Made by a program: the position numbers and the translations under genes
Shown: positions 1 through 52,605 of the stretch, piece by piece
Layout: the number at the start of each line of letters is the position of its first letter
How positions within the stretch are numbered: position 1 is the stretch's first letter
The notes under the pieces: generated by a model
What the model saw: the letters and a program-made list of their open reading frames with translations, nothing else
What the model was told of the DNA's origin: nothing
Databases searched by the model: none
Origin: Promethearchaeota archaeon
GTDB lineage: Archaea; Asgardarchaeota; Lokiarchaeia; Sigyniarchaeales; SOKP01
DNA: 52,605 nucleotides
Direction: 5' to 3'
Assembly (NCBI GenBank): GCA_016840085.1
Contig: JAEOTA010000008.1
Span: 1 to 52,605 of the forward strand

Positions 1-120
1 ACACCAAATATCTTTACAGGAGGAGAATTATTTCACTCTAGAAAAGAATATATCCCTACTTTAGCTTTACAAAAAGCAGCTGAAGTTTTAATATATTTAG
101 GTTACCTATGGACACAATAA
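1..120 (+). CDS. pepT: Peptidase T, 3' end (gene starts before window)
   Basis: Frame 1 reads TPNIFTGGELFHSRKEYIPTLALQKAAEVLIYLGYLWTQ*, matching the PNIFTGGxxFH..E C-terminal signature of PepT (M20B). Confidence 0.85.
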   Translation, partial: TPNIFTGGELFHSRKEYIPTLALQKAAEVLIYLGYLWTQ

Positions 121-174
121 AAGTAATTTTATAATGAAATTTGGAAAAAATTCAAAAAAGACAATTCCCCATTC

Positions 175-414
175 TTGTGCGGTTTTCCATTAGGGAAAAA
201 TTTCGTTAAAAAACTTTTTATTTTAGAATTTAAAACTAATGAGTTTATAAGATTAAAGCTTGAAGATGAAAAGATTCGTATTTACGTTAAAAAAGAGAGA
301 TTAGGGAATTTTTGTGAAAAATTAATTTTGATTGTAGATGTTAATGAAAAAGATGATTTCAATTTTGTAATTACATCGATGAGATTAAGGAGCATTACAA
401 AATCAAATAATTAA
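175..414 (+). pseudogene. Remnant of a Lokiarchaeia-type N-terminal domain usually found on LRR-type proteins
   Basis: EFKTNEFIRLKLEDEKIRIYVKKERLGNFCEKLILIV resembles a recalled motif EFKIN..I.LKLE....IYV....F..CK.LL. A second frame at 369-410 gives NYIDEIKEHYKIK*. No good start; truncated. Confidence 0.45.
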
Positions 415-825
415 TGAAGTAAATCTTTATGGGGGATACATTTGGGATAATTTAGGTTAGAGAATAGAAAATCCAATTTGGAGTTATAAATAATTTTTTT
501 GATCATTTTATTATGATGATTTATTTTGAAGCAAGAAGCTATTTTCTATCTCTTTATCAGTTAAAAATTTATTCTTAATCTCTTAATAAAAACTTCATAT
601 CTTTAATATGAAAATTTAAAGAATAATCATCGTTTCACGATGATAATAAATTTATAATCACCTTTAATTATAACGCATCTTATTATGTTTTTTATAGAAG
701 AGATTTTCTGTTAAAACTTGATGTTTTTGAATGGAAAAGCTAAAATAATAAATAAGTTTTTTAAGCTTAGTGAAGATAAGGCATAGTAAAGATAAGGTAA
801 ACTTTAGAATGGTCTGATAAATAAC

Positions 826-1113
826 ATGGTTTCTCAAATTGAAAAGTATAAAGAAAAAATTTTAGCGAAATTAAAAGAGCATGGGGTTAAAAGAGCCTCC
901 TTATTTGGATCTATTGTAAGAGAAGAAATGACTGATGAAAGCGATATCGATTTATTAATAGAATTTAAAGGAACTAAAAGTTTATTGGATTTAGCAAGGT
1001 TAAAAATAGAACTTGAGGACGTGTTAAAATGTAAAGTAGATGTGCTGACCTATAATTCTCTCCATCCGTTATTAAAAAATCAAATTTTAGCTGAACAGGT
1101 TAAAATTCTATGA
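826..1113 (+). CDS. mntA: Minimal nucleotidyltransferase (MNT/MntA-type antitoxin)
   Basis: 95 aa; LFGSIVREE..ESDIDLLIEF (GSx10DxD); KVDVLT; ATGA overlap with the HEPN gene. Confidence 0.92.
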   Translation: MVSQIEKYKEKILAKLKEHGVKRASLFGSIVREEMTDESDIDLLIEFKGTKSLLDLARLKIELEDVLKCKVDVLTYNSLHPLLKNQILAEQVKIL

Positions 1114-1448
1114 AAAAAAATGTGAAAATATTTTTAGAGCATATTCTAGAAGCAATTGATTTAATTGAAGAATATATTAAAGATAAGGGGAAATCAGATT
1201 TCCTAAAATCTATACAATTACAGAACTCTGTAATTAGAAGGATAGAAATTATAGGGGAAACTATTAAAAACATTCCTAGTGGGTTTAAAGGCATTCATGA
1301 GGATATTCTCTGGAAAGCAATTACAGGTATGAGAGATATTCTAATCCATCAATACTTCGGTGTAGATTTAGAACTTACGTGGGAAGTTATTAAAGTAGAC
1401 TTGCCGAAATTGAAGAAATCAATTATTTCTATAATAAATGAATCATAA
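1110..1448 (+). CDS. hepT: HEPN/DUF86 ribonuclease toxin (HepT-like)
   Basis: 112 aa; RRIEIIGE and MRDILIHQYFGVD (Rx4HxY). Confidence 0.92.
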   Translation: MKKNVKIFLEHILEAIDLIEEYIKDKGKSDFLKSIQLQNSVIRRIEIIGETIKNIPSGFKGIHEDILWKAITGMRDILIHQYFGVDLELTWEVIKVDLPKLKKSIISIINES

Positions 1449-1518
1449 AATTTATAAAATTAATCGTGAAAACTTAAACTACTTACAGATTAGATAAGAA
1501 TTATTATAATAAAGGTGT

Positions 1519-1707
1519 ATGAAAAAGTTAGATGAAAAAGAAATTGAAAAAATTAAAAAAGATATTGAACTCGAATTTCCAAATGATAATGCATTGCAAC
1601 AAATTCATATTGCAAGAAAAATTATTGCTAAAGAAGCAGAAAATAAAGGCTTGAAATATCTTGATTATATTAAGTTAATTACCAAAGATATTGAAACAGT
1701 TCAATAA
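1519..1707 (+). CDS. Small hypothetical protein
   Basis: 62-aa ATG ORF preceded by AAGGTG; protein-like composition. Confidence 0.6.
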   Translation: MKKLDEKEIEKIKKDIELEFPNDNALQQIHIARKIIAKEAENKGLKYLDYIKLITKDIETVQ

Positions 1708-1961
1708 ATCTATTTATTAAAATAATTAACTTTTTTATTATTCAAAAAATTTAACTCTTTCCTCATTTTATTATTATCATTAATGATCTAAATCTAAAGG
1801 TTTGATTTAACACTAAAGACTAAATTACTCTAAAAATCAAATTTATAGGATATAAAAAATTTACTTCACTACAACTCAATTAAATTGTATTCTTTTAGGA
1901 ATTAATTTTTCTTACTAAAATAAACTCAGTTATTAACAACGAAAATATTCATTCAAATACA

Positions 1962-3290
1962 TTGAAAATGCTAAAATCTAATAACGGGGAAGAAGCGGAA
2001 TCAAAAATAACTCCCGATTTTGTTCCGATGATTAGAATTGTCTTCTGGAATAGTTTAGGATTCTTTTTCTTTCAATTTTTAATTCCTTATGTTACGGCTC
2101 AACTTCTTGAAGCCTCAGGTACCGAAATGGGATTAACATTTGCAAGTCAAACAATTGGTGGTTTAATAAGTACCCCAATTGTTGGTTATCTTACTGATAG
2201 AGTATCTAAAAAGCTTTTGGTATTAATAGGGAGTTTTGGGAGGGCTGCATGTTATATTCTATTGTACGTTGGAATTATTTTTTCTTCCTTAATTATATTT
2301 GCAATAGGATTATTTGTACTAGGATTCTTCCTAGGATTTTTTTGGAGTCCCTTAAATGCATTAATATCAGAAAAATCACATAAAACGTTCCGTTCTTCTG
2401 CATTTGGGAAGCAAGGGGGAATGCTAGGTAAGGGTAATTTTGTTGGATCTATATTTAGTTTTTTAATTTTTGGAATAGCAAATTACTATGTGCCAAATAA
2501 TAGAATTATAGTATATTGTCCATTAATTTTATTTACAATTTCTAATATCTATGCGGGAATTACTTTTCATAGAAAAGTAGATGAAAACTTAACATATGAT
2601 ATTCATATGAACTTCACAAATGAGGTTTCAATGGATTCTGAATTAGAAACGAATCATACATCCTTAACGTTAACTATAGGATTTATGATTGGTTTTATAC
2701 TATTAATAACTGCTTTTATGACAAGTAGCACTAACCAAACCATCGCTCCACCCTTTTTCCAAGTATATTTAATAAACGAATTAAATGTAATTAACCCAAC
2801 ACTGGTAATGTTTATTTATTTTCCTAGTCAAATAATATCATTATTGCTTGCTCCAAGAATGGGTAAACTTGCTGATAGAATTAAACCCCAATTAGCTATT
2901 ATGATCATATGCGGATTTGGAGCTCTGGTAACCTGGCTAATAGTTAATAGTACATCTGGATTAATGTTTGGAATTATTCTGGTATTTGACGTCACATTAG
3001 CATGGGCTAGTTCTTTAGTGCTACAAAATGTGCTTAGTCGCATTTCTAAGGGCCATCGAGGTAAAATTTTTGGAGTCGTTCAGTGGATGAGTTTCTTAGG
3101 AGCTATCGTAGGTCCTATTGTAGGAGGCCTAGCGTGGGATCATTTAGGATTTCAAGCACCATTCATAATCTCTATATTTATAGAATTATCATTAATTCCT
3201 TTATATATTATAGCAATAAGTATATTGAAACCTTATATGGCAGAAAAAATAGAAATGGATTTTAAAAAAGTTGGGGGTAAAGAGATATAG
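1962..3290 (+). CDS. MFS transporter
   Basis: About 12 hydrophobic segments; motif A-like GYLTDRVSKK and GKLADRIKP; GPIVGG. Confidence 0.9.
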   Translation: MKMLKSNNGEEAESKITPDFVPMIRIVFWNSLGFFFFQFLIPYVTAQLLEASGTEMGLTFASQTIGGLISTPIVGYLTDRVSKKLLVLIGSFGRAACYILLYVGIIFSSLIIFAIGLFVLGFFLGFFWSPLNALISEKSHKTFRSSAFGKQGGMLGKGNFVGSIFSFLIFGIANYYVPNNRIIVYCPLILFTISNIYAGITFHRKVDENLTYDIHMNFTNEVSMDSELETNHTSLTLTIGFMIGFILLITAFMTSSTNQTIAPPFFQVYLINELNVINPTLVMFIYFPSQIISLLLAPRMGKLADRIKPQLAIMIICGFGALVTWLIVNSTSGLMFGIILVFDVTLAWASSLVLQNVLSRISKGHRGKIFGVVQWMSFLGAIVGPIVGGLAWDHLGFQAPFIISIFIELSLIPLYIIAISILKPYMAEKIEMDFKKVGGKEI

Positions 3291-3292
3291 TA

Positions 3293-4075
3293 ATGAGACC
3301 GCACCATAAAAAAGCTATAGAAAGATTGGTGGAAAATATTAAAAGAGACGATAGGTTCTTAGCCCTTATTATTGGTGGATCAGTTGCAAAAGGTATGGAA
3401 AGGGAAGATTCGGATATTGATGTCATTCTTGTTGCTACTGATGGGGAATTCGAAAAAAGGAAGAAAAAGAGCATGTTTTTATATTACGAACAGAAGTTCT
3501 GCGATTATCCTGGAGGTTATGTAGATGGTAAGGTTGTAGACCTTCAGTTTTTAAGAACTGTAGCTGATAGAGGGAGTGAACCGGCTAGAGATGCATTTAG
3601 AGATTCTTACCTTGCTTATTCAAAAATTCCTGAACTTGAGAATATCTTAAAAAGAATTCCTATCTTTCAGAAAAATGAAAAACTCAAAAAAATTAGAAAA
3701 TTTTATGCGCAATTCGAAACTGCTAATTGGATTATTAAAGAAGCAGAAAGAAGAAATGATGATTATTTATTAACACGAGGGATTACAGACCTTATCTTAT
3801 TTGGTGGGAGATTAATCCTAGAACATAATGAGATCTTATATCCCTTTCATAAACTATTTATGACAACATTAGAAAAAGCTCCTGACAAGCCAAAGAATCT
3901 AATGACCTTAATTAAAACTCTTTTAAATGATAGAAACTCCAAAAATGCTGATGCTCTTTATGAAACTATTAAAAATTTTAGAAAATGGGAAATCCAAGCA
4001 TTTTGGGCAATTAGGTTTCTACTTGATACTGAATGGGCGTGGATGGAGGGAAAACCATATGTGGGAGATATTTGA
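3293..4075 (+). CDS. Nucleotidyltransferase-domain protein (Pol-beta superfamily)
   Basis: IIGGSVAKG..DSDIDVILV at N-terminus, helical C-terminal part. Confidence 0.85.
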   Translation: MRPHHKKAIERLVENIKRDDRFLALIIGGSVAKGMEREDSDIDVILVATDGEFEKRKKKSMFLYYEQKFCDYPGGYVDGKVVDLQFLRTVADRGSEPARDAFRDSYLAYSKIPELENILKRIPIFQKNEKLKKIRKFYAQFETANWIIKEAERRNDDYLLTRGITDLILFGGRLILEHNEILYPFHKLFMTTLEKAPDKPKNLMTLIKTLLNDRNSKNADALYETIKNFRKWEIQAFWAIRFLLDTEWAWMEGKPYVGDI

Positions 4076-4089
4076 CTCTACAAATTGAA

Positions 4090-5207
4090 CTATATTGGGG
4101 ATATTATCCTATTCTCCCTTGAAGAGTGATAAGCATGATCTATAATTTCATGTGCTCTATAACCAATTTCTAATCCCGGAGATGGTTTTTCTTTCTTAAC
4201 AATAGATTTTAAAAAATGTAGATTTTCGTATAGATAGGGACCTGTTCGTGGATAAAACTGAGGATAATTATGTGCTTTTTGATATTCATCAACTATCTCA
4301 TCAAAGTTAAGACTTTTTCTCTTCCTTCCTATTATATATTCACATTTTTTAAAAGAAAATATAGTATAACCATCTAGAACTAAATACCCATTTTCGAAGA
4401 AAACTTCAAGATGTCGCTCGTCCATTTTTGCTTTATTCCATATGCTAATTAAATTACCCACAAATCCATCTTCACATTCAAATTCTATTGCAGCCACATC
4501 TTCAAGTCTTTTTTGAGATATAGGTGACACATATCTTACTTTAGCAAATAATTTTGATAGGTTTGAATCATCTGTAAAAAGATATTCAACTAAGTCAACA
4601 TCATGGATGCCATGTTCAAAAAGACAGCCTGCGTGGGCTAGGGCTGGATCTTCTCTCCACTTAGAAGGATGAGTACGGGATTCAATTGGCCATTCTTGAG
4701 TATCTCTAAAGATAAATGATAATCTTACACCAAAAGAGTTTTCATTATTCAATAAGATCTGTTTTATTTTCCAAAAAACAGGGCAATGTCGTAATACGAG
4801 TCCTACATGAGTTAATATTCCGTGTTTTTTTCAATTGAAATCATTTCTCTGATATCTTCTAAAGAAAACGCGAGTGGTTTTTCACAAAAAATATTTTTAC
4901 CTTCTTCAGCAGCTTGTATATAATAGTCTTTATGGAATTTCGTAGGACATGTTATATATATGATATCTATTCCTTTATCTTTAATAATTTCAGTAGGATC
5001 TGATGTAAAATATTCTATATTAAATGGATTGTTTATTTTTAAAATTTTTAATTTATTTTCATCAATATCTGCTACTCCTCGTACTTTTATATTAACTCCA
5101 TTCTCAGAAAGGAGATTTTCTTTATGAATTTGTTTGAGCGAACCTAAATGTAAAGATCCAACAATGCCAGTTCCAATCATACCAATATTTAAATTCATCA
5201 AAATCAC
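4090..5207 (-). pseudogene. Gfo/Idh/MocA oxidoreductase split by a 1-nt frameshift (ORFs 4812-5207 and 4090-4752)
   Basis: N-half has IGTGIVG, PTKFH, NIFCEKPLA; C-half has EHGIHDVDL. One extra A in the A7 run (4825-4831) joins them: IEKKHGILTHVGLVLRHCPVFWKIKQILLNNENSFG. Confidence 0.85.
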
Positions 5208-5457
5208 TCTATATTTTGAAATTTAATTTATTATATACTCAGAATAAACAAACTTGAATCAAAATATGAAGAGGAGTTATAAAAAACTTCTTTTTTTAAG
5301 CAATCTAATTTATTAAAACTTTGCCTTATATTCTTTTTTTGAATTAGATCTATTTATTTGGTTAAATTTTATGTTTAATTTTTAAGTATATACCTTATAC
5401 AACCCTAAAATAATAAAATTTAATTATTTGGGAATGTTATAAAATATAACTTAAATT

Positions 5458-5529
5458 GGGGTCGTGGATTAGTGGAAGATCGTTCGCTTGGCATGCGAAA
5501 GGCCGCGGGTTCAATTCCCGCCGACTCCA
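5458..5529 (+). tRNA. tRNA-Ala (anticodon GGC)
   Basis: Acceptor GGGGTCG/CGACTCC with the G3:U70 Ala determinant; anticodon arm TTCGC-TTGGCAT-GCGAA; T arm GCGGG-TTCAATT-CCCGC; discriminator A; no encoded CCA, no intron. Confidence 0.97.
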
Positions 5530-5716
5530 TTACATATTTTTAGATTTGGCTAAAGTTCTTGAAGAACGCGAGCAAAGTGAATCAGATTTCTCAAGTCTTT
5601 AATTTATGAAAAATAAAGGCAAGCTTCCTCATTAAAAGAAAATATAATTTATAATTTTCAAAATTCTTTAAGTTAAAATATTTATGTTTAAATAAGTGTT
5701 CTTATTTTCATAACCT

Positions 5717-8700
5717 ATGACTAAAATTAAAAAAAAATACAATAGATTAGTTATTACGCTAATTTTTTTTAGCTTATTTATTACACCTATTTTTGGAATA
5801 GGATTTTTTCATAATACCATTGCTGATTTAAATAAAGATTCAATATCGAATTTAGATCTATTGTCATCATCACTAAAAGACCGATTAAAAACAGATGATC
5901 AAGATTTGGAACTCCAATTAGATAATAGTAATTCTAAATTCGATGAAGTTCTTAAAGAATATTTATATAATCTCACGATCTCGAATCAAATAAACCAAAA
6001 GAACATGAAAATAATAGTTCTTTTTGATTCTAAGATAAATAAGGGACAAAGAATTGAGATTTTGGATTCAGTTTTTGAAGATTATATATTATTGACTCAT
6101 TACGATATAATTCCAGGTGTTTATATAAAAGTAAGCCCAAACCAACTCATTGGAGAAGAGAAAGCTATAGAGGGAGTTCAATCTATAAAAAAAGTCTATA
6201 AATCTAAAATTTATCAAAATCCTTATATTTCAGATGATTCACTTCGACTGAGTGCGTTAAATAAAGAATCTTATCCTAATTGGTGGCTTTCTGCTATTGG
6301 TGCTGAAAATCTAGCTTATGATGGCAGTAATGTAAGAGTTGCAGTTATTGATACTGGCATATATGATCATCCTGCCTTAAATATTGTTGAAAATAAAAAT
6401 TTCGTTACAAATGAAAGCACTTCAAACTATAATGATGATGTAGGTCATGGAACCCATGTTGGGGGGATTATCGCGGGTGATGGAACAGGTACAGATGGAG
6501 AATATCGGGGTGTTGCCCCTGGAGCATTATTAATCAATGCAAGAGCAGGAAATGCAAGTGGATTGGAGGAAGCTGATATTATAAGCGCTATTGAATGGAG
6601 TTCAGAGCCAGAAGGATTAGGTGGTGCGGGTGCAGACATAATATCAATGAGTTTTGGTGGAGGATATCCTTATATTTCAGATTTAATAACACAAGCTGTA
6701 TCAAAAGCAAAGGAAGATTACGGAGTTATTTTTGTAGCATCAGCGGGTAATGAAGGACCAGATTATTTTACAGGATCTACACCAGCTGCGGGAGTAGATG
6801 TAATTTCTGTAGGCGCAACTGATAAAAATGATGGATTGGCATCTTTTAGTAGTTGGGGCCCTACATTTGGGTATATAGGTTATCCAGATGTTGTTGCTCC
6901 TGGAGTTAATATTATTTCAACAGAAGCGAAAGATTCAATTATATCATTTCAAGAGCGTTATAAAGATAATTATTTTGATTTTACTGGAGATGCAGATTAT
7001 ATCCCTTTAAGTGGTACAAGCATGTCGGCTCCTATGGTTGCTGGAGCTTTAGTTATTTTAAAAGACGCTTTTCCTAATCTCACGCCAGAAACTGCCAGGA
7101 TAGCTTTGTTGGAAGGCGCAAGTAAGCTTCTTGATGAACAAGATGAGGAGGTTCTTAAATCTGGAGCAGGGTTAATAAATGTTTCGGCATCATTAATCTA
7201 TTTAGATAATCAAAAACCAGATTATAATGGTGTTGCTAAAATTTTTCCGGATAATTTGCCTGTTAAACCATTTAACGTATTAAATTTTCCAGGCGATCAT
7301 CTAAAATTTAATTTAACAATAATTTCTGGTGCCAATAACACATACAATATTAATATACCATCTAGTATACAAGGTGTATCGTTTTCAATAGATAAACCAA
7401 GCATTACTTTTAGTGAGAGTAGTATCGATTTTGTTGAATTAGATATAAAGATCGATAATAATGCGATTCCCGGTATAAGAAACTTTCAATTAAACATATC
7501 AGTAGGGGAACAGATATATGATAGTGTAGACATTACTTTAGATATCCGCTTACCAGAATATCGTATTTTAATGGAATCTTATCATGGTGTAAATGATTGG
7601 TTTCCTGACTTTTCATTTAATCAAATGGGATTTTTGGAAGCTATGAATGATCTTGCTGAAATGAATATCTCAATTGATTATCGAATGGAATATTGGACTC
7701 CAGACTATAACAAATACACGAATAATTCAATTTTAACAGAAGAAAAATTAGCACAGTATGATATAGTGTTTTTACAGACACCAATCTTGCCTTATAGCCC
7801 TTTAGAAATAAATAATCTCAAAAATTATTTTGATAAGGGAGGAAATTTAGTATTTTTAGGAACGAGATATCAGGATATGGCAATAGAAAACTTAAATTAC
7901 CTATTCTCTCGATTAGAGTTAGATATTCAAATAAATGAAGAAAATATAATGAATGCTAATTGGCTAGGAATAGGTGCTAGTGTGGACTCTCAAAGTGTTT
8001 ACGATTTTGACAATGACTATATTTTCAAAAATGTAAGTAGGTTCTTTTGGGGGTATGGGAATAGTTTTAGTGTCTTTAATAAGGCAGAATCTATTGCCAC
8101 CGTTAGTAATGCAACAGTTGCAGCCTTTTACAACGGAACATCTGAAGATAAGGGACAATTTTTAGCGTTTGGAGATCTACATTGGATTTATAATAAATAT
8201 GATTCACAAAATTACATTCAAGATCATACAACATTACTAAAAAACATAATAAAGTCTTTCATATCTAAAGATGAAGTATCAATTAATATTGAGCTAATAT
8301 CAGAGCGTACTTCTACTTCTCAAATTGGTATTTCTCTTTATTTAAAAAACCAAGCAACAGAATCTCCAATTACTACCTATAATGACTTAGAAGTAACTAT
8401 TAAAAATGATGCTTACTCGAAATCAATTATACTCGATGCTAGTTTGAAAAGTGAAGGAATTTATTTCAATAATTCTTTTTCTTTACCCTCTCCAAGTTAT
8501 ACTCCTTATTTTATTATCGCTGATTTAACTATAGATGCAAAACATTATAATAAAACGACAAAAATCCTTTATTATGATCAAAGTAAAGTTCCAAAGATAA
8601 TTAACGTCACAACTAGCCAATCTTCTGTATCAAGAGAAGGTGGAAATACAATAAATCTGACTGCTCAATTAGATAACACGAATTATGATATTTTTGAAGG

Positions 8701-9709
8701 TTTTTTATCGATTTATTCATATTCTTTTTACAATTCTAAGACGACGGTTAATAAAACTCTAACATTTAATCCTATTGTCTCCTTAAATAGATACATAGAA
8801 ACTTTTGATCCAGATGTTACTGATCCCTCTGGACAAGCTATTTTCTACATAATTCCTTCAAATGGTAACTATATTAATCCAAAATCGCCTAGACACACTT
8901 TTCTGATTGAAAACAATCCTCCAGAAATTTTGGAATCAAGCTCTACTTTCAATATTGATGGAAATCAAGATGAAACGTTTGAAGATACTGAATCAGATGA
9001 AGGTACTATGGTTTACAGTGCTTCTCAAGGAAGTAAAGTAAATTTCGTAGTAGATGCTGAAGACTCAGTCGACTATGAAGATAGTATTTCAGAAATGCGA
9101 GTATTCGTTAATCTAATAATTGCTACGGTATCGCAGGACGGATACTTGATATTTATTTTTCCAAGTGATATCATAGTTGATGAATTGCTTTTTCAATCTG
9201 CTTCTAGTAAATATGAAGGAACTTTTAAAATCCCAAATACCATGGAATATGATTCACTTTCAGGAACTAAATCAATATCAACCGTTACAAATTTCGATAG
9301 TTCTACTAATAAAGGATATTTAGGAATACTATACATTACTGTTTCTGATAGTGAAGGAGAGTATGATGATTTTATAATAATTCTAAGTATTTCTGGTAAA
9401 CAAATGGATATGTCTATGATCCTCTTAATTTTATTACCAATTATAGCTGTTATTGGTATAGGAGGAATGTTAATTTATTATTCAAGAAGACGTAAAATAA
9501 GAAAAGTTTCACAAACTCAATCAGGATATCGAGATTACTATTATCAGCCTTCTTATGAGCCCCAAGAACAAGTATATGTTACTCCTGAATCTCCATCTGA
9601 ATTAGGACCTGGGATGTATTGTCCGTTCTGTGGAGGATTAATAAAAACACCTAAAAAATTCTGTCCAAATTGTGGAGAATCACTTGAGTTCGATCAGGAA
9701 AAAGAGTAA
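5717..9709 (+). CDS. Membrane-anchored S8 subtilisin-like serine protease with C-terminal TM helix and double zinc ribbon
   Basis: N-terminal hydrophobic signal; catalytic VAVIDTG, GHGTHVGG, SAGN, SGTSMSAP; TM MILLILLPIIAVIGIGGMLIYY-SRRRK; CPFC..CPNC tail. Confidence 0.92.
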   Translation: MTKIKKKYNRLVITLIFFSLFITPIFGIGFFHNTIADLNKDSISNLDLLSSSLKDRLKTDDQDLELQLDNSNSKFDEVLKEYLYNLTISNQINQKNMKIIVLFDSKINKGQRIEILDSVFEDYILLTHYDIIPGVYIKVSPNQLIGEEKAIEGVQSIKKVYKSKIYQNPYISDDSLRLSALNKESYPNWWLSAIGAENLAYDGSNVRVAVIDTGIYDHPALNIVENKNFVTNESTSNYNDDVGHGTHVGGIIAGDGTGTDGEYRGVAPGALLINARAGNASGLEEADIISAIEWSSEPEGLGGAGADIISMSFGGGYPYISDLITQAVSKAKEDYGVIFVASAGNEGPDYFTGSTPAAGVDVISVGATDKNDGLASFSSWGPTFGYIGYPDVVAPGVNIISTEAKDSIISFQERYKDNYFDFTGDADYIPLSGTSMSAPMVAGALVILKDAFPNLTPETARIALLEGASKLLDEQDEEVLKSGAGLINVSASLIYLDNQKPDYNGVAKIFPDNLPVKPFNVLNFPGDHLKFNLTIISGANNTYNINIPSSIQGVSFSIDKPSITFSESSIDFVELDIKIDNNAIPGIRNFQLNISVGEQIYDSVDITLDIRLPEYRILMESYHGVNDWFPDFSFNQMGFLEAMNDLAEMNISIDYRMEYWTPDYNKYTNNSILTEEKLAQYDIVFLQTPILPYSPLEINNLKNYFDKGGNLVFLGTRYQDMAIENLNYLFSRLELDIQINEENIMNANWLGIGASVDSQSVYDFDNDYIFKNVSRFFWGYGNSFSVFNKAESIATVSNATVAAFYNGTSEDKGQFLAFGDLHWIYNKYDSQNYIQDHTTLLKNIIKSFISKDEVSINIELISERTSTSQIGISLYLKNQATESPITTYNDLEVTIKNDAYSKSIILDASLKSEGIYFNNSFSLPSPSYTPYFIIADLTIDAKHYNKTTKILYYDQSKVPKIINVTTSQSSVSREGGNTINLTAQLDNTNYDIFEGFLSIYSYSFYNSKTTVNKTLTFNPIVSLNRYIETFDPDVTDPSGQAIFYIIPSNGNYINPKSPRHTFLIENNPPEILESSSTFNIDGNQDETFEDTESDEGTMVYSASQGSKVNFVVDAEDSVDYEDSISEMRVFVNLIIATVSQDGYLIFIFPSDIIVDELLFQSASSKYEGTFKIPNTMEYDSLSGTKSISTVTNFDSSTNKGYLGILYITVSDSEGEYDDFIIILSISGKQMDMSMILLILLPIIAVIGIGGMLIYYSRRRKIRKVSQTQSGYRDYYYQPSYEPQEQVYVTPESPSELGPGMYCPFCGGLIKTPKKFCPNCGESLEFDQEKE

Positions 9710-9751
9710 AAATAAAACCAAGTTTCATAAATTTTTTTTCTAATTTTTATA

Positions 9752-10477
9752 TTATTTTTTTTCCAAAACTATAACCTCGCCCTTTTCGGTTCCTATATAT
9801 GCTTTAGAGGTTATATTAATAAATAAACCTGTATCAACAACACCAGGAATTTTTAAAATCTTTTGATCGAGCTCTGCAGGATTTTTAATTTCACCAAAAT
9901 CTGTATCAATAATAAAATTACCATTATCAGTTATTAAGGGTCCACTTTTCGATTTAGCCATTCTAAGAACTGGTTTTCCATCTAGTTTCATTAGTTTTTT
10001 CATTATTGGAAAATAAGCCATAGGAATAACTTCAATGGGTACTCCATTTTTCCAGTTTGTGCCTAATATCTCGGACTTTTTTCTATAATCCGCAATAATA
10101 ACTAATTCTTTTGAATTAGAAGCTAAAATTTTTTCTTGTACTAAGCAACCTCCTCCTCCTTTAATTAAATTAAGATTTTTATCTATCTCATCAGCGCCGT
10201 CAATATCTAAGTCGATCTCTGGAAATTGTTCTAAAGAAGCTAAATCTAAATCATTTTCAATAATTAATTGATATGATTGAAATGAACTCGGAATGCATTT
10301 TAAGTTCAATGACCTTTTTTGATTCATTCTTGCAATGTGTTGCACCGCATAAACGATGGTTGAACCACTTCCTATTCCTATAACCATGTTCTTTTTTACA
10401 TTTTCCTCTACAGCTCTTTCTGCTGCTAATCTCTTTCCTTTTTCAATTAAATTTTCAGTCATGGGATCACCATACAA
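9752..10477 (-). CDS. rpiA: Ribose-5-phosphate isomerase A
   Basis: GIGSGST, DGADEID, IKGGGG, TDNGN, IPGVVDTGLF. Start may be the second Met (10462). Confidence 0.97.
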   Translation of the reverse strand: MYGDPMTENLIEKGKRLAAERAVEENVKKNMVIGIGSGSTIVYAVQHIARMNQKRSLNLKCIPSSFQSYQLIIENDLDLASLEQFPEIDLDIDGADEIDKNLNLIKGGGGCLVQEKILASNSKELVIIADYRKKSEILGTNWKNGVPIEVIPMAYFPIMKKLMKLDGKPVLRMAKSKSGPLITDNGNFIIDTDFGEIKNPAELDQKILKIPGVVDTGLFINITSKAYIGTEKGEVIVLEKK

Positions 10478-10879
10478 TTATAATTTTAGTAAATTTAGAA
10501 TTCTAATTGCTAAATACGCTGCATTATCACTGCTATCAATTCCAACACTCGCGACTGGAACTCCAGGAGGCATTTGCACAATTGATAATAATGCGTCTAA
10601 TCCCCCTAATTTAGTGCTAACAGGGACTCCTATTACTGGTTTATCTACTTTAGATGCGATTACTCCAGGTAAAGCTGCTGATAAGCCTGCAACAGCTATA
10701 AATACTAAAGATTCACATTTTTCTAAGTAACTATTCAATTTTTCTGGATTTCTATGAGCGGAAATAATTTGTAGATCATATGTTATATTATTTTCTTTTA
10801 AAACTTTTTCAACTTTTTCATAAACTTCTTTATCAGAAGTACTACCCGCAAGAATTGATACTAGTGGTCTTTCAGACAT
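10478..10879 (-). CDS. purE: PurE family AIR carboxylase / N5-CAIR mutase
   Basis: [46 protein letters not shown]. Confidence 0.95.
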
Positions 10880-11046
10880 AATTAATCTAGCAATTCTAAT
10901 AATAAAAATGATATTAATTGTTTCTTAATATCCCCAGAAATTTTTAAGAAAGATACAGTATAATTATCAAAACCTTTAATTTTAGTTTTTAATTCCATAT
11001 TATACCATTTAAATTAATAATTATAATAAAAAAAAAGGTAAATTTC

Positions 11047-12333
11047 ATGGTTGAATTAAACGAAGTTTGGTTAATAGATTATGCCAGAACAGCATTTTCA
11101 CGTTCTAGACCACGACAGCCAGAACGGGATGTATTTGGTGAAGTTAGAGGCGACGAACTTCTTGCGACTTTATTAATGAAATTCTTTGATGAAAAACTCG
11201 CAGACAAAGGAATAACAAAGGAAGAGGTTGATGAGTTCACTGTCGGAAGTGCGATGGGCGTCTATGAAGCATGGACTTATGGAGGGAGAATTCCACTATT
11301 TATGGCAAACTTTCCTGTTACTACACCAGGGTTGTTTGTGGATAGACAATGCGGTTCTGCAGGAAGTGGTATGCATGTTGGTATCATGGAAATTATGACA
11401 GGTCATAGTAAAGTCTGCTTAGCAGGGGGAGTAGAACATATGACACGTGTTCCAATGCAAAATGATTGGATAAGACCTAACTTGAATATAATTAATAGCA
11501 AAAGTGAATGGTATCGCCCATTATATGATTTTATGACAACAAGTAATATGATTCAAACAGCTCAAAAACTTTATGAGCAAGAAGTTCCAGCTTTTACAAA
11601 AGAAGATTTAGATAAATTTGGGGTACGCGCTCATAATTTAACGGTAAAAAATACCGAAGAAGGTTGGTATAAAGGTGAGATCATGCCCATAGAAGGGCAT
11701 GTTGAGGGTAATGTCGAAGAGAAAATGATGGTGGATAGGGATATGGCAGCACGAAAATCCACGTTAGAGGGCGTTGCTGGATTACGACGATTATCCAGAC
11801 CATTTTTCCTAGAAAAAAATGGAGGGAAAGAAGGGTATGAAAAAAGAGAGGGGACTAAAGAAGGAGTAATAACTGCCGGAAATTCTTCTCCATTAAATGC
11901 GGGTGCTACTACTTGTTTAGTGATGGATGCGAAAGAAGCAGAAAAACGAGGAATTAAGCCAATGGCTAGGATAGTGTCAATTGGCTGGGCAGCTGTAGAT
12001 CCAACTGTTATGGGTCGAGGCCCAGTTCCAGCGACTGAAAAGGCATTAAAAATTGCGGGTTTAACTGTAGACGATATAGATTATTGGGAAATAAATGAAG
12101 CATTTACAATTGTAACCCTTAACTGTATGAAGCATTTTAACATCCCTGAAGAAAAAGTTAATATCATGGGAGGTTCTACTGCAATTGGACACCCCTTAGG
12201 GGCAACAATGATAAGATTACCAGGCACTCTTGCTCGAATCCTAAAAGATAAAAAAGCTAAATACGGTGTTGCGAACGCTTGTTGTGGTGGTGGACAAGGA
12301 GTTGCAACAGTATTAGAAAACCTCGATGCATAA
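11047..12333 (+). CDS. Thiolase (acetyl-CoA C-acyltransferase)
   Basis: DRQCGSA, GGVEHM, TAGNSSPLNAGA, EINEAF, GHPLGAT, CCGGGQG. Confidence 0.95.
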   Translation: MVELNEVWLIDYARTAFSRSRPRQPERDVFGEVRGDELLATLLMKFFDEKLADKGITKEEVDEFTVGSAMGVYEAWTYGGRIPLFMANFPVTTPGLFVDRQCGSAGSGMHVGIMEIMTGHSKVCLAGGVEHMTRVPMQNDWIRPNLNIINSKSEWYRPLYDFMTTSNMIQTAQKLYEQEVPAFTKEDLDKFGVRAHNLTVKNTEEGWYKGEIMPIEGHVEGNVEEKMMVDRDMAARKSTLEGVAGLRRLSRPFFLEKNGGKEGYEKREGTKEGVITAGNSSPLNAGATTCLVMDAKEAEKRGIKPMARIVSIGWAAVDPTVMGRGPVPATEKALKIAGLTVDDIDYWEINEAFTIVTLNCMKHFNIPEEKVNIMGGSTAIGHPLGATMIRLPGTLARILKDKKAKYGVANACCGGGQGVATVLENLDA

Positions 12334-12348
12334 AAAAATCTTTAATTA

Positions 12349-12400
12349 ATTTTACTTCTTTTTAATTTTTTTTAGTTTCTTTTAATTTTTTAGACTTTTG
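12349..12400 (+). terminator. Oligo-T tracts downstream of thiolase (archaeal-type terminator)
   Basis: Several consecutive T runs shortly after the stop codon. Confidence 0.45.
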
Positions 12401-12508
12401 AATTATAATATCTAATCACTTTAGAATCATTTGCTTTCTGAGTAATATTTAAATATTAACCTATAACAAATTAACTTACATACACATTAAATTTTAAGTG
12501 AAATCAAA

Positions 12509-12715
12509 ATGACCGTTTATAAAAGTATACAGTTAGTTGGAACATCAGATAAAAATTGGGCTGACGCCGTTAAAAATTGTTATGACGAAGCCAAAAAGAC
12601 CCTACGCGGAATTAGAAATATCCAGATAATTGAATCTGATGTGAAAGTTAAAGAGGACGTGGACAAGCTTATATATAGATGCCGTGTGCAAGTTAATTTC
12701 CAATTAGAGAGATAA
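12509..12715 (+). CDS. Dodecin family flavin-binding protein
   Basis: 68 aa; VYKSIQLVGTS..W.DAV..A.KTLRG..YRCRVQVNF. Confidence 0.9.
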   Translation: MTVYKSIQLVGTSDKNWADAVKNCYDEAKKTLRGIRNIQIIESDVKVKEDVDKLIYRCRVQVNFQLER

Positions 12716-12892
12716 ATTTCAAAAATTATTTAATTTTTTTTCCTATTTTCTATTTTTCATGAAAGCTTGAAGAAAAGCTTAAATTTAAAGAGATTTTAAT
12801 AAACAAACAGAAAACCTTAAAAAAGTTAAGTATTAAATTTTAAATATTTTGGAGATCTATTTAGATTTTATACATTCTAGGATTAATTTGAT

Positions 12893-13021
12893 ATGACTCT
12901 TTTAGACATAATTTCTGAATTACTTTCAAATCCAGTGGTTTTGCGATATATTATTGGCGGAATCATTTTGATTGTTGTTATCATTATCTGCTATGCTATC
13001 CATAATAAGTTAATAAAATAA
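12893..13021 (+). CDS. Putative 42-aa single-pass membrane microprotein (below ORF-track cutoff)
   Basis: ATG..TAA, MTLLDIISELLSNPVVLRYIIGGIILIVVIIICYAIHNKLIK; clean TM segment followed by basic residues. Confidence 0.6.
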   Translation: MTLLDIISELLSNPVVLRYIIGGIILIVVIIICYAIHNKLIK

Positions 13022-13065
13022 TTGCTATTATTTCAAAGATTCTTATTGAAGAGTTATCACTTATT

Positions 13066-13818
13066 CTAAGGATTGAAATCCTCCAAATATTTTAGTAATT
13101 CAGGTAATGTTTTTTTATTTAAGGTGAGAAAGTCGCCATCGATATTAACATGAAATTTTTCCCCCAAATCAATTAATAACTCATATAATTTTGTTTTATC
13201 GATATCTAATAAGTTTTGAATTATATCAATCTTAATTCGATTGGACATTTTAAGTAAAGAGATTAATTGTGAACGATCTTGTTTTCGGTTGATTTCAGTT
13301 TTAGCTTCCTTGAGTTCATCTAAACTTTTTCGAATATGGGTTCTAGCTTGAAGTGCATATGTGAATTTTGAATCGATTTTTAAGGCTTTTTCATAGTGTA
13401 TCAAAGCTTTATGTAAATCACCAATAGTTTCATAAAGTAAACCTAAGTTATAAATACAGTGCTTATAGTCCGGTTTTAGACTAAGTGCCTTCTCATATGA
13501 TTGTTTAGCTTTTTCTATTTCATTTAAGTTAAAATAAGCGATTCCCTTGTTATAGTATGCTCTATAGTTATTTGGGTCGATTTCAATAATCTTGTTAAAG
13601 ATATTCTTAGCCTTCTTAAATTCTAATGTGTAATCATCGTTAAGATATCCTCCATAAGATAATAACGTATCTATAAAAGTCTCTTTTACTTTTTCGGAAT
13701 CAGTGTCAGTTTTGTATAACTCTTCCAAAAGTTCCAGAGCGTCTTCAAATTTTTCTTGATTTCTTAGATTTATTGCTTTTTTAATAAGATCTTCGAGATT
13801 AGTCAAACTTTTCATCAA
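13066..13818 (-). CDS. TPR protein with C-terminal winged-helix/PCI-like domain
   Basis: TPR consensus AYYNKGIAYFNL..A...YEKAL...P and YNLGLLY..GD...A...YEKAL; C-terminal RIKIDIIQNLL..VNIDGDFL. Confidence 0.85.
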   Translation of the reverse strand: MMKSLTNLEDLIKKAINLRNQEKFEDALELLEELYKTDTDSEKVKETFIDTLLSYGGYLNDDYTLEFKKAKNIFNKIIEIDPNNYRAYYNKGIAYFNLNEIEKAKQSYEKALSLKPDYKHCIYNLGLLYETIGDLHKALIHYEKALKIDSKFTYALQARTHIRKSLDELKEAKTEINRKQDRSQLISLLKMSNRIKIDIIQNLLDIDKTKLYELLIDLGEKFHVNIDGDFLTLNKKTLPELLKYLEDFNP

Positions 13819-13863
13819 CTTGTTAAATAATTATAAATATAATAAGAAAAAATTAGTATATGA

Positions 13864-14328
13864 CTATATATCATATTCATACCAGATGTATTTAGATTTT
13901 TTTACTCCTAACTTTATGAGTAAACTCCGGAGAGCAGAATCGGAATCGGGACAAATATAATAGACCTTATCAATTTTCAGGGTTCTTTTTATATATAATT
14001 GTAATTCTCGAACTATTTTTTCTTCAATTCCTTTTTTAAAAGATTCTTCTTTTTTTGTTAAAACTTGATGAATTACAACTCTATCATTACCTAAATAGTC
14101 TCGAAATAATGTATAGGTTCCAAAACCTATGATTTTTCCCTCTTCTTTTGCTACAACCATTGAATTTCTATATTGAAGGTCAAGACTCCTTCGATTCAAT
14201 TCTTCCTCAAATTTATTCCAATGGGAGAAGAAATAAGATTTGTTTTCTATAAAATCTTCAAATATTTCTTTTAATGCTTCTTTATCACTTCTAGGGTCAT
14301 ATCTATCAATAACAATCAAAATTTTCAC
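13864..14328 (-). CDS. GNAT-like protein
   Basis: VVAKEEGKIIGFG, FKKGIEEKIV (motif A-like). Confidence 0.65.
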   Translation of the reverse strand: MKILIVIDRYDPRSDKEALKEIFEDFIENKSYFFSHWNKFEEELNRRSLDLQYRNSMVVAKEEGKIIGFGTYTLFRDYLGNDRVVIHQVLTKKEESFKKGIEEKIVRELQLYIKRTLKIDKVYYICPDSDSALRSLLIKLGVKKSKYIWYEYDI

Positions 14329-14461
14329 CAGTAGAAATATTATTTATTTTTAAATTGTTTAAATGAATAATAATTTTATAAGATTGTTTTCTTTACAGAT
14401 TTAATTAGTCTTTAATAAGCATCTTTTTTTAAAAATTTAGAATATATAAGATTGATCTATA

Positions 14462-14992
14462 ATGAGTCTGGACAATAAAAATTCAGATAAGAATCAAGAA
14501 AAGATATTAGTCCCCATTAAAAAATTGAGGAAAGATGTAGAGATTCCTAATCCATCAAAACCGGGTGATGCTGGTGCAGATGCGAGAATTACAGGATTTA
14601 AAAAAGCAATTAAAAAAGAAGATAAAAGAGAATTAATAGAAATCAATACAGATTTTTATACTCTAAAACCATTAGAGCGAATTGGGTGCCAATTGGGTTT
14701 TGCGACGGCAATTCCTGAAGGATACTATTTTAAAGTTGTGCCTAGAAGCGGGTTGGCTTTATGGGAAGGAATCTCTATTGTCAATAGTCCTGGAACTATA
14801 GATTCTGGATTTAGGCACGAATGGATGGCAATAGTGGTAAATCTCTCTAATGAACAAGCTACTCTTAAGAAAGGTGATAGAATTTGTCAAATTATTTTTT
14901 CTAAGATGAATGATTATGAATTTATTGAAACTGACAAGTTGCCTGACTCTGAACGGGGAAAAGGGGGTTTTGGGAGTACAGGTAAGAAATAA
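14462..14992 (+). CDS. dut: dUTP diphosphatase (trimeric dUTPase)
   Basis: DAGAD, PRSGLA, NSPGTIDSGFR, GDRICQ, RGKGGFGSTG. Confidence 0.96.
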   Translation: MSLDNKNSDKNQEKILVPIKKLRKDVEIPNPSKPGDAGADARITGFKKAIKKEDKRELIEINTDFYTLKPLERIGCQLGFATAIPEGYYFKVVPRSGLALWEGISIVNSPGTIDSGFRHEWMAIVVNLSNEQATLKKGDRICQIIFSKMNDYEFIETDKLPDSERGKGGFGSTGKK

Positions 14993-15034
14993 TTTTAAAT
15001 TAAGTATTAATATTTTAATGCGATACGATTAAAT

Positions 15035-15241
15035 ATGTCAGAATTAACTTATGAAGAAAAATTTATAATTGAAAAGCTTAAAGAAAATGAGAGTAAGCTT
15101 AATTACAAGGAATTACAAATATTATGCCAAGATGAATTCGAAGGAGTAAGATTAATTTTAAAAAAACTAAAAGAGAAAGGAATTGTTGAATATCAGGGAA
15201 TGATTCCGGGATTTTCCGCTGAAATTGAGTTAGTGAAATAA
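15035..15241 (+). CDS. Small winged-helix-like hypothetical protein
   Basis: 68 aa; LNYKELQ..VRLILKKLKEKGIVEY pattern. Confidence 0.65.
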   Translation: MSELTYEEKFIIEKLKENESKLNYKELQILCQDEFEGVRLILKKLKEKGIVEYQGMIPGFSAEIELVK

Positions 15242-15324
15242 ATTTAGTAATAAAAATCAACTAATAATAAAGCTCTTATTGTTTTCTATATTTTCTTTTT
15301 TAATATTTTAGTTTTAAGGATATT

Positions 15325-16842
15325 ATGAGTGAACTCAATAAAGAATCAATTAAAGAAAATTTTATTGAAGATTTTTTAAATCCGAAGAGTATTGCCGTCT
15401 TTGGAGCGAATAATAATTTACTTGGCACAATGGGTTCTATGCAACTTCGCAATATTATTGCTGGTGGTGGATTTGAAGAAAATATTTTTCCTGTTCATCC
15501 ACGATTAGAGAAAGTTCAAGGTTTTAAAGCATATAAATCTGTATTTGATATCCCAATAATTCCCGATTTAGCTTTTTTAATATTACCAACCCGGATAGTG
15601 CCAGAAGTTATGGAACAATGCGGTCAAAAAGGCATCAAACGGTTAATTATAACTTCGGGTGGATTTAGAGAAAGTGGTTCAAATGGACTTGAATTATCGC
15701 GGAAAATTGATGAAGTTGCAAATAAATATAATATGAGATTTATCGGGCCTAATTGTTTAGGAGTTTTTAATGGATGGTTTCGCTATCCAGAGAAAAATAA
15801 TGCATATTTTAATACATTTTGGATTTATCTTCCCCATAAAAGAGGTAATATATCAATTGTGAGTCAATCAGGCACAATTGCAGCCCAAACAGCTTGGTAT
15901 ACAAATGATATGGGTGTAAAAATTGGTAAATCTATATCAGTTGGTAATGAGAGAAATATTGATATTGTGGATTTATTAGAGTATTTTAAGGATGATCCTC
16001 AAACTGGTGTAATAGGACTCTATATTGAAGAAATAAAGCGTGGAAAAGAATTCAGAAAATTAGTAAAAGAAATTACACCTAAAAAGCCAATTGTAGCAAT
16101 ATATGCTGGAGGAACTGAAGCAGCTGCAAGATCCATTATGTCACATACAGGTTCTATTAGTGGTGATGATAAAATTTATGATGCTGTGTTCAAAGAAACG
16201 GGTATAATTTCTACTAATTCTATTTCAGATTTTTTATATTACCTTAGAACGTTATCTCAAGCACAGTCTTATAATGTATATCCTAAGGGCAAACGCGTCG
16301 GAATAATTACAGATTCGGGAGGTCCAGGGGCAATGATGACAAAAACTGCAGAACTATATGGATTAGAGGTTCCAGAATTTTCTAAATCATTACAAGAAGA
16401 AATTGCTAAAGAATTGCCGACAACAGCAAGTGCTACTAATCCTATAGATGTCACGTTTCATGAGAACTTTTTAAATATGCTAATTAAGTTCCCAAAAATG
16501 TTAGTAAAATCTAAAGAGGTTGACAACATAATTGCTTTTGGTATTTATGATTTTGATGAAATTATGGAGGTTATTAAGAGTTCAGGTGGAGAAATTGATG
16601 AGAGGATGAAAGAATTAGAAAACCTAATTGAACCTGTTGTAATAAAGCCAATAAAAAAGTTAATGAAAAAATACTCAATTCCTGTGTTTTATGCTGGACC
16701 CGTTCCTTACAGAACTTCTTTGATGGAAAAATTCAGTTCTTCAGACATCCCCGTTTTTTCGCTATGGGATCAACCGACAAAGTGTTTGGCAATGTTAATA
16801 AACTATTCTGAATTTCGAAATGAGCATAATAAAGCTTTATAA
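15325..16842 (+). CDS. Acyl-CoA synthetase (NDP-forming) alpha subunit
   Basis: NPKSIAVFGA, GGFRE, GPNCLG, SQSG, SVGNE, phospho-His SHTGS, SGGPG, NPIDV. No fused ATP-grasp domain. Confidence 0.9.
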   Translation: MSELNKESIKENFIEDFLNPKSIAVFGANNNLLGTMGSMQLRNIIAGGGFEENIFPVHPRLEKVQGFKAYKSVFDIPIIPDLAFLILPTRIVPEVMEQCGQKGIKRLIITSGGFRESGSNGLELSRKIDEVANKYNMRFIGPNCLGVFNGWFRYPEKNNAYFNTFWIYLPHKRGNISIVSQSGTIAAQTAWYTNDMGVKIGKSISVGNERNIDIVDLLEYFKDDPQTGVIGLYIEEIKRGKEFRKLVKEITPKKPIVAIYAGGTEAAARSIMSHTGSISGDDKIYDAVFKETGIISTNSISDFLYYLRTLSQAQSYNVYPKGKRVGIITDSGGPGAMMTKTAELYGLEVPEFSKSLQEEIAKELPTTASATNPIDVTFHENFLNMLIKFPKMLVKSKEVDNIIAFGIYDFDEIMEVIKSSGGEIDERMKELENLIEPVVIKPIKKLMKKYSIPVFYAGPVPYRTSLMEKFSSSDIPVFSLWDQPTKCLAMLINYSEFRNEHNKAL

Positions 16843-17091
16843 TATTAATTTGGTTTTTTATTATAAGTCATTTTTATAGGATTAAATGAAATCCTAATAT
16901 TTTTTTTATTGGAATAAATTTAAATAATGGTTCTTAATATTAAATTAATTGAAGATTAGATTCAAATCTCTTTAAAAATAATACAATTCGATTAGAAGAA
17001 TGAATTCTAATAGGAAGAATTATATTAGAATTTATTCTACATTTCCTGTTATTAATATAGATTTAATGGAGTAAATTATAGTTTATAATAG

Positions 17092-18249
17092 GTGTTATTA
17101 ATTTCAAAAGATATAAGTAAAAATAAAATTGATAAACAGATTCTAAGAAAGCTAGAAGGGGTATATCGGAAATTATTTGAATCTTCACCAAATATGATTA
17201 TTTTAATTGATAGTAATGCAGAAATAATAGATATTAATACTCAAACTTTAGAATTTTTAAATCTAGAAAAAGATATTATTATTGGGAAGGATATAAGTGA
17301 GTTATCCTTTATTCCAGCTGAAATACTACAAAATTTAAAAAAAAAATTCAGAAAACTACTAAATAACGGTTATATAAATTCAATCGAATTAAAACTTGAA
17401 AGCCTACGAAATGAGACAAAATGGATGAATATCCAAGGATCAATTGTACAAGTAAAAAATAAGACTCTTATTCAGCTTATAATTCAAGATATTACCACTA
17501 GAAAGAAGGCTGAATTTCTAATTAGAAAAGAAGTAAAAAAACTTAAAGATTTAGATCAGAAAAAAACTGATTTTGTAAATCGTGCGTCTCATGAATTAAA
17601 AACTCCGATTTCTTCGATATATGGGGCATGCCAATTGCTTTATAAATTATATAAGGATGAATTGAATGAAGAAGCTTCAGAATTATTAAAGATTGCATTA
17701 AGAAGCGGAGCTAGACTTAAAAATTTAATCTATAATTTATTTGATGTGTCAAAAATAGATTCTTATAATTTTAAATTAACTAAACATAGAATTGATTTAA
17801 CCAAAATATTTAGGGATTGTATAGAAGATTTATCTTACCTTATTAACAATAATCGATTAAAAGTTTCATTAGATTGTCCAAAAGAAATATTTATAGTAGT
17901 GGATCAATTTAAAATAGAAGAAGTAATTTCAAATATTCTCATGAATTCAATTAAAAATACTCCATCTGGAGGGAAGATATTTTGCAATTTGAAAAGAAAA
18001 GACAATTATATTGAAGTTTCTATTAAAGATACGGGCATTGGAATTACAAAAGAAGAAATGAAAAAATTATTTACAAAATTCGGAAAAATTGAGAGGCGTA
18101 GTTTAAACGTTGAAATTGATAATGAAGGTTCAGGTCTAGGGCTATACCTATCAAAAAAAATTATTACTTTACATGAAGGTCAAATATGGGCTGAATCAGA
18201 AGGTAGGAACAAAGGTACTAAAATTATTTTTACTTTACCATTAAATTAA
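17092..18249 (+). CDS. PAS-domain histidine kinase (soluble)
   Basis: YRKLFESSP PAS domain; H-box ASHELKTP; N-box NILMNSIK; DTGIG; GSGLGL. Confidence 0.95.
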   Translation: MLLISKDISKNKIDKQILRKLEGVYRKLFESSPNMIILIDSNAEIIDINTQTLEFLNLEKDIIIGKDISELSFIPAEILQNLKKKFRKLLNNGYINSIELKLESLRNETKWMNIQGSIVQVKNKTLIQLIIQDITTRKKAEFLIRKEVKKLKDLDQKKTDFVNRASHELKTPISSIYGACQLLYKLYKDELNEEASELLKIALRSGARLKNLIYNLFDVSKIDSYNFKLTKHRIDLTKIFRDCIEDLSYLINNNRLKVSLDCPKEIFIVVDQFKIEEVISNILMNSIKNTPSGGKIFCNLKRKDNYIEVSIKDTGIGITKEEMKKLFTKFGKIERRSLNVEIDNEGSGLGLYLSKKIITLHEGQIWAESEGRNKGTKIIFTLPLN

Positions 18250-18309
18250 GGTTATTTTAAATATTAGAAGATCTTATTGTTTTAATAATTCTTATACTTA
18301 TTAATCATC

Positions 18310-18876
18310 TTGAGAAGTGATAAAGAAATGAAAACAGATTATATTTTCAAAATTTGTATATTAGGACAAAGTGAAGTTGGAAAAACTTGTTTTGCTAGAA
18401 GACTTTGTTATAATACTTTTGATGCAAATATAAAAGAAACCTTAGGTCTTGATTTTTATTCTTATGATCTCATATTAACTATTCAAGAAAAAGAAGTAGT
18501 TGTAAAACTCTCAATCTGGGATTTTGGATCACAGGAACATTTTAAAAAATTATTTAGGTATTATATAACAGGGGTTAATGGGCTTTTTTTAGCTTTTGAT
18601 CTTGTAAATGTTCAAAGTTTATTAAATCTAAAATGGTGGTATGATAAATTACTCGAATATAATCATGAAAATATCCCAATAATACTTTTGGGCACAAAAA
18701 ATGATTTAACCTCTAATTCACCTATAAAAAATATTGTCGATGAAAATACAATATTCTCAACTCTAAACGAATTTAAGATCAGGAACTTCATACGAACTTC
18801 GTCGAAAGAGAATTATAATATCCTTAACAGTTTTAAAAAATTGGTAAAAGAAATCTTAGTATATTATGAATTGTAA
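18310..18876 (+). CDS. Rab/Ras-like small GTPase
   Basis: YIFKICILGQSEVGKT (G1), TLGLDF (G2), IWDFGSQE (G3), GTKND (G4), TSSK (G5); no C-terminal Cys. Confidence 0.9.
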   Translation: MRSDKEMKTDYIFKICILGQSEVGKTCFARRLCYNTFDANIKETLGLDFYSYDLILTIQEKEVVVKLSIWDFGSQEHFKKLFRYYITGVNGLFLAFDLVNVQSLLNLKWWYDKLLEYNHENIPIILLGTKNDLTSNSPIKNIVDENTIFSTLNEFKIRNFIRTSSKENYNILNSFKKLVKEILVYYEL

Positions 18877-19025
18877 TACAATAAAATTTGTCCAAAAATT
18901 TATCCTCCAATGATTAATTCTTAATCAAATCCACCACTAATTATTTATATATATTATTTCTATAATCAATTGAAAAAGAGTATTAAAAACTGAAATTAAT
19001 TCATTTTAATTTCTGGGTTTAAAGT

Positions 19026-20033
19026 GTGTTGATAGTGCCGATAGAATTTTATAAGCCACCATTAGCGATACTAGCATCTGGATCAAAATTAGGAGTTGAG
19101 CTTGGAGGTTCAAAGTGTATTCTAAGTATTGATAGTTTTCATAATTTATACTCTGAGAGAATTATTTATAGCGAGTTAAGTTGGGGGTCCTTTTATCAAG
19201 AAGAGGGATTAGAAGATCAAATCGACACATTTGAAACTAAGCAATATGATTCTGTGCGTGAGAACCCTGAAGCTTTAGTTAATACTATAATAGAAAGTAT
19301 TTACAATATAATTAACAACGGAAAACTCTTTTATGGAATTGCTGATTTTGAAGTAGATGCATTTCTCAATCAGAATACAATCATTCCAGGATTAAAATTG
19401 GACTATGAAATTATAAATAAGCTACTAAAGGCTCATAAAAAGACGAGAGATGAAGAATTATTCCCAAAAATATTATCTGATGCAAAAGGAAGTCATAAAA
19501 TCAAGGTAGAATTTCAAGGGAGTAAGAAAAAGAATCTTCATCTTTTAGGGACAAAACTAGAAGATTTTGCAGATAAGTTAAGGTTAGCTAAGGGTTTCGC
19601 CACTGGAATCGTGTGCACTTCCCGAGGTGCTGCTAATCTTTATATTATGAGTGATAATATCGTATTTAAAGATGATGTATTTCCGGAGCTTTACATTGAT
19701 GAGGAAAATCTTCAAATAATCGATTTAGGGATTGAAAGAGAATTATTATTTCCTATTAGCTGGTTCAGAATTGACCTTGGTATTAAATCATTAGAAACAT
19801 TAGAACTTTGGGATGACATTAAAGATGATCCAAAATTACAGAAAGCGTTTGAATATTATGACCGATATATCACTGGATTAGTATATAAGAAGTTTCAAGT
19901 TTTAGCTTCTACTGAAAAAATAGGAAGAGATGGAGAGGACGATTTTGATATTCTTACCACCGAAGAAAGAAGGCAAGCGCTTAGAGATATGGCTCAAGCA
20001 ATAAGGAAATTGACAGATGAATACAAGAAATAG
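19026..20033 (+). CDS. Hypothetical protein
   Basis: 335-aa ORF; no motif recognised. Confidence 0.75.
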   Translation: MLIVPIEFYKPPLAILASGSKLGVELGGSKCILSIDSFHNLYSERIIYSELSWGSFYQEEGLEDQIDTFETKQYDSVRENPEALVNTIIESIYNIINNGKLFYGIADFEVDAFLNQNTIIPGLKLDYEIINKLLKAHKKTRDEELFPKILSDAKGSHKIKVEFQGSKKKNLHLLGTKLEDFADKLRLAKGFATGIVCTSRGAANLYIMSDNIVFKDDVFPELYIDEENLQIIDLGIERELLFPISWFRIDLGIKSLETLELWDDIKDDPKLQKAFEYYDRYITGLVYKKFQVLASTEKIGRDGEDDFDILTTEERRQALRDMAQAIRKLTDEYKK

Positions 20034-20040
20034 AATTTTC

Positions 20041-20346
20041 TTATTCTTTTAGAATTCTAGGAGCCTTGAAAAACCCATCTTTTTTGTGTTGAGCGTTTTT
20101 TAAGGCTTCTTCATTTGAAAGGGATTTCCAAGGAATATCTTCGCGGAAAACATTCTTCAAACCATCTATAGGATGGGTGGTAGGTTTTACATTAGTAGTA
20201 TCTAAATCATCTAATTTCTTAAAATAATTTAAGATATCACCTAATTGATTAGAAAGTTTTTCTTGTTCCTCCTCTGTTAAATCTAATAACGCTAATTTTG
20301 AGATGTGCTCTATAGTTTCCTTCGAAAATTCTTCTTTTTTAGACAT
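20041..20346 (-). CDS. gatC: Asp/Glu-tRNA amidotransferase subunit C
   Basis: IEHISKLALLDL, LDTTNVKPT, NVFRED, FFKAPRIL. Start moved to ATG at 20346 (MSKKEEF). Confidence 0.93.
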   Translation of the reverse strand: MSKKEEFSKETIEHISKLALLDLTEEEQEKLSNQLGDILNYFKKLDDLDTTNVKPTTHPIDGLKNVFREDIPWKSLSNEEALKNAQHKKDGFFKAPRILKE

Positions 20347-20462
20347 ACTGAATTCAATAAAGTATAGTTGTAAATTATAATTAAGCTTAATCATCTTAGG
20401 ATTGTTAAAAATAATTATTTATAATAAAAAGAGTTATTTAGTATCTTCCTTTTATTCGAAAT

Positions 20463-20816
20463 ATGAATGATAAAGAAGACTTATGGCTTGAAATTCCAAG
20501 TTATGCTTATATCTCTCTTGCTCGTAGGGGTATGGAAAAAATTTCATTAGATCAATGTTTTTTGAAAGGATGTGATAATGAAGACCTTAAATTATTAGAA
20601 CCTTTTAAGAAGGAAGAATATGAGGAGGAAAACAAGCAAATTAAAAAAATCCATATCAAATGTAAAAAATGTGGAGGCATATTTATTTTAAAGTTAGTAA
20701 CTTTGAAAAAAGTAGCAAAATCTACTAAAGATGAGAATGAAGAACCTCTCTCAATGGGTATAGTCTACTCATTAGACGAAAAAGAAAATTCACTTGGTCA
20801 TATTGGCTATTTTTAA
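20463..20816 (+). CDS. Hypothetical protein, possible Zn-binding
   Basis: CFLKGC and CKKC pairs. Confidence 0.7.
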   Translation: MNDKEDLWLEIPSYAYISLARRGMEKISLDQCFLKGCDNEDLKLLEPFKKEEYEEENKQIKKIHIKCKKCGGIFILKLVTLKKVAKSTKDENEEPLSMGIVYSLDEKENSLGHIGYF

Positions 20817-20961
20817 AAAGAAATTTTGTATACTTTATAATTTTTTATGGATGAAAATATCTGTAAGAAGGAGTTTGAGTGGAGGATTTTGCTTCAATTC
20901 TATAGTTTGATGAGATCTATAAAAACTATTAAAAATTTGATTTGATTTCTTTATATAACTT

Positions 20962-21657
20962 ATGAATTTTGATTTTTATTTATTTGATTTAGATGGTACT
21001 TTGCTCCACCTTGGCAATATTAGGGCTTATGCAGAAAAAATCTTGGTGGAAACTTTAGATAGACTAAAAGCAAAATATCCTCCAATGAGGAATGAAAGAT
21101 TTAAACTTTGGACTTCTGAAGATGGTTATCTTAATGTTTTGGAAGAATGGGGGGTTGAAAAACCACAAAATTTTTGGAAATTTTTCGATGAAATCGATTT
21201 TAATAAGAGGAAAATTCTTATTAAAAAAAAGAAAGCTTTTTTATATCAAGATGTAAAGTATGTGTTAGAAAAACTTTACCATCATAAAGATAGCAAAAAA
21301 CTAGCAATTGTTACAAACACTGCCTATTATATATGTGAATATATTTTAAATAAATTTAATATCAGTAAATTTTTTCATGAAACCTTTAGTTTGGGTTATT
21401 ATCTTAATGATCAAAAATTAGCTAAACCATCTCCAAACGGAATTCTCACTATATTGGATAAATTTGAATATGATCCAAAAGAATCGAAAGCTATCTTAAT
21501 AGGAGATTCCAAATTGGATATAATTGCAGCCAAAAAAGCTAGCATTTATGCATGTTTAATAAGAAGAGATATAGATACACGTAATAGACATTATAAGAAT
21601 TGGGATATCCAACCCGATTTTGTTATAGAAGGATTAGAAGAACTTCTGTACTTATAA
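20962..21657 (+). CDS. HAD-superfamily hydrolase (phosphoglycolate phosphatase-like)
   Basis: FDLDGTL, IVTN, KPSP, IGDSKLD. Confidence 0.92.
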   Translation: MNFDFYLFDLDGTLLHLGNIRAYAEKILVETLDRLKAKYPPMRNERFKLWTSEDGYLNVLEEWGVEKPQNFWKFFDEIDFNKRKILIKKKKAFLYQDVKYVLEKLYHHKDSKKLAIVTNTAYYICEYILNKFNISKFFHETFSLGYYLNDQKLAKPSPNGILTILDKFEYDPKESKAILIGDSKLDIIAAKKASIYACLIRRDIDTRNRHYKNWDIQPDFVIEGLEELLYL

Positions 21658-21785
21658 TACTAAAAAGTTCAGAAATTATTTATCTAATCCCTCGAAGTTA
21701 ATGAAATAATACAAATTGAATGAATAATATTAAATAATCACACTGATTTTTATTTAATATTGAAAATCTTAAGAGACTAGTCCAA

Positions 21786-23513
21786 ATGTCGACAAAATTA
21801 GGAGAAGAAGATTTACTAAGGAAAAAAGTATGGAAAATCGTCAATCTAACTCAAGCAAATCAATTATTTGTACATTCTAAGGATTTAACTATTAAGCATT
21901 TTGATGAGAAAAGCAAAAAAGTAAAAACCCAAATTTTACCGAAAATATTATCTCTATGCGTATTAAATGCGTTAGTGCCTAATTCTGCGATGTTATTAAT
22001 TGGGGGTCATGGTGGAGGTAAAACAACACTAGTAAAATTATTAGGAAGGATGTTTACTGCCAATTCTCTTAACGAAATTGAGAACTCAATTATAAGAGGT
22101 CATCCTCAATTAACCGAAGAAAAACTTATAGGTACACTAAAACTTGGGAAATTGATGAAAGATGGTGAGGAAGAAGTTGTATGGCGACAATTTGTAACGA
22201 ACTTCTGGAAAATTATTGATGAAGTAAACCGTCTAACACCATATGCTCAGGATATATTACTCTCCCTGCTTGCTGAAGGCACTGTTAAATACTACGATAC
22301 AATAACTACAATAAATAAATATTGTTTATTTGCTACAATAAATCCTCATGATGTGGGTACTTTTGAATTATCTAAACCTTTTTTGGATAGATTTGGAATT
22401 TCTGTTCCGATTACGATGCCTGCGAGTCATGATTTGCAACTAATCTTAACAGGGAAAGATGAAAAGTACAGTGGACGAGATGAATTAACAGAAGTACCAA
22501 AAATTTTAACTATTGATGATCTGATGGAAGTATGGTATTATGTCAACAGAATGCCCTTCTCATCCGATGTAAACAATTATATTCATGCTATTATTAGAGA
22601 ATTTACATTATGTGCTAGAGTTGATAAGGGAAATACTGAAGATCTTAAACCAAGCACGGGTTTATGCTCAGGCTGTCATTTCAACACTGCTCAGAATATT
22701 TGTAATAAGATAGATTCAATATTAAGTGTAAGAGTAGCGAAGGATCTTCTTCGATACTCAAAAGCAGTTGCTTGGTTGTTAAATTTACCCATAGTTGACA
22801 TTAATGTTGTTAGTACTATTGCGAATTATGTTATTTCACACAGAACAGAATATGTCAAGAGAGAATTAGATAAATCTCCTTATTATGGGAATAAGTATGA
22901 ATTTTCTAAGAATATATTAAGTTTGGTTAAAAAACGGTTTAAAAACCGTGAAATTTGTTATGAAATTGCTGAAAGATTTCGGGAGGGAAATCCTAAAGAA
23001 ATTGATCTTACTGAATTAAAAAAATTTGAAAAGAATGATTTAATAGTTAAATTTGATTTAATCCCATTTGTAAAATCAGTTGATAATAAAACATATCCCC
23101 CTCTTGCTCAACAAATAAGTGAGGCTGCTAAAAAAGGAATTATCAATAAACTCGCTGAATTACGAAACCAATTAATGGAAAACATAGAGTTTCCAAATAG
23201 AGGAGATTTAATTGAATGGTGTAATCGAGAACTTTACAAACAAACAGTTACGGATTACATCATTAAATATTCATATTGGAAGGAAGTGTGGGCTGATGTT
23301 GCAGCTGAATTTCCAAATTTAGATCAACCTTTGAAAGAAGCATTTAACCAAAGACAAACAAAACAAATACGTACAGAAGATTTATTAATTGAAATTAATG
23401 TTACAGGAACCAAAGATGATTCGCTGGTAAATATTCAAATTTCAGGGGGATCAGAAGCTTTAAAATTAAAATATATTTTAGATAGTCTTGACTATATCCA
23501 GAAACAAGAGTAA
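21786..23513 (+). CDS. MoxR-like AAA+ ATPase
   Basis: Walker A GGHGGGKT, Walker B IIDEVNR, ATINP, FLDRF, SVR. Confidence 0.9.
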   Translation: MSTKLGEEDLLRKKVWKIVNLTQANQLFVHSKDLTIKHFDEKSKKVKTQILPKILSLCVLNALVPNSAMLLIGGHGGGKTTLVKLLGRMFTANSLNEIENSIIRGHPQLTEEKLIGTLKLGKLMKDGEEEVVWRQFVTNFWKIIDEVNRLTPYAQDILLSLLAEGTVKYYDTITTINKYCLFATINPHDVGTFELSKPFLDRFGISVPITMPASHDLQLILTGKDEKYSGRDELTEVPKILTIDDLMEVWYYVNRMPFSSDVNNYIHAIIREFTLCARVDKGNTEDLKPSTGLCSGCHFNTAQNICNKIDSILSVRVAKDLLRYSKAVAWLLNLPIVDINVVSTIANYVISHRTEYVKRELDKSPYYGNKYEFSKNILSLVKKRFKNREICYEIAERFREGNPKEIDLTELKKFEKNDLIVKFDLIPFVKSVDNKTYPPLAQQISEAAKKGIINKLAELRNQLMENIEFPNRGDLIEWCNRELYKQTVTDYIIKYSYWKEVWADVAAEFPNLDQPLKEAFNQRQTKQIRTEDLLIEINVTGTKDDSLVNIQISGGSEALKLKYILDSLDYIQKQE

Positions 23514-23530
23514 AAGGATTTATTAGAGTA

Positions 23531-25252
23531 ATGGTACAATCAAAAAGAAGAAGAAAATCGAAAGAGAAGAAGGAAGAATTAACATTAAAGCAAGAAAAAA
23601 TAATAGAATTAGCTAAGATTGCTTGGGCTAAAACTTTAAAAGAATTTTATTATCCTCCTCTAAACGATCCAAATTATATTTTTGATTATACTCATTTAGA
23701 AGGCTTTTATATCGATCCAGAACATAGATGGCAGATTACAATGAATTTAGCAAATACTCCATTGTTTAAAGATGATGAAGAATATGTTGATTATTTCCAT
23801 ATAATATCACTACATGAAGTTTCACATTATCAAATCATTCCATATGACGGTATTATTAATGCTAAATTACTTAGAGCCGCAATGACAAAAGTAAATCAAA
23901 ATTTTGCTCCTATTGTTGTTAACATATTTGCTGATCTGGTAATTGATACAATACTATACCAAAAATATCCTCAACTAATAATATGGGAGGTGAAAATTAC
24001 TTATGATTATATTAGAAATAAGGGATCAGTTAGTAATTTCACAAAATTTTTATTTAGGACTTATGAAAAAATGTGGAATCTAGATATTCTAAAAGACAAT
24101 TCACTTATAGAATTGGATCCCTTAGCAGAGAGAGTGACTAAAACAATATTAAAAGAATTTGAAGATGAATCAACGTGGGAAAAGAAAGTAGCACTGATAG
24201 CTGGTTATTTGAAAAATTTGATTAATGACACATTTACGTTAATAGGACCTGGTGGAATTTCTGACAAAGATAAAGAAAAAAGGAAGAGTCCTGGAGGAGC
24301 GATTGTAGAAATCCCTAAAGATGTTTTGGAAATTATGGAAAATCCGCTAGAAAACAAAAACTCTGATAAACTAAAAGAAGGTAATGAAGATGAATTAAGG
24401 CAAAAAGCAGAGGAGTTTGCGAAGGATATTCCTTACTCGGAATTTGGAGGTCCCGCTCGACAAGCAGGAATTCTAATCGATGGAAATCCATTATCTACTT
24501 GGTATAGAGGACTGGCAAAAAATCTTATCGAGATCAAAATCTTTGAAGAAAAACAAGGAGGTCAGTTGCCAGTTTATCCTGAAGTTTGGCGAATTGGAGA
24601 TAGAATGGAAGAGTTAGATATTGTACAAACTTTGTTAACTAACCCTGTAATCATTCCAAACATGACAACACGGAAATGGGCGTTTAGAGAAGGTTCTGGG
24701 CGCTTAGTAGAAAAAGAAATCCCAGATCTCTTAATTGTATTAGATTCTTCAGGTTCAATGGGTTGGAATTATACTTCAAGAACAAAAAGGGGAAAAGGAC
24801 CATATCATACAGCACTAGTAGCAGCATTTGCCTCTTTACATTATGCCGCAAGTAAGGGCGCTAAATTTAGCATAGTGAACTTTTCAAATAGAGCAGATGT
24901 TTGTCAATGGACCTCTGATTATAAAAAAGCTGAAAAAGTTTTATTAAGATATCAAGGAGGAGGAACATTTTTACCAATAAAAGAAATTGCTCAGCAGTGC
25001 GAAAAAGCAGATAGAAATGTGCTTGTATTTATCATTACTGATTTTGGTATTTATAATTGGAGTAAAGCTAAAAAAATTATGACAAACTTAGCTCAAAAAG
25101 GGCATAAAATAGTAGGATTTTTTATAGGGTCAAAGAGAATACCACAAGATAAATTTAAGAACTTGCTTGATAAAGTAACATTCTATGGTATAGGAAATCC
25201 TAAAGATTTAATTAATCTAGTTGTACAAGAAGTTAGAAAGTATTATTTATAA
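23531..25252 (+). CDS. vWA-domain protein with N-terminal HExxH motif
   Basis: MIDAS VLDSSGSM, GGGT, ITDFG; LHEVSH near N-terminus. Confidence 0.88.
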   Translation: MVQSKRRRKSKEKKEELTLKQEKIIELAKIAWAKTLKEFYYPPLNDPNYIFDYTHLEGFYIDPEHRWQITMNLANTPLFKDDEEYVDYFHIISLHEVSHYQIIPYDGIINAKLLRAAMTKVNQNFAPIVVNIFADLVIDTILYQKYPQLIIWEVKITYDYIRNKGSVSNFTKFLFRTYEKMWNLDILKDNSLIELDPLAERVTKTILKEFEDESTWEKKVALIAGYLKNLINDTFTLIGPGGISDKDKEKRKSPGGAIVEIPKDVLEIMENPLENKNSDKLKEGNEDELRQKAEEFAKDIPYSEFGGPARQAGILIDGNPLSTWYRGLAKNLIEIKIFEEKQGGQLPVYPEVWRIGDRMEELDIVQTLLTNPVIIPNMTTRKWAFREGSGRLVEKEIPDLLIVLDSSGSMGWNYTSRTKRGKGPYHTALVAAFASLHYAASKGAKFSIVNFSNRADVCQWTSDYKKAEKVLLRYQGGGTFLPIKEIAQQCEKADRNVLVFIITDFGIYNWSKAKKIMTNLAQKGHKIVGFFIGSKRIPQDKFKNLLDKVTFYGIGNPKDLINLVVQEVRKYYL

Positions 25253-25253
25253 T

Positions 25254-25718
25254 CTAAGGTTTGTTAATTTCACGTAAGTAAAGCTTCATAAAATAACGTT
25301 GACTTTGACAATAAAGAAGCTTATCCTTCTGTGTTAAATGTCTACATTTTAGTAATACATTTGAAATATCTGATAATAGTTTAAAATTGTCATACTTTGT
25401 CTTGTTGGGTATCTCTTCTACCCGTTGATTAAATGTATCATTAACTATTTTTATTTCATAGAACAAATCTTTAAGATTTAGAACAGGTTCTGAATCCTCT
25501 AATCTTAAATCCTTCATTGTTTTTATTTTTTCCTCACGGTTCATTAAATTATCATTAGTAAAATTTTCGGATTTGTTTTCAAAGAATTCATTGCAAATCC
25601 CTTTATGCCTATATCTACAATTATCGCAAGCACTAGAACCTCGAGCAGATATGATTCGACAAGTTTTAGGGGATTTTTTGAGAAAATGTTCCGATTCACT
25701 TAAATTTGAAATCATCAT
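25254..25718 (-). CDS. Hypothetical protein with Cys-rich N-terminus
   Basis: 154 aa; C-x9-CDNC-x7-C. Confidence 0.55.
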   Translation of the reverse strand: MMISNLSESEHFLKKSPKTCRIISARGSSACDNCRYRHKGICNEFFENKSENFTNDNLMNREEKIKTMKDLRLEDSEPVLNLKDLFYEIKIVNDTFNQRVEEIPNKTKYDNFKLLSDISNVLLKCRHLTQKDKLLYCQSQRYFMKLYLREINKP

Positions 25719-25905
25719 TTTCTTAGTTCTTAATTATTATTGGTTATAATTTTTATTGTATTTCTCTTAGACTTCTCCGATATTAGCAGAGAAATATCCA
25801 CATATATATTAAAAACATATAATTTTATCTTTTGAAAGTAAGTGATATCTTGGTAATATCCTCCATTAATTAAATATAGATTAGTTATTTAGAAGTTGAA
25901 AAATA

Positions 25906-27081
25906 ATGATAAAGTTTTCTTTTAATGATAAAATAATAGTAATGAGTAATATGGAGTTAAAAATGAACATTGAAGAAATAGAAGTATATAGAACATTACA
26001 GGAGCATCTTGATAAATTACCCATTGGTTTTCCTTCTACTAAATCTGGTGTTGACTTAAAACTTTTACAATATTTATTTACACCTGAAGAAGCGAAAGTA
26101 GCTACTAAGCTGAGTTTCACATACGAACCAATAATTGTGATATATAAGCGGATTAATGATCTTAATATTTCACTTGAAGATTTAGAAAAAATATTAGAGA
26201 ATAGTGTGAAAAAAGGGGCTATCCATTATAAAAAAAAAGGAGAGGAAAAACTTTATGCTAATGCGATGCTAATTATAGGCATTTTTGAGTATCAAGTGAA
26301 TAAGCTTACGATGGAATTTATGGATCTGATGAAACAATACGGACAGGAAGTGTTTGATGTTGAATTATTCCGTACCAAAATATCCCAGACTCGCGTTATT
26401 CCTGTGGAAAAAAGCATAACTCACGAGAATTCTGTATTGATTTATAATAATGGAAGAAATTTGATTGATAATGCAGAAGAGCCTATAGCTGTTGCAGAAT
26501 GTGTTTGTCGTCAAAAGCAAGATACTCGCAGAGAAAGAGACCCATGTAAACTTACAGACAGATATGAGACATGCATTGGATTTGGACCTATGGCACAGAT
26601 GTATATTGATCAAGGCTGGGCTCGTGAAATAACAAAAGAAGAAGCGTTAAAAATCTTGGATAAAAATGAAGAAACAGGGTTAGTACTGCAACCAGGTAAT
26701 GCTCAACGACCTAATTTCATATGTAGTTGTTGTGGATGTTGTTGTGGGATATTAAGAGACCTGAAAAAGATGAACAACCCAGCAAGACTCATAAAAACTA
26801 ATTATTATATCGAGATTGACTCTGAATTATGTAATGGTTGTGGAATATGTGTAGAACGCTGCCAAATGGATGCTTTAACTCTAGTTGATGATATCTCCAC
26901 TGTGAATCGAAAAAAGTGTTTAGGTTGTGGTCTTTGTGTTGTAACATGTTCTGCAGAAGCAATTAAATTAAAGAATAAGGAGAAAGAAATAACTCCACCT
27001 AAAACTACTGATGATTTAAATGCAATGATTTTGAATAAAAAAAAAGAATTAATTGAAAAATATAATAAATCAAGAGGTTAA
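25906..27081 (+). CDS. Multi-Fe-S protein with C-terminal 2x[4Fe-4S] ferredoxin domain
   Basis: CVCR, ICSCCGCCC, CNGCGICVERC, CLGCGLCVVTC. True start probably a downstream Met. Confidence 0.9.
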   Translation: MIKFSFNDKIIVMSNMELKMNIEEIEVYRTLQEHLDKLPIGFPSTKSGVDLKLLQYLFTPEEAKVATKLSFTYEPIIVIYKRINDLNISLEDLEKILENSVKKGAIHYKKKGEEKLYANAMLIIGIFEYQVNKLTMEFMDLMKQYGQEVFDVELFRTKISQTRVIPVEKSITHENSVLIYNNGRNLIDNAEEPIAVAECVCRQKQDTRRERDPCKLTDRYETCIGFGPMAQMYIDQGWAREITKEEALKILDKNEETGLVLQPGNAQRPNFICSCCGCCCGILRDLKKMNNPARLIKTNYYIEIDSELCNGCGICVERCQMDALTLVDDISTVNRKKCLGCGLCVVTCSAEAIKLKNKEKEITPPKTTDDLNAMILNKKKELIEKYNKSRG

Positions 27082-27107
27082 ATTAAAGGGACTTAATAGG
27101 TATAAAA

Positions 27108-27638
27108 TTAGAGTACAGCAAGTAAGTTATCAATATCAAGCCATCCTTTTAAAGCATGGATAATAATACCTTGCTCACTAATGACAAACTGACCAGGCCC
27201 TTGTTTTTCCCATCCTTCATACTCACCATGTTTAAAACCATATTTTTGAGCATCTTTTAATTTAGCAGGAATTTGTTGAACTGCTTCATTTGTCATTACT
27301 CCCAAGCCATATTTAGCATATAGATCGTCTTTAGAGCTTGGAATAACAGGAAAATCAATTTTTTCCTTTTCAATATACTTTTTTGCTACAACTTCTCCTG
27401 ATTGGGTAATATATAATATTTTAGCACCTTTTCCCTGAATTTCAGATTTTCTTTTCATAAGGGTATTGAGATCTACTAGACAAATTGGGCAACCAAAATA
27501 TCTTGAAAAAATTAAAACAATTTTTTGTTTTCCTAATAATTCTGCCAAATCAATTTCTCCCGCATTGAAGGATTCTAATTTAAATAACAGGGCTTTATCT
27601 CCTTCCTTTATATCTTTTTTTTCCATAATTTCCCACAT
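27108..27638 (-). CDS. Peroxiredoxin-like (AhpC/TSA) redoxin
   Basis: EGDKA..F.L, LIFSRYFGCPIC, QGPGQFVI. Confidence 0.85.
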   Translation of the reverse strand: MWEIMEKKDIKEGDKALLFKLESFNAGEIDLAELLGKQKIVLIFSRYFGCPICLVDLNTLMKRKSEIQGKGAKILYITQSGEVVAKKYIEKEKIDFPVIPSSKDDLYAKYGLGVMTNEAVQQIPAKLKDAQKYGFKHGEYEGWEKQGPGQFVISEQGIIIHALKGWLDIDNLLAVL

Positions 27639-27707
27639 TTCAAATATAATATTTTTTTAAATTTTTTTTTTCATAAAAAATTTATTGAAATTTTTTATTA
27701 ACTTACT

Positions 27708-28496
27708 TTATTCTTGTCTTTCTTCAACAGACATTACAACAAACCCAATCAAAATTGGAGTAAGTGAGAGTAAAAACAAAAAATACCAGATGAAATACAG
27801 GTAAATGACCTCTTGAAAGTGCCAAGGTGCCCATCCATGATAAGATACCATAAGAAGAAAAAATCCAACCCCTACTAATTTAGGTCCGGTTTCTTTAGCT
27901 TTGTACCCATAGTAAGCGAAAATATATGCCATAGTAAAGCAAATTGGAATCCAAATTGTATGAAGGAAAAGATACATAGTAACTTCAATTGGATTTTCAG
28001 AAGGAATAATGAATAAACCCAAAATCAGCCATAGAAAACCAAGAATAAGCGTTAAAAAGGTAGGAATTTTCTGTAACTTTTTATTTTCTGTTAGAATTAT
28101 TAAAATTCCATATAATATTCCTGCAGAAAAACAAGGCATTACCCATCTCCAAGCAAAAAAATGCAGTGGGGACAAATTCTCATTTGCAATGGGAAATCCT
28201 AAAGCTCTAAATATATGGGCTAAAAAAGTTATACTATACACAAAAAAAGAAATACTCCAAATAATTAAAGAAGGATTAATTCTATTTGTTCTGAACCACC
28301 TTATTAATAAATATCCTCCTATTGTCCATAATAATATTGTACTATTTAAACCAAGACCAAATAAAAAGAAACTTGATTCCAAGACAAGAATAGGTGCCCC
28401 ATGAGGTAGGTAAATTAACACATAAGTAGAAATGATAGAAATAAGTATAAGTCCTGCAATATAAAGTAAATGAGTTTTTTCCATAGGAATTACCAT
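27708..28496 (-). CDS. Integral membrane protein (about 8 TM)
   Basis: Alternating hydrophobic segments and short loops. Confidence 0.8.
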   Translation of the reverse strand: MVIPMEKTHLLYIAGLILISIISTYVLIYLPHGAPILVLESSFFLFGLGLNSTILLWTIGGYLLIRWFRTNRINPSLIIWSISFFVYSITFLAHIFRALGFPIANENLSPLHFFAWRWVMPCFSAGILYGILIILTENKKLQKIPTFLTLILGFLWLILGLFIIPSENPIEVTMYLFLHTIWIPICFTMAYIFAYYGYKAKETGPKLVGVGFFLLMVSYHGWAPWHFQEVIYLYFIWYFLFLLSLTPILIGFVVMSVEERQE

Positions 28497-28990
28497 TCAA
28501 ATTTTTTAAATTTCTTTACAATTTTCTCGTTCTCAATTTTACTTTTTAACTTGTCTTCTAAATGATTATAACAGTCTACTAGAATATTGTGTAATTCCTC
28601 TTTTTTTGAATCGATCTCAGGATCCTCCTCTTTTAAAAAACCCTTTGTATAAAAACTCTTTTATATATTTACTGTTGACACTATCTTATAGGAATAATCT
28701 TTCAATATATCGTAAAATAATTCACTTTTGTGATTTTTATCTGTTATTACTGAAAACATTACCATTTCTTTATTCCCACGAGCCCAACATGATGTAAGTT
28801 CGAAATATAAGTTTGTCAATTTTAGATCTTCTTCGATTAAAGACACTTCGAAAAATTGATCTGTCATATCCAAATCAAAAAATCCTAACATTTTTTTACT
28901 AATTTTTTCTAAAACTGGATTTGGATAAGAAAAGAAGATTTCTGGTCCCATTATTGAATTAAAATACAATAAAGCTAATTGTATTATATT
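28490..28990 (-). pseudogene. Longin/uDENN-like protein gene interrupted by one in-frame TAA
   Basis: IIQLALLYFNSIMGPEIFFSYP...ARGNKEMVMFSVI; after TAA (28661-28663) the same frame continues KSFYTKGFLKEEDPEIDSKKEELHNILVDCYNHLEDKLKSKIENEKIVKKFKKFEW* to 28490. Start uncertain. Confidence 0.65.
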
Positions 28991-29040
28991 GATACGATTA
29001 ACTTTTATTATTTAATTTATTATTTATCTCGCTAATTATT

Positions 29041-29685
29041 TTAATAATTCTTCTCGATCCAATCTTCAAATTTAATTTTTCTAAGTTGTTCTGCCCATAA
29101 TACTTTTATATTAGGTTTGTCAGGAATTAATTTTTCACTTTTAAGAACCTCATACAATTTCTCAACAGATTTTTCAATCAATACTTCAAATATCACTCCC
29201 TTATCTTTAATCTCTCTAATTTTGTCCTGTATTTGATCCTTTAATTGTTGAATAATCTTAATCCAATTTTCTGTAAATTTCACAATATATTCTTCAAGTT
29301 TAACTGATTCTTCAATCGACAATATTGGAATGGTTAACTGATATTTATTATTACTTAATTTGATTAGATTATACCATTCCAAATTCATAAGATGATTTTG
29401 AACTGTCTCTTTTGTCCATTGGTAAGAAATCTTACAATCATATTCTTCTTTTGTAATTAATAAGGGTTTAGGTGAGAAATTAATCTTCTGATAGAGCTCT
29501 TGAAAGGTTTTTGGACCTTTAATAAGCTTAATTAGGATTTCCCGTCTTACTTTATTATCTAAAATCCATGGAATTTCAGGGTCATCCCAGGGTTTCGCAG
29601 TAGCAAAATCAAACCAAGGTTGTATTTCATCTACATTTATTTTTCCTACAAATCTATAATCATGATATTTAGTTATTTCCTTCAT
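29041..29685 (-). CDS. Winged-helix (ArsR-like) domain protein
   Basis: LDNKVRREILIKLIKGPKTFQEL...TVQNHLMNLEWYNLIK with an insertion inside the HTH. Confidence 0.7.
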   Translation of the reverse strand: MKEITKYHDYRFVGKINVDEIQPWFDFATAKPWDDPEIPWILDNKVRREILIKLIKGPKTFQELYQKINFSPKPLLITKEEYDCKISYQWTKETVQNHLMNLEWYNLIKLSNNKYQLTIPILSIEESVKLEEYIVKFTENWIKIIQQLKDQIQDKIREIKDKGVIFEVLIEKSVEKLYEVLKSEKLIPDKPNIKVLWAEQLRKIKFEDWIEKNY

Positions 29686-29715
29686 TTTCTTTTCCCCTTT
29701 TCAATCGATTTTTAT

Positions 29716-30690
29716 TTACTTTATTAATTGTTCTTCTTGAAGCATTGCTTCAATGAGAATTTGAGTAGCTTCTTCTTCAGTTAAACCTTTAGCTTGGAGT
29801 TCGTCAAGCCATTTTTGTGGAAATCTTCCTAAAGATGCTTCATGTGACACACTTGATGTAGGATCAATTGCCCTAATAAAAGGGCGTGCTCTACATATGG
29901 AACCTTTTCCTAGTACAATTTCACTGCATTCTACATGTCCATTACATCGTGGAGCATTTCCTTCAGTAACTCCATACATTAAAACTTCACCACCATCTTT
30001 TGCTGCTGCTTTCATTTTAATTACGCTCCTCGCATTTTCTCCCTCAAGAAAAACAGAATCGCGAATTCTAATAGAATCTTTCTTGCATTTTCCAAACGCT
30101 CTAATATTAGATTTAATCACACTATTTTTCATTGCATAAATATCAATCATGATTTTTACTTGTCCAGGTGTTCCTCTTGTAAGATTAAAATTATTTTCAA
30201 AAACACTATTCTCACCAACATACATATAGCCAACTGGTGCAACCAAGGCTCCTGAATTTTCACCATGATAATGAGTCTCACTGTAAGTAAAATTACAATT
30301 CTTTCCAATATAAAAATGCCCAAACATTTTATGAATAAGTCCATTTGCTTTTGGAAAGCTACAATGTGCTTGCACAGTCACATCTGTATTATCTTCAGCA
30401 ATAATTCTTGGAAAAATTTCTTGAACTCCAGTTTCTTTATTTACGCCAAAACACAAATGAACTGGTTCTTCAATTTTAGTTCCTTCTTTTATTATAATAT
30501 CTGCTACTATTCCATTTTCAATCTCTCTTCCTTTTAATATAACACCATCTACTTGCTCCATTCCACTAATCTTATTAAAATTTAAAAGAAGTTTAGCACC
30601 TTTCCCGTGACCAGGCATGAAATCTCTAATATCAATGTTATAGTCTTCAAGACTTTCTAATATTTCCTCTGGATATTCAATCTTACTCAT
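29716..30690 (-). CDS. SufB/SufD-family Fe-S scaffold (SmsB-type)
   Basis: PVHLCFG, AHCSFP, YSETHYHG, GHVECSEIV, VSHEASLG, KGLTEEEA. Confidence 0.92.
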   Translation of the reverse strand: MSKIEYPEEILESLEDYNIDIRDFMPGHGKGAKLLLNFNKISGMEQVDGVILKGREIENGIVADIIIKEGTKIEEPVHLCFGVNKETGVQEIFPRIIAEDNTDVTVQAHCSFPKANGLIHKMFGHFYIGKNCNFTYSETHYHGENSGALVAPVGYMYVGENSVFENNFNLTRGTPGQVKIMIDIYAMKNSVIKSNIRAFGKCKKDSIRIRDSVFLEGENARSVIKMKAAAKDGGEVLMYGVTEGNAPRCNGHVECSEIVLGKGSICRARPFIRAIDPTSSVSHEASLGRFPQKWLDELQAKGLTEEEATQILIEAMLQEEQLIK

Positions 30691-31484
30691 GAATTGTTCT
30701 CCTCCTCAAAAATTCTGTTGATATAATCTTCATCAAAGCAAAATCCTTCCTGTTGGAACAGTTTTCGGTGACAAAACTCTTTTAATCCTGCCTTAGCACA
30801 ATATCTTAACATGACATTCGGGAATACATCTGTTAATAAAGAATCACCTCTCCATATAAGAGTCCCGTAATCTGCTATCATTCCAATATCTTCTCTATGA
30901 GTAATCAGTAAAATTGTCATATTCAATTTTTTAATTTTTTCAAATATATTCATAAAATCCTCAATTACAATAAAATCTAAACCAGAATCTGGTTCATCTA
31001 AGAGTATTAATCTAGGTCTCATAGCAATTGTTGCGGCTAATTCTACTCTTTTTCTCTCACCTCCACTCAACGACTCATCTATAGTTCGATTTAAATATCT
31101 TTCTGGTTCCAGATTTACAATTTTAAGAGCTTCAATAACTTTATCCTTGAGTTTTGCTTTATCCTTAATACCAAGAGAGACATATTTATACACAGACAAG
31201 CCCTCAATTCTTGCTGGTTCTTGCCAGGCCAATGTAATTCCCAACTTCGCTCTTTCTGTGATACTCATTTCAGTAATATCAATCCCCTCAAAATAAATCT
31301 TGCCTCCAGAGGGTTTATAATTATCTAAACCCATTATAGTATATGCCAGTGTTGATTTTCCGCTTCCATTAGGTCCTATAATTGCGTGTATTGAACCCTC
31401 CTTGACACCAAATGATACATTATTCACAATTACACATTTTTGGTCCATTGTTGGAATGGTAAGATCTTTAACTTCTAAAATCAA
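30687..31484 (-). CDS. sufC: SufC-like ABC ATPase (SmsC-type)
   Basis: GPNGSGKSTLA, LAWQEP, LSGGERKRVELA, DEPDSGLD; Cys-containing tail; 4-nt overlap with the sufB-like gene. Confidence 0.9.
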   Translation of the reverse strand: MILEVKDLTIPTMDQKCVIVNNVSFGVKEGSIHAIIGPNGSGKSTLAYTIMGLDNYKPSGGKIYFEGIDITEMSITERAKLGITLAWQEPARIEGLSVYKYVSLGIKDKAKLKDKVIEALKIVNLEPERYLNRTIDESLSGGERKRVELAATIAMRPRLILLDEPDSGLDFIVIEDFMNIFEKIKKLNMTILLITHREDIGMIADYGTLIWRGDSLLTDVFPNVMLRYCAKAGLKEFCHRKLFQQEGFCFDEDYINRIFEEENNS

Positions 31485-31707
31485 TTATATCACTAAACTT
31501 ATTTTCTTATAAATAGAAAACTCAACATAGGTATTAAAACATTTTTTTATTAAGACATAAATTATCTCTAAATTCAAATTATTAGGGAATAAATGATATT
31601 AACTCTATACATGAATTATAGTGAATAACTTAAAAAAGACATTTCATATTATATATCTTAAATACCAATTATACATAATTAAAATAATACTCAAAAAAGT
31701 GAGAATA

Positions 31708-32502
31708 ATGGTAAAGAAGGAGTATATCTGTGAGAAAGGTAAAAAGAGTTCTGTTGTAATAGAGGATCTTTCTGTTGAAATTAAAGAAGGGGCAACGCTC
31801 ATATTAGGTTTTGCGGGCATTGGACTTATTGGACCAATTGTGGCTAATACTTTGATAGAACAATTATCAGATGTAAAAGAGATAGGGTTTGTTACAAGTG
31901 AGTATCTCCCACCAATAAGCGTTTTCTATGCTGGTGTTTTAAAGCATCCTTTTAGATTACTTTATTCCTATCAACATAACTTAATTATCGGTGTGTGCGA
32001 AGTTCCGTTCCAAATTACATCTGCCTACAATGATCTTTCTAAAACTATATGTAATTGGGCTTTATCCCAAGATGTGAAAGCAAATGAGTTAGTTATTTTT
32101 CAAGGGATACCCCAGAGAGGTATTGTTGACGAATATCCTGTGTATTATGCAGCTGAGGAAGTTATGATAGATCATCTTGAAACGTTTGGAATTAATAAAG
32201 TTGAGAAAGGAATCATAGTAGGACCGGAAGCAACCATATTGAACGAAGCTTTGACTAACAGATTGAATGCTTATGCTTTATTTACACCTGTATTAGAACT
32301 TCCTACTCCTGAAGGCGCTGCCAGTATTTTAGAAGTATTAAATAAGATATATGAATTAAAGATCGATACAACCTCACTTATAGAACAAGGAAAAGATATT
32401 AAAGCGAAAATGCTGGAATTAGCACAGAAAGCTCAAGAATATCAAAAACAACAAGCACTCCCTGGCGCAACTGGCAAAGAATATACAGGTTACTTTCAGT
32501 AA
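31708..32502 (+). CDS. PAC2-family proteasome assembly chaperone
   Basis: LILGFAGIGLIGPI, YLPPI, HPFRL, PTPEGA, IDTTSLIE. Start moved to ATG at 31708. Confidence 0.88.
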   Translation: MVKKEYICEKGKKSSVVIEDLSVEIKEGATLILGFAGIGLIGPIVANTLIEQLSDVKEIGFVTSEYLPPISVFYAGVLKHPFRLLYSYQHNLIIGVCEVPFQITSAYNDLSKTICNWALSQDVKANELVIFQGIPQRGIVDEYPVYYAAEEVMIDHLETFGINKVEKGIIVGPEATILNEALTNRLNAYALFTPVLELPTPEGAASILEVLNKIYELKIDTTSLIEQGKDIKAKMLELAQKAQEYQKQQALPGATGKEYTGYFQ

Positions 32503-32659
32503 TTAAAAAAAAAATTTAATTTTCATTTTTTTAACACACTTCTTAAAATGATAGTATTTTTTAAATTCTTTCTTTATGAGACAGACCAAGTATTATTTAT
32601 ATATTCCAATAATAAAATGAAAGAACAAGATTAAAGAATCAAGAAATATAAGTACTATT

Positions 32660-33178
32660 ATGATATATAACAAGCAACATGCTGCCGTATGTGGTCTTTT
32701 TTGTCCAGCTTGCACCATATTCATTGCTACACAGGAAGATCCAGAACGTCTTAAATTTCTTGCTAACCAATTTGAGATAGATCTTGAAGAAATGAAGTGC
32801 AATGGATGTAGATCAGATAAACGTATTCCTTATTGTGATACTTGTAAACTTTATCCGTGTGCTCAAGAAAAAGGAATAGATTTCTGTGGTGAATGCGATG
32901 AATATCCGTGCGATGAATTAAAAGAATTCCAAACTGCTGGAGCTCATCGGTTCGAGTTATGGGAAGCACAAGAACATTTAATAAAGGAAGGATACGAGAA
33001 ATGGATGGAAGAAATGACAAATTATTATTCCTGTCCTAAATGTGGAACAATTAATTCTGCTTATGACTTTAAATGCAGATCATGTGAAAATACACCAAGT
33101 AATCAATACACTAAAAAACATGGTAAAAGGATAATAGAATTCTTGCGAAAGCAACAAACTCGATTAAAAAAGGATTAA
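32660..33178 (+). CDS. DUF3795-family Cys-rich protein with C-terminal zinc ribbon
   Basis: CGLFCPAC, CNGCRS, CDTC..CAQEKG..FCGECDEYPC, CPKCG..CRSC. Confidence 0.85.
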   Translation: MIYNKQHAAVCGLFCPACTIFIATQEDPERLKFLANQFEIDLEEMKCNGCRSDKRIPYCDTCKLYPCAQEKGIDFCGECDEYPCDELKEFQTAGAHRFELWEAQEHLIKEGYEKWMEEMTNYYSCPKCGTINSAYDFKCRSCENTPSNQYTKKHGKRIIEFLRKQQTRLKKD

Positions 33179-33308
33179 AACTTTTTTTTAGAAAGAAAGA
33201 AATTGTTTTAATTGATATTTTATAAAAATGAAGTTTAAAACATCCTTATTTTTATACAAATTTGAGTATAATCTTTTTTTTTTATTAGATTTGAACATGT
33301 GGTAAAAT

Positions 33309-33761
33309 TTGGGGAAATTTAAAGAGAAATTTGTTCCAGTTCAGATAAATCAGGAATTGTGCTTAAGATGTGAACGATGTTTACGCGCTTGTAAGGCTAA
33401 GGCTATATATTTTGAGCATGGGGTTAGACTGGTTGATTATAACAAATGTAGAGGATGTTTAAACTGTGTTCAAGTCTGTCCTCGAAATGCAATTGAGGTT
33501 ACATCTGGTTTAAGGGTAGATCAAGTAGTAAGTATAAAAATTGATCATGAAATATGTTCTATGTGTAAAGAATGCTTAGATGACAATGGTAAATTCTGTC
33601 CTAAAAATCTTTTTTATAAAGGTAAAGTAAAGAATAAAGAAAATGAAGAAATTGAGGGTATTAGATTTAAATTCAGAGAGATAGCTAAATGTCAAGGATG
33701 CTTAAAATGTGTTGATCTTTGTCCTGAAAATGCGATTAAACCAGTTAAATACAAGGCTTAA
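33309..33761 (+). CDS. Polyferredoxin-like 4Fe-4S protein
   Basis: Four Cys clusters: CLRCERC..C, CRGCLNC..CP, CSMCKEC..CP, CQGCLKC..CP. Confidence 0.88.
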   Translation: MGKFKEKFVPVQINQELCLRCERCLRACKAKAIYFEHGVRLVDYNKCRGCLNCVQVCPRNAIEVTSGLRVDQVVSIKIDHEICSMCKECLDDNGKFCPKNLFYKGKVKNKENEEIEGIRFKFREIAKCQGCLKCVDLCPENAIKPVKYKA

Positions 33762-34414
33762 CCTTCTAATTCTTTAATTTTCTTTATTAGATCATTTAAA
33801 TATAGATTTCCCATTCCTAATTTAACGATTTCGGAAAAAAATAATACTATAGCAAATCTCATATCCTTTATGTCAATATAATACGAGCAAATTTTATGAT
33901 TATTTTCTAATTCGAGATACATTTTTCTTAGATTACTAAGTTTTTTCTCACTTCTTACTTCAAATTCTTTAATGATCGAAAATAATGTATTACTTGGCAG
34001 TGAAGAATATAAAACGTGTCCATTGACATTAAATAATCCAGTTCCTAAAATTTCTTTATTATCTACATAACTTCTTAGAAGCCTAATAATCTTTTGGAAC
34101 AATGGTTGTGTTGTTAGATCAGCTGTTTGGATTTGTTGTTCTACATCACCACCTCCTTCATAAAATTCCATTTTAGCAAATTCGAAGTCAACTTTTTGAT
34201 ATCCACGAACTTTGAAATTTTTATCTACAAAAGACTGAAAAGAATGCTCACATACAGTTCCAGATGGAATTGAGATAGTGGTCAATTGTTTACTTTGGTT
34301 TATAATTTTAGTAGGTATCTTTAGCTCTTTTCTTGCTTTACATGTAGGGCAGACTACGGTAATTTCTTCATATAATTCCTTAGCTCCAATATCGTCTGAC
34401 TCAATCATATACAT
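33758..34414 (-). CDS. Zn-ribbon plus roadblock/profilin-like domain protein
   Basis: N-terminal CPTC..CEHSFQSFVDKNFKVRGY; C-terminal ILGTGLFNVNGHVLYSSLP..VKLGMGNLYL. Confidence 0.6.
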   Translation of the reverse strand: MYMIESDDIGAKELYEEITVVCPTCKARKELKIPTKIINQSKQLTTISIPSGTVCEHSFQSFVDKNFKVRGYQKVDFEFAKMEFYEGGGDVEQQIQTADLTTQPLFQKIIRLLRSYVDNKEILGTGLFNVNGHVLYSSLPSNTLFSIIKEFEVRSEKKLSNLRKMYLELENNHKICSYYIDIKDMRFAIVLFFSEIVKLGMGNLYLNDLIKKIKELEG

Positions 34415-34564
34415 CTTCTATCTTCTTTTTATCGTAATTCTATCTCTATAGAATATTAATTTGATTCTATAAATTTATCTTCTTACTTACTTATTGATAA
34501 CACTTTTATAAAATTTTTTCTAATCCTTTATGAAAAGAGATTTCAAGTGATTATCATTTTTTAT

Positions 34565-36175
34565 TTATAATCTAAATCCCTGATCAACCCAACCAAGAGT
34601 GGAAAATGCCTCTGCTCTCTTAGAACAACAAGAGCATTTTCCACAAGGTTCTTCTCCATCGCTATAGCAACTCCATGTCCATTTAAAAGGAACATCAAGT
34701 TCTTTAGCTAATTTTAAAACATCCTTTTTTTCCATCTTGATCAATGGAAATAATAATTGGATAGTGCTCATATCTTTCGAATGTTTTCCTTTATTGATCA
34801 ATTTTTCAAGTGAATTAAAAAAATGAGAATCCGCATCAGGAAACCTTATAGTATCAGTCAATATGTGCCCTCCTATTATATAATTGCAGCCATAAACTTC
34901 TGCATAATAAGCTGCGATGGAATAAAATACGAGGTTTCGAGTTGGAATGAATCCTTCAGGAGCATGAATAGCAGTTGGAATAGGGAATCCTTCTATTCTT
35001 AAATCTATACTTTCTTTTAAATAATCTATTGGAACCTCAATTATTTTTACTCGCAAAGCTTCAGCTAACCTTTTGGCTGCCAATTTCTCTTTTTCTGGTC
35101 GAAATTGATAATTAAAGGATAGTGCATACAACTCATAGCCTTGATGATGTGCCCAAAATAAAGCAGTAGCAGAATCAAGTCCACCAGATAATAATATAAT
35201 CGCTCTTTTTTCAACTTTTTTTTCTTTTGGGACCAATTTTGCTGCTACAGCTTCTTTAATAGCCTTATTTATATCTGATAAAGTAAAACCTAACGCATTA
35301 GCTGTTTTATTACCATCTGAAGTAATATCACATCTCATAACATCAATCATTTCTTTACAAATTCCTAGGCTTTCTGGAGCTTCTTCAAAACTTATATTAT
35401 TGATTCGTGGTTGAGGGATATTGAAACCTAATTCGATCATATTCTTAACAACCATTTCGATTAATTCAAGCATATTAGTAATTTTGGGGCCCACAAGATC
35501 GTATATTTGCTTATCTTGGCCAATACCATCCGCAGCTGCTAAAAATGCTGCAACTGCATCATTTACAAAAATTGGTTGCATAGGAATTTTTCCACTTCCA
35601 GCAACCAGAACAATTCCATTTCCAATTTGTTCAATAATATCTGGAATCAATTCATCATTAGGTCCTAAAATGTAAGAAGGTCTAAAAATTACATAAGGTA
35701 CTTTCTCTTGTATAATTATTTGCTCAGCAACATTTTTTGAACGGAAATATTCATTATTAGCCCATTCTATTGTTCCATACTTATCAACTCCCAAACCAGA
35801 AGGAAAAATTATCCTAGAAATTCCAGCCTCTAAAGCTGCATTAAGTACGGTACGAATTCCCTCAATATTAACCTTTTCAAAAGTTTCCTTAGAGCCACAC
35901 ACTACCCCTCGGAAATGTATAACTGCTTTACACCTAATGAAAGCATCCCGTAAAGATTTATGATTAAAATCTTTTATAATAATTGCTTCTGCTCCAATAG
36001 ATTCCACTTCTTTAGCGGCTTCTTCTCTTCGCACAATACCAATAACTTGCCATCCCTTTTTAATAGCATATTTTATAGTATGTATCCCTAAATAGCCGTT
36101 AGCACCTGTTATTGCTAATTTCTTATGTTCCATTGTGTGAGCATCCTTTAATTTGTCATGAAAAGTAAAACTCAT
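34565..36175 (-). CDS. queC: Fusion: NAD(P)-dependent SDR/epimerase-like domain plus 7-cyano-7-deazaguanine synthase
   Basis: N-part ITGANGYLG, YFRSK, FRPSYILGP, QPIFVND; C-part LLSGGLDS, FIPTRNLVF, FPDAD, TWSCY..PCGKCSCC..R. Single uninterrupted ORF. Confidence 0.9.
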   Translation of the reverse strand: MSFTFHDKLKDAHTMEHKKLAITGANGYLGIHTIKYAIKKGWQVIGIVRREEAAKEVESIGAEAIIIKDFNHKSLRDAFIRCKAVIHFRGVVCGSKETFEKVNIEGIRTVLNAALEAGISRIIFPSGLGVDKYGTIEWANNEYFRSKNVAEQIIIQEKVPYVIFRPSYILGPNDELIPDIIEQIGNGIVLVAGSGKIPMQPIFVNDAVAAFLAAADGIGQDKQIYDLVGPKITNMLELIEMVVKNMIELGFNIPQPRINNISFEEAPESLGICKEMIDVMRCDITSDGNKTANALGFTLSDINKAIKEAVAAKLVPKEKKVEKRAIILLSGGLDSATALFWAHHQGYELYALSFNYQFRPEKEKLAAKRLAEALRVKIIEVPIDYLKESIDLRIEGFPIPTAIHAPEGFIPTRNLVFYSIAAYYAEVYGCNYIIGGHILTDTIRFPDADSHFFNSLEKLINKGKHSKDMSTIQLLFPLIKMEKKDVLKLAKELDVPFKWTWSCYSDGEEPCGKCSCCSKRAEAFSTLGWVDQGFRL

Positions 36176-36329
36176 AACAATTTCTAGACATTGATTATTA
36201 ATTAATGAAATTATCTTTCTGAAATAATATGTATTATTGTTTTAAATCATAAACTATAAAAATATCAAATAGCTTCTACTATACAAAAATAATAAAACCT
36301 AATGAGAGTAAGAGGGGAGCAGTTAAAAT

Positions 36330-36785
36330 ATGGGATATAAAGTAGTGTTAGATTCAACAGAAATTAAATTTAGTGCGTGTCACTTTTTAAAAGAACCAAA
36401 TCAATGTTCAAGGCTCCATGGTCATAACTATTATGTTTCTGTTGAGATCAGTGATGATTTAAATGAAAACTACTTTGTTGTAGATTTTATTGATCTTAAG
36501 GAGAAATTAGTCTCGATAATTAAGCCTATGGACCATTACATTTTAATACCAACACAGTCATCTGATTTAACAATTCGAGAAGATGAGGATTCAATAGAAA
36601 TTATTGCTTCTAATAAAAGATATGTATTCCCCCGAGCTGATGTATTGTTTCTCCCATTACCTGCAACTACCAGTGAGCTTTTAGCTAAATATATCCATGG
36701 TAAATTAAAAGAATTATTAAAGAATAAAGAAATTACAGTAAAAGTAGGCGAAAGTAAAAGTACTATGGCAATATATGAGGCCTAA
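36330..36785 (+). CDS. queD: 6-carboxy-5,6,7,8-tetrahydropterin synthase
   Basis: FSACHF, CSRLHGHNY, VVDF, MDH, TTSELLA, VGES. Confidence 0.9.
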   Translation: MGYKVVLDSTEIKFSACHFLKEPNQCSRLHGHNYYVSVEISDDLNENYFVVDFIDLKEKLVSIIKPMDHYILIPTQSSDLTIREDEDSIEIIASNKRYVFPRADVLFLPLPATTSELLAKYIHGKLKELLKNKEITVKVGESKSTMAIYEA

Positions 36786-36836
36786 GCGCTATCCTTTTAA
36801 AATCTTGAAATTGAACATGTTCAGCTAAATAATTAA

Positions 36837-37784
36837 ATGTTTTATAAATTATTAAAAATACAAATAAAAACCTTCATTTGTTCCATTCTAATGTTGAGTC
36901 AGAATAATTATAAAATAGGAATATTTTATGGGGTTGGTCCAGATACAGAGATGCTCGCGCAAAAATTTGCAGGCAATCTCATAAATAATGAAGAATTCTG
37001 TAAAGCTTGTGAAGATTTAGAACAAAATGTAAAATGTGATAAATGTAGGGAACATTTAAAGAGTTTTGCGAGCTCTATTTACTTTTACGAGAAAATTGGT
37101 GAAGATATTCCTGAGTTTGTTGAAGACTCAACGGAATATCTACCAAAAAATTTGCCACCTGTCGATTTTTTGTTGGTTGTAGGTATCCATCAAGATTTAC
37201 TTTTAGACCTTCCTAATTATCTCAAGGATAAAGGTATTAAAGCAGTTATAGTTCCAATTGAAGATCCTAAATGGGTGCCTTCAGGACTGCAATCAATGAT
37301 CTTAGAAGAATTCGAGAAATATGGCATCCAAGCAGCATTTCCTAAACCATTTTGTGCATTAAGTAAGGACTTAAATGAATATAATAATATTGGTTTTCAT
37401 CTCACTAAAGAACGTCATTATATTAATGAATTCATAGATTATTTCAAAATAGGCGTTCCAATTATCTCTTTATTACTAAGTAAAGACGGGGAATCAATTG
37501 AAGATAACTGCGTACTACAATCAGCCCCATGTGGGAGCAGTTATTATGTTTGCCAACAACTCAAATCAAAGTATTTCAAAAATGATAAAAATGGAGAATT
37601 ATCATTAAATGAAAGAATTAGTAAAGCTCATCATGCATATCCTTGTAATGCTTCAATGGATCAAGATAATATATTGAAAGATTCAATTCTTCATGTCGGA
37701 GGGTATTTGATTAGAAATGCAATTAGAAGAGAGTTAAACCTCGAAGAACAAGAAGGTCAAAAACTTGTATACGTAATAAAGTGA
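36837..37784 (+). CDS. DUF166-family protein
   Basis: HQDL, AVIVPIE, FPKPFCAL, SAPCGSSYYV, HHAYPCNASM..D..LH..G. Start may be 36891. Confidence 0.8.
   Translation: MFYKLLKIQIKTFICSILMLSQNNYKIGIFYGVGPDTEMLAQKFAGNLINNEEFCKACEDLEQNVKCDKCREHLKSFASSIYFYEKIGEDIPEFVEDSTEYLPKNLPPVDFLLVVGIHQDLLLDLPNYLKDKGIKAVIVPIEDPKWVPSGLQSMILEEFEKYGIQAAFPKPFCALSKDLNEYNNIGFHLTKERHYINEFIDYFKIGVPIISLLLSKDGESIEDNCVLQSAPCGSSYYVCQQLKSKYFKNDKNGELSLNERISKAHHAYPCNASMDQDNILKDSILHVGGYLIRNAIRRELNLEEQEGQKLVYVIK
37555..37784 (+). repeat. Direct repeat A, copy 1 (3' end of DUF166 gene)
   Basis: Aligns without gaps to 40021-40250 (offset 2,466). Confidence 0.95.
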
Positions 37785-38077
37785 AGTTATACCTATTTTT
37801 TGATATATTTTTTGAAATCTTGAGCGTACAAGGGCACTCAAGCACAAAAGTTCTCGGTTGGGACATAATGCGGTGGAGTTGATCTCTACTGAGAAGGTGA
37901 TAGAACTGAAAAAAGTCCAATCATCATCAATAAGAACGATTTTTTTCCCCGGAAATTTACCATACTCTCTTCAAAGCAACACCTTATTATTGAAAATTTA
38001 GATTCCTATAAGATAAAATTAGAATACAGCATGAGCACGTTTTTTAAGTTTTTCTTTTAACATGTTTATAACAAAAA

Positions 38078-39136
38078 TTGGTCTACGGAAGAAACTTATT
38101 CAAATTAATTTTGATTATAAATATGAATGAATCTATAAAAGAAGAAGCACAAATAATATATTCAGATCCTAATCAATTCAATGAGAATAAATATTCAACT
38201 GAATTTATCATCAAAGTTCAAGATCTAGAAAAGTCGTTCAATAGTATTAAAGCAGTTGATGGTATTAGTCTTAAAGTTCGTAAAGGTGAATTATTTTCAC
38301 TTTTAGGTCCTAATGGAGCGGGGAAATCTACAACAATTAGAATGCTTACCACTGTATTAAAACCCTCCAATGGAGATGCAAGAATCACGGATTATAGCCT
38401 AATAAAAGAAAAAAATAAAATTAAACCACTTATTGGCGTATGTCCTCAAGAAAATGTTGTTTTTGAAGCCTTAACAGCAGAGGATAATGTGGAATTTGTT
38501 GGTCGTATGCATGGAATGGATCCTGCTGACATAAAAAAACGCACAAAAACTTTGTTAGAGAAAATGAATATTGCAGGACGAAAAAAGTCAGCAAAATCCT
38601 TTTCTGGGGGAATGAAAAAACGATTAAATATTGTAATGAGCCTTATTCATCAACCACAGATTCTATTTCTTGATGAACCAAGCGCCGGGTTAGATCCTCA
38701 AGCAAGACGCCTTGTATGGGATTTTATCAAGGATCTTAAAAATACAGGAATGACAATCATCCTTACTACCCATGATATGGTAGAGGCTGATGTGTTAAGT
38801 GATCATATTGCAATCATAGATCATGGTAAAATCATTGCTTCTGGAACCTTAGAAGAACTAAAAAGGAGTTCGCATAACGGAAATATTCTTGAATTTAGTT
38901 TCTCTTCCAAAGAAGAGCTCATTCAAGCAAAAAACAAGTTAGAACAACTAGATAAAGTGAAAAAAATCACAGAAATGGAGAACAATAAATTAATTATCTC
39001 CTTTACTGGAGGAGTTAAGACTTTTAAACGAGAAATTTTACGCGAGATAGAATCGTTTAAAACCTTACACTTTAGGGAAGATTCTCTTGAAGATATATTT
39101 TTAAAATTAACAGGTAGGGGGTTACGTGATCAATGA
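38078..39136 (+). CDS. ABC-2 type exporter ATP-binding subunit
   Basis: GPNGAGKST, FSGGMKKRL, LDEPSAGLDP, TTH, SLEDIFLKLTG. Start likely ATG at 38123. Confidence 0.95.
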   Translation: MVYGRNLFKLILIINMNESIKEEAQIIYSDPNQFNENKYSTEFIIKVQDLEKSFNSIKAVDGISLKVRKGELFSLLGPNGAGKSTTIRMLTTVLKPSNGDARITDYSLIKEKNKIKPLIGVCPQENVVFEALTAEDNVEFVGRMHGMDPADIKKRTKTLLEKMNIAGRKKSAKSFSGGMKKRLNIVMSLIHQPQILFLDEPSAGLDPQARRLVWDFIKDLKNTGMTIILTTHDMVEADVLSDHIAIIDHGKIIASGTLEELKRSSHNGNILEFSFSSKEELIQAKNKLEQLDKVKKITEMENNKLIISFTGGVKTFKREILREIESFKTLHFREDSLEDIFLKLTGRGLRDQ

Positions 39137-39936
39137 ACACGATTGATTTAAAAGCGTGGTATATCGCCAAGAAGAATGTAAAAGAAAAACTTAAGAATTT
39201 TGGCTCGATGTTTTGGACTATTGCATTTCCAATCATGATGTTGATTGTCTACAAGTTAGCCTTCAGCGAAAGTGGAGATTACATGATAAATGGATTAACA
39301 ACTTTTGACGTAGAATTTCCAGGAATAGTTGTATATACGATTGGCATGTCCACAGTAACAAGTGCAGTTATGTTCTCAATGAGTAAAAAAGATGGAACAT
39401 TAGAGCGTATAGATTCAATGCCTGTGAGTCGTGGAAATTTATTTTTAGGAGCTGTAATATCTGAGACCATTTTCATGAATCTCCAACTCATTTTAATATT
39501 TGGATTTGGATATGGGGTTTTAGGGGCTCATTTTGAACTCGCATTGATGCCGCTTGGATACCTGATTGCAATGATTTATGGTGTTGCAGCAATCGGATTG
39601 GGTCTTATTATTGCGAGTTTTCTTAATACTCCTGAAGGAGCGAATGGATTTGCAATGTTGGCTCACATGTCCTTAATGTTTGTATCAGGGTCATTTTTCC
39701 CCTTGGATAATGGGGGCGTGTTTTTTACACCACAATATTGGGTCAAACAAGTCTATCTCCAATTGACAGTAGTTGGGGATTCCTTCTCTGATTTGTTGTA
39801 TAGTGGTACTATAATTACTCCCACTTCTGAAGCCACCTGCATTCCCATATGGGGTGGAATCCTGATGATATTAGCATTCACTGCCACACTTATTATTTTA
39901 GGAGTTAAAATCTTTCAGAAAAAGACTACACTTTAA
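39133..39936 (+). CDS. ABC-2 type exporter permease
   Basis: About 6 TM; FPGI, KKDGTLERI..PV, FVSGSFFP; ATGA overlap with the ATPase. Confidence 0.92.
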   Translation: MNTIDLKAWYIAKKNVKEKLKNFGSMFWTIAFPIMMLIVYKLAFSESGDYMINGLTTFDVEFPGIVVYTIGMSTVTSAVMFSMSKKDGTLERIDSMPVSRGNLFLGAVISETIFMNLQLILIFGFGYGVLGAHFELALMPLGYLIAMIYGVAAIGLGLIIASFLNTPEGANGFAMLAHMSLMFVSGSFFPLDNGGVFFTPQYWVKQVYLQLTVVGDSFSDLLYSGTIITPTSEATCIPIWGGILMILAFTATLIILGVKIFQKKTTL

Positions 39937-39937
39937 A

Positions 39938-40010
39938 TTCTTTATCTTTTTTTTCTTTTTTTTAAACTATTTTATTATTTCAATATTTTTTTAACTTTTT
40001 TTATATTTTT
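39938..40010 (+). terminator. Oligo-T tracts after permease
   Basis: Multiple long T runs directly after the stop codon. Confidence 0.5.
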
Positions 40011-40020
40011 ATACTTTCTA

Positions 40021-40250
40021 AACAGTTAAAATCGAAATATTTCAAGAATGGTAAAAGTGGTGAACTTTCATTGAATGAAAGAATAAGTAAAGCACATCAT
40101 GCATATCCTTGTAATGCCCCAATGGATCAAGATAATATATTGAAAGATTCAATTCTTCATGTCGGGAGGTATTTGATTAGAAATGCAATTAGAAGAGAGT
40201 TAAATCTTGAAGAGGAAGAAGGAGAAAAACTAGTTTATGTTATTAAATGA
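40021..40250 (+). pseudogene. Direct repeat A, copy 2: orphan 3' end (75 codons plus stop) of DUF166 gene
   Basis: QLKSKYFKNGKSGELSLNERISKAHHAYPCNAPMDQDNILKDSILHVGRYLIRNAIRRELNLEEEEGEKLVYVIK*; the 5' part of the gene is missing. Confidence 0.93.
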
Positions 40251-40417
40251 TTTTTTGGTATAACTTATTATTTTAAATGCATATTTTTCCAGTTTTTTAT
40301 GAAAAACAGTCGATTAAAGATTTTTTAAACCTTAAACATTTTTTCACTATATAATTTTATTCAACTATAGTATCTTTAAATTTTAAAAAATTTATCATCA
40401 TTAGATAGGATGAAAAC

Positions 40418-42064
40418 GTGTCTAGTCATATTATTAATTCAGAAGAAATTAAAGAAAAGATTTCTTTAGATAAAATTCACTCCATTCAGGGTAAAAATAG
40501 AATTTTCACGGATTTTTCAACATACCTTATGGATGAAAGTAAACTAAATGGAGTTGCAGATTGGCTATTTTTTCCAAAATCTGAGGCAGAAATTGTTTCA
40601 ATATTAAAATTCTTACTAAAAAATAAAATCAGGACGTATATCAGTGCAGCTCGAACAGGAATTGTGGGTGCATGTGTCCCCTCTTCCGGCACTGTTTTAT
40701 CAACCGAGAAGATGAATAAAATTATTGGAATTGGTTTAGATAATAATAAAGGGAATTATTTCATTCGTGTTGAACCAGGAGTTACTCTGAACGAAATAAA
40801 TGATACCTTGAAAAAGAAGGAAATTGAAAATGTTGAAGAACTAACTCCCCGTGCTAAAAAAAAGTTTAAAGAGTCAAATAAAGAATTCCATTATCCTGTT
40901 GATCCAACAGAGATGTCTGCAACAATTGGTGGAACTGTAGCGACGAATGCCTCGGGGGCTAGAACCTTGAAGTATGGTCCTACAAGAGAATGGATTAAGG
41001 GATTAAGAGTTATTTTATCTTCCGGTGATATTTTAGATATTCAACGTGGAAAGTATTTTGCTTCAAATAAAGGTTATTTTGGTATAAGTAAATCGGATGG
41101 AAACAAATTGCAATTTAGGATTCCAAATTATATATTCAACACAATAGTGAAAAATGCTGCTGGAATTTATTCTAAACCGAATATGGATTTTATTGATTTA
41201 TTTATTGGAAGCGAAGGAATCTTAGGTGTCATTACACAGATTGATATTTGGATTATTGAAAAACACCCTTTAATATATAATATTTTATTCTTTAATTCTG
41301 AAGAAGAAGCAATAAGCTTTGGTGAATTTATCCGAAATAATAAGATTCTATCTCCGGAATTCATAGAATTTTTTTCAGGTGAAGCATTAGATCTTTTGAA
41401 AAAGGTTCAAAATGAAGATCCTAGTTCAATAGGTATGCCTCAAATTCCAATACATGCTAAATCAGCAATATTCTTTGATTTGCCATATTCTGAAGAAAAA
41501 ATAGATAAGGTTTTTAGTGAATTAAATAGTATAGCAGAAAAATATAAAATTAATTTATCAGATGGCTGGTCAGGCTATGAAAATCAAGATTTTGCTCGAT
41601 TTAAACATTTTAGACATGCATTACCTGAAAATATTAATGCAATAATTGCTCAACGCAAACAAGAATTTCCCCAACTACATAAATTAGGAACTGATATGAG
41701 TGTTCCTGAAAAATACTTTAGAGAAATGATGAAATATTATCATTCTGTTTTACAAAATGCAAATTTAAAATATCTTATTTTTGGTCATATAGGAGATAAT
41801 CACGTGCACGTTAATATTCTCCCAAAAAATATGCAAGAATTAAGATTAGGGGAAAAAATCTATGAAAAATTTGCAAAAAAAGCAGTAGAATACGGGGGAA
41901 GTATATCTGCAGAACATGGGATTGGAAAGATAAAGAGAGAATATTTAAAAATCATGTATAGTCAGAAAGAACTCGATGAAATGCGTCTAATTAAAAAAAC
42001 ACTCGATCCATCTTTAACTTTAAATTATGGTAATATTATTAGTTTTGACGCGGAGGAGGAATAG
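40418..42064 (+). CDS. FAD-linked oxidase/dehydrogenase (GlcD/D-lactate dehydrogenase family)
   Basis: VEPGV, YPVDP, ATIGGTVATNASG, GSEGILGVIT, GHIGDNHVHVN, SAEHGIGK. Confidence 0.92.
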   Translation: MSSHIINSEEIKEKISLDKIHSIQGKNRIFTDFSTYLMDESKLNGVADWLFFPKSEAEIVSILKFLLKNKIRTYISAARTGIVGACVPSSGTVLSTEKMNKIIGIGLDNNKGNYFIRVEPGVTLNEINDTLKKKEIENVEELTPRAKKKFKESNKEFHYPVDPTEMSATIGGTVATNASGARTLKYGPTREWIKGLRVILSSGDILDIQRGKYFASNKGYFGISKSDGNKLQFRIPNYIFNTIVKNAAGIYSKPNMDFIDLFIGSEGILGVITQIDIWIIEKHPLIYNILFFNSEEEAISFGEFIRNNKILSPEFIEFFSGEALDLLKKVQNEDPSSIGMPQIPIHAKSAIFFDLPYSEEKIDKVFSELNSIAEKYKINLSDGWSGYENQDFARFKHFRHALPENINAIIAQRKQEFPQLHKLGTDMSVPEKYFREMMKYYHSVLQNANLKYLIFGHIGDNHVHVNILPKNMQELRLGEKIYEKFAKKAVEYGGSISAEHGIGKIKREYLKIMYSQKELDEMRLIKKTLDPSLTLNYGNIISFDAEEE

Positions 42065-42209
42065 AAAAATCATTGAATTTGACAAAAAATCTATATAAAA
42101 TAAAAAATTTTTAGAAATCTCCTTAATAGATATCATTCTTAAAGCATTGATTTTATAGTACATAAATGTTATGTTCTAATGTGAGGAAATATATCTTTCA
42201 TTTAGGTGA

Positions 42210-44369
42210 TTGGTAATTACTATTATAGAATGTTCAACATCTTTTTGTGAAGAAAATGAGGAGGAATCAGAGGAAGAATCTTTTTTTGAAGAGAATTTTT
42301 GGTATTTCTTAATTCCTGCTGGAATTTTGCTTGGAATTTCAATCTTTTTAGAAATTGTATTTGAAGAAGTTTTAATATCTCAAATATTAGCTTTCTCTTC
42401 AATTTTCCTTTCTGGTTCAGGTGTTGTAAAAGAAGCAATCGAAGATATTAGAGATAAGAAAATTACTGCAAATCTATTAATGATGATTGCTGCGATAGCC
42501 TCATTTTTCATTTTACATGGACAAGAAGGAGCAACAGCTTTATTTTTATATGCAATAGCAGAGAGATTAGAAGAGATAACCAGTGATAAATCAAGGAATG
42601 CAATAAAAGAATTGCTTGAATTAGCTCCTGATTATGCTTTACTTAAATCTGAAAATAAATATAAAAATGTTCCATCACAAGAAGTTAAAATTGGAGATAT
42701 AGTTGGGATAAAGCCAGGGATGAAAGTTCCATTAGATGGAAAAATAGTAAAGGGTAGTTCATACTTTGATGAAAGTGCAATAACAGGCGAATCTGTTCCA
42801 GTATTTAAGAAAGAAGGTGAAGAGATATTTGCAGCAAGTTTAAATACAGATAGTTTTGTTGATATCGAAGTAGTAAGAGAAAGTTCGAATACAATTGTAG
42901 CTCAAATCGCTCAGAGTGTGAAAATTGCTCAACAAAATAAAAGTGAACATGAAAAATTTATTGAAAAATTTGCTAAATACTATACTCCAATAATTCTTAT
43001 CTCATCTATTTTAGTAATGGTTATCCCTCCTCTGTTTGGATTAGACTTTTATAATTGGTTCTATCGTGGATTAATCTTATTAGTAGTTTCTTGTCCTTGC
43101 GCTCTCACATTATCTACACCCTTAGCAAATATTGCTTCTTTAACTAAGCAAGCTAAAGAGGGGATACTTGTTAAAGGAAATAAATTTATAGAAAAATTAC
43201 AAGATATTGAAGTTTTTGCATTTGATAAGACCGGAACACTTACTGAAGGTAAACTAAAAGTTTTTGATATATATGCATATAATGGCGCAATTAAGTCAGA
43301 GATAATAAGCATAGCCGCTAGTTTAGAGGCTCTTTCAGAACATCCTATTGGAAAGGCAATAGTCAAACAAGCAAAAGAGATGGATTTACCTTTTCATAGT
43401 GTTGATAATTTTGAAATAGTAAAAGGGAGAGGAATAAAAGGAAAAATTGATAATGAAATGTTTTATGTTGGTAGTCAAAAATTCTTTGAAAATTTGAATT
43501 ATGAAATTCCAATTCATGACATTATTAAGGTTGAAAATTTAGGAACTATTCCAATTTTATTAGGAAATGAGAATCAACTATTAGGAATTATTACGATTAG
43601 AGATGTATTAAGAGTTACAGCCCCTGTCTTAATAAATGGTTTAAAAAAAAGAGGTTATGAAACTGTGTTAATATCTGGTGATAATCAGAAAATATGTGAT
43701 TCAATAGGGGCATGTTTAGATATAGATCATGCTTATGGTGAACATTTGCCTGACCAAAAACTACAAGAAATCCAAGAATTAAAACATCAATACAAAGGAG
43801 TCGCAATGGTCGGAGATGGAATCAATGATGCCCCTGCTTTAGCTCTTTCTGATTTAGGAATCGCAATTGGAGCTTCAGCTACAGATATTACGTTGGAAAC
43901 CGCAGATATCATCATTATTGGAGATGATTTAAACAAGTTACTTACTTATGTTGACATTGCTAAAAAAACAAATAAAAAAATAAAACAGAATATCTGGACC
44001 TCTATTATAGTAAAGATTTCATTTGCTATTCTAACGGTTCTTGGCTTCATGACCCTCTGGCTTGCGGTGGGAATCGGAGACATGGGGGTCTCAATCCTTG
44101 TCCTCTTTAATAGTCTGGCAATCTTTAGATATAAATTCCTATACAAGGAACTCTCGAATGAACAATTAGAAAGTGAAGCAAAATTGATTATTTGTCAGAA
44201 TTGTGAAACTAAAGACATTATACCGCAACATCATGGACGAGATATGGTTAAGAAAGGAGATAAATTAGTTTGTTGGAAGAACATCCTTAGCAGTGAAGAA
44301 TTGGAGACCTGCGATGAGGAACTCCCGCTTCACTGTCCCTATTGTCAAGAAAAATTAGAATTAAAATAA
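42210..44369 (+). CDS. P1B-type heavy-metal ATPase (Zn/Cd/Pb, ZntA/CadA-like)
   Basis: TGES, SCPCAL, FDKTGTLT, SEHP, GDGINDAP; Lys in the penultimate TM and DMG in the last TM (P1B-2 pattern). Confidence 0.92.
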   Translation: MVITIIECSTSFCEENEEESEEESFFEENFWYFLIPAGILLGISIFLEIVFEEVLISQILAFSSIFLSGSGVVKEAIEDIRDKKITANLLMMIAAIASFFILHGQEGATALFLYAIAERLEEITSDKSRNAIKELLELAPDYALLKSENKYKNVPSQEVKIGDIVGIKPGMKVPLDGKIVKGSSYFDESAITGESVPVFKKEGEEIFAASLNTDSFVDIEVVRESSNTIVAQIAQSVKIAQQNKSEHEKFIEKFAKYYTPIILISSILVMVIPPLFGLDFYNWFYRGLILLVVSCPCALTLSTPLANIASLTKQAKEGILVKGNKFIEKLQDIEVFAFDKTGTLTEGKLKVFDIYAYNGAIKSEIISIAASLEALSEHPIGKAIVKQAKEMDLPFHSVDNFEIVKGRGIKGKIDNEMFYVGSQKFFENLNYEIPIHDIIKVENLGTIPILLGNENQLLGIITIRDVLRVTAPVLINGLKKRGYETVLISGDNQKICDSIGACLDIDHAYGEHLPDQKLQEIQELKHQYKGVAMVGDGINDAPALALSDLGIAIGASATDITLETADIIIIGDDLNKLLTYVDIAKKTNKKIKQNIWTSIIVKISFAILTVLGFMTLWLAVGIGDMGVSILVLFNSLAIFRYKFLYKELSNEQLESEAKLIICQNCETKDIIPQHHGRDMVKKGDKLVCWKNILSSEELETCDEELPLHCPYCQEKLELK

Positions 44370-44623
44370 AATTTACATCTCACTGTCAATTTCGATAATA
44401 TATATAAAATCTTAAAAGATTTTATACAAAGAGTAATCCATTTATTTCTATATATCGTAATATATATTTTTTAAGGATTTCAATTTCAGCTCTTTTTGTT
44501 ATTTTAGTTTTTAGATTTAATTTAATTTTATAGGATACTTATAAATAAATAAGAAATTAATAAAAAAATAAAAAGCAAATAAAAAAATAGAAAATAAAAC
44601 ATTTTACAAGAGGAAACAAAAAA

Positions 44624-46159
44624 ATGGAGACAATTAGAGAACCAGCAAGAAATATTCCCGTCCGTGATAAAGTAGATGTGATAGTTGTTGGAGGAGGGCC
44701 AGCAGGAATAGGAGCAGCTTTAGCTTCTGCTCGGATTGGTGCTAAAACTGTTCTAATAGAACGTTTTGGTGCCCTGGGTGGCCAACAAACACAGGGTTTA
44801 AATTCAGTTTTCTCGCGCGTTGATCCAGAATTACATAATGGAATTGTGCAAGAAATACTCCAGCGCCTTATGAATGGTGGTGCTATGAGAAAACCGGATG
44901 AAAGACGAATGCGTCAGAATCCTATGAGAACACACTTTATTGCTCGCTATGGTGAAGAACACATACCAAAACGACTACTTAACACGAATGTAGGATGGTG
45001 GGGAGGAGAAAAGATCTTTGACCTCGAATATTATAAATATCTCCTCGATACCATGATGCAAGAAGCTGGAGTTAGGATGTATCTTCATTCATTTGCTGCT
45101 AGTACGATAAGAGATGGAAATACACTTAAGGGGATCATTACGGAGGGAAAAGAAGGCAGGCGTGCAATTCTAGGTAAAGCTATAATTGATACTACTGGTG
45201 ATGGGGATATTGCATGGAAATGCGGAGCACCAGTAATGGATGACACAATACCTTTAGGTCGACGTAAGGGTCGTCATATGGGATCATTAACAGCGTTCTA
45301 CCTTGGTGGTGTAGATCTTGGAAAATGGTTGGAATACAGGAAAGCTCATATGGATGAATGGGGTCAAATGTATGGGGGGCATAGAATGGTTAGAGAAGCT
45401 CGAAAGAAAGGGGCATACATCAGAGGAGACAGTATCATCCTCTCTCCGTTGCATAGTGTTCATGGTGGTGGAAGGATATGGGTGATGAATCCAATGTATG
45501 GTCCAAGAGAAGATAATCATTTATGGATGGCTGAAGAGCAAACTAACCTTGAAGTAAGCCTTAGGAAACAGGCTTTTGCTGTTCAGAATGTATTAAAACA
45601 GCAAATCCCAGGCTTTGAAAAATGTTTTGTTGAAAAAACCGCTAATTACCCAGTAACAACTATGCACAGAATTATAGGAGATCATGTTTTAACAGTAGCT
45701 GAAATGCGTGAGGGTAAAACTTTTGAGGATTCAATTGCTATAAATAACCAACCTCCGGATATCTGGGAAGTTGCAGGCAGGTTTGGTTATGAGATTCTAC
45801 CTCATGACATTCCTTATCGTTGCATAGTATCAAAAGAAGTGGATAATCTTCTAGCAGCTGGCACAACAATTTCATGCGGCCTTTTCACCAATGGTGGCTT
45901 GAGATATTGCACTCCGAGTATGTGTAACGGCCAAGCAGCAGGCACAGCGGCTGCTTTAGCTGCTAAAAATAATATAAGCCCTAAAGATCTAGATGTAAAC
46001 TTGTTGAGAGATACTCTTCGTGAACAAAGTGCGCATGTTAGCGTTAATGATGTACCAGAAGAAGCCATCGAGCCTTATAAGTTCATGAAAAAGATATCAA
46101 AAGTAAATAAGAAGAATTCAGAGGTCAACATAGATGAAGAAGAAATAGGCAAATATTAA
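44624..46159 (+). CDS. FAD-dependent oxidoreductase
   Basis: DVIVVGGGPAG, IDTTGDGD, IPYRCIV..NLLAAG, GQAAGTAAALA. Confidence 0.9.
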   Translation: METIREPARNIPVRDKVDVIVVGGGPAGIGAALASARIGAKTVLIERFGALGGQQTQGLNSVFSRVDPELHNGIVQEILQRLMNGGAMRKPDERRMRQNPMRTHFIARYGEEHIPKRLLNTNVGWWGGEKIFDLEYYKYLLDTMMQEAGVRMYLHSFAASTIRDGNTLKGIITEGKEGRRAILGKAIIDTTGDGDIAWKCGAPVMDDTIPLGRRKGRHMGSLTAFYLGGVDLGKWLEYRKAHMDEWGQMYGGHRMVREARKKGAYIRGDSIILSPLHSVHGGGRIWVMNPMYGPREDNHLWMAEEQTNLEVSLRKQAFAVQNVLKQQIPGFEKCFVEKTANYPVTTMHRIIGDHVLTVAEMREGKTFEDSIAINNQPPDIWEVAGRFGYEILPHDIPYRCIVSKEVDNLLAAGTTISCGLFTNGGLRYCTPSMCNGQAAGTAAALAAKNNISPKDLDVNLLRDTLREQSAHVSVNDVPEEAIEPYKFMKKISKVNKKNSEVNIDEEEIGKY

Positions 46160-46244
46160 ATAACTAAAACTACTACTGTCTAGAAAAATTAGACTTGATA
46201 TAATATTTTTGAAAATCAAATATTATCTATAATCTGTCATAAAA

Positions 46245-46718
46245 TTATAATTTTAAACTCATTACCAATTCATCACCTATTTCACTCCCAGTATAATCGA
46301 AACCAAATTTTTTATAAAATACTCCAGCATTTCCATCTAATTTAGAATGACTTAAAAGAAGTTCCTTTGCGTTTGGTCTACTTCTTACATGATTAATTAT
46401 TAATTTCATTGCTTTTTTTCCATAACCCTTTCCTTGATATTTGGCATCTATCATAAATCTCCAAAGAAAATATGATGGACGGTGATTTGGATTAGATTTA
46501 TACCTTAATAAGGAGTCACTTATCATAACAAAACCAATTGGCTTATTATCTGCATAGATCGCTCGGAACCAAGCATCTTTATTAAAATGAGCTTGTGCTA
46601 TTGATATAGCATTAGGAGCGACTAAATTTCTCTGCTCTGGTTTGACATCTAATTGTAGAATTGACATTAAATTAATTTTTGTAATCTTTTTTAAAGATAT
46701 TCTTAGAATTTCATTCAC
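46245..46718 (-). CDS. GNAT acetyltransferase (spermidine/spermine N-acetyltransferase-like)
   Basis: VAPNAISIAQA, LWRFMID..YQGKGYG, FYKKFGF. Confidence 0.9.
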   Translation of the reverse strand: MNEILRISLKKITKINLMSILQLDVKPEQRNLVAPNAISIAQAHFNKDAWFRAIYADNKPIGFVMISDSLLRYKSNPNHRPSYFLWRFMIDAKYQGKGYGKKAMKLIINHVRSRPNAKELLLSHSKLDGNAGVFYKKFGFDYTGSEIGDELVMSLKL

Positions 46719-46868
46719 CCGTTTAACTCTTTCAATTCTTTCAACTCTTTCAATTCTTTCAATTCTCTAAGATTATCAAATTTTTTATCTGATACGGCTC
46801 TTTGAATATATATTTTATCAAGCTCAATTACTTTTCCTAATAGTTCCAAAGCACTCGTGTGATTATTT
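46715..46868 (-). pseudogene. Direct repeat B, downstream copy: orphan 3' end of the TPR gene 48706-50556
   Basis: NNHTSALELLGKVIELDKIYIQRAVSDKKFDN vs NNHTSALELLGKVIELDKTYIQRALSDKKFDN; 46772-46868 aligns to 48748-48844 (offset 1,976). Confidence 0.92.
46722..46766. repeat. 9-bp tandem repeat x5 (TTCAAYTCT; encodes ELK repeats on minus strand)
   Basis: tttaactct ttcaattct ttcaactct ttcaattct ttcaattct. Confidence 0.85.
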
Positions 46869-46905
46869 ATCTCATTGATAATAGAAATCATATTCATCTT
46901 TTTTT

Positions 46906-48492
46906 CTATCCAAAGGTTAGATATTTAGCTGAGGTGATATGAGGTAGTCTTGAGAGTTGGGCGAGTACATCATCAGGTACAAAATTATCCACATTGATAA
47001 GCGATATAGCAATACCGCCTAGTTCTTTACGACCCAGCTGAAATCCTGCAATGTTAATATCTTTTTCGCCAAGAAATGTTCCCACTCGACCAACAACGCC
47101 AGGGACATCCTGATTTTCTAGCATTAACATTCCTCCTGACAATTCAGCCTCAATTGGAAAAAGATTGATTTTTATGATCTTTGAGATCTTCCCAAAAATG
47201 GTTCCCGATACTGATGTTTTACCTTTTTCAGTGATAGTAATTACACGAATTAAACTCATATAATTTTCTGCTTTCTTTGACTTTGTCTCTGTTATCTTTA
47301 TTCCCCGTTCCTCAGCTATCATACGCGCATTAACTAAGTTGACCTCTTCAGTCTGGTGTTGAAGAATTCCCTTTAAGACCGAGATAGTGAGTGGAGCAAT
47401 CGTAAGGTTTGAGGCATCACCTAGATACTCCACACGGAGTTCATTGAGTGGATTGTCGAGAAGTTGTCCATGAAATGATCCTAATTTTTCACAAAGAGAG
47501 AGGTAAGGTTGCAGTATTGGGAGTAATTCCGCTGCCACAGAAGGAAAGTTAATTGAATTGCGTATTATGCCTTTTTTAAGAAAATCACTAATTTGTTCTG
47601 CAATTAATACAGCAACCTTTTTTTGAGCTTCATTGGTAGAAGCACCCAGATGAGGAGTAAGAATTACATTAGGATGTTTATATAAAAAAGTATCTGAGGG
47701 GGGTGGTTCTACCGGGAAAACATCAAGTGCAACTCCTTTAACATGATCAGATTCAAGGGCATTTAATAGATCAGACTCATTAATCAATGCACCTCGTGCA
47801 CAATTTATAATATAAACCCCTTTTTTCATCAGTGCAATTGTTTCAGCATTTATCATACCCTTAGTCTCAGGTGTGAGAGGTGTATGATATGTAATGAAAT
47901 CAGATCGAGCATAAATTTCATCTAGGTTGACTGGTTCTACCCTTAATTTTAATAAATCTTCCTTGGAAACATACGGATCATATCCTAAAACAACCATTTT
48001 AAGACCTAAGGCACGATCAGCAACTATTTTTCCAATTCTTCCAATACCGATGATCCCCAGAACTTTATCAGTGAGTTCAGTTCCTACAAAATTTTTCTTC
48101 TCCCATTTCCCCTCCTTCATAGAAGCAGTAGCTTGGGGTACTTGACGTGCTAGAGCAAACATTAAAGCAATCGTGTGTTCTCCTGTAGTGATGGTATTAC
48201 CTCCTGGGGTGTTCATCACAACAACACCACTTTTTGTAGCAGATTTTATATCAATATTGTCTGTACCAGACCCAGCACGACCTATTACTTTCAAATGAGA
48301 AATTTTATTAAACATTTTGGCAGTTACTTTGGTAGCTCCTCGGAGAGCAATACCATCATAATGATCAATAATAGTAGCTAATTCTTCTGGAGTTAATTTC
48401 CCTTTAGCATCCACTTGAATTCCCTCTCGAGTGAATACCTCATCCCCCGCTTTATGAAGATTATCGAGAATAAGTATTTTTAAGTTTTCCAT
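46906..48492 (-). CDS. serA: D-3-phosphoglycerate dehydrogenase (long form with ACT domain)
   Basis: GRAGSGTDNID, NTPGGN, GIGRIG, INCARG, LDVF..EP, TPHLGAST.EAQ; C-terminal NQDVPGVVGRVG..NIA. Confidence 0.95.
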   Translation of the reverse strand: MENLKILILDNLHKAGDEVFTREGIQVDAKGKLTPEELATIIDHYDGIALRGATKVTAKMFNKISHLKVIGRAGSGTDNIDIKSATKSGVVVMNTPGGNTITTGEHTIALMFALARQVPQATASMKEGKWEKKNFVGTELTDKVLGIIGIGRIGKIVADRALGLKMVVLGYDPYVSKEDLLKLRVEPVNLDEIYARSDFITYHTPLTPETKGMINAETIALMKKGVYIINCARGALINESDLLNALESDHVKGVALDVFPVEPPPSDTFLYKHPNVILTPHLGASTNEAQKKVAVLIAEQISDFLKKGIIRNSINFPSVAAELLPILQPYLSLCEKLGSFHGQLLDNPLNELRVEYLGDASNLTIAPLTISVLKGILQHQTEEVNLVNARMIAEERGIKITETKSKKAENYMSLIRVITITEKGKTSVSGTIFGKISKIIKINLFPIEAELSGGMLMLENQDVPGVVGRVGTFLGEKDINIAGFQLGRKELGGIAISLINVDNFVPDDVLAQLSRLPHITSAKYLTFG

Positions 48493-48705
48493 TTCCTCTC
48501 CTTTTTTCTGTTTTAAATCCCAATTTAAATAAGTACTATTTATAATTTACTGTATATCTAAATCCTAATGATTGATAGAATAAAATTTGTTCATTTAAAT
48601 TTATTACTACAAGAAGGATTAGAAATCAATTTTTTAAGAATTATATAGGTGATTTAATTGCCTCTTTTGTAAAGAAGAACAGAGCTAAACTCAGTAGTTT
48701 AGATT

Positions 48706-50556
48706 TCATTTACTTATTAATTCTTTAAATTCTTTTAAGTCTTTTATATTATCAAATTTTTTATCTGATAATGCTCTTTGAATATAAGTTTTATCAAGTT
48801 CAATTACTTTTCCTAATAGTTCCAAAGCACTCGTGTGATTATTTTTTAGTGATTCAAGACAGGCAATATTATAAAATATTTCACTATTAGTAGGGTCAGC
48901 TTTCAGTGATTTATTAAGATAGTGTTCAGCTTTTTCCAAATTTTCTAAATTCATAAATAAGTTGCCAAGATTGTTCTGAACATCAGCAACATTGTATAAA
49001 TAGGTTGTAGGGTCCTGTTTTGCATATATTTTAAAGATTTTTAGTGCTCCAAGAAACATTTTCTCTGCCTCCTCAAATTTCTGTAATCTGAGGTAGACAT
49101 TTCCAAGACAATTGGTTATTATAGCAACATTATGCATATATATTTGTGGATTTTGTTCTGCTAATCGTTTGGAAATTTTTAATGCTTTCTGGTACCTCGG
49201 TTCTGCCTCCTCAAATTTGTTTATACTTGCATACAAGTCTCCAAGATCTAATAGAGTAAGGACTAACTCAGGTAAAACTTGATCGGGATATTTTTTAGCA
49301 ATATTTTTTTTAATTTTTAATGCTTCGAGATGCATCTTTTCAGCATCTTCAAATTTACTTAATTCGCTATATATCATTCCAAGATTACTCTGAGTCTTAG
49401 CGATATCAACTAAATACATGTCGTAACACATTTTTGCTAATTTTCTATAACTATCTAGAGAATCAAGGGATCCATCTTGAATATCTTCCAATAAGTCTAA
49501 ATCAATGCAGACGTTTCCCAAATCACTAGTGATTGAGGGCTCTTCAGGTAAGTATACATCGTAGTATTGTTTTAATACCTCGTTATACGTCTTTAAATCA
49601 TCAAGATATGACTTTTCTGGATCTTCATATTCTTTTAAATCAAAGTCAGGAGAATGCAGATCATAATATTGTTTCTTTAACTCTTTATAGGCATTCAAAG
49701 CATCAAGATAATTCTTTTCTGCATCTTCAAATCGCTTTAAGTCAATATATAGTGTTCCGAGGTTTTTTTGAGTCGCAGCTACATAGGGTAAATATATTCT
49801 ATAATATTGTTTAGCCAATTTTTTATATATGTTTAAAGCGTTAAGGTAAATCTTCTCTGCTTCCTCAGATCTGCCTATGGAAGAAAATAGATTTCCAAGT
49901 GCTATTAAAATTGGCGCTTTATATTTATCTTCAAGTACCATTAATGTTTCTGCAATATCAATTAATCTTTTATATCGATAATCAACTTGATCTATTTTAT
50001 TAACAACTATAAGAAATTCATTAACCAACTTCTCAGAAGGATTTAATTTTGAGTTATGAAAAAGAATCTCAATATCGTCAGAAAGATTATCTCCATATTT
50101 TTTTTTCTTTATCTCATAATATAATATTGCTTTTTCATGAGATTCTTCATCTGTTAAACTTTCTAAAAAATTTTGAATTTGTAAAGATATGAATTGGTAT
50201 ATTTCTTTTTTTTTCCTTTTTTTCTTATGTATTATACCAGTATTTACTATATCGTTGAAAATTTCCACAATATTTGGCAATATATAGCTGGTTTCAACAA
50301 TTTTCCTATCAATATTAGTTTCCACATCTGTATTTATCACAGATAATTTCTTAAGTAATTCTAATGCGTCTGAATTTGATGAGAAAATCTCCTCAATAAC
50401 TTTCTTATAAAGATTGTGTACTTCTGGTTCATCAAAAGGCTTTAATTTATCGAAATTTATACTTTGGTAATTTTTTCTAATTATTTTTATAATATCAGAA
50501 TATTCCTCAGGAATCTTTTTTATAAATTCTAATACTTTATTTGGTAGTCTTGGCAT
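48706..50556 (-). CDS. TPR protein (long kinesin-light-chain-like repeats) with N-terminal winged-helix-like region
   Basis: Repeated A.TQ.NLG.LY..L.RFE.AE..YL.AL units; final YNIACLESL TPR. Confidence 0.9.
   Translation of the reverse strand: MPRLPNKVLEFIKKIPEEYSDIIKIIRKNYQSINFDKLKPFDEPEVHNLYKKVIEEIFSSNSDALELLKKLSVINTDVETNIDRKIVETSYILPNIVEIFNDIVNTGIIHKKKRKKKEIYQFISLQIQNFLESLTDEESHEKAILYYEIKKKKYGDNLSDDIEILFHNSKLNPSEKLVNEFLIVVNKIDQVDYRYKRLIDIAETLMVLEDKYKAPILIALGNLFSSIGRSEEAEKIYLNALNIYKKLAKQYYRIYLPYVAATQKNLGTLYIDLKRFEDAEKNYLDALNAYKELKKQYYDLHSPDFDLKEYEDPEKSYLDDLKTYNEVLKQYYDVYLPEEPSITSDLGNVCIDLDLLEDIQDGSLDSLDSYRKLAKMCYDMYLVDIAKTQSNLGMIYSELSKFEDAEKMHLEALKIKKNIAKKYPDQVLPELVLTLLDLGDLYASINKFEEAEPRYQKALKISKRLAEQNPQIYMHNVAIITNCLGNVYLRLQKFEEAEKMFLGALKIFKIYAKQDPTTYLYNVADVQNNLGNLFMNLENLEKAEHYLNKSLKADPTNSEIFYNIACLESLKNNHTSALELLGKVIELDKTYIQRALSDKKFDNIKDLKEFKELISK
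48721..48844 (-). repeat. Direct repeat B, upstream copy (3' end of TPR gene)
   Basis: Matches 46745-46868; 5 mismatches over the 97-bp core by hand count. Confidence 0.92.
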
Positions 50557-50752
50557 AAATCACTTCTTCAAATTCTATTTATTAATGTTGAAGTTCACAC
50601 GTTAATATTTAAATGTACTTGATCAATAAAAAATAGAAGGAGAATATTCAAACTCTAATTTGTTATTTTCAAAATTGAAATTCTAACATATATTTAAATA
50701 TGACAATATAATCTATAACTTTATATCAAATAACAAGGTTGATATTGTAATT

Positions 50753-52438
50753 ATGATGAAATCTAATTTACCCAGAAAATTTTTAATTTTTTTGATAATC
50801 TTTACTGTTTTTGTTGGAAATGTGCAAATTAGGACATATACAAAAGTTGATACTCTTAATTCAGCAGAAGTTAAGTCTTCAGCTATGCAAATAAATTTAG
50901 CTGCATGGATTATAATAGCTGGTGATAGAGAATCTGATCATGCAGCAGTTACGCAAATAAAACAAGGAAGTGATACTGCTTATTTTATATTAGCGAGTCG
51001 AGGTTTTTCCACCAATGATATAATGTATTTGGGACCTGCTTGGGATACTCAACTAATATATCATTCTTTTTTACAAGATGATGTTGCTACTTGTGAGAAT
51101 ATTGAATGGGCTATTAAAACTTGGGCACCAACTAGAGGAGTAGACGCCACTCATGGACTAGGAATCTATCTATTTGATCATGGTGGAACTAATAGTATGG
51201 CTATAACTGGCCCAAATCTTGCTGATTCTTCATTAAATACTTGGTTAGATGAGCTAGAGGCTAGTTCTGGTTGTAATCGTATGGTTATAATCTATGAGGC
51301 TTGTCATGCTGGCTCATTTATTGATCCTATTAGCAAACATAATCGTATTGTAATAACCTCAACAGATAGTGCAGGTAGTGCATATGCAAGCTCTAGTTGG
51401 GCTTATTTCTCTGAAAAATTTTTTTCATCAATAATAGCATGCAAGACAATTGGAGAGTGTTTTGAAGATGCTGTAGCATATGTAGAAGCTTTGGATGTTA
51501 CAGAATATCCTATGATTGATGATAACCATGATGAAACAGGACATCAAGTAGATGCATGGGGAAATTTACCAAATGGTGGAGACGGTTCAGATGCATTAAA
51601 TTATTGGATAGGGACGGGGAGTAATTGTCCGATAACGCTCATACAGTGGTTACCACTAAAATGTTACGTAAGTATACAAGCTCCTATTGCTCCTATGTGG
51701 GCAGTTGTAAAAAATGATTCTGCAATTAAGAAAGTTTATGTGAGAGTAATTCCGCCAGATTGGGTGCCCCCAGTTCCTCCACAACCTGATGATGACGGTA
51801 TAAAAATGATTCCTGATGGGATATTACCGCAGTATTTACACGATACTTATGGTGATGGAAATTATACTGGATTTCTTTATACACGTGATTTCAAGACTAA
51901 GAAAGGTGATTATAAAGTAACACTTCATGCAGAGAGTGAAGATGGCTCTGTTGCAGATATAGAATCAACTTATATTACCTTAAATGATGATGGAACAACA
52001 CCTGCTGATACTACTCCTCCAACAATTTCCATTACTCATCCGAGTAATGGTGCTAATATTAGTGGTATTGTGGAGGTTACTGCTGAAGGCGATGATGATC
52101 AAGCTCTTGATAAAATTCAGATTTATATTGATGGTGTAAAAGTAAAAAAAGAAGCCATGCCATCATATTATCCTTATCCAGAAGTTAGTTATAGTCTAAA
52201 TACAAACAAATATGTAAATGGAACACATAACATTACCGCAACTGCTATAGATAAAGCAAACAATACGAAGTCGACCTCAATAACTGCAGATTTTGGTATA
52301 GTAGAAGAAAAAGAAGAAGGCTGGTTAGAAAGAATACCTGGTTATAACATTTATACTCTATATACTGGAACTTTGCTCGGAGTTATTATTGTGTTTACTA
52401 GATACCGAAAAAGACGCCACTATAGGAAACATAACTAA
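50753..52438 (+). CDS. Secreted clan CD (C13/legumain-like) cysteine peptidase with Ig-like domain and IPGY-type C-terminal sorting signal
   Basis: Signal peptide; IIIAG, YLFDHGG, IYEACHAGSFI, RIVITST; DTTPPTISITHP..NGTHNITATAIDKANN; IPGY-hydrophobic-RYRKRR. Confidence 0.85.
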   Translation: MMKSNLPRKFLIFLIIFTVFVGNVQIRTYTKVDTLNSAEVKSSAMQINLAAWIIIAGDRESDHAAVTQIKQGSDTAYFILASRGFSTNDIMYLGPAWDTQLIYHSFLQDDVATCENIEWAIKTWAPTRGVDATHGLGIYLFDHGGTNSMAITGPNLADSSLNTWLDELEASSGCNRMVIIYEACHAGSFIDPISKHNRIVITSTDSAGSAYASSSWAYFSEKFFSSIIACKTIGECFEDAVAYVEALDVTEYPMIDDNHDETGHQVDAWGNLPNGGDGSDALNYWIGTGSNCPITLIQWLPLKCYVSIQAPIAPMWAVVKNDSAIKKVYVRVIPPDWVPPVPPQPDDDGIKMIPDGILPQYLHDTYGDGNYTGFLYTRDFKTKKGDYKVTLHAESEDGSVADIESTYITLNDDGTTPADTTPPTISITHPSNGANISGIVEVTAEGDDDQALDKIQIYIDGVKVKKEAMPSYYPYPEVSYSLNTNKYVNGTHNITATAIDKANNTKSTSITADFGIVEEKEEGWLERIPGYNIYTLYTGTLLGVIIVFTRYRKRRHYRKHN

Positions 52439-52605
52439 AAATTTTAATCCTTATCTTATTTTCTTTTTTTTTTATAGAATCAGTATCTAATGAAGTATTT
52501 ATTTATCTTTAATTTTTTATTTTTTTTATTCCGACATTAATCTCACTTTAACTGTTATATATCATTCATTTTTGGAAAGATGTGAAAAATGTCTCCACTA
52601 GCATA

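Follow-up and report, generated by a model that had tools for sequence, protein, structure and literature searches.

Locus and distribution of the SDR-QueC fusion

The window analyzed here, the whole stretch of 52,605 nucleotides from a Promethearchaeota archaeon, carries on its minus strand (34565..36175) a single uninterrupted ORF of 536 aa in which an SDR domain is joined through a linker to a QueC-type domain. A sequence-only reading of the window had reported SDR and QueC in one ORF with a divergent queD 154 bp away, and both observations were confirmed: the ORF list, Pfam, and motifs showed that the two halves are intact, and queD (36330..36785, plus strand) encodes a PTPS-I type 6-carboxytetrahydropterin synthase (Pfam PTPS, 80.7 bits; CSRLHGH at 36405..36425). 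The extended SDR domain (residues ~17-316; 35228..36127, minus) was delimited by Pfam, NCBIfam, alignments, and Foldseek, and the QueC-type PP-loop/Zn domain, here called QueC2 (residues 323-526; 34598..35209, minus), by Pfam, TIGR00364, alignment to 3bl5, and a tree. Between them lies a Lys/Glu-rich linker, AAKLVPKEKKVEK (residues 311-323; 35207..35245, minus), recognized by a dip in pLDDT and by alignment variability. An AlphaFold2 model of the whole fusion had a mean pLDDT of 93.3 and a pTM of 0.85; pLDDT falls to 79 at linker residues 311-320, the least conserved stretch of the alignment. The divergent promoter region between the fusion and queD (36176..36329) spans 154 bp with 21% G+C. 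Alignment of 15 orthologous spacers revealed a block of ~56 nt (36234..36289), conserved in at least 80% of the sequences, that contains TATA-like TTTTTATA elements; no Rfam family, riboswitch, or known RNA matched the spacer.

The flanking genes are given for context. A DUF166 gene 3' of queD (36837..37784, plus; Pfam DUF166) and a gene for a 218-aa protein downstream of the fusion (33758..34414, minus; no Pfam, NCBIfam, or PADLOC match) are neighbors in 33 and 30, respectively, of 63 fusion loci, both in the same one of two flanking contexts. Methanococcus DUF166 is tied to CODH/ACS. Because neither neighbor is linked in the other context, pathway membership was unsupported for both, and the DUF166 gene probably lies outside the fusion/queD system. 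In one metatranscriptome run, three 151-nt contigs fell inside 35271..35698, none of them bridging the junction, which gives a weak hint that the fusion gene is expressed.

The sequence-only reading had set a search for the same domain architecture as the test of whether the fusion is unique to this assembly. The same SDR plus QueC Pfam architecture was found in at least 294 database proteins, and the fusion was present in 66 of 379 Asgard species genomes, which as relatives are not independent samples. The junction was identical in an independent Logan contig spanning the SDR-QueC joint and was conserved in more than 60 genomes. Together, the homologues, the genome counts, and the independent contig ruled out an assembly artefact or a lost stop codon. 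NCBI names (Hod-, Hermod-, Thor-, Odin-, and Sigynarchaeota) suggested an Asgard-wide spread, but in a GTDB-based sample the fusion occurred only within one order, in two related families, a main one (f1) and a second one (f26). A divergent clade of fusions found beside DUF6807/Gfo-Idh-MocA was considered as bacterial and sugar related; the clade proved to be Asgard family f26, and DUF6807 was not found in the genome under study.

A split form of the pair, with adjacent same-frame or overlapping genes, occurs in two metagenome contigs and in 4 of 121 Bathyarchaeia; in the latter, one or two stop codons and then a GTG start occupy the linker position. The SDR and QueC2 genes are unlinked in one Asgard relative (G148). 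One bathyarchaeon (G252) encodes an SDR-QueC2 pair plus a second QueC, which hints at a non-redundant function of the pair. No paper describing an SDR-QueC fusion was found in the literature, in agreement with the sequence-only reading, which knew of no description of it.

Sequence features of the SDR and QueC halves

Invariant columns of both halves were judged in 21- and 66-sequence alignments. In the SDR half, the Pfam families Epimerase, NAD_binding_10, and NmrA matched over residues ~17-223 (E 1e-20). The cofactor motif TGANGYLG (TGxxGxxG; residues 23-30, 36086..36109) is followed by a catalytic triad of Ser126 (within 35789..35803), Tyr143, and Lys147, the last two within YFRSK (residues 143-147, 35735..35749). 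Across the 66 sequences, which extend down to 24% identity, the motif glycines G24, G27, and G30 as well as R49, S126, and K147 were invariant, and Y143 was nearly so. A helix, CKEMxDVMRCD (35327..35359), and Cys282 in the substrate domain are also conserved. The domain had been called an atypical SDR; it is instead an extended SDR with a full C-terminal substrate domain. Stand-alone homologues of ~300 aa span residues 17-316 of the fusion, and the model aligned with full-length epimerases over ~320-350 columns, including the second, substrate-binding lobe. The nearest folds were WbmH (2Q1W), GalE, UDP-GlcA 4-epimerase, and NDUFA9 (Foldseek TM 0.7-0.77; sequence E down to 2e-18, about 20% identity), with which the SDR half shares the two-lobed fold, TGxxGxxG, and the Ser-Tyr-Lys triad. 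Unlike these extended SDRs, it lies outside any sugar-nucleotide or complex I context and is paired or fused with QueC2. The SDR half is a catalytically intact extended SDR, probably specific for NADP(H), and Arg49-Arg50 after strand 2 (within 36023..36034) suggests the use of NADPH.

The closest solved relatives in a PDB sequence search were the NDUFA9 family/39-kDa subunits, and the SDR half is filed as a relative of the NDUFA9 SDR branch rather than a member, on sequence and fold likeness only. This relationship and the NmrA match would fit a non-catalytic NADP(H) sensor or scaffold, NmrA- or NDUFA9-like, that tunes an ordinary QueC while an unrelated, unrecognized enzyme replaces QueE. Such a role is very improbable: the fused and stand-alone forms alike keep Ser126, Tyr143, and Lys147 with little or no variation, and the entire substrate-binding domain is retained.

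The QueC half matched Pfam QueC over residues 324-526 (E 1.5e-53; 181.9 bits versus a cutoff of 22), and its NCBIfam TIGR00364 score of 150.5 was barely above the equivalog cutoff of 150.3. The sequence-only reading had described a complete QueC. That description held for the PP-loop SGGLDS (SGGxDS; residues 330-335, 35171..35188; G331 and S335 invariant in 66 sequences), for IPTRN, a VPxRN-type motif (residues 410-414, 34934..34948), and for the C-terminal zinc-site cysteines C503, C511, C514, and C517 (34625..34669; near-invariant in 66 sequences). It did not hold for the canonical motifs YxQxHxxE and YPDC, which are altered to YQFRPEKE (35087..35110) and FPDA (34832..34843), or for the first spacing of the Cys4 site, which is x7 in the fusion versus the canonical x8. 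The YPDC change is not decisive against QueC membership, since FPDN occurs in one Asgard QueC located near QueE. QueC2 could be aligned with Bacillus subtilis QueC (3bl5), and through this alignment the residues found essential by mutagenesis of Escherichia coli QueC (Y35, R99, Y131, and Y189; PMC13329287) correspond to Y356, R413, F445, and Y504 of the fusion; the E. coli Y131F variant retains partial activity (PMC13329287).

With its ~205 aa and its queD neighbor, QueC2 resembles canonical QueC; it differs in being fused to a 320-aa SDR and in having no QueE partner in most carriers. In the tree, SDR-linked QueCs, whether fused, adjacent, or unlinked, formed one clade (95/91 support) that was separate from canonical QueCs and within the QueC family. 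QueC2 most likely performs QueC chemistry. Gat-QueC, a glutamine amidotransferase-QueC fusion of Crenarchaeota and phages, likewise joins an archaeal QueC domain to a second catalytic domain in 7-deazaguanine metabolism, but its partner is an amidotransferase that supplies nitrogen, whereas the partner here, an NADP-type oxidoreductase, implies redox chemistry in place of nitrogen delivery. An anti-phage QueC paralogue (QatC, Cap9, or Dpd QueC) was also considered. PADLOC on the fusion and its neighbors returned the generic QueC model only (87.8 bits), with no defense partner gene, and the candidate was rejected on this result and on the lack of a DpdA-type TGT in the genome.

Pathway genes in carriers of the fusion

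The route from GTP through CPH4 and CDG to preQ0 is treated as universal, serving queuosine, archaeosine, deazapurine antibiotics, and modified phage DNA; to our knowledge, QueE is its only ring-contracting enzyme. The pathway-gene inventory that the sequence-only reading had called for bore out its observation that tgt, arcS, folE, and queE are missing from the window: tgtA, arcS, and mptA/folE2 lie on other contigs, and the 98.8%-complete genome encodes MptA/FolE2, QueD, ArcTGT, and ArcS, with the fusion as its sole real QueC match. QueE was not detected in this genome (no match to TIGR04508, TIGR03365, or an Asgard QueE profile; xFxSxQGEG in no ORF), in CP070831 (a closed chromosome from the same genus), or in some 20 further f1 carriers, results that represent non-detection and not proof of absence. 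QueE was found beside canonical QueC in sister genera. A 222-aa radical-SAM protein (P0271) was rejected as a substitute for QueE: a PDB search matched it to no QueE, some carriers do not have it, and genera that lack the fusion do; the remaining radical-SAM matches in this genome were NrdG2 and glycyl-radical activases. Carriers in f26 encode the fusion, an unlinked QueD, and an unusual QueE-like gene, which make up a full preQ0 pathway if the fusion serves as the f26 QueC. The real puzzle is the non-detection of QueE in nearly all carriers tested, which the sequence-only reading had overlooked, and not a missing reductive step.

The earlier tie to 7-deazaguanine chemistry is upheld by the linkage to a PTPS-I-type queD. 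Of 55 loci with sufficient DNA upstream, 52 have queD divergently adjacent to the fusion, across two flanking contexts, and the pairing persists with an unchanged PTPS-I active-site motif across five genera. By the motif definitions of PMC5041015, the fusion-linked queD has the PTPS-I motif but not the PTPS-III Glu. Its identity to queD genes from the canonical queE-queD-queC clusters of sister genera is 66-73%.

Pterins and 7-deazaguanines have the 2-amino-4-oxopyrimidine ring in common, and known pterin redox enzymes are SDRs. The QueC half might activate the 6-carboxylate of 6-carboxytetrahydropterin, the QueD product, or of scavenged pterin-6-carboxylate, which genomes without QueD could use, and the SDR might reduce it toward 6-formyl- or 6-hydroxymethylpterin for methanopterin or folate. 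This would account for the ATP and NADPH logic of the fusion and, since QueE would be unneeded, for its non-detection. We consider a pterin enzyme improbable nonetheless. The archaeal dihydroneopterin aldolase, MptD, was found in 31 of 31 family genomes, whether or not they carry the fusion, so that there is no gap to fill, and a role in a missing aldolase step of methanopterin synthesis was rejected on the same count. Asgards that use PTPS for pterins carry a PTPS-III or I/III motif, in contrast to the pure PTPS-I of the fusion-linked queD, and the distribution of the fusion within the family is patchy.

A candidate redox-coupled preQ0 synthase

The known preQ0 pathway probably takes an undescribed form here. 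As a tentative first choice, which may well prove wrong, we propose that the fusion is a bifunctional, redox-coupled preQ0 synthase belonging to a version of the 7-deazaguanine pathway that operates without QueE, with the SDR step upstream of the nitrile synthase. QueC2 would adenylate, at the expense of ATP, a carboxylate on a ring fused to 2-amino-4-oxopyrimidine; attack by ammonia would give the amide, and a second adenylation followed by elimination would give the nitrile, preQ0. The SDR half would act on the same small molecule in a redox step, and the two would be obligate partners, encoded as fused, adjacent, or unlinked genes according to lineage. In this genome, the enzyme would work with the divergent PTPS-I QueD and supply ArcTGT and ArcS. 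Since QueE went undetected, the SDR step is placed before the nitrile synthase, in a QueE-free route to the QueC substrate that could start from the QueD product or from a salvaged precursor; we infer the substrate and the redox direction, and an unrecognized enzyme may do the ring contraction.

Several points count against this proposal, among them the second QueC of G252. Two canonical motifs, YxQxHxxE and YPDC, are altered, and we know of no polar chemistry for contraction of a pterin to a deazapurine ring. No PTPS/QueD was found in the Bathyarchaeia with the pair or in G148, so the pair cannot always act on the QueD product. Nor are ArcTGT and ArcS proof of de novo preQ0 synthesis here, since most Asgards keep ArcTGT without QueC or QueE.

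The genomes without QueD bear on a second possibility, in which the SDR oxidizes or reduces a scavenged 7-substituted 7-deazaguanine to the acid or amide and the QueC half converts this to preQ0, with no de novo pathway. Substrates could be, for example, aldehyde, alcohol, or aminomethyl derivatives from turnover of queuosine, preQ1, or archaeosine, and the scheme overlaps the proposed synthase, minus QueD as the source. QueE, too, was not found in the four pair-carrying Bathyarchaeia or G148; G148 has a homologue of the YhhQ/COG1738 transporter; and most Asgards apparently depend on salvaged precursors (ArcTGT in 139 of 151, with QueC and QueE patchy). Salvage conversion is nevertheless unlikely, if less so than the other alternatives: it leaves unexplained the lasting pairing with a divergent queD, YhhQ is absent from this genome and most carriers, and SDRs seldom oxidize amines or aldehydes to acids. 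Co-occurrence with ArcTGT or YhhQ did not discriminate between de novo synthesis and salvage.

The order of the two steps could also be reversed. Arg49-Arg50 points to NADPH and hence to reduction, a feature no less compatible with a reductase downstream of QueC than with an upstream step. The QueC half would then yield an acyl-adenylate or nitrile, and the SDR would use NADPH to form 7-formyl- or 7-aminomethyl-7-deazaguanine, either as a QueF analogue or with the whole enzyme acting as a carboxylate reductase without a carrier domain. Carboxylic acid reductases and the terminal reductases of NRPSs (A-PCP-R) similarly combine an ATP-dependent, carboxylate-adenylating module with an NADPH-dependent SDR-fold reductase. 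Thioester-reductase and NAD_binding_4 models (Pfam/NCBIfam) match the SDR half weakly, its conserved Cys282 lies in the substrate domain, and the C-terminal domain of extended SDRs holds a nucleotide handle of the kind that an acyl-AMP would offer. Unlike carboxylic acid reductases, the fusion has a PP-loop ATPase instead of an ANL module and lacks a phosphopantetheine carrier domain.

The analogy to QueF, an NADPH-dependent enzyme that acts right after QueC in bacteria, is functional. QueF, a T-fold enzyme, forms a Cys thioimide; the redox domain of the fusion has the SDR fold. No match to QueF (PF14489) was found in the genome, which would leave room for an analogue. Archaea with ArcS, on the other hand, need the preQ0 nitrile kept on tRNA, and reduction of the product of the sole QueC would starve the ArcTGT and ArcS that this genome retains. 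It also encodes nothing that would use preQ1 or a formyl base, as there is no second TGT, DpdA, or queA-type context, and the non-detection of QueE would go unexplained. A downstream reductase is therefore rather unlikely. The QueF analogue or new deazapurine product put forward by the sequence-only reading found no specific evidence, and the QueF analogue is possible but not favored.

A bolder version of the proposed synthase is unlikely: SDR-QueC2 and QueD together would make preQ0 without radical-SAM QueE, with a transient oxidation by bound NADP+, of the kind used by related epimerases and dehydratases, or another redox trick driving or bypassing ring contraction, and f26, with its aberrant QueE-like gene, and f1, with none, would mark steps in a progressive loss of QueE. 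In more than 60 Asgard species, a QueC-type enzyme is joined to a catalytically intact oxidoreductase and retained together with an orthodox QueD, and the f1 carriers tested have no detectable QueE. Either a QueE-independent route exists, or an unrecognized QueE analogue is still to be discovered, or QueC chemistry now serves to make a new product by a redox-coupled route. The retention of ArcTGT without any preQ0 synthesis genes in most Asgard archaea belongs to the same picture. The analysis also corrects the annotation of SDR-QueC proteins, which databases now label plain "7-cyano-7-deazaguanine synthase."

Anatomy of the fusion gene

The fusion is a single uninterrupted ORF of 536 aa (34565..36175, minus strand), which is separated by 154 bp from the divergent queD ORF (36330..36785, plus strand; 151 aa; Pfam PTPS/QueD, E 1e-22). 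ORF listing, Pfam, and NCBIfam confirmed the intact joining of SDR and QueC beside queD that had been proposed from the sequence, and every motif named in that sequence-only reading was found in place. Pfam searches matched an Epimerase/NAD_binding_10/NmrA-type domain at residues ∼17 to 223 (E 1e-20) and a QueC domain at residues 324 to 526 (E 1.5e-53), and the protein scored 150.5 against the NCBIfam QueC equivalog model (cut-off, 150.3). The SDR had been called atypical; instead, the N-terminal 320 residues make up a complete extended SDR. TGANGYLG, Ser126, Tyr143, and Lys147 showed little or no variation across alignments of 21 and 66 homologues, and by these features the SDR half looks catalytic. 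An Arg pair after strand 2 of an SDR points to NADP(H); Arg49-Arg50 sits there in the SDR half and points to NADP(H) as its predicted cofactor.

An AlphaFold2 model of the fusion (66-sequence input) had a mean pLDDT of 93.3 and a pTM of 0.85, with a sole internal pLDDT dip to 79 in block 311 to 320, at the Lys/Glu-rich linker. In Foldseek searches, residues ∼17 to 330 matched whole nucleotide-sugar epimerases (WbmH, GalE, and UDP-GlcA 4-epimerase) and complex I NDUFA9 subunits, all at TM 0.7 to 0.77. The nearest solved sequence relatives of the SDR half were NDUFA9-type proteins (E down to 2e-18). The N-terminal half belongs to the NDUFA9/3-beta-HSD-like branch of extended SDRs.

The C-terminal half aligned with Bacillus subtilis QueC over its full length and retains SGGLDS, IPTRN, and the four zinc cysteines. 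Residues Y35, R99, Y131, and Y189 are essential in Escherichia coli QueC, where Y131F has partial activity (2026 study, PMC13329287); the corresponding fusion residues are Y356, R413, F445, and Y504. The QueC half departs from canonical YxQxHxxE and YPDC, with YQFRPEKE and FPDA instead. Judged by score, fold-defining motifs, and essential residues, it is a predicted member of the QueC family, yet in a clade of its own, and it looks functional.

Databases annotate the fusion plainly as QueC. The sequence-only reading did not know it as described, and it is mentioned neither in the 2026 QueC family survey and its supplement nor in any other paper found. Among the closest known architectures is Gat-QueC, whose QueC has a different partner domain, while carboxylic acid reductases and the QueC-QueF pair are near by logic only.

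Distribution and age of the SDR-QueC pairing

Uniqueness to this assembly was refuted by a protein search, which returned at least 294 homologues of 515 to 570 aa with the same architecture, and by a survey of every Asgard species genome at least 70% complete (n = 379), 66 of which carried the fusion. A scan of species-representative genomes yielded 66 fetched fusion loci. Read-level data contributed little beyond this: an independent contig crosses the fusion junction unchanged, and one metatranscriptome held short fragments nearly identical to parts of the SDR region. The fusion was present in 63 of 128 genomes of the family to which the window belongs (five genera) and in 2 of 3 genomes of a second family within its order, counts that come from related genomes and hence are not independent observations. 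The fusion of the second family (Sigynarchaeota in public records) forms a divergent clade. At its loci, a DUF6807 (PF14100) gene follows on the same strand (L128, L132, L133, L201, and L202); nearby are a PHO4 phosphate transporter (L132 and L133), a PhoU-like gene and a Gfo/Idh/MocA oxidoreductase (L132), and an MFS sugar-type transporter (L128). No DUF6807 was found in the window's genome.

Other states of the pairing were also found. In 4 of 121 Bathyarchaeia genomes, the halves are adjacent same-frame genes, with only a stop codon or two and then a GTG start lying between them; the boundary reads TGA TAA GTG or TGA CAA GTG (L072:8712-8720 and L065:1294-1302), and loss of one stop codon would restore the fused ORF. 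Two metagenome contigs encode the halves as separate adjacent or overlapping genes, and in one Asgard relative (G148) they lie on different contigs. Stand-alone SDRs of ∼300 aa span fusion residues 17 to 316 at 43 to 47% identity. A maximum-likelihood tree of QueC domains gathered every SDR-linked QueC into one clade (support, 95/91). A separate clade held the bacterial QueCs and most QueE-adjacent Asgard QueCs, and the QueC beside QueE in Asgard genome G026 lay outside both. The SDR half and the SDR-linked QueC clade were never parted in evolution. Given these states and the single clade, the pairing dates far back and belongs to one QueC subfamily alone.

The queD partner and the shared spacer

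Divergent queD adjoined the fusion in 52 of the 55 loci with enough upstream DNA, mostly across 126 to 224 bp. Two different sets of genes flank the queD-fusion pair, which therefore is a unit and not mere synteny. A DUF166 gene (36837..37784, downstream of queD) and a 218-aa family-less protein are neighbors in only one of these contexts; DUF166 has been tied to CODH/ACS-dependent autotrophy in a Methanococcus transposon study (bioRxiv 10.1101/2024.03.05.583561). Within the spacer, a block of ∼56 nt with TATA-like elements (36234..36289) was kept in at least 80% of the sequences when 15 orthologous spacers were compared, while the encoded proteins were merely 64 to 82% identical. The block matched no family in an Rfam search; an operator or promoter used by both genes is a possibility.

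Fusion-linked queD is of PTPS-I type by its motif, C[ST]RLHGH, with no PTPS-III glutamate (definitions from PMC5041015), and it was 66 to 73% identical to its counterparts in the canonical queE-queD-queC clusters of sister genera. In the main family, the QueC half is tied to an orthodox QueD. The PTPS of Asgards without QueC and QueE reads ExxHGH or CExxHGH; at L191 to L198, from such genomes, the lone PTPS has a PTPS-III or I/III signature.

Pathway genes in carriers and the possible reaction

The window's genome (4.68 Mb, 98.8% complete) encodes ArcTGT, ArcS, and an MptA/FolE2-type cyclohydrolase, with the fusion as its sole real QueC and no QueF. Two curated models and a profile from nine Asgard QueEs detected no QueE, a result distinct from proven absence; the QueE N-terminal motif was absent from every ORF, and the top radical-SAM matches were NrdG2 and glycyl-radical activases. 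QueE was likewise undetected in a closed chromosome of the same genus (CP070831), in other carriers of the family, in the four Bathyarchaeia with the pair, and in G148. In sister genera whose QueC is canonical, an obvious QueE adjoins it.

There were exceptions. Asgard carrier G093 has, besides the fusion, a QueE in a separate FolE-QueD-QueE-QueC island. This run (L104, G093:C7:60000-66316, ORFs 2729-6134) comprises SpoVS-like, QueD, QueE, a 125-aa unknown, FolE (GTP cyclohydrolase I), a PNKP-like phosphatase, and divergent QueC, all on one strand and interspersed with small unknown ORFs at a contig end. The locus resembles a 7-deazaguanine island of mobile or viral type. Each second-family carrier encodes an unlinked QueD plus a QueE-like gene of 216 aa, which with the fusion would complete the pathway if the fusion is the sole QueC there. 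The QueE-like protein (L199:4401-5051 and L200:4247-4897) has the QueE N-terminal motif and cluster cysteines spaced C-x5-C-x3-C, versus CxxxCxxC or Cx14CxxC.

From the functional-looking QueC, the tie to QueD, the second-family co-occurrence, and the never-separated SDR, we read the fusion protein as a putative redox-coupled preQ0 synthase. Because QueE was undetected in most carriers, the redox step would be placed within a QueE-independent route to the QueC substrate. That the fusion marks such a route is improbable in our estimation; if true, it would be a major finding. No polar mechanism is known by which the ring could contract. Alternatively, the SDR half could reduce the adenylate or nitrile, which fits the NADPH-type signature. 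The idea that the fusion fills a gap in methanopterin synthesis was rejected, as MptD is universal in the family.

Some genomes with the pair but without QueD argue for a salvaged precursor feeding it: no PTPS was found in the Bathyarchaeia with the pair or in G148. Among 151 Asgards sampled, ArcTGT was present in 139, many of them without QueC or QueE, so its presence is no proof of de novo synthesis; PTPS was present in 115. Since ArcTGT is nearly universal and QueC and QueE are patchy, most Asgards seem to rely on scavenged preQ0. A YhhQ transporter homologue was sporadic and uninformative.

A 222-aa radical-SAM protein adjoining the CCA-adding enzyme in the window's genome (P0271; G000:C4:16604-17269, L086:1378-2046) was tested as a QueE substitute and rejected. 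It matched no specific family, is patchy in the window's family (12 of 31 genomes), and could be the archaeosine enzyme RaSEA.

Follow-up and report, generated by a model that had tools for sequence, protein, structure and literature searches.

At two loci on opposite strands, this stretch of DNA repeats one layout: an intact gene, X, is followed by a spacer, by cargo and then by an orphan second copy of the 3' end of X. How could such units have been built? The stretch, here called the window, comprises 52,605 nt (positions 1-52,605, forward strand) of contig JAEOTA010000008.1 from assembly GCA_016840085.1 of a Promethearchaeota archaeon (GTDB lineage Archaea; Asgardarchaeota; Lokiarchaeia; Sigyniarchaeales; SOKP01). 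The genome studied, G000, is a MAG of 89 contigs from sediment runs; its contigs carry C-numbers, the window contig being C40. We compared it with relatives G001-G024, and those compared at both loci are of the same genus. An earlier, sequence-only reading had proposed that DNA from related Lokiarchaeia is added here by host recombination. Our results suggest that the units are probably scars of host recombination, a form of 3'-end displacement by the homology-anchored addition of related-lineage DNA.

Architecture of the two units

In unit 1, on the plus strand, X1 (36837-37784) encodes a 315-aa DUF166 protein. The terminal 230 nt of this gene, stop codon included (37555-37784), recur ungapped at 40021-40250 with 87% identity and a spacing of 2,466 (blastn E 7e-74). 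Between the copies lie a 293-bp spacer (37785-38077) and cargo 1 (38078-39936), an ABC ATPase (38078-39136) and an ABC-2 permease (39133-39936) on the same strand as DUF166. The T-rich tail of the cargo (39937-40016) ends at a non-homologous junction with the orphan, the gap being 80-84 bp, and gave low-complexity matches only in a genome search. Orphan 1 (40017-40250) consists of the last 77 DUF166 codons with the frame kept, and still matches the C-terminus of PF02593 (E 6e-8). Downstream lies Y1, an FAD-linked oxidase (40418-42064, plus strand).

Unit 2 lies on the minus strand. X2 (48706-50556) encodes a 616-aa TPR protein whose 3' end carries one repeat copy. The repeats span 126 nt (46743-46868 and 48719-48844) with 90% identity and a spacing of 1,976; blastn extends them to 46730-46868 and 48704-48844, at 88.7% (E 2e-42). 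A 213-bp spacer of the type found in TPR-serA layouts (48493-48705; 89% to G004 over 124 nt) separates X2 from cargo 2 (46906-48492), a serA gene for D-3-phosphoglycerate dehydrogenase with an ACT domain, on the same strand as the TPR gene. After a gap of 8-37 bp comes orphan 2, a 60-aa ORF (46715-46897) with homology to the TPR 3' end over about 46730-46876 and a 9-nt (KEL) tandem expansion at its end. The GTG start of Y2, a GNAT acetyltransferase (46245-46718), overlaps the orphan's TGA stop by 4 nt, the same overlap that GNAT has with the end of the full TPR gene in relatives.

Both repeat pairs were confirmed to be far above chance expectation. The sequence-only reading had described this layout with units of 2,466 and 1,976 bp, spacers of about 200-340 bp and less than 90 bp between cargo and orphan, and the genes and distances bear it out. 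It had also taken the repeat copies for diverged alleles with an identical or near-identical tract, which agrees with identities of 87% and about 89-90%; the identical tracts measure 47 and 37 nt in the first unit and 45-46 nt in the second. These tracts could be either att cores or crossover or conversion tracts.

A third unit may lie between the two. A 719-aa anchor gene (42210-44369, plus strand) is conserved in every relative with the locus examined, and variable gene slots flank it on either side. One holds a 511-aa gene (44624-46159, plus strand), found among the relatives examined only in G004 and G018, which may be the cargo of such a unit. Just beyond it, 30 of 36 nt at 46173-46208 (plus strand) agree with the end of the anchor gene, its final codons and stop (44339-44374), at a spacing of 1,834, a weak hint of a third orphan.

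Alleles, relatives and recurrence

A DNA-level self-comparison of the genome found about 17 further short direct-repeat pairs with one copy at a gene stop and an intergenic orphan downstream, and a protein-level comparison found about 27-36 examples. C-terminal orphans downstream on the same strand numbered 36, whereas the mirror classes contained 5, 13 and 11 (binomial p ~2e-7). Self-alignment, which had been put forward as a check, thus returned many examples biased towards downstream same-strand 3' ends. Displaced-end scars are unusually common in this genome, with about 30 in all, and their target genes are ordinary ones such as DUF166, TPR, aroD, AdoHcyase and Roadblock. The cargo lies on the strand of X in both window units, as had been claimed, but across the genome it often runs opposite to X, and a shared strand is therefore not a defining feature of the layout.

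Genome-wide, the copies of a repeat differ by 10-22% along 60-340 nt. Pooled over 1,174 codons, the differences between copies fall 187/95/460 on codon positions 1/2/3, and this excess at third positions (460 of 742) indicates that the orphans diverged as parts of working genes. The copies are best read as diverged coding alleles rather than duplicates decayed in place. Orphan 1 follows this pattern, with 31 nt differing from X1 (7/2/22 by codon position); it also carries S-to-P and G-to-R changes at positions invariant in five aligned relatives. In the window, each copy ends in codons of the allele type tied to its own downstream neighbour, and the last codons and downstream flank of X2 are of the serA-linked type.

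X1 is itself a mosaic. Its first 450 nt are 92-97% like G003/G010, while its last 400 nt show 92-96% identity to G018 and 84-91% to G024. In its 3' third, the attached repeat copy has the allele type that accompanies the ABC pair in G024 and G023, and the spacer, unique within the genome and relatively G+C-rich, is shared only with G024 (80% over 230 nt). The nearest match of orphan 1 (90%) is in G018, where the site is empty. It is the attached copy rather than the orphan that resembles the closest relative, G024 (21:6). Within the repeat, the 5' half of the G023 sequence matches the orphan and its 3' half the attached copy (permutation p 0.01). The two copies look like reciprocal chimeras, which would be expected from a single crossover.

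The relatives supply both of the arrangements that had been predicted. Empty sites, with DUF166 directly before the FAD oxidase, its original neighbour, occur in G013, G018 and G021, and with TPR directly before GNAT in G001, G003, G005, G007, G008 and G009. Donor-type layouts, with DUF166 and the ABC pair, occur in G023 and G024, and with TPR directly before serA in G002, G004, G018 and G023. The ABC pair occupies two other loci in relatives (G002, G004, G012, G018), and contig C41 of the genome studied has the clean empty site for one of these.

The clearest of the other units lies on contig C85 and is empty in at least 15 relatives. Informative sites favour G024 for its orphan (44 of 63; p 0.002) and G023 for its attached end (40 of 57; p 0.003), while identity to G024 drops from 85-90% to 79-80% at the start of the repeat. 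The attached 3' end and cargo of this unit are foreign from the first base of the repeat. Another unit, on C35, is empty in at least 11 relatives; its cargo matches a G001 contig at 98.5% identity, although the DNA next to it at this locus is only about 66% identical between G000 and G001. Some other units, on C4, call for a more complex history.

Known elements and other explanations

The sequence-only reading had noted neither integrase, transposase or rep gene nor terminal inverted repeats, and this stands: the cargo proteins of the two window units have no Pfam match to an integrase, transposase or Rep family, and no inverted repeats bracket either unit. An integrase-mediated integrative element was rejected as Pfam gives no recombinase in any cargo ORF of the two units, and a transposon or insertion sequence as there is neither transposase nor terminal inverted repeat and the flanking repeats are 140-230 nt long and diverged. 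A homing-endonuclease mobile ORF does not fit, with LAGLIDADG, GIY-YIG and HNH absent from both window units; nor does a diversity-generating retroelement, as the cargo has no reverse-transcriptase family and the mismatches, which such an element would confine to adenines of the template copy, are of all types, mostly at third positions. Nor is either locus a polymorphic toxin locus (rhs, CDI, T6SS), the genes being DUF166, TPR, ABC transporter, serA, GNAT and FAD oxidase. An integron or other site-bounded cassette array was rejected because both spacers match nothing else in the genome. They have no Rfam match and no fold signal, and blastx against the genome's own proteins gave nothing significant. 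Archaeal integrons were reportedly described by Ghaly et al. in 2022. Like site-bounded cassettes, our units are small, integrase-free packets of accessory genes that vary between close relatives, but such cassettes have one recurring bounding site, whereas our units are bounded by a repeat of the end of the local gene itself.

The layout that does correspond is C-terminal displacement: an intact X with a replaced 3' end, added genes, and the displaced end joined to its old neighbour. Such displacement is described for rhs genes (Jackson et al. 2009, cited in PMC5361080), and T6SS effector-immunity modules undergo sequential displacement by homology-facilitated illegitimate recombination (Kirchberger et al. 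2017, PMC5361080). There, the incoming piece brings a new 3' end with one or more downstream genes and uses the conserved upstream part as its homologous anchor, and the former 3' end, together with its partner gene, ends up orphaned further downstream. Repeated events stack such orphans, and no integrase takes part, all as in our units. Those are polymorphic toxin genes, whose new tips share no sequence with the old ones and where selection favours retention of the old immunity genes; our units involve ordinary genes, ends that are alleles of one sequence, any accessory cargo and about 30 scars. A native orphan with a foreign attached end is clear in the C85 unit, while the ends in unit 1 are reciprocal mosaics and the copies in unit 2 are equally like G024 (88%).

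One other explanation, which we consider unlikely, is that the units are remnants of mobile elements: integrative elements that carried a 3' end and have since lost their integrase, or homing-endonuclease cassettes with a cut-resistant end whose nuclease was lost or acts in trans. The layout equals attL and attR around a 3'-end-restoring island. As with such an element, or a circle integrated Campbell-type, the insert lies between direct repeats and the target is not disrupted. It also equals the 'gene hybrids' that mobile endonuclease ORFs leave in fungal mitochondria (Allomyces atp6; Glomus atp6, atp9, cox2 and nad3), where a foreign C-terminus and inserted ORF strand the native C-terminus, the native end matching a close relative and the inserted end being diverged, mostly at synonymous sites (PMC3630166). 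Each window repeat pair holds a long identical tract, the two breakpoints in C85 coincide, as in the repair of one double-strand break, and one of about 25 other units encodes a LAGLIDADG_3-like protein. However, in the fungal case the inserted ORF itself encodes the driving homing endonuclease, whereas the window units carry a transporter pair and serA and encode no nuclease or recombinase. The cargo of the other units is diverse, made up of unrelated ordinary genes without integrase or transposase, and about 30 target genes would require about 30 specificities. The repeats are largely diverged rather than one identical core, no spacer sequence is repeated elsewhere in the genome, and no circle was observed. 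The whole genome has only two PF00589 (tyrosine recombinase) matches, on C49 and C19, that on C19 broken, and none on C40.

There is also a slim chance that the layout is an assembly artefact, in which two haplotypes or species, one with X and cargo and the other with X and its neighbour Y, were strung into one contig, the 'orphan' being the start of the second haplotype. Serial placement would give exactly the observed layout, and the genome is a MAG with an estimated contamination of 7.6%. An intact ABC pair together with an intact FAD oxidase is found at the unit 1 locus in no other genome examined, and the closed same-genus genome G006 has no such orphan in 800 kb, where about five would be expected at the density of the genome studied. 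Against this, the genome contains no N and thus no scaffold joins. The copies differ by 10-22%, a species-level difference too large to be collapsed in an assembly graph, and from assembler principles a de Bruijn graph should have no edge from the end of the cargo into X. The 5' edges of the orphans are sharp and the first identical run varies from 4 to 46 nt with no constant k-1, unit 1 being mismatched from its first bases. Orphans of the same kind occur in independent assemblies: G023 (1-Mb contig) shows an AdoHcyase orphan of its own and an array of two stacked orphans, has one orphan at the same gene as that on C83 and reaches a density of three per 800 kb, and G001 has a TPR orphan (50/56) after GNAT. 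In G024 the FAD oxidase is cut to a 50-aa C-terminal remnant directly after the ABC pair, so both genes were once together in that lineage.

The decay of an old local duplication, a tandem X around the cargo whose second copy lost its 5' part, or long target-site duplications, is very improbable: cargo is flanked by direct repeats, and the unit 2 copies are near-identical over their first 100 nt, with states seen in no relative, their few differences (2/2/4) lack third-position bias and relatives side with the intact copy, but two full-length tandem copies, which the sequence-only reading had named as pointing to such decay, were found in no relative examined, clean empty sites are many, divergence genome-wide is of the coding type, each copy ends in the allele type of its own neighbour and the foreign copy in C85 is the attached one.

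A possible route of gene addition

Addition of related-lineage DNA by host recombination, as originally proposed, is supported by the recurrence and 3' bias of the units, the empty and donor sites and the allelic divergence of the copies. Related Lokiarchaeial lineages would carry differing accessory genes downstream of one conserved gene X. A segment made up of another lineage's own X end and adjoining genes would be joined to the resident chromosome by host homologous recombination inside X, its far end being joined without homology. X would stay complete, its 3' end now new or chimeric, and the accessory genes would be gained, while the other version of the 3' end would be left behind next to the gene that it originally preceded. 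The process would call for neither a specific site nor an integrase or transposase encoded by an element.

Either a circle that integrated by one crossover (Campbell type) or a linear piece would fit. The linear piece would be added by homology-facilitated illegitimate recombination (HFIR) or by break repair copied from a diverged donor. Against this account, no donor circle, microhomology or junction intermediate was seen, two junction scans of metagenome contigs gave no match, and the exact DUF166 protein of G000 is on record solely from the window contig. In the window units the incoming half may have been either the cargo or the orphan with its downstream gene.

The type of scar is already known; what sets these units apart is its occurrence in ordinary genes, with any accessory cargo, in an Asgard archaeon and at high frequency. 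We tentatively raise a broader possibility, though it is rather doubtful: that Lokiarchaeia routinely gain genes without a recombinase, with the 3' end of any conserved gene able to dock small foreign pieces, events stacking at one site and the diverged repeats letting a block loop out as a circle to dock again. If true, this would be a general, self-renewing cassette system operated wholly by host recombination.

Two units in the window

The window spans the entire contig C40 of G000, the genome under study (4.68 Mb in 89 contigs, 29.5% G+C), whose DUF166 protein has close database matches bearing the names Promethearchaeota or Lokiarchaeota. A self-search of the whole genome returned both of the diverged direct-repeat pairs that the sequence-only reading had placed at gene 3' ends around cargo, at the spacings it gave. 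The first pair (37555-37784 and 40021-40250) runs ungapped for 230 nt at 87% identity, with a spacing of 2,466 bp and an E-value of 7e-74. The second (46743-46868 and 48719-48844) covers 126 nt at 90% identity (141 nt at 88.7% by blastn), with a spacing of 1,976 bp and an E-value of 2e-42.

In unit 1 an intact DUF166 gene, ending in the first repeat copy, is followed by an ABC ATPase, an ABC-2 permease, a stranded copy of the DUF166 3' end (the orphan) and a FAD-linked oxidase. Unit 2, on the opposite strand, has a TPR gene, a 213-bp spacer, serA, a TPR orphan and a GNAT gene. Orphan 1 is still recognisable by score as a DUF166 C-terminus, and its S-to-P and G-to-R changes, at positions invariant across five aligned relatives, fit with a recent relaxation of selection. 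As first described, the cargo proteins of both units gave no match to integrase, transposase or replication families, and no inverted repeats were found at the unit ends. No recurring site was found in the spacers, nothing in them being repeated in the genome, and blastx gave no trace of a former protein; Rfam gave one weak match, elsewhere (RAGATH-7, E 0.46), and the fold was not significant (z 0.27).

Several smaller features lie in the same region. About 200 nt of the spacer that follows the DUF166 stop, ahead of the ABC pair (37800-37997), look relatively G+C-rich by eye against the 29.5% of the genome, occur once in G000, have a counterpart in G024 only (80%), and gave no Rfam match, fold signal or protein remnant. 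A 9-nt tandem repeat (GAATTGAAA/GAGTTGAAA, reading KEL) is expanded at the extreme end of the orphan TPR ORF, before the GNAT start (46722-46771), against one copy in the intact TPR gene. Inside the TPR gene, six copies of a 138-nt periodic repeat (48926-49900, 60-73% identical) are normal TPR-unit repetition with no bearing on the displaced ends. The last codons and stop of a 719-aa gene (44339-44374) recur with 30 of 36 nt identical at 46173-46208, directly after a variable 511-aa gene, and may be a third, weak unit with a much shorter displaced end within the same 11 kb.

Allelic copies and the arrangement of relatives

Pooled over 25 ungapped pairs (1,174 codons), attached ends and orphans differ at 187 first, 95 second and 460 third codon positions; for unit 1 the figures are 7, 2 and 22, with 7 of 77 residues changed. 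This bias towards third positions indicates that most of the divergence arose while both copies belonged to working genes. On this pattern attached end and orphan are alleles of different lineages, as had been proposed, rather than the product of a duplicate decaying in place. Over the final 50 nt of the unit 1 repeat, the attached copy is of the type linked to the ABC pair in the relatives G024 and G023, and the orphan is of the type linked to the FAD oxidase in G018 and G021. In unit 2 the last codons of the intact TPR gene, its flank and the spacer are all of the serA-linked type.

Same-genus genomes share a backbone at this locus of g536, PTPS, DUF166, a first variable slot, the 719-aa gene, a second slot and TPR. 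The first slot is vacant in five genomes. In G013, G018 and G021 it contains only the FAD oxidase, which makes it the empty site for the ABC pair. G023 has just the ABC pair there, and G024 the ABC pair with a 50-aa remnant of the FAD oxidase; the pair and the oxidase gene occur together, with the orphan between them, in G000 only. In the second slot GNAT immediately follows TPR in six genomes and serA does so in four, while G012 has neither. Relatives thus hold both the empty sites (DUF166-FAD oxidase and TPR-GNAT) and the orphan-free donor layouts (DUF166-ABC pair and TPR-serA) by which the sequence-only reading could be judged. Two full-length DUF166 or TPR genes in tandem, the arrangement that would have counted against it, were present at these loci in no genome examined.

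The original neighbours are recognisable in detail. In the GNAT-type genomes with coordinates read (G001, G005, G008 and G009), the TPR end and the GNAT start share 4 nt, and the stop of orphan 2 overlaps the GNAT start in just the same way. In G024, the closest relative, the last 50 FAD-oxidase codons remain 62 nt past the ABC pair (6006-6155 of the extracted locus L030 on contig C22; 60% amino acid identity), and are the scar of a deletion at the same slot. The ABC pair lies at another locus in G002, G004 and G018, for which G000 has a clean empty site (C41, 23433-23450), and in a third context in G012 (91% identity), which brings its genomic settings within the genus to at least three. G001 has a TPR orphan (50/56) directly after GNAT, which makes GNAT itself the 'cargo' there.

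Recurrence in the genome and in relatives

The self-alignment suggested in the sequence-only reading was productive. Self-blastn found about 17 further short direct-repeat pairs in G000 (60-230 nt, 82-95% identical, 0.6-10 kb apart) in which one copy has its end no more than about 30 nt from a gene stop and the other is intergenic, downstream and on the same strand. A more sensitive protein-level survey, in which each ORF protein was compared with the genome within 15 kb, found 36 same-strand, downstream C-terminal fragments. The mirror classes were smaller (5 N-terminal downstream, 13 N-terminal upstream and 11 C-terminal upstream), an excess of p ~2e-7 against equal classes.

The claim that cargo lies on the strand of the intact gene holds for units 1 and 2 but not genome-wide, where either strand is used. 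Cargo includes a DUF4238 pair, an ABC transporter, an Rce1-like protease with an ArsR regulator, a TIR membrane protein, RibD_C, URO-D, a C25 peptidase, a Ras-like GTPase, an FMN reductase, an Ogg glycosylase, a carboxylesterase, a MazE-PIN pair and a ferredoxin. PADLOC, run on unidentified cargo proteins, gave a TIR-like match only. No integrase was present in the cargo of any of the roughly 25 units checked, and the sole nuclease-like cargo among them is one protein of 471 aa bearing a LAGLIDADG-like domain (C19, 67016-68431; L165:2017-3432). The whole of G000 has two tyrosine-recombinase matches, one of them broken.

The clearest unit outside the window is a 4.9-kb block on contig C85, a 336-nt copy of a gene end plus four genes. 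It is missing in at least 15 relatives, where the gene adjoins the same downstream neighbour. The orphan sides with G024 at 44 of 63 informative sites and the attached end with G023 at 40 of 57, and identity to G024, 85-90% ahead of the repeat, is about 80% from its first base onward; the breakpoint test on informative sites within the contig was not significant. In this unit the stranded end is native, and the attached end and cargo are foreign. The C85 orphan (95958-96290, 111 aa) is an intact ORF starting exactly on an in-frame ATG, and several further orphans begin at or near ATG, so that small proteins might be made from some of them.

Other units are less easily polarised. The C35 unit is empty in at least 11 relatives, and its cargo (15874-17526; the Rce1-like protease and ArsR-type regulator) is 98.5% identical to a G001 contig (L058, G001:C255), against only about 66% between G000 and G001 for the neighbouring DNA of the locus; this identity implies either very recent exchange or a vector common to both. 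The C19 unit, at an AdoHcyase gene, is empty in G003 and G018, and in G023 an AdoHcyase orphan of its own follows different cargo. For both units the informative sites give no clear polarity. G023 also carries a stacked array (L183, G023:C25, 857-4339) of gene, 1-kb insert, orphan, Ras-like GTPase and second orphan, and C83 of G000 has a one-orphan version with a GTPase 64% identical. The C82 unit has no informative downstream match in five relatives, and the C4 unit, whose cargo lies on the opposite side of the intact gene in G023 and G008, does not fit one simple event.

Could the units have been created by the assembly? No orphan of this kind was found in 800 kb of the closed congener G006, where G000 carries about 6 per Mb, and the exact junction patterns of units 1 and 2 had no match in metagenome contigs. 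However, G000 contains no Ns, the run of identity at the start of an orphan has no fixed length, the copies differ at the level of species, and similar orphans are present in G001 and in G023 (3 in 800 kb of a 1-Mb contig), one of them at a gene common with G000; the oxidase remnant beside the ABC pair in G024 argues the same way. We consider an artefact improbable, and a de Bruijn bubble was rejected in view of the junction structure and the absence of N. Sampled words were recovered at 85-91% in four marine-sediment runs of one study and at 23-28% in two mangrove runs; small word shares in other runs are no evidence of habitat.

Mechanism and meaning

The recurrence of the units, their allelic copies and the empty sites support the proposal that gene ends with cargo are added by host recombination. 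The parents would be lineages differing in the genes downstream of the same gene, with a homology-dependent junction inside that gene and a sharp, non-homologous one where the cargo ends and the orphan starts. The intermediate could be a circle with gene end and cargo that entered through a single crossover; a linear molecule with homology anchoring one of its ends and illegitimate joining of the other; or a break in the gene, repaired by copying a diverged donor and then end joining. Any of the three would give the observed product.

Along the unit 1 repeat, the affinity of G023 changes from the orphan over the 5' half to the attached copy over the 3' half (permutation p 0.01); an opposite trend in G018 is not significant (p 0.16), and the repeat centre is identical. 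The G000 DUF166 gene is itself a mosaic of a G003/G010-like and a G018-like part. For this unit the pattern leans towards a crossover within the repeat. The C85 unit, with both breakpoints at one base, agrees with break repair or with crossing over at the repeat edge. Unit 2 has about 100 nearly identical nt with states found in no relative, implying very close parents or later conversion. In units 1 and 2 the transferred piece may be either the cargo or the orphan with its neighbour.

Diversity-generating retroelements, transposons and integrons were rejected for want of their defining features, and Aloposons and the described Asgard integrated elements are unlike these units in bearing integrases and targeting tRNAs or motifs. 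The closest known processes are the displacement of C-termini at rhs loci and of T6SS effector-immunity modules, which has been attributed to homology-facilitated illegitimate recombination (PMC5361080), and the 'gene hybrids' that endonucleases create in fungal mitochondria (PMC3630166). The G000 case is distinguished by its ordinary genes, by ends that are alleles, by the lack of a nuclease in units 1 and 2, by its archaeal host and by its high frequency. They are a variant, with new features, of a known recombination scar and not a new mobile element.

Some 30 scars in a single genome, and stacked examples among its relatives, suggest that recombination at 10-22% divergence is frequent and is combined with non-homologous joining. 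By this route accessory and defence genes would be gained with no need of mobile-element enzymes, and the target gene would stay unbroken. Orphans are prone to mis-annotation as small genes, and can serve as flags for recently acquired genes and recombination hot spots. Asgard archaea are the closest prokaryotic relatives of eukaryotes, and the scars are a readable record of their gene uptake from other species, each preserving the gene that served as homology, the incoming piece and the prior arrangement.

Follow-up and report, generated by a model that had tools for sequence, protein, structure and literature searches.

The window analysed here, 52,605 nt long, belongs to a marine-sediment Promethearchaeota (Asgard) genome assembly (4.68 Mb, 98.8% complete). 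On its minus strand, an intact gene for a 616-residue TPR protein (48706–50556), recognized from its open reading frame, Pfam TPR families and tail comparison, is followed by an intergenic region (48493–48705) and by serA, encoding a type-I D-3-phosphoglycerate dehydrogenase of 528 residues (46906–48492). Next come a 37-nt serA 3' flank (46869–46905), a 60-codon orphan ORF (46715–46897) and an intact gene for a 157-residue GNAT acetyltransferase (46245–46718), assigned by domain search and comparison with congeners. On the plus strand, a P-type ATPase gene (42210–44369), the right-hand resident of the locus as judged from domain searches and relatives, is followed by the gene for a 511-residue FAD-dependent oxidoreductase (44624–46159, domain search). 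The GC content of the window is 30.6%, compared with 37.8% for serA and 41.1% for the oxidoreductase gene.

The 3' end of the TPR gene is duplicated. Repeat search and tail comparison identified the upstream copy (48719–48844, minus strand) as the functional TPR tail; the second copy (46743–46868) is 90% identical over 126 nt at a spacing of 1976 nt, and together they bracket the spacer, serA and the 37 nt behind it. The match has a BLAST E value of 9e-45 within the 4.68-Mb genome, in which BLAST found no third copy. The initial annotation had placed the start of the second copy 37 bp past the serA stop and described 45 identical nucleotides, five mismatches and then diverging tails. These features were borne out: serA ends at 46906 and the repeat edge lies at 46868, with no mismatch in the first 45 nt, five in nt 1–96 and six in nt 97–122 (Fisher p = 0.012). 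The arrangement is that of a 3'-end displacement, with an intact gene, cargo and a same-strand orphan 3' copy that has a sharp 5' edge. This edge, where the serA flank meets the repeat, is an illegitimate junction, and the microhomology across it is A/T-rich and not significant. By eye, the 37-nt flank resembles the serA 3' flank of genomes G023, G044 and G053 and that of G049, a weak, AT-rich similarity.

The same junction was found in sequencing runs X5 and X6 (with SNPs at 46879 and 46884) and in an independent JGI metagenome contig, L224. The latter is 92.9% identical to the window over 3.4 kb and carries, in order, the serA 3' end, the orphan, GNAT, the FAD-oxidoreductase and the ATPase 3' end. 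By comparison of the two, the merged structure is older than the split of the window genome from L224.

From its reading frame, the repeat and the L224 comparison, the orphan ORF was resolved into an ATG, 10 spacer-encoded codons and the displaced TPR tail. Both its in-frame ATG at 46897, giving 60 residues, and the overlap of its TGA with the GNAT GTG start in GTGA (46715–46718) are as first annotated. The ORF includes tandem 9-nt (KEL) repeats (46722–46771, minus strand; repeat family D4). This stretch is 19 nt longer in the window genome than in L224 and run X5, and as a result the orphan stop has shifted from GTGAATGA (…KELTGE-stop) to GTGA (…KELNG-stop). Two types of TPR tail occur: the GNAT type ends in KEL(T/I)GE-stop with the GTG inside, and the serA type in ISK, VRK, IKK or TNK before the stop. 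In the window, the orphan carries the GNAT-type end and the TPR gene itself the serA-type end, its final ~9 codons (…KEFKELISK-stop) matching the type found in serA-bearing relatives. That the current TPR tail came with serA, as proposed, is clear only for its final ~26 nt and for the intergenic region; the first 96 nt of both tail copies are specific to this lineage.

A stop–start overlap of 4–8 nt between TPR and GNAT is seen in most of the GNAT-type genomes listed, as well as in L224 (GTGAATGA) and the window (GTGA). This conserved overlap has the layout of a translationally coupled pair, for which coupling is predicted; archaea are known to use termination–reinitiation at stop/start pairs that overlap (PMC6728339). 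Between the window and L224, the orphan ORF shows eight nonsynonymous and two synonymous changes, as would be expected of a peptide evolving neutrally, without selection. GNAT differs at 7 of 474 nt and the orphan at 10 of 153 (p = 0.002), so that GNAT has evolved about four times more slowly than the adjacent orphan and appears to be still under constraint; its four nonsynonymous and three synonymous changes are too few for a dN/dS estimate. The suggestion that the orphan preserves coupling to GNAT is accordingly kept as a possibility: the ATG and open frame are conserved in L224, although the peptide behaves neutrally. The window GNAT shares 76–84% identity with its TPR-coupled counterparts in congeners and falls in a polytomy, near no sampled species (nearest path 0.18).

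On the ATPase side, the final 10 codons of the ATPase gene, its stop and 5 nt (44339–44374) recur at 46173–46208 on the plus strand, with 30 of 36 positions identical. Neither 2981 random windows nor 2000 shuffles produced a score as high as that of this second scar. The oxidoreductase gene therefore also lies next to a displaced gene end, as cargo between the ATPase gene and the displaced ATPase tail, and these two genes show the same 3'-end displacement layout as TPR and serA. The orphan ATPase end sits just behind the GNAT stop, roughly like the real ATPase end in GNAT-type relatives, where the P-type ATPase gene converges on GNAT with ~19 nt between the stops. This mirror-image scar is an addition to what the initial annotation had described.

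SerA matched TIGR01327 over residues 5–526 of 528 with 632.8 bits (cut-off 454). The domains PF00389, PF02826, PF19304 and PF01842 (2-Hacid_dh, PGDH_inter and ACT; substrate-binding, NAD-binding, intervening ASB and ACT) follow in this order, all above their cut-offs, and by these profile matches the protein is a true type-I phosphoglycerate dehydrogenase. The phylogeny, proposed earlier as a check between a bacterial and an archaeal clade, placed SerA among bacterial sequences, as sister to Deferrimicrobiaceae with 71–75% identity. The long SerA homologs found elsewhere in the same order, in other genera and families, share only 37–40% identity with it. The tree thus shows serA to be of bacterial (Deferrimicrobia-like) origin. 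It is plausible that the insertion supplies the first step of serine biosynthesis, as the initial annotation stated, in view of the TIGR01327 match and of a ThrH-type phosphoserine phosphatase in the genome (280.8 bits, cut-off 133); broad aminotransferases are also present. Nevertheless, a canonical SerC was not found (no serC_1 or serC_2 match in the 98.8% complete genome), and no SerB scored above cut-off in the genome.

By alignment, all 12 serA-bearing congeners share a homologous TPR–serA intergenic region, which gave no match to any Rfam family. Within it, a block of ~55 nt (approximately 48563–48616) that contains the TATA-like AATAAATTTAAATG is nearly invariant in serA-bearing congeners and is a probable serA promoter or operator. 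The purine-rich, SD-like leader noted previously (AAGGAGAGGAAATG) is present, with GGAGAGG at 48496–48502 before serA.

The alleles at this locus were surveyed in 54 genomes of the same Promethearchaeota genus. TPR–GNAT with overlapping stop and start is found in 12 congeners, a 13th retains a truncated GNAT there, and several metagenome contigs show the overlap as well. The TPR–GNAT pair of the initial annotation is thus a widespread, putatively coupled pair of the genus, the GNAT-type end of which is kept by the orphan. TPR–serA without GNAT occurs in 11 congeners. Among the 54 genomes, only the window genome holds serA and GNAT together, as does L224. Relatives that lack the repeat show either TPR–serA or TPR–GNAT at the same locus and never TPR–serA–GNAT, an order that would have spoken against an insertion. 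In the sister clade, all eight species have TPR–serA, three of them in the order ATPase–oxidoreductase–serA; the oxidoreductase gene directly adjoins serA in G004, G018 and G049. The closest relative, the sister species G024, has a TPR gene with a GNAT-type tail, but its contigs break at both edges of the locus. The TPR body of the window genome is 86% identical to that of the sister species.

Homology-anchored recombination, which placed foreign cargo in the 3' ends of the TPR and ATPase genes without an integrase, is the probable explanation of this structure. The native locus of the genus would be TPR–GNAT, with overlapping stop and start and coupled translation, converging on the P-type ATPase gene. 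In the lineage of the window genome, both outer genes would have received a foreign insert of higher GC content at the 3' end: the bacterial serA with its own conserved upstream region, which entered the last 45 codons of TPR, and the FAD-oxidoreductase gene, which entered the ATPase gene within its final 10 codons. Each insert would have brought a replacement gene end, the original ends being left as orphans that flank GNAT. We infer that the host's own recombination was responsible: one side of each insert would have paired with homologous sequence in the target gene and the other would have been joined illegitimately, much as in homology-facilitated illegitimate recombination or insertion-duplication, and no integrase would have taken part. 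The 11 congeners with TPR–serA would subsequently have lost, or never possessed, the GNAT core. GNAT would probably be expressed from the serA promoter by read-through, with termination–reinitiation via the orphan ORF as a possible further route.

In support of insertion, both scars and the repeat are real, the intergenic region is homologous across serA-type genomes, and serA and the oxidoreductase gene are GC-richer than the window. Moreover, cargo imported with part of a target gene has a homologous anchor, here the TPR body, as needed for one-sided recombination; a bare GNAT core fragment has none. Against it, both polarities predict an identical junction sequence. The insertion of serA into TPR–GNAT, as first proposed, thus fits the junctions, as does entry of a GNAT core into a TPR–serA allele. 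The divergence of serA and the oxidoreductase gene from clade relatives (77–86% nucleotide identity) is close to that of rpoB (84–85%), as would fit a serA-type allele that has been resident for long. If the insertion is old, gene conversion has to be assumed, because the tail copies differ less from each other (5/96 nt) than each does from the sister species' tail (9–11/96), and one suggestive site is the only sign of such conversion.

The opposite polarity is possible but doubtful. The serA-type allele, TPR–serA facing oxidoreductase–ATPase, would have been inherited by descent, and a ~700-bp piece of the alternative allele, comprising TPR tail, GNAT and ATPase tail and donated by a very close relative, would later have entered the 23–31-nt serA–oxidoreductase spacer, for example during double-strand-break repair. 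The uniform TPR–serA allele of the sister clade, with its three ATPase–oxidoreductase–serA orders, the vertical-looking divergence of both cargo genes and the GNAT-type tail of G024 agree with this history. A near-conspecific donor would give just the 5/96 difference between orphan and resident tail, and a GNAT-centered fragment would bring exactly these two ragged gene ends. Both halves of the spacer are also similar to one and the same part of the G049 spacer, a weak resemblance that could reflect a target duplication of ~15–19 nt but is not significant. However, capture requires two illegitimate joins with no homologous anchor, and a GNAT-type allele in a close relative, yet the window GNAT lies near no sampled species. 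The timing of the insertion could also be earlier, and this has an appreciable chance, if somewhat short of even: the merged structure would date to the ancestor of a 10-species clade, the TPR–serA alleles deriving from it by deletion of the GNAT core. Gene conversion would have held the first ~96 nt of the repeats alike, and G024 would have lost serA by inter-repeat recombination. Such a history is the most parsimonious on the rpoB tree, suits the vertical appearance of serA, oxidoreductase and GNAT and agrees with a structure that predates the L224 split. The G024 TPR tail is the exact hybrid predicted from repeat-by-repeat excision, and at one site the window orphan equals its own TPR tail while the L224 orphan equals G024. 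Conversion rests on that one site, however, the G024 locus is unassembled, and the serA tree groups the window genome with the G004 group, a placement as sister to all others being marginally rejected by the AU test (p = 0.039).

Site-specific integration is very improbable. The serA unit would then be a decayed or satellite integrative element with its integrase encoded elsewhere, targeting the TPR 3' end through the 45-nt stretch as att core and carrying a replacement end, like e14 and phage 21 in E. coli icd. Perfect identity at the 5' edge of the repeat, declining 3'-ward, is indeed the pattern of a core plus substitute gene end. Nevertheless, the 1,976-bp unit holds serA alone and no recombinase, and no integrase or transposase was found among 30 cargo proteins tested at 16 similar loci; on these grounds an e14/icd-type element with a recombinase gene in or beside it was rejected, though a recombinase might act from elsewhere in the genome. 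In addition, every locus repeats a different sequence, few have their longest identical run at the 5' edge, and the cassette is fixed at one place in 11 species. More improbable still is an artefact or episome, in which two strain variants were joined or serA lies on a 1,976-bp circle sharing the 45-nt core with a TPR–GNAT chromosome. In favor of it, the identical core collapses at k = 31, so that the four arms cannot be put in order from the Logan contigs of the source sample, and the sister-genome contigs break here. Against this, the core forms a separate Logan piece at depth 33.5, with about 17–19 for its neighbors, the serA flank–repeat junction has a depth of 19 compared with 17–18 in flanking DNA and was seen in two other studies, an X5 contig spans the TPR body and tail into the serA intergenic region, and L224, independently assembled, holds serA, orphan and GNAT on one contig. 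The junctions are thus covered by Logan contigs of three studies in addition to L224, contrary to the misassembly that the initial annotation had named as a refutation.

The locus resembles the C-terminal displacement described for rhs, CDI and Vibrio T6SS loci, where an intact gene with a new end is followed by new cargo, an orphan 3' fragment with a homology block and the old partner, with alternative alleles in relatives and no integrase; homology-facilitated illegitimate recombination was proposed there (PMC5361080, which cites Jackson et al. 2009 for displacement in rhs). In contrast to those systems, the host here is an archaeon, the cargo is metabolic and of bacterial origin with no toxin or immunity genes, the displaced partner is tied by predicted translational coupling rather than immunity, and scars flank one retained gene on both sides. 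A polymorphic toxin/immunity locus was rejected, the genes being TPR, SerA, GNAT and FAD-oxidoreductase and only the layout being alike. The scar type is already known from bacterial toxin loci, and the locus matters for its host, its cargo and its complete allelic series.

Homology-facilitated illegitimate recombination occurs in transformable bacteria and in E. coli conjugation (PMC3240628; PMC5361080, which cites de Vries and Wackernagel 2002 and Prudhomme et al. 2002). The process suggested here would share with it one anchor, the TPR or ATPase body, one sharp illegitimate end and foreign DNA added beside the anchor; in classical cases recipient DNA is usually lost, but at this locus the recipient gene end is kept. 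Insertion-duplication, a Campbell-type single crossover of a circular fragment with a gene 3' end, likewise leaves the homology block directly repeated on either side of the insert and the gene intact if the fragment includes the stop codon, and its predicted hybrid repeats match the locus. A circular intermediate would be required, however, as would a near-identical donor tail, and no circle was observed. Elements e14 and phage 21 in E. coli icd carry a substitute 3' end and leave the original as a pseudo-3' end, with identity highest at the crossover edge; they encode an integrase and use one att site. The substitute end, displaced original end and edge peak of identity are shared by the window locus, which differs in the sequence repeated from locus to locus and in the lack of an integrase in the serA unit or like-locus cargo.

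The genomes of Asgard archaea are large and contain many bacterial genes, the physical incorporation of which is hardly documented. Desulfobacterota are frequent partners of Lokiarchaeia in bacteria-to-Asgard transfer, as counted from gene trees (PMC13247210). Like those transfers, serA is a metabolic gene in a Deferrimicrobia/Desulfobacterota-type clade with a patchy distribution among Asgard genomes; unlike gene-tree counts, the locus adds a physical insertion scar and later within-genus spread. Here the insertion scar of a bacterial-type metabolic gene is still intact, the 54 sampled congeners include both unmerged alternatives and a mirror scar lies beyond GNAT, which makes integrase-free gene-end recombination testable. 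The locus is also a natural setting in which to test whether translation of a downstream gene can be sustained by an orphan reading frame. The same layout was found at about 17 loci of the window genome. Tentatively, these scars might be the footprint of a general integrase-free route of gene addition in Asgard archaea, by which host recombination splices cargo, including bacterial genes, into resident 3' ends, cassettes pass between species as alternative alleles, and displaced tails retain an open frame wherever the old partner still relies on them for its translation.

On the minus strand, the TPR gene (50556-48706) is followed, after a spacer of 213 nt, by serA (48492-46906). Then come 37 nt and a displaced copy of the TPR-gene tail, held by an orphan ORF of 60 codons (46897-46715) that overlaps the GNAT gene (46718-46245). 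Two plus-strand genes are directed at GNAT: a P-type ATPase gene (42210-44369) and a FAD-oxidoreductase gene (44624-46159). The two tail copies form a direct repeat of 126 nt (46743-46868 and 48719-48844) with 90% identity and a spacing of 1976, and serA is the sole gene of this 1,976-bp unit. Nucleotides 1-45 of the copies are identical; mismatches number 5 in 96 and then 6 in 26 (p = 0.012). Searched against the 4.68-Mb genome, the orphan had no match besides itself and the TPR tail (E = 9e-45). The observation made at this locus in the initial annotation was confirmed, including the GTGA overlap, the ATG at 46897 and the purine-rich leader of serA, all present as described there.

Logan contigs of four runs from three studies, all of marine sediment metagenomes, were mapped over 45900-49200. 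Those of the source study break solely at the identical 45-nt core, which forms a separate piece with a depth of 33.5, compared with about 17-19 in its neighbours, matching the expectation for two copies. The order of the arms around this core is not readable from the source-run contigs, and uncovered parts there weigh neither way. Depth is normal where the serA flank meets the repeat, and this junction was found again in two unrelated studies, there with SNPs at positions 46879 and 46884; one contig of run X5 spans the TPR body, tail and spacer (48559-48963). In addition, L224, an independent JGI metagenome contig of 3,384 nt, aligns collinearly to 47308-43899 (92.9% identity) and carries the serA 3' end, orphan, GNAT, oxidoreductase and ATPase 3' end. 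The merged serA–orphan–GNAT structure is not an assembly error. A loose end at 48716 in run X3 represents a co-occurring variant, with a …TGE* tail leading into other sequence.

The genus was sampled as 54 species genomes. Long serA was found in 12 of these, in every one immediately after the TPR gene, and a GNAT orthologue (76-84% identity) in 12 others, where the TPR stop overlaps the GNAT start or lies within a few nucleotides of it. In these GNAT-type genomes a converging ATPase gene often directly adjoins GNAT; a thirteenth genome, G046, has a truncated, stop-interrupted GNAT at the same place. Only the present genome combines serA and GNAT at the locus. TPR tails of the GNAT type end in …KEL[T/I]GE* with the GTG inside, and those of the serA type in …ISK*, VRK*, IKK* or TNK*. 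The TPR gene of the window has a serA-type end and the orphan a GNAT-type end, the latter plainer in the L224 orphan (…KELTGE*). The TPR gene of one congener, G018 (locus L027), contains an in-frame stop eight codons ahead of the usual end (…DLK*FKELISK*). The closest relative, G024, has a TPR gene with a GNAT-type tail, and no serA, GNAT or oxidoreductase was found in its bin. As a guide to gene order G024 was uninformative, since its contigs C43 and C22 end at the edges of the locus, the former at the stop of the TPR gene and the latter within the ATPase gene.

A second scar was found on the other side of GNAT. Positions 46173-46208 duplicate the ATPase gene's last 10 codons, its stop and the following 5 nt (44339-44374), the copies agreeing at 30 of 36 nt; no random window (0 of 2,981) and no shuffle (0 of 2,000) scored as high. 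Each side of GNAT is therefore bordered by the displaced end of one of its two native neighbours, and outside these ends lie serA on one side and the oxidoreductase on the other. The initial interpretation, in which serA was inserted into an ancestral TPR-GNAT operon and brought the current TPR tail with it, was largely right but incomplete.

The same arrangement might also arise by capture of the GNAT core into a TPR-serA allele. Entry of the cargo into TPR-GNAT-ATPase is tentatively preferred because a homologous anchor is offered by that reading only. The GNAT tree, an unresolved polytomy, gave no decision. The idea that the left repeat copy preserves a remnant of the GNAT start and initial codons, which would prove a true target duplication, was rejected; local alignment of the TPR-serA intergenic region with the GNAT 5' end gave a score reached by 530 of 2000 shuffles, which is not significant. 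A target duplication of about 15-19 nt around the GNAT core was not relied on, the alignments being gapped and AT-rich.

An rpoB nucleotide tree paired this genome with G024, and eight serA-type species form the sister group of the pair. Another three species of the serA type are nested among GNAT-type species, and the cassette has therefore moved within the genus. The divergence of serA and the oxidoreductase from their clade relatives (77-86% nt identity) is about equal to that of rpoB and, together with the GNAT polytomy, would fit serA-type genes that have long been resident. The two tail copies differ from each other at 5 of 96 nt and each from the G024 tail at 9-11 of 96; their closeness would fit a recent event or gene conversion. 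The merged structure is older than the split from L224. The conflict between serA and rpoB trees, considered as a sign of transfer into this lineage, concerned the root position only (AU p = 0.039) and was too weak.

Relative to L224, 7 of 474 nt differ in GNAT and 10 of 153 in the orphan (p = 0.002), 8 of the latter 10 altering the peptide. By these counts GNAT is under constraint and the orphan peptide is not. The orphan ATG and open frame are kept in both lineages, and a 19-nt duplication in this genome merely shifts the orphan stop (GTGAATGA to GTGA). Termination–reinitiation coupling is known in archaea (PMC6728339).

Comparison of the genome with itself identified 49 nearby direct-repeat pairs, of which about 17 are arranged like the serA locus, with the end of a long gene, cargo and an orphan end, versus about 4 of opposite kinds. 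These loci lie on contigs C5, C6, C19, C35, C40 (two), C41, C46, C56, C61, C69, C73, C82 (three), C83 and C85. Each holds 1-6 cargo genes, and the orphan copies (60-424 nt, 78-95% identity) have a sharp 5' edge. Accessory in kind, the cargo includes PIN toxins, FMN reductases, an ABC-2 exporter, Ogg, TIR, Ras-like GTPase, LRR and DUF4238 proteins; a scan of 30 cargo proteins found no integrase or transposase. For the scar locus on C46, the search for an empty site in relatives gave weak, paralogue-level matches only. Within the window, the 3' end of a DUF166 gene is repeated at 37555-37784 and 40021-40250 (230 nt, 87% identical), bracketing an ABC-2 exporter pair. The empty site is seen in four congeners (G049, G018, G064 and G059), in which DUF166 is directly followed by a 548-aa gene, and G024 has the alternative one, DUF166-ABC-ATPase. 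Over 40021-42300 the identity to G049 is about 92%, compared with about 80% for the adjoining ATPase gene, a step that marks a recombination edge. The layout of the serA locus equals that of C-terminal displacement at rhs, CDI and T6SS loci, where the mechanism put forward is homology-facilitated illegitimate recombination (PMC5361080; PMC3240628). The serA locus is clearly an archaeal version of this already known type of scar.

The product of serA, a type-I phosphoglycerate dehydrogenase, matches TIGR01327 with 632.8 bits (cut-off 454) and, along its full length, shares 71-75% identity with enzymes from Deferrimicrobiaceae and related "Deltaproteobacteria" MAGs (GC 62-64%). In a tree of 54 SerA sequences, 12 from the genus and 2 from other Promethearchaeota formed one clade (support 94), sister to Deferrimicrobiaceae and nested among Deferrimicrobia, Syntrophales and Nitrospirota. 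Within the same order, the long SerA homologues found outside the genus, in other genera and families, reach only 37-40% identity. The GC content is 37.8% for serA, 41.1% for the oxidoreductase and 30.6% for the window. This affinity and composition are consistent with Desulfobacterota being, as reported, transfer partners of Lokiarchaeia (PMC13247210). Origin of serA and the oxidoreductase as one bacterial fragment was ruled out, no such neighbour being present at four bacterial serA loci checked. Two other Promethearchaeota MAGs (loci L074 and L075) carry the same bacterial-type serA (71% identity), next to which neither TPR nor any other gene of the window was detected; because such neighbours are lacking, serA may have entered the phylum ahead of its arrival at this locus. 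The serA of G002 (L010/L029) occupies 586 aligned columns versus 527 residues, an insertion of roughly 59 residues.

The spacer 5' of serA is homologous across all serA-type genomes. A block of about 55 nt (approximately 48563-48616, minus strand), 71-124 nt upstream of serA, hardly varies among 12 species with coding-DNA differences of 14-23%, and contains a TATA-like AATAAATTTAAATG. No Rfam match to a riboswitch or structured RNA was obtained 5' of serA, this block included, and a consensus-fold search of the upstream region, in an alignment that included three wrongly oriented loci, found nothing.

Regarding the remainder of the serine pathway, canonical SerC was not found in the genome, and a ThrH-type phosphatase is present. 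A 563-aa ORF on C83 (L005:1303-2994) joins a 2-hydroxyacid dehydrogenase to a class-II aldolase domain of fuculose-phosphate type, its dehydrogenase part being PGDH/glyoxylate-reductase-like with scores below the cut-offs. The ThrH-type protein, encoded on C75 (L190:1402-2013), matches bifunctional phosphoserine phosphatase/homoserine phosphotransferase with 280.8 bits (cut-off 133) and is the genome's one clear candidate for a phosphoserine phosphatase.
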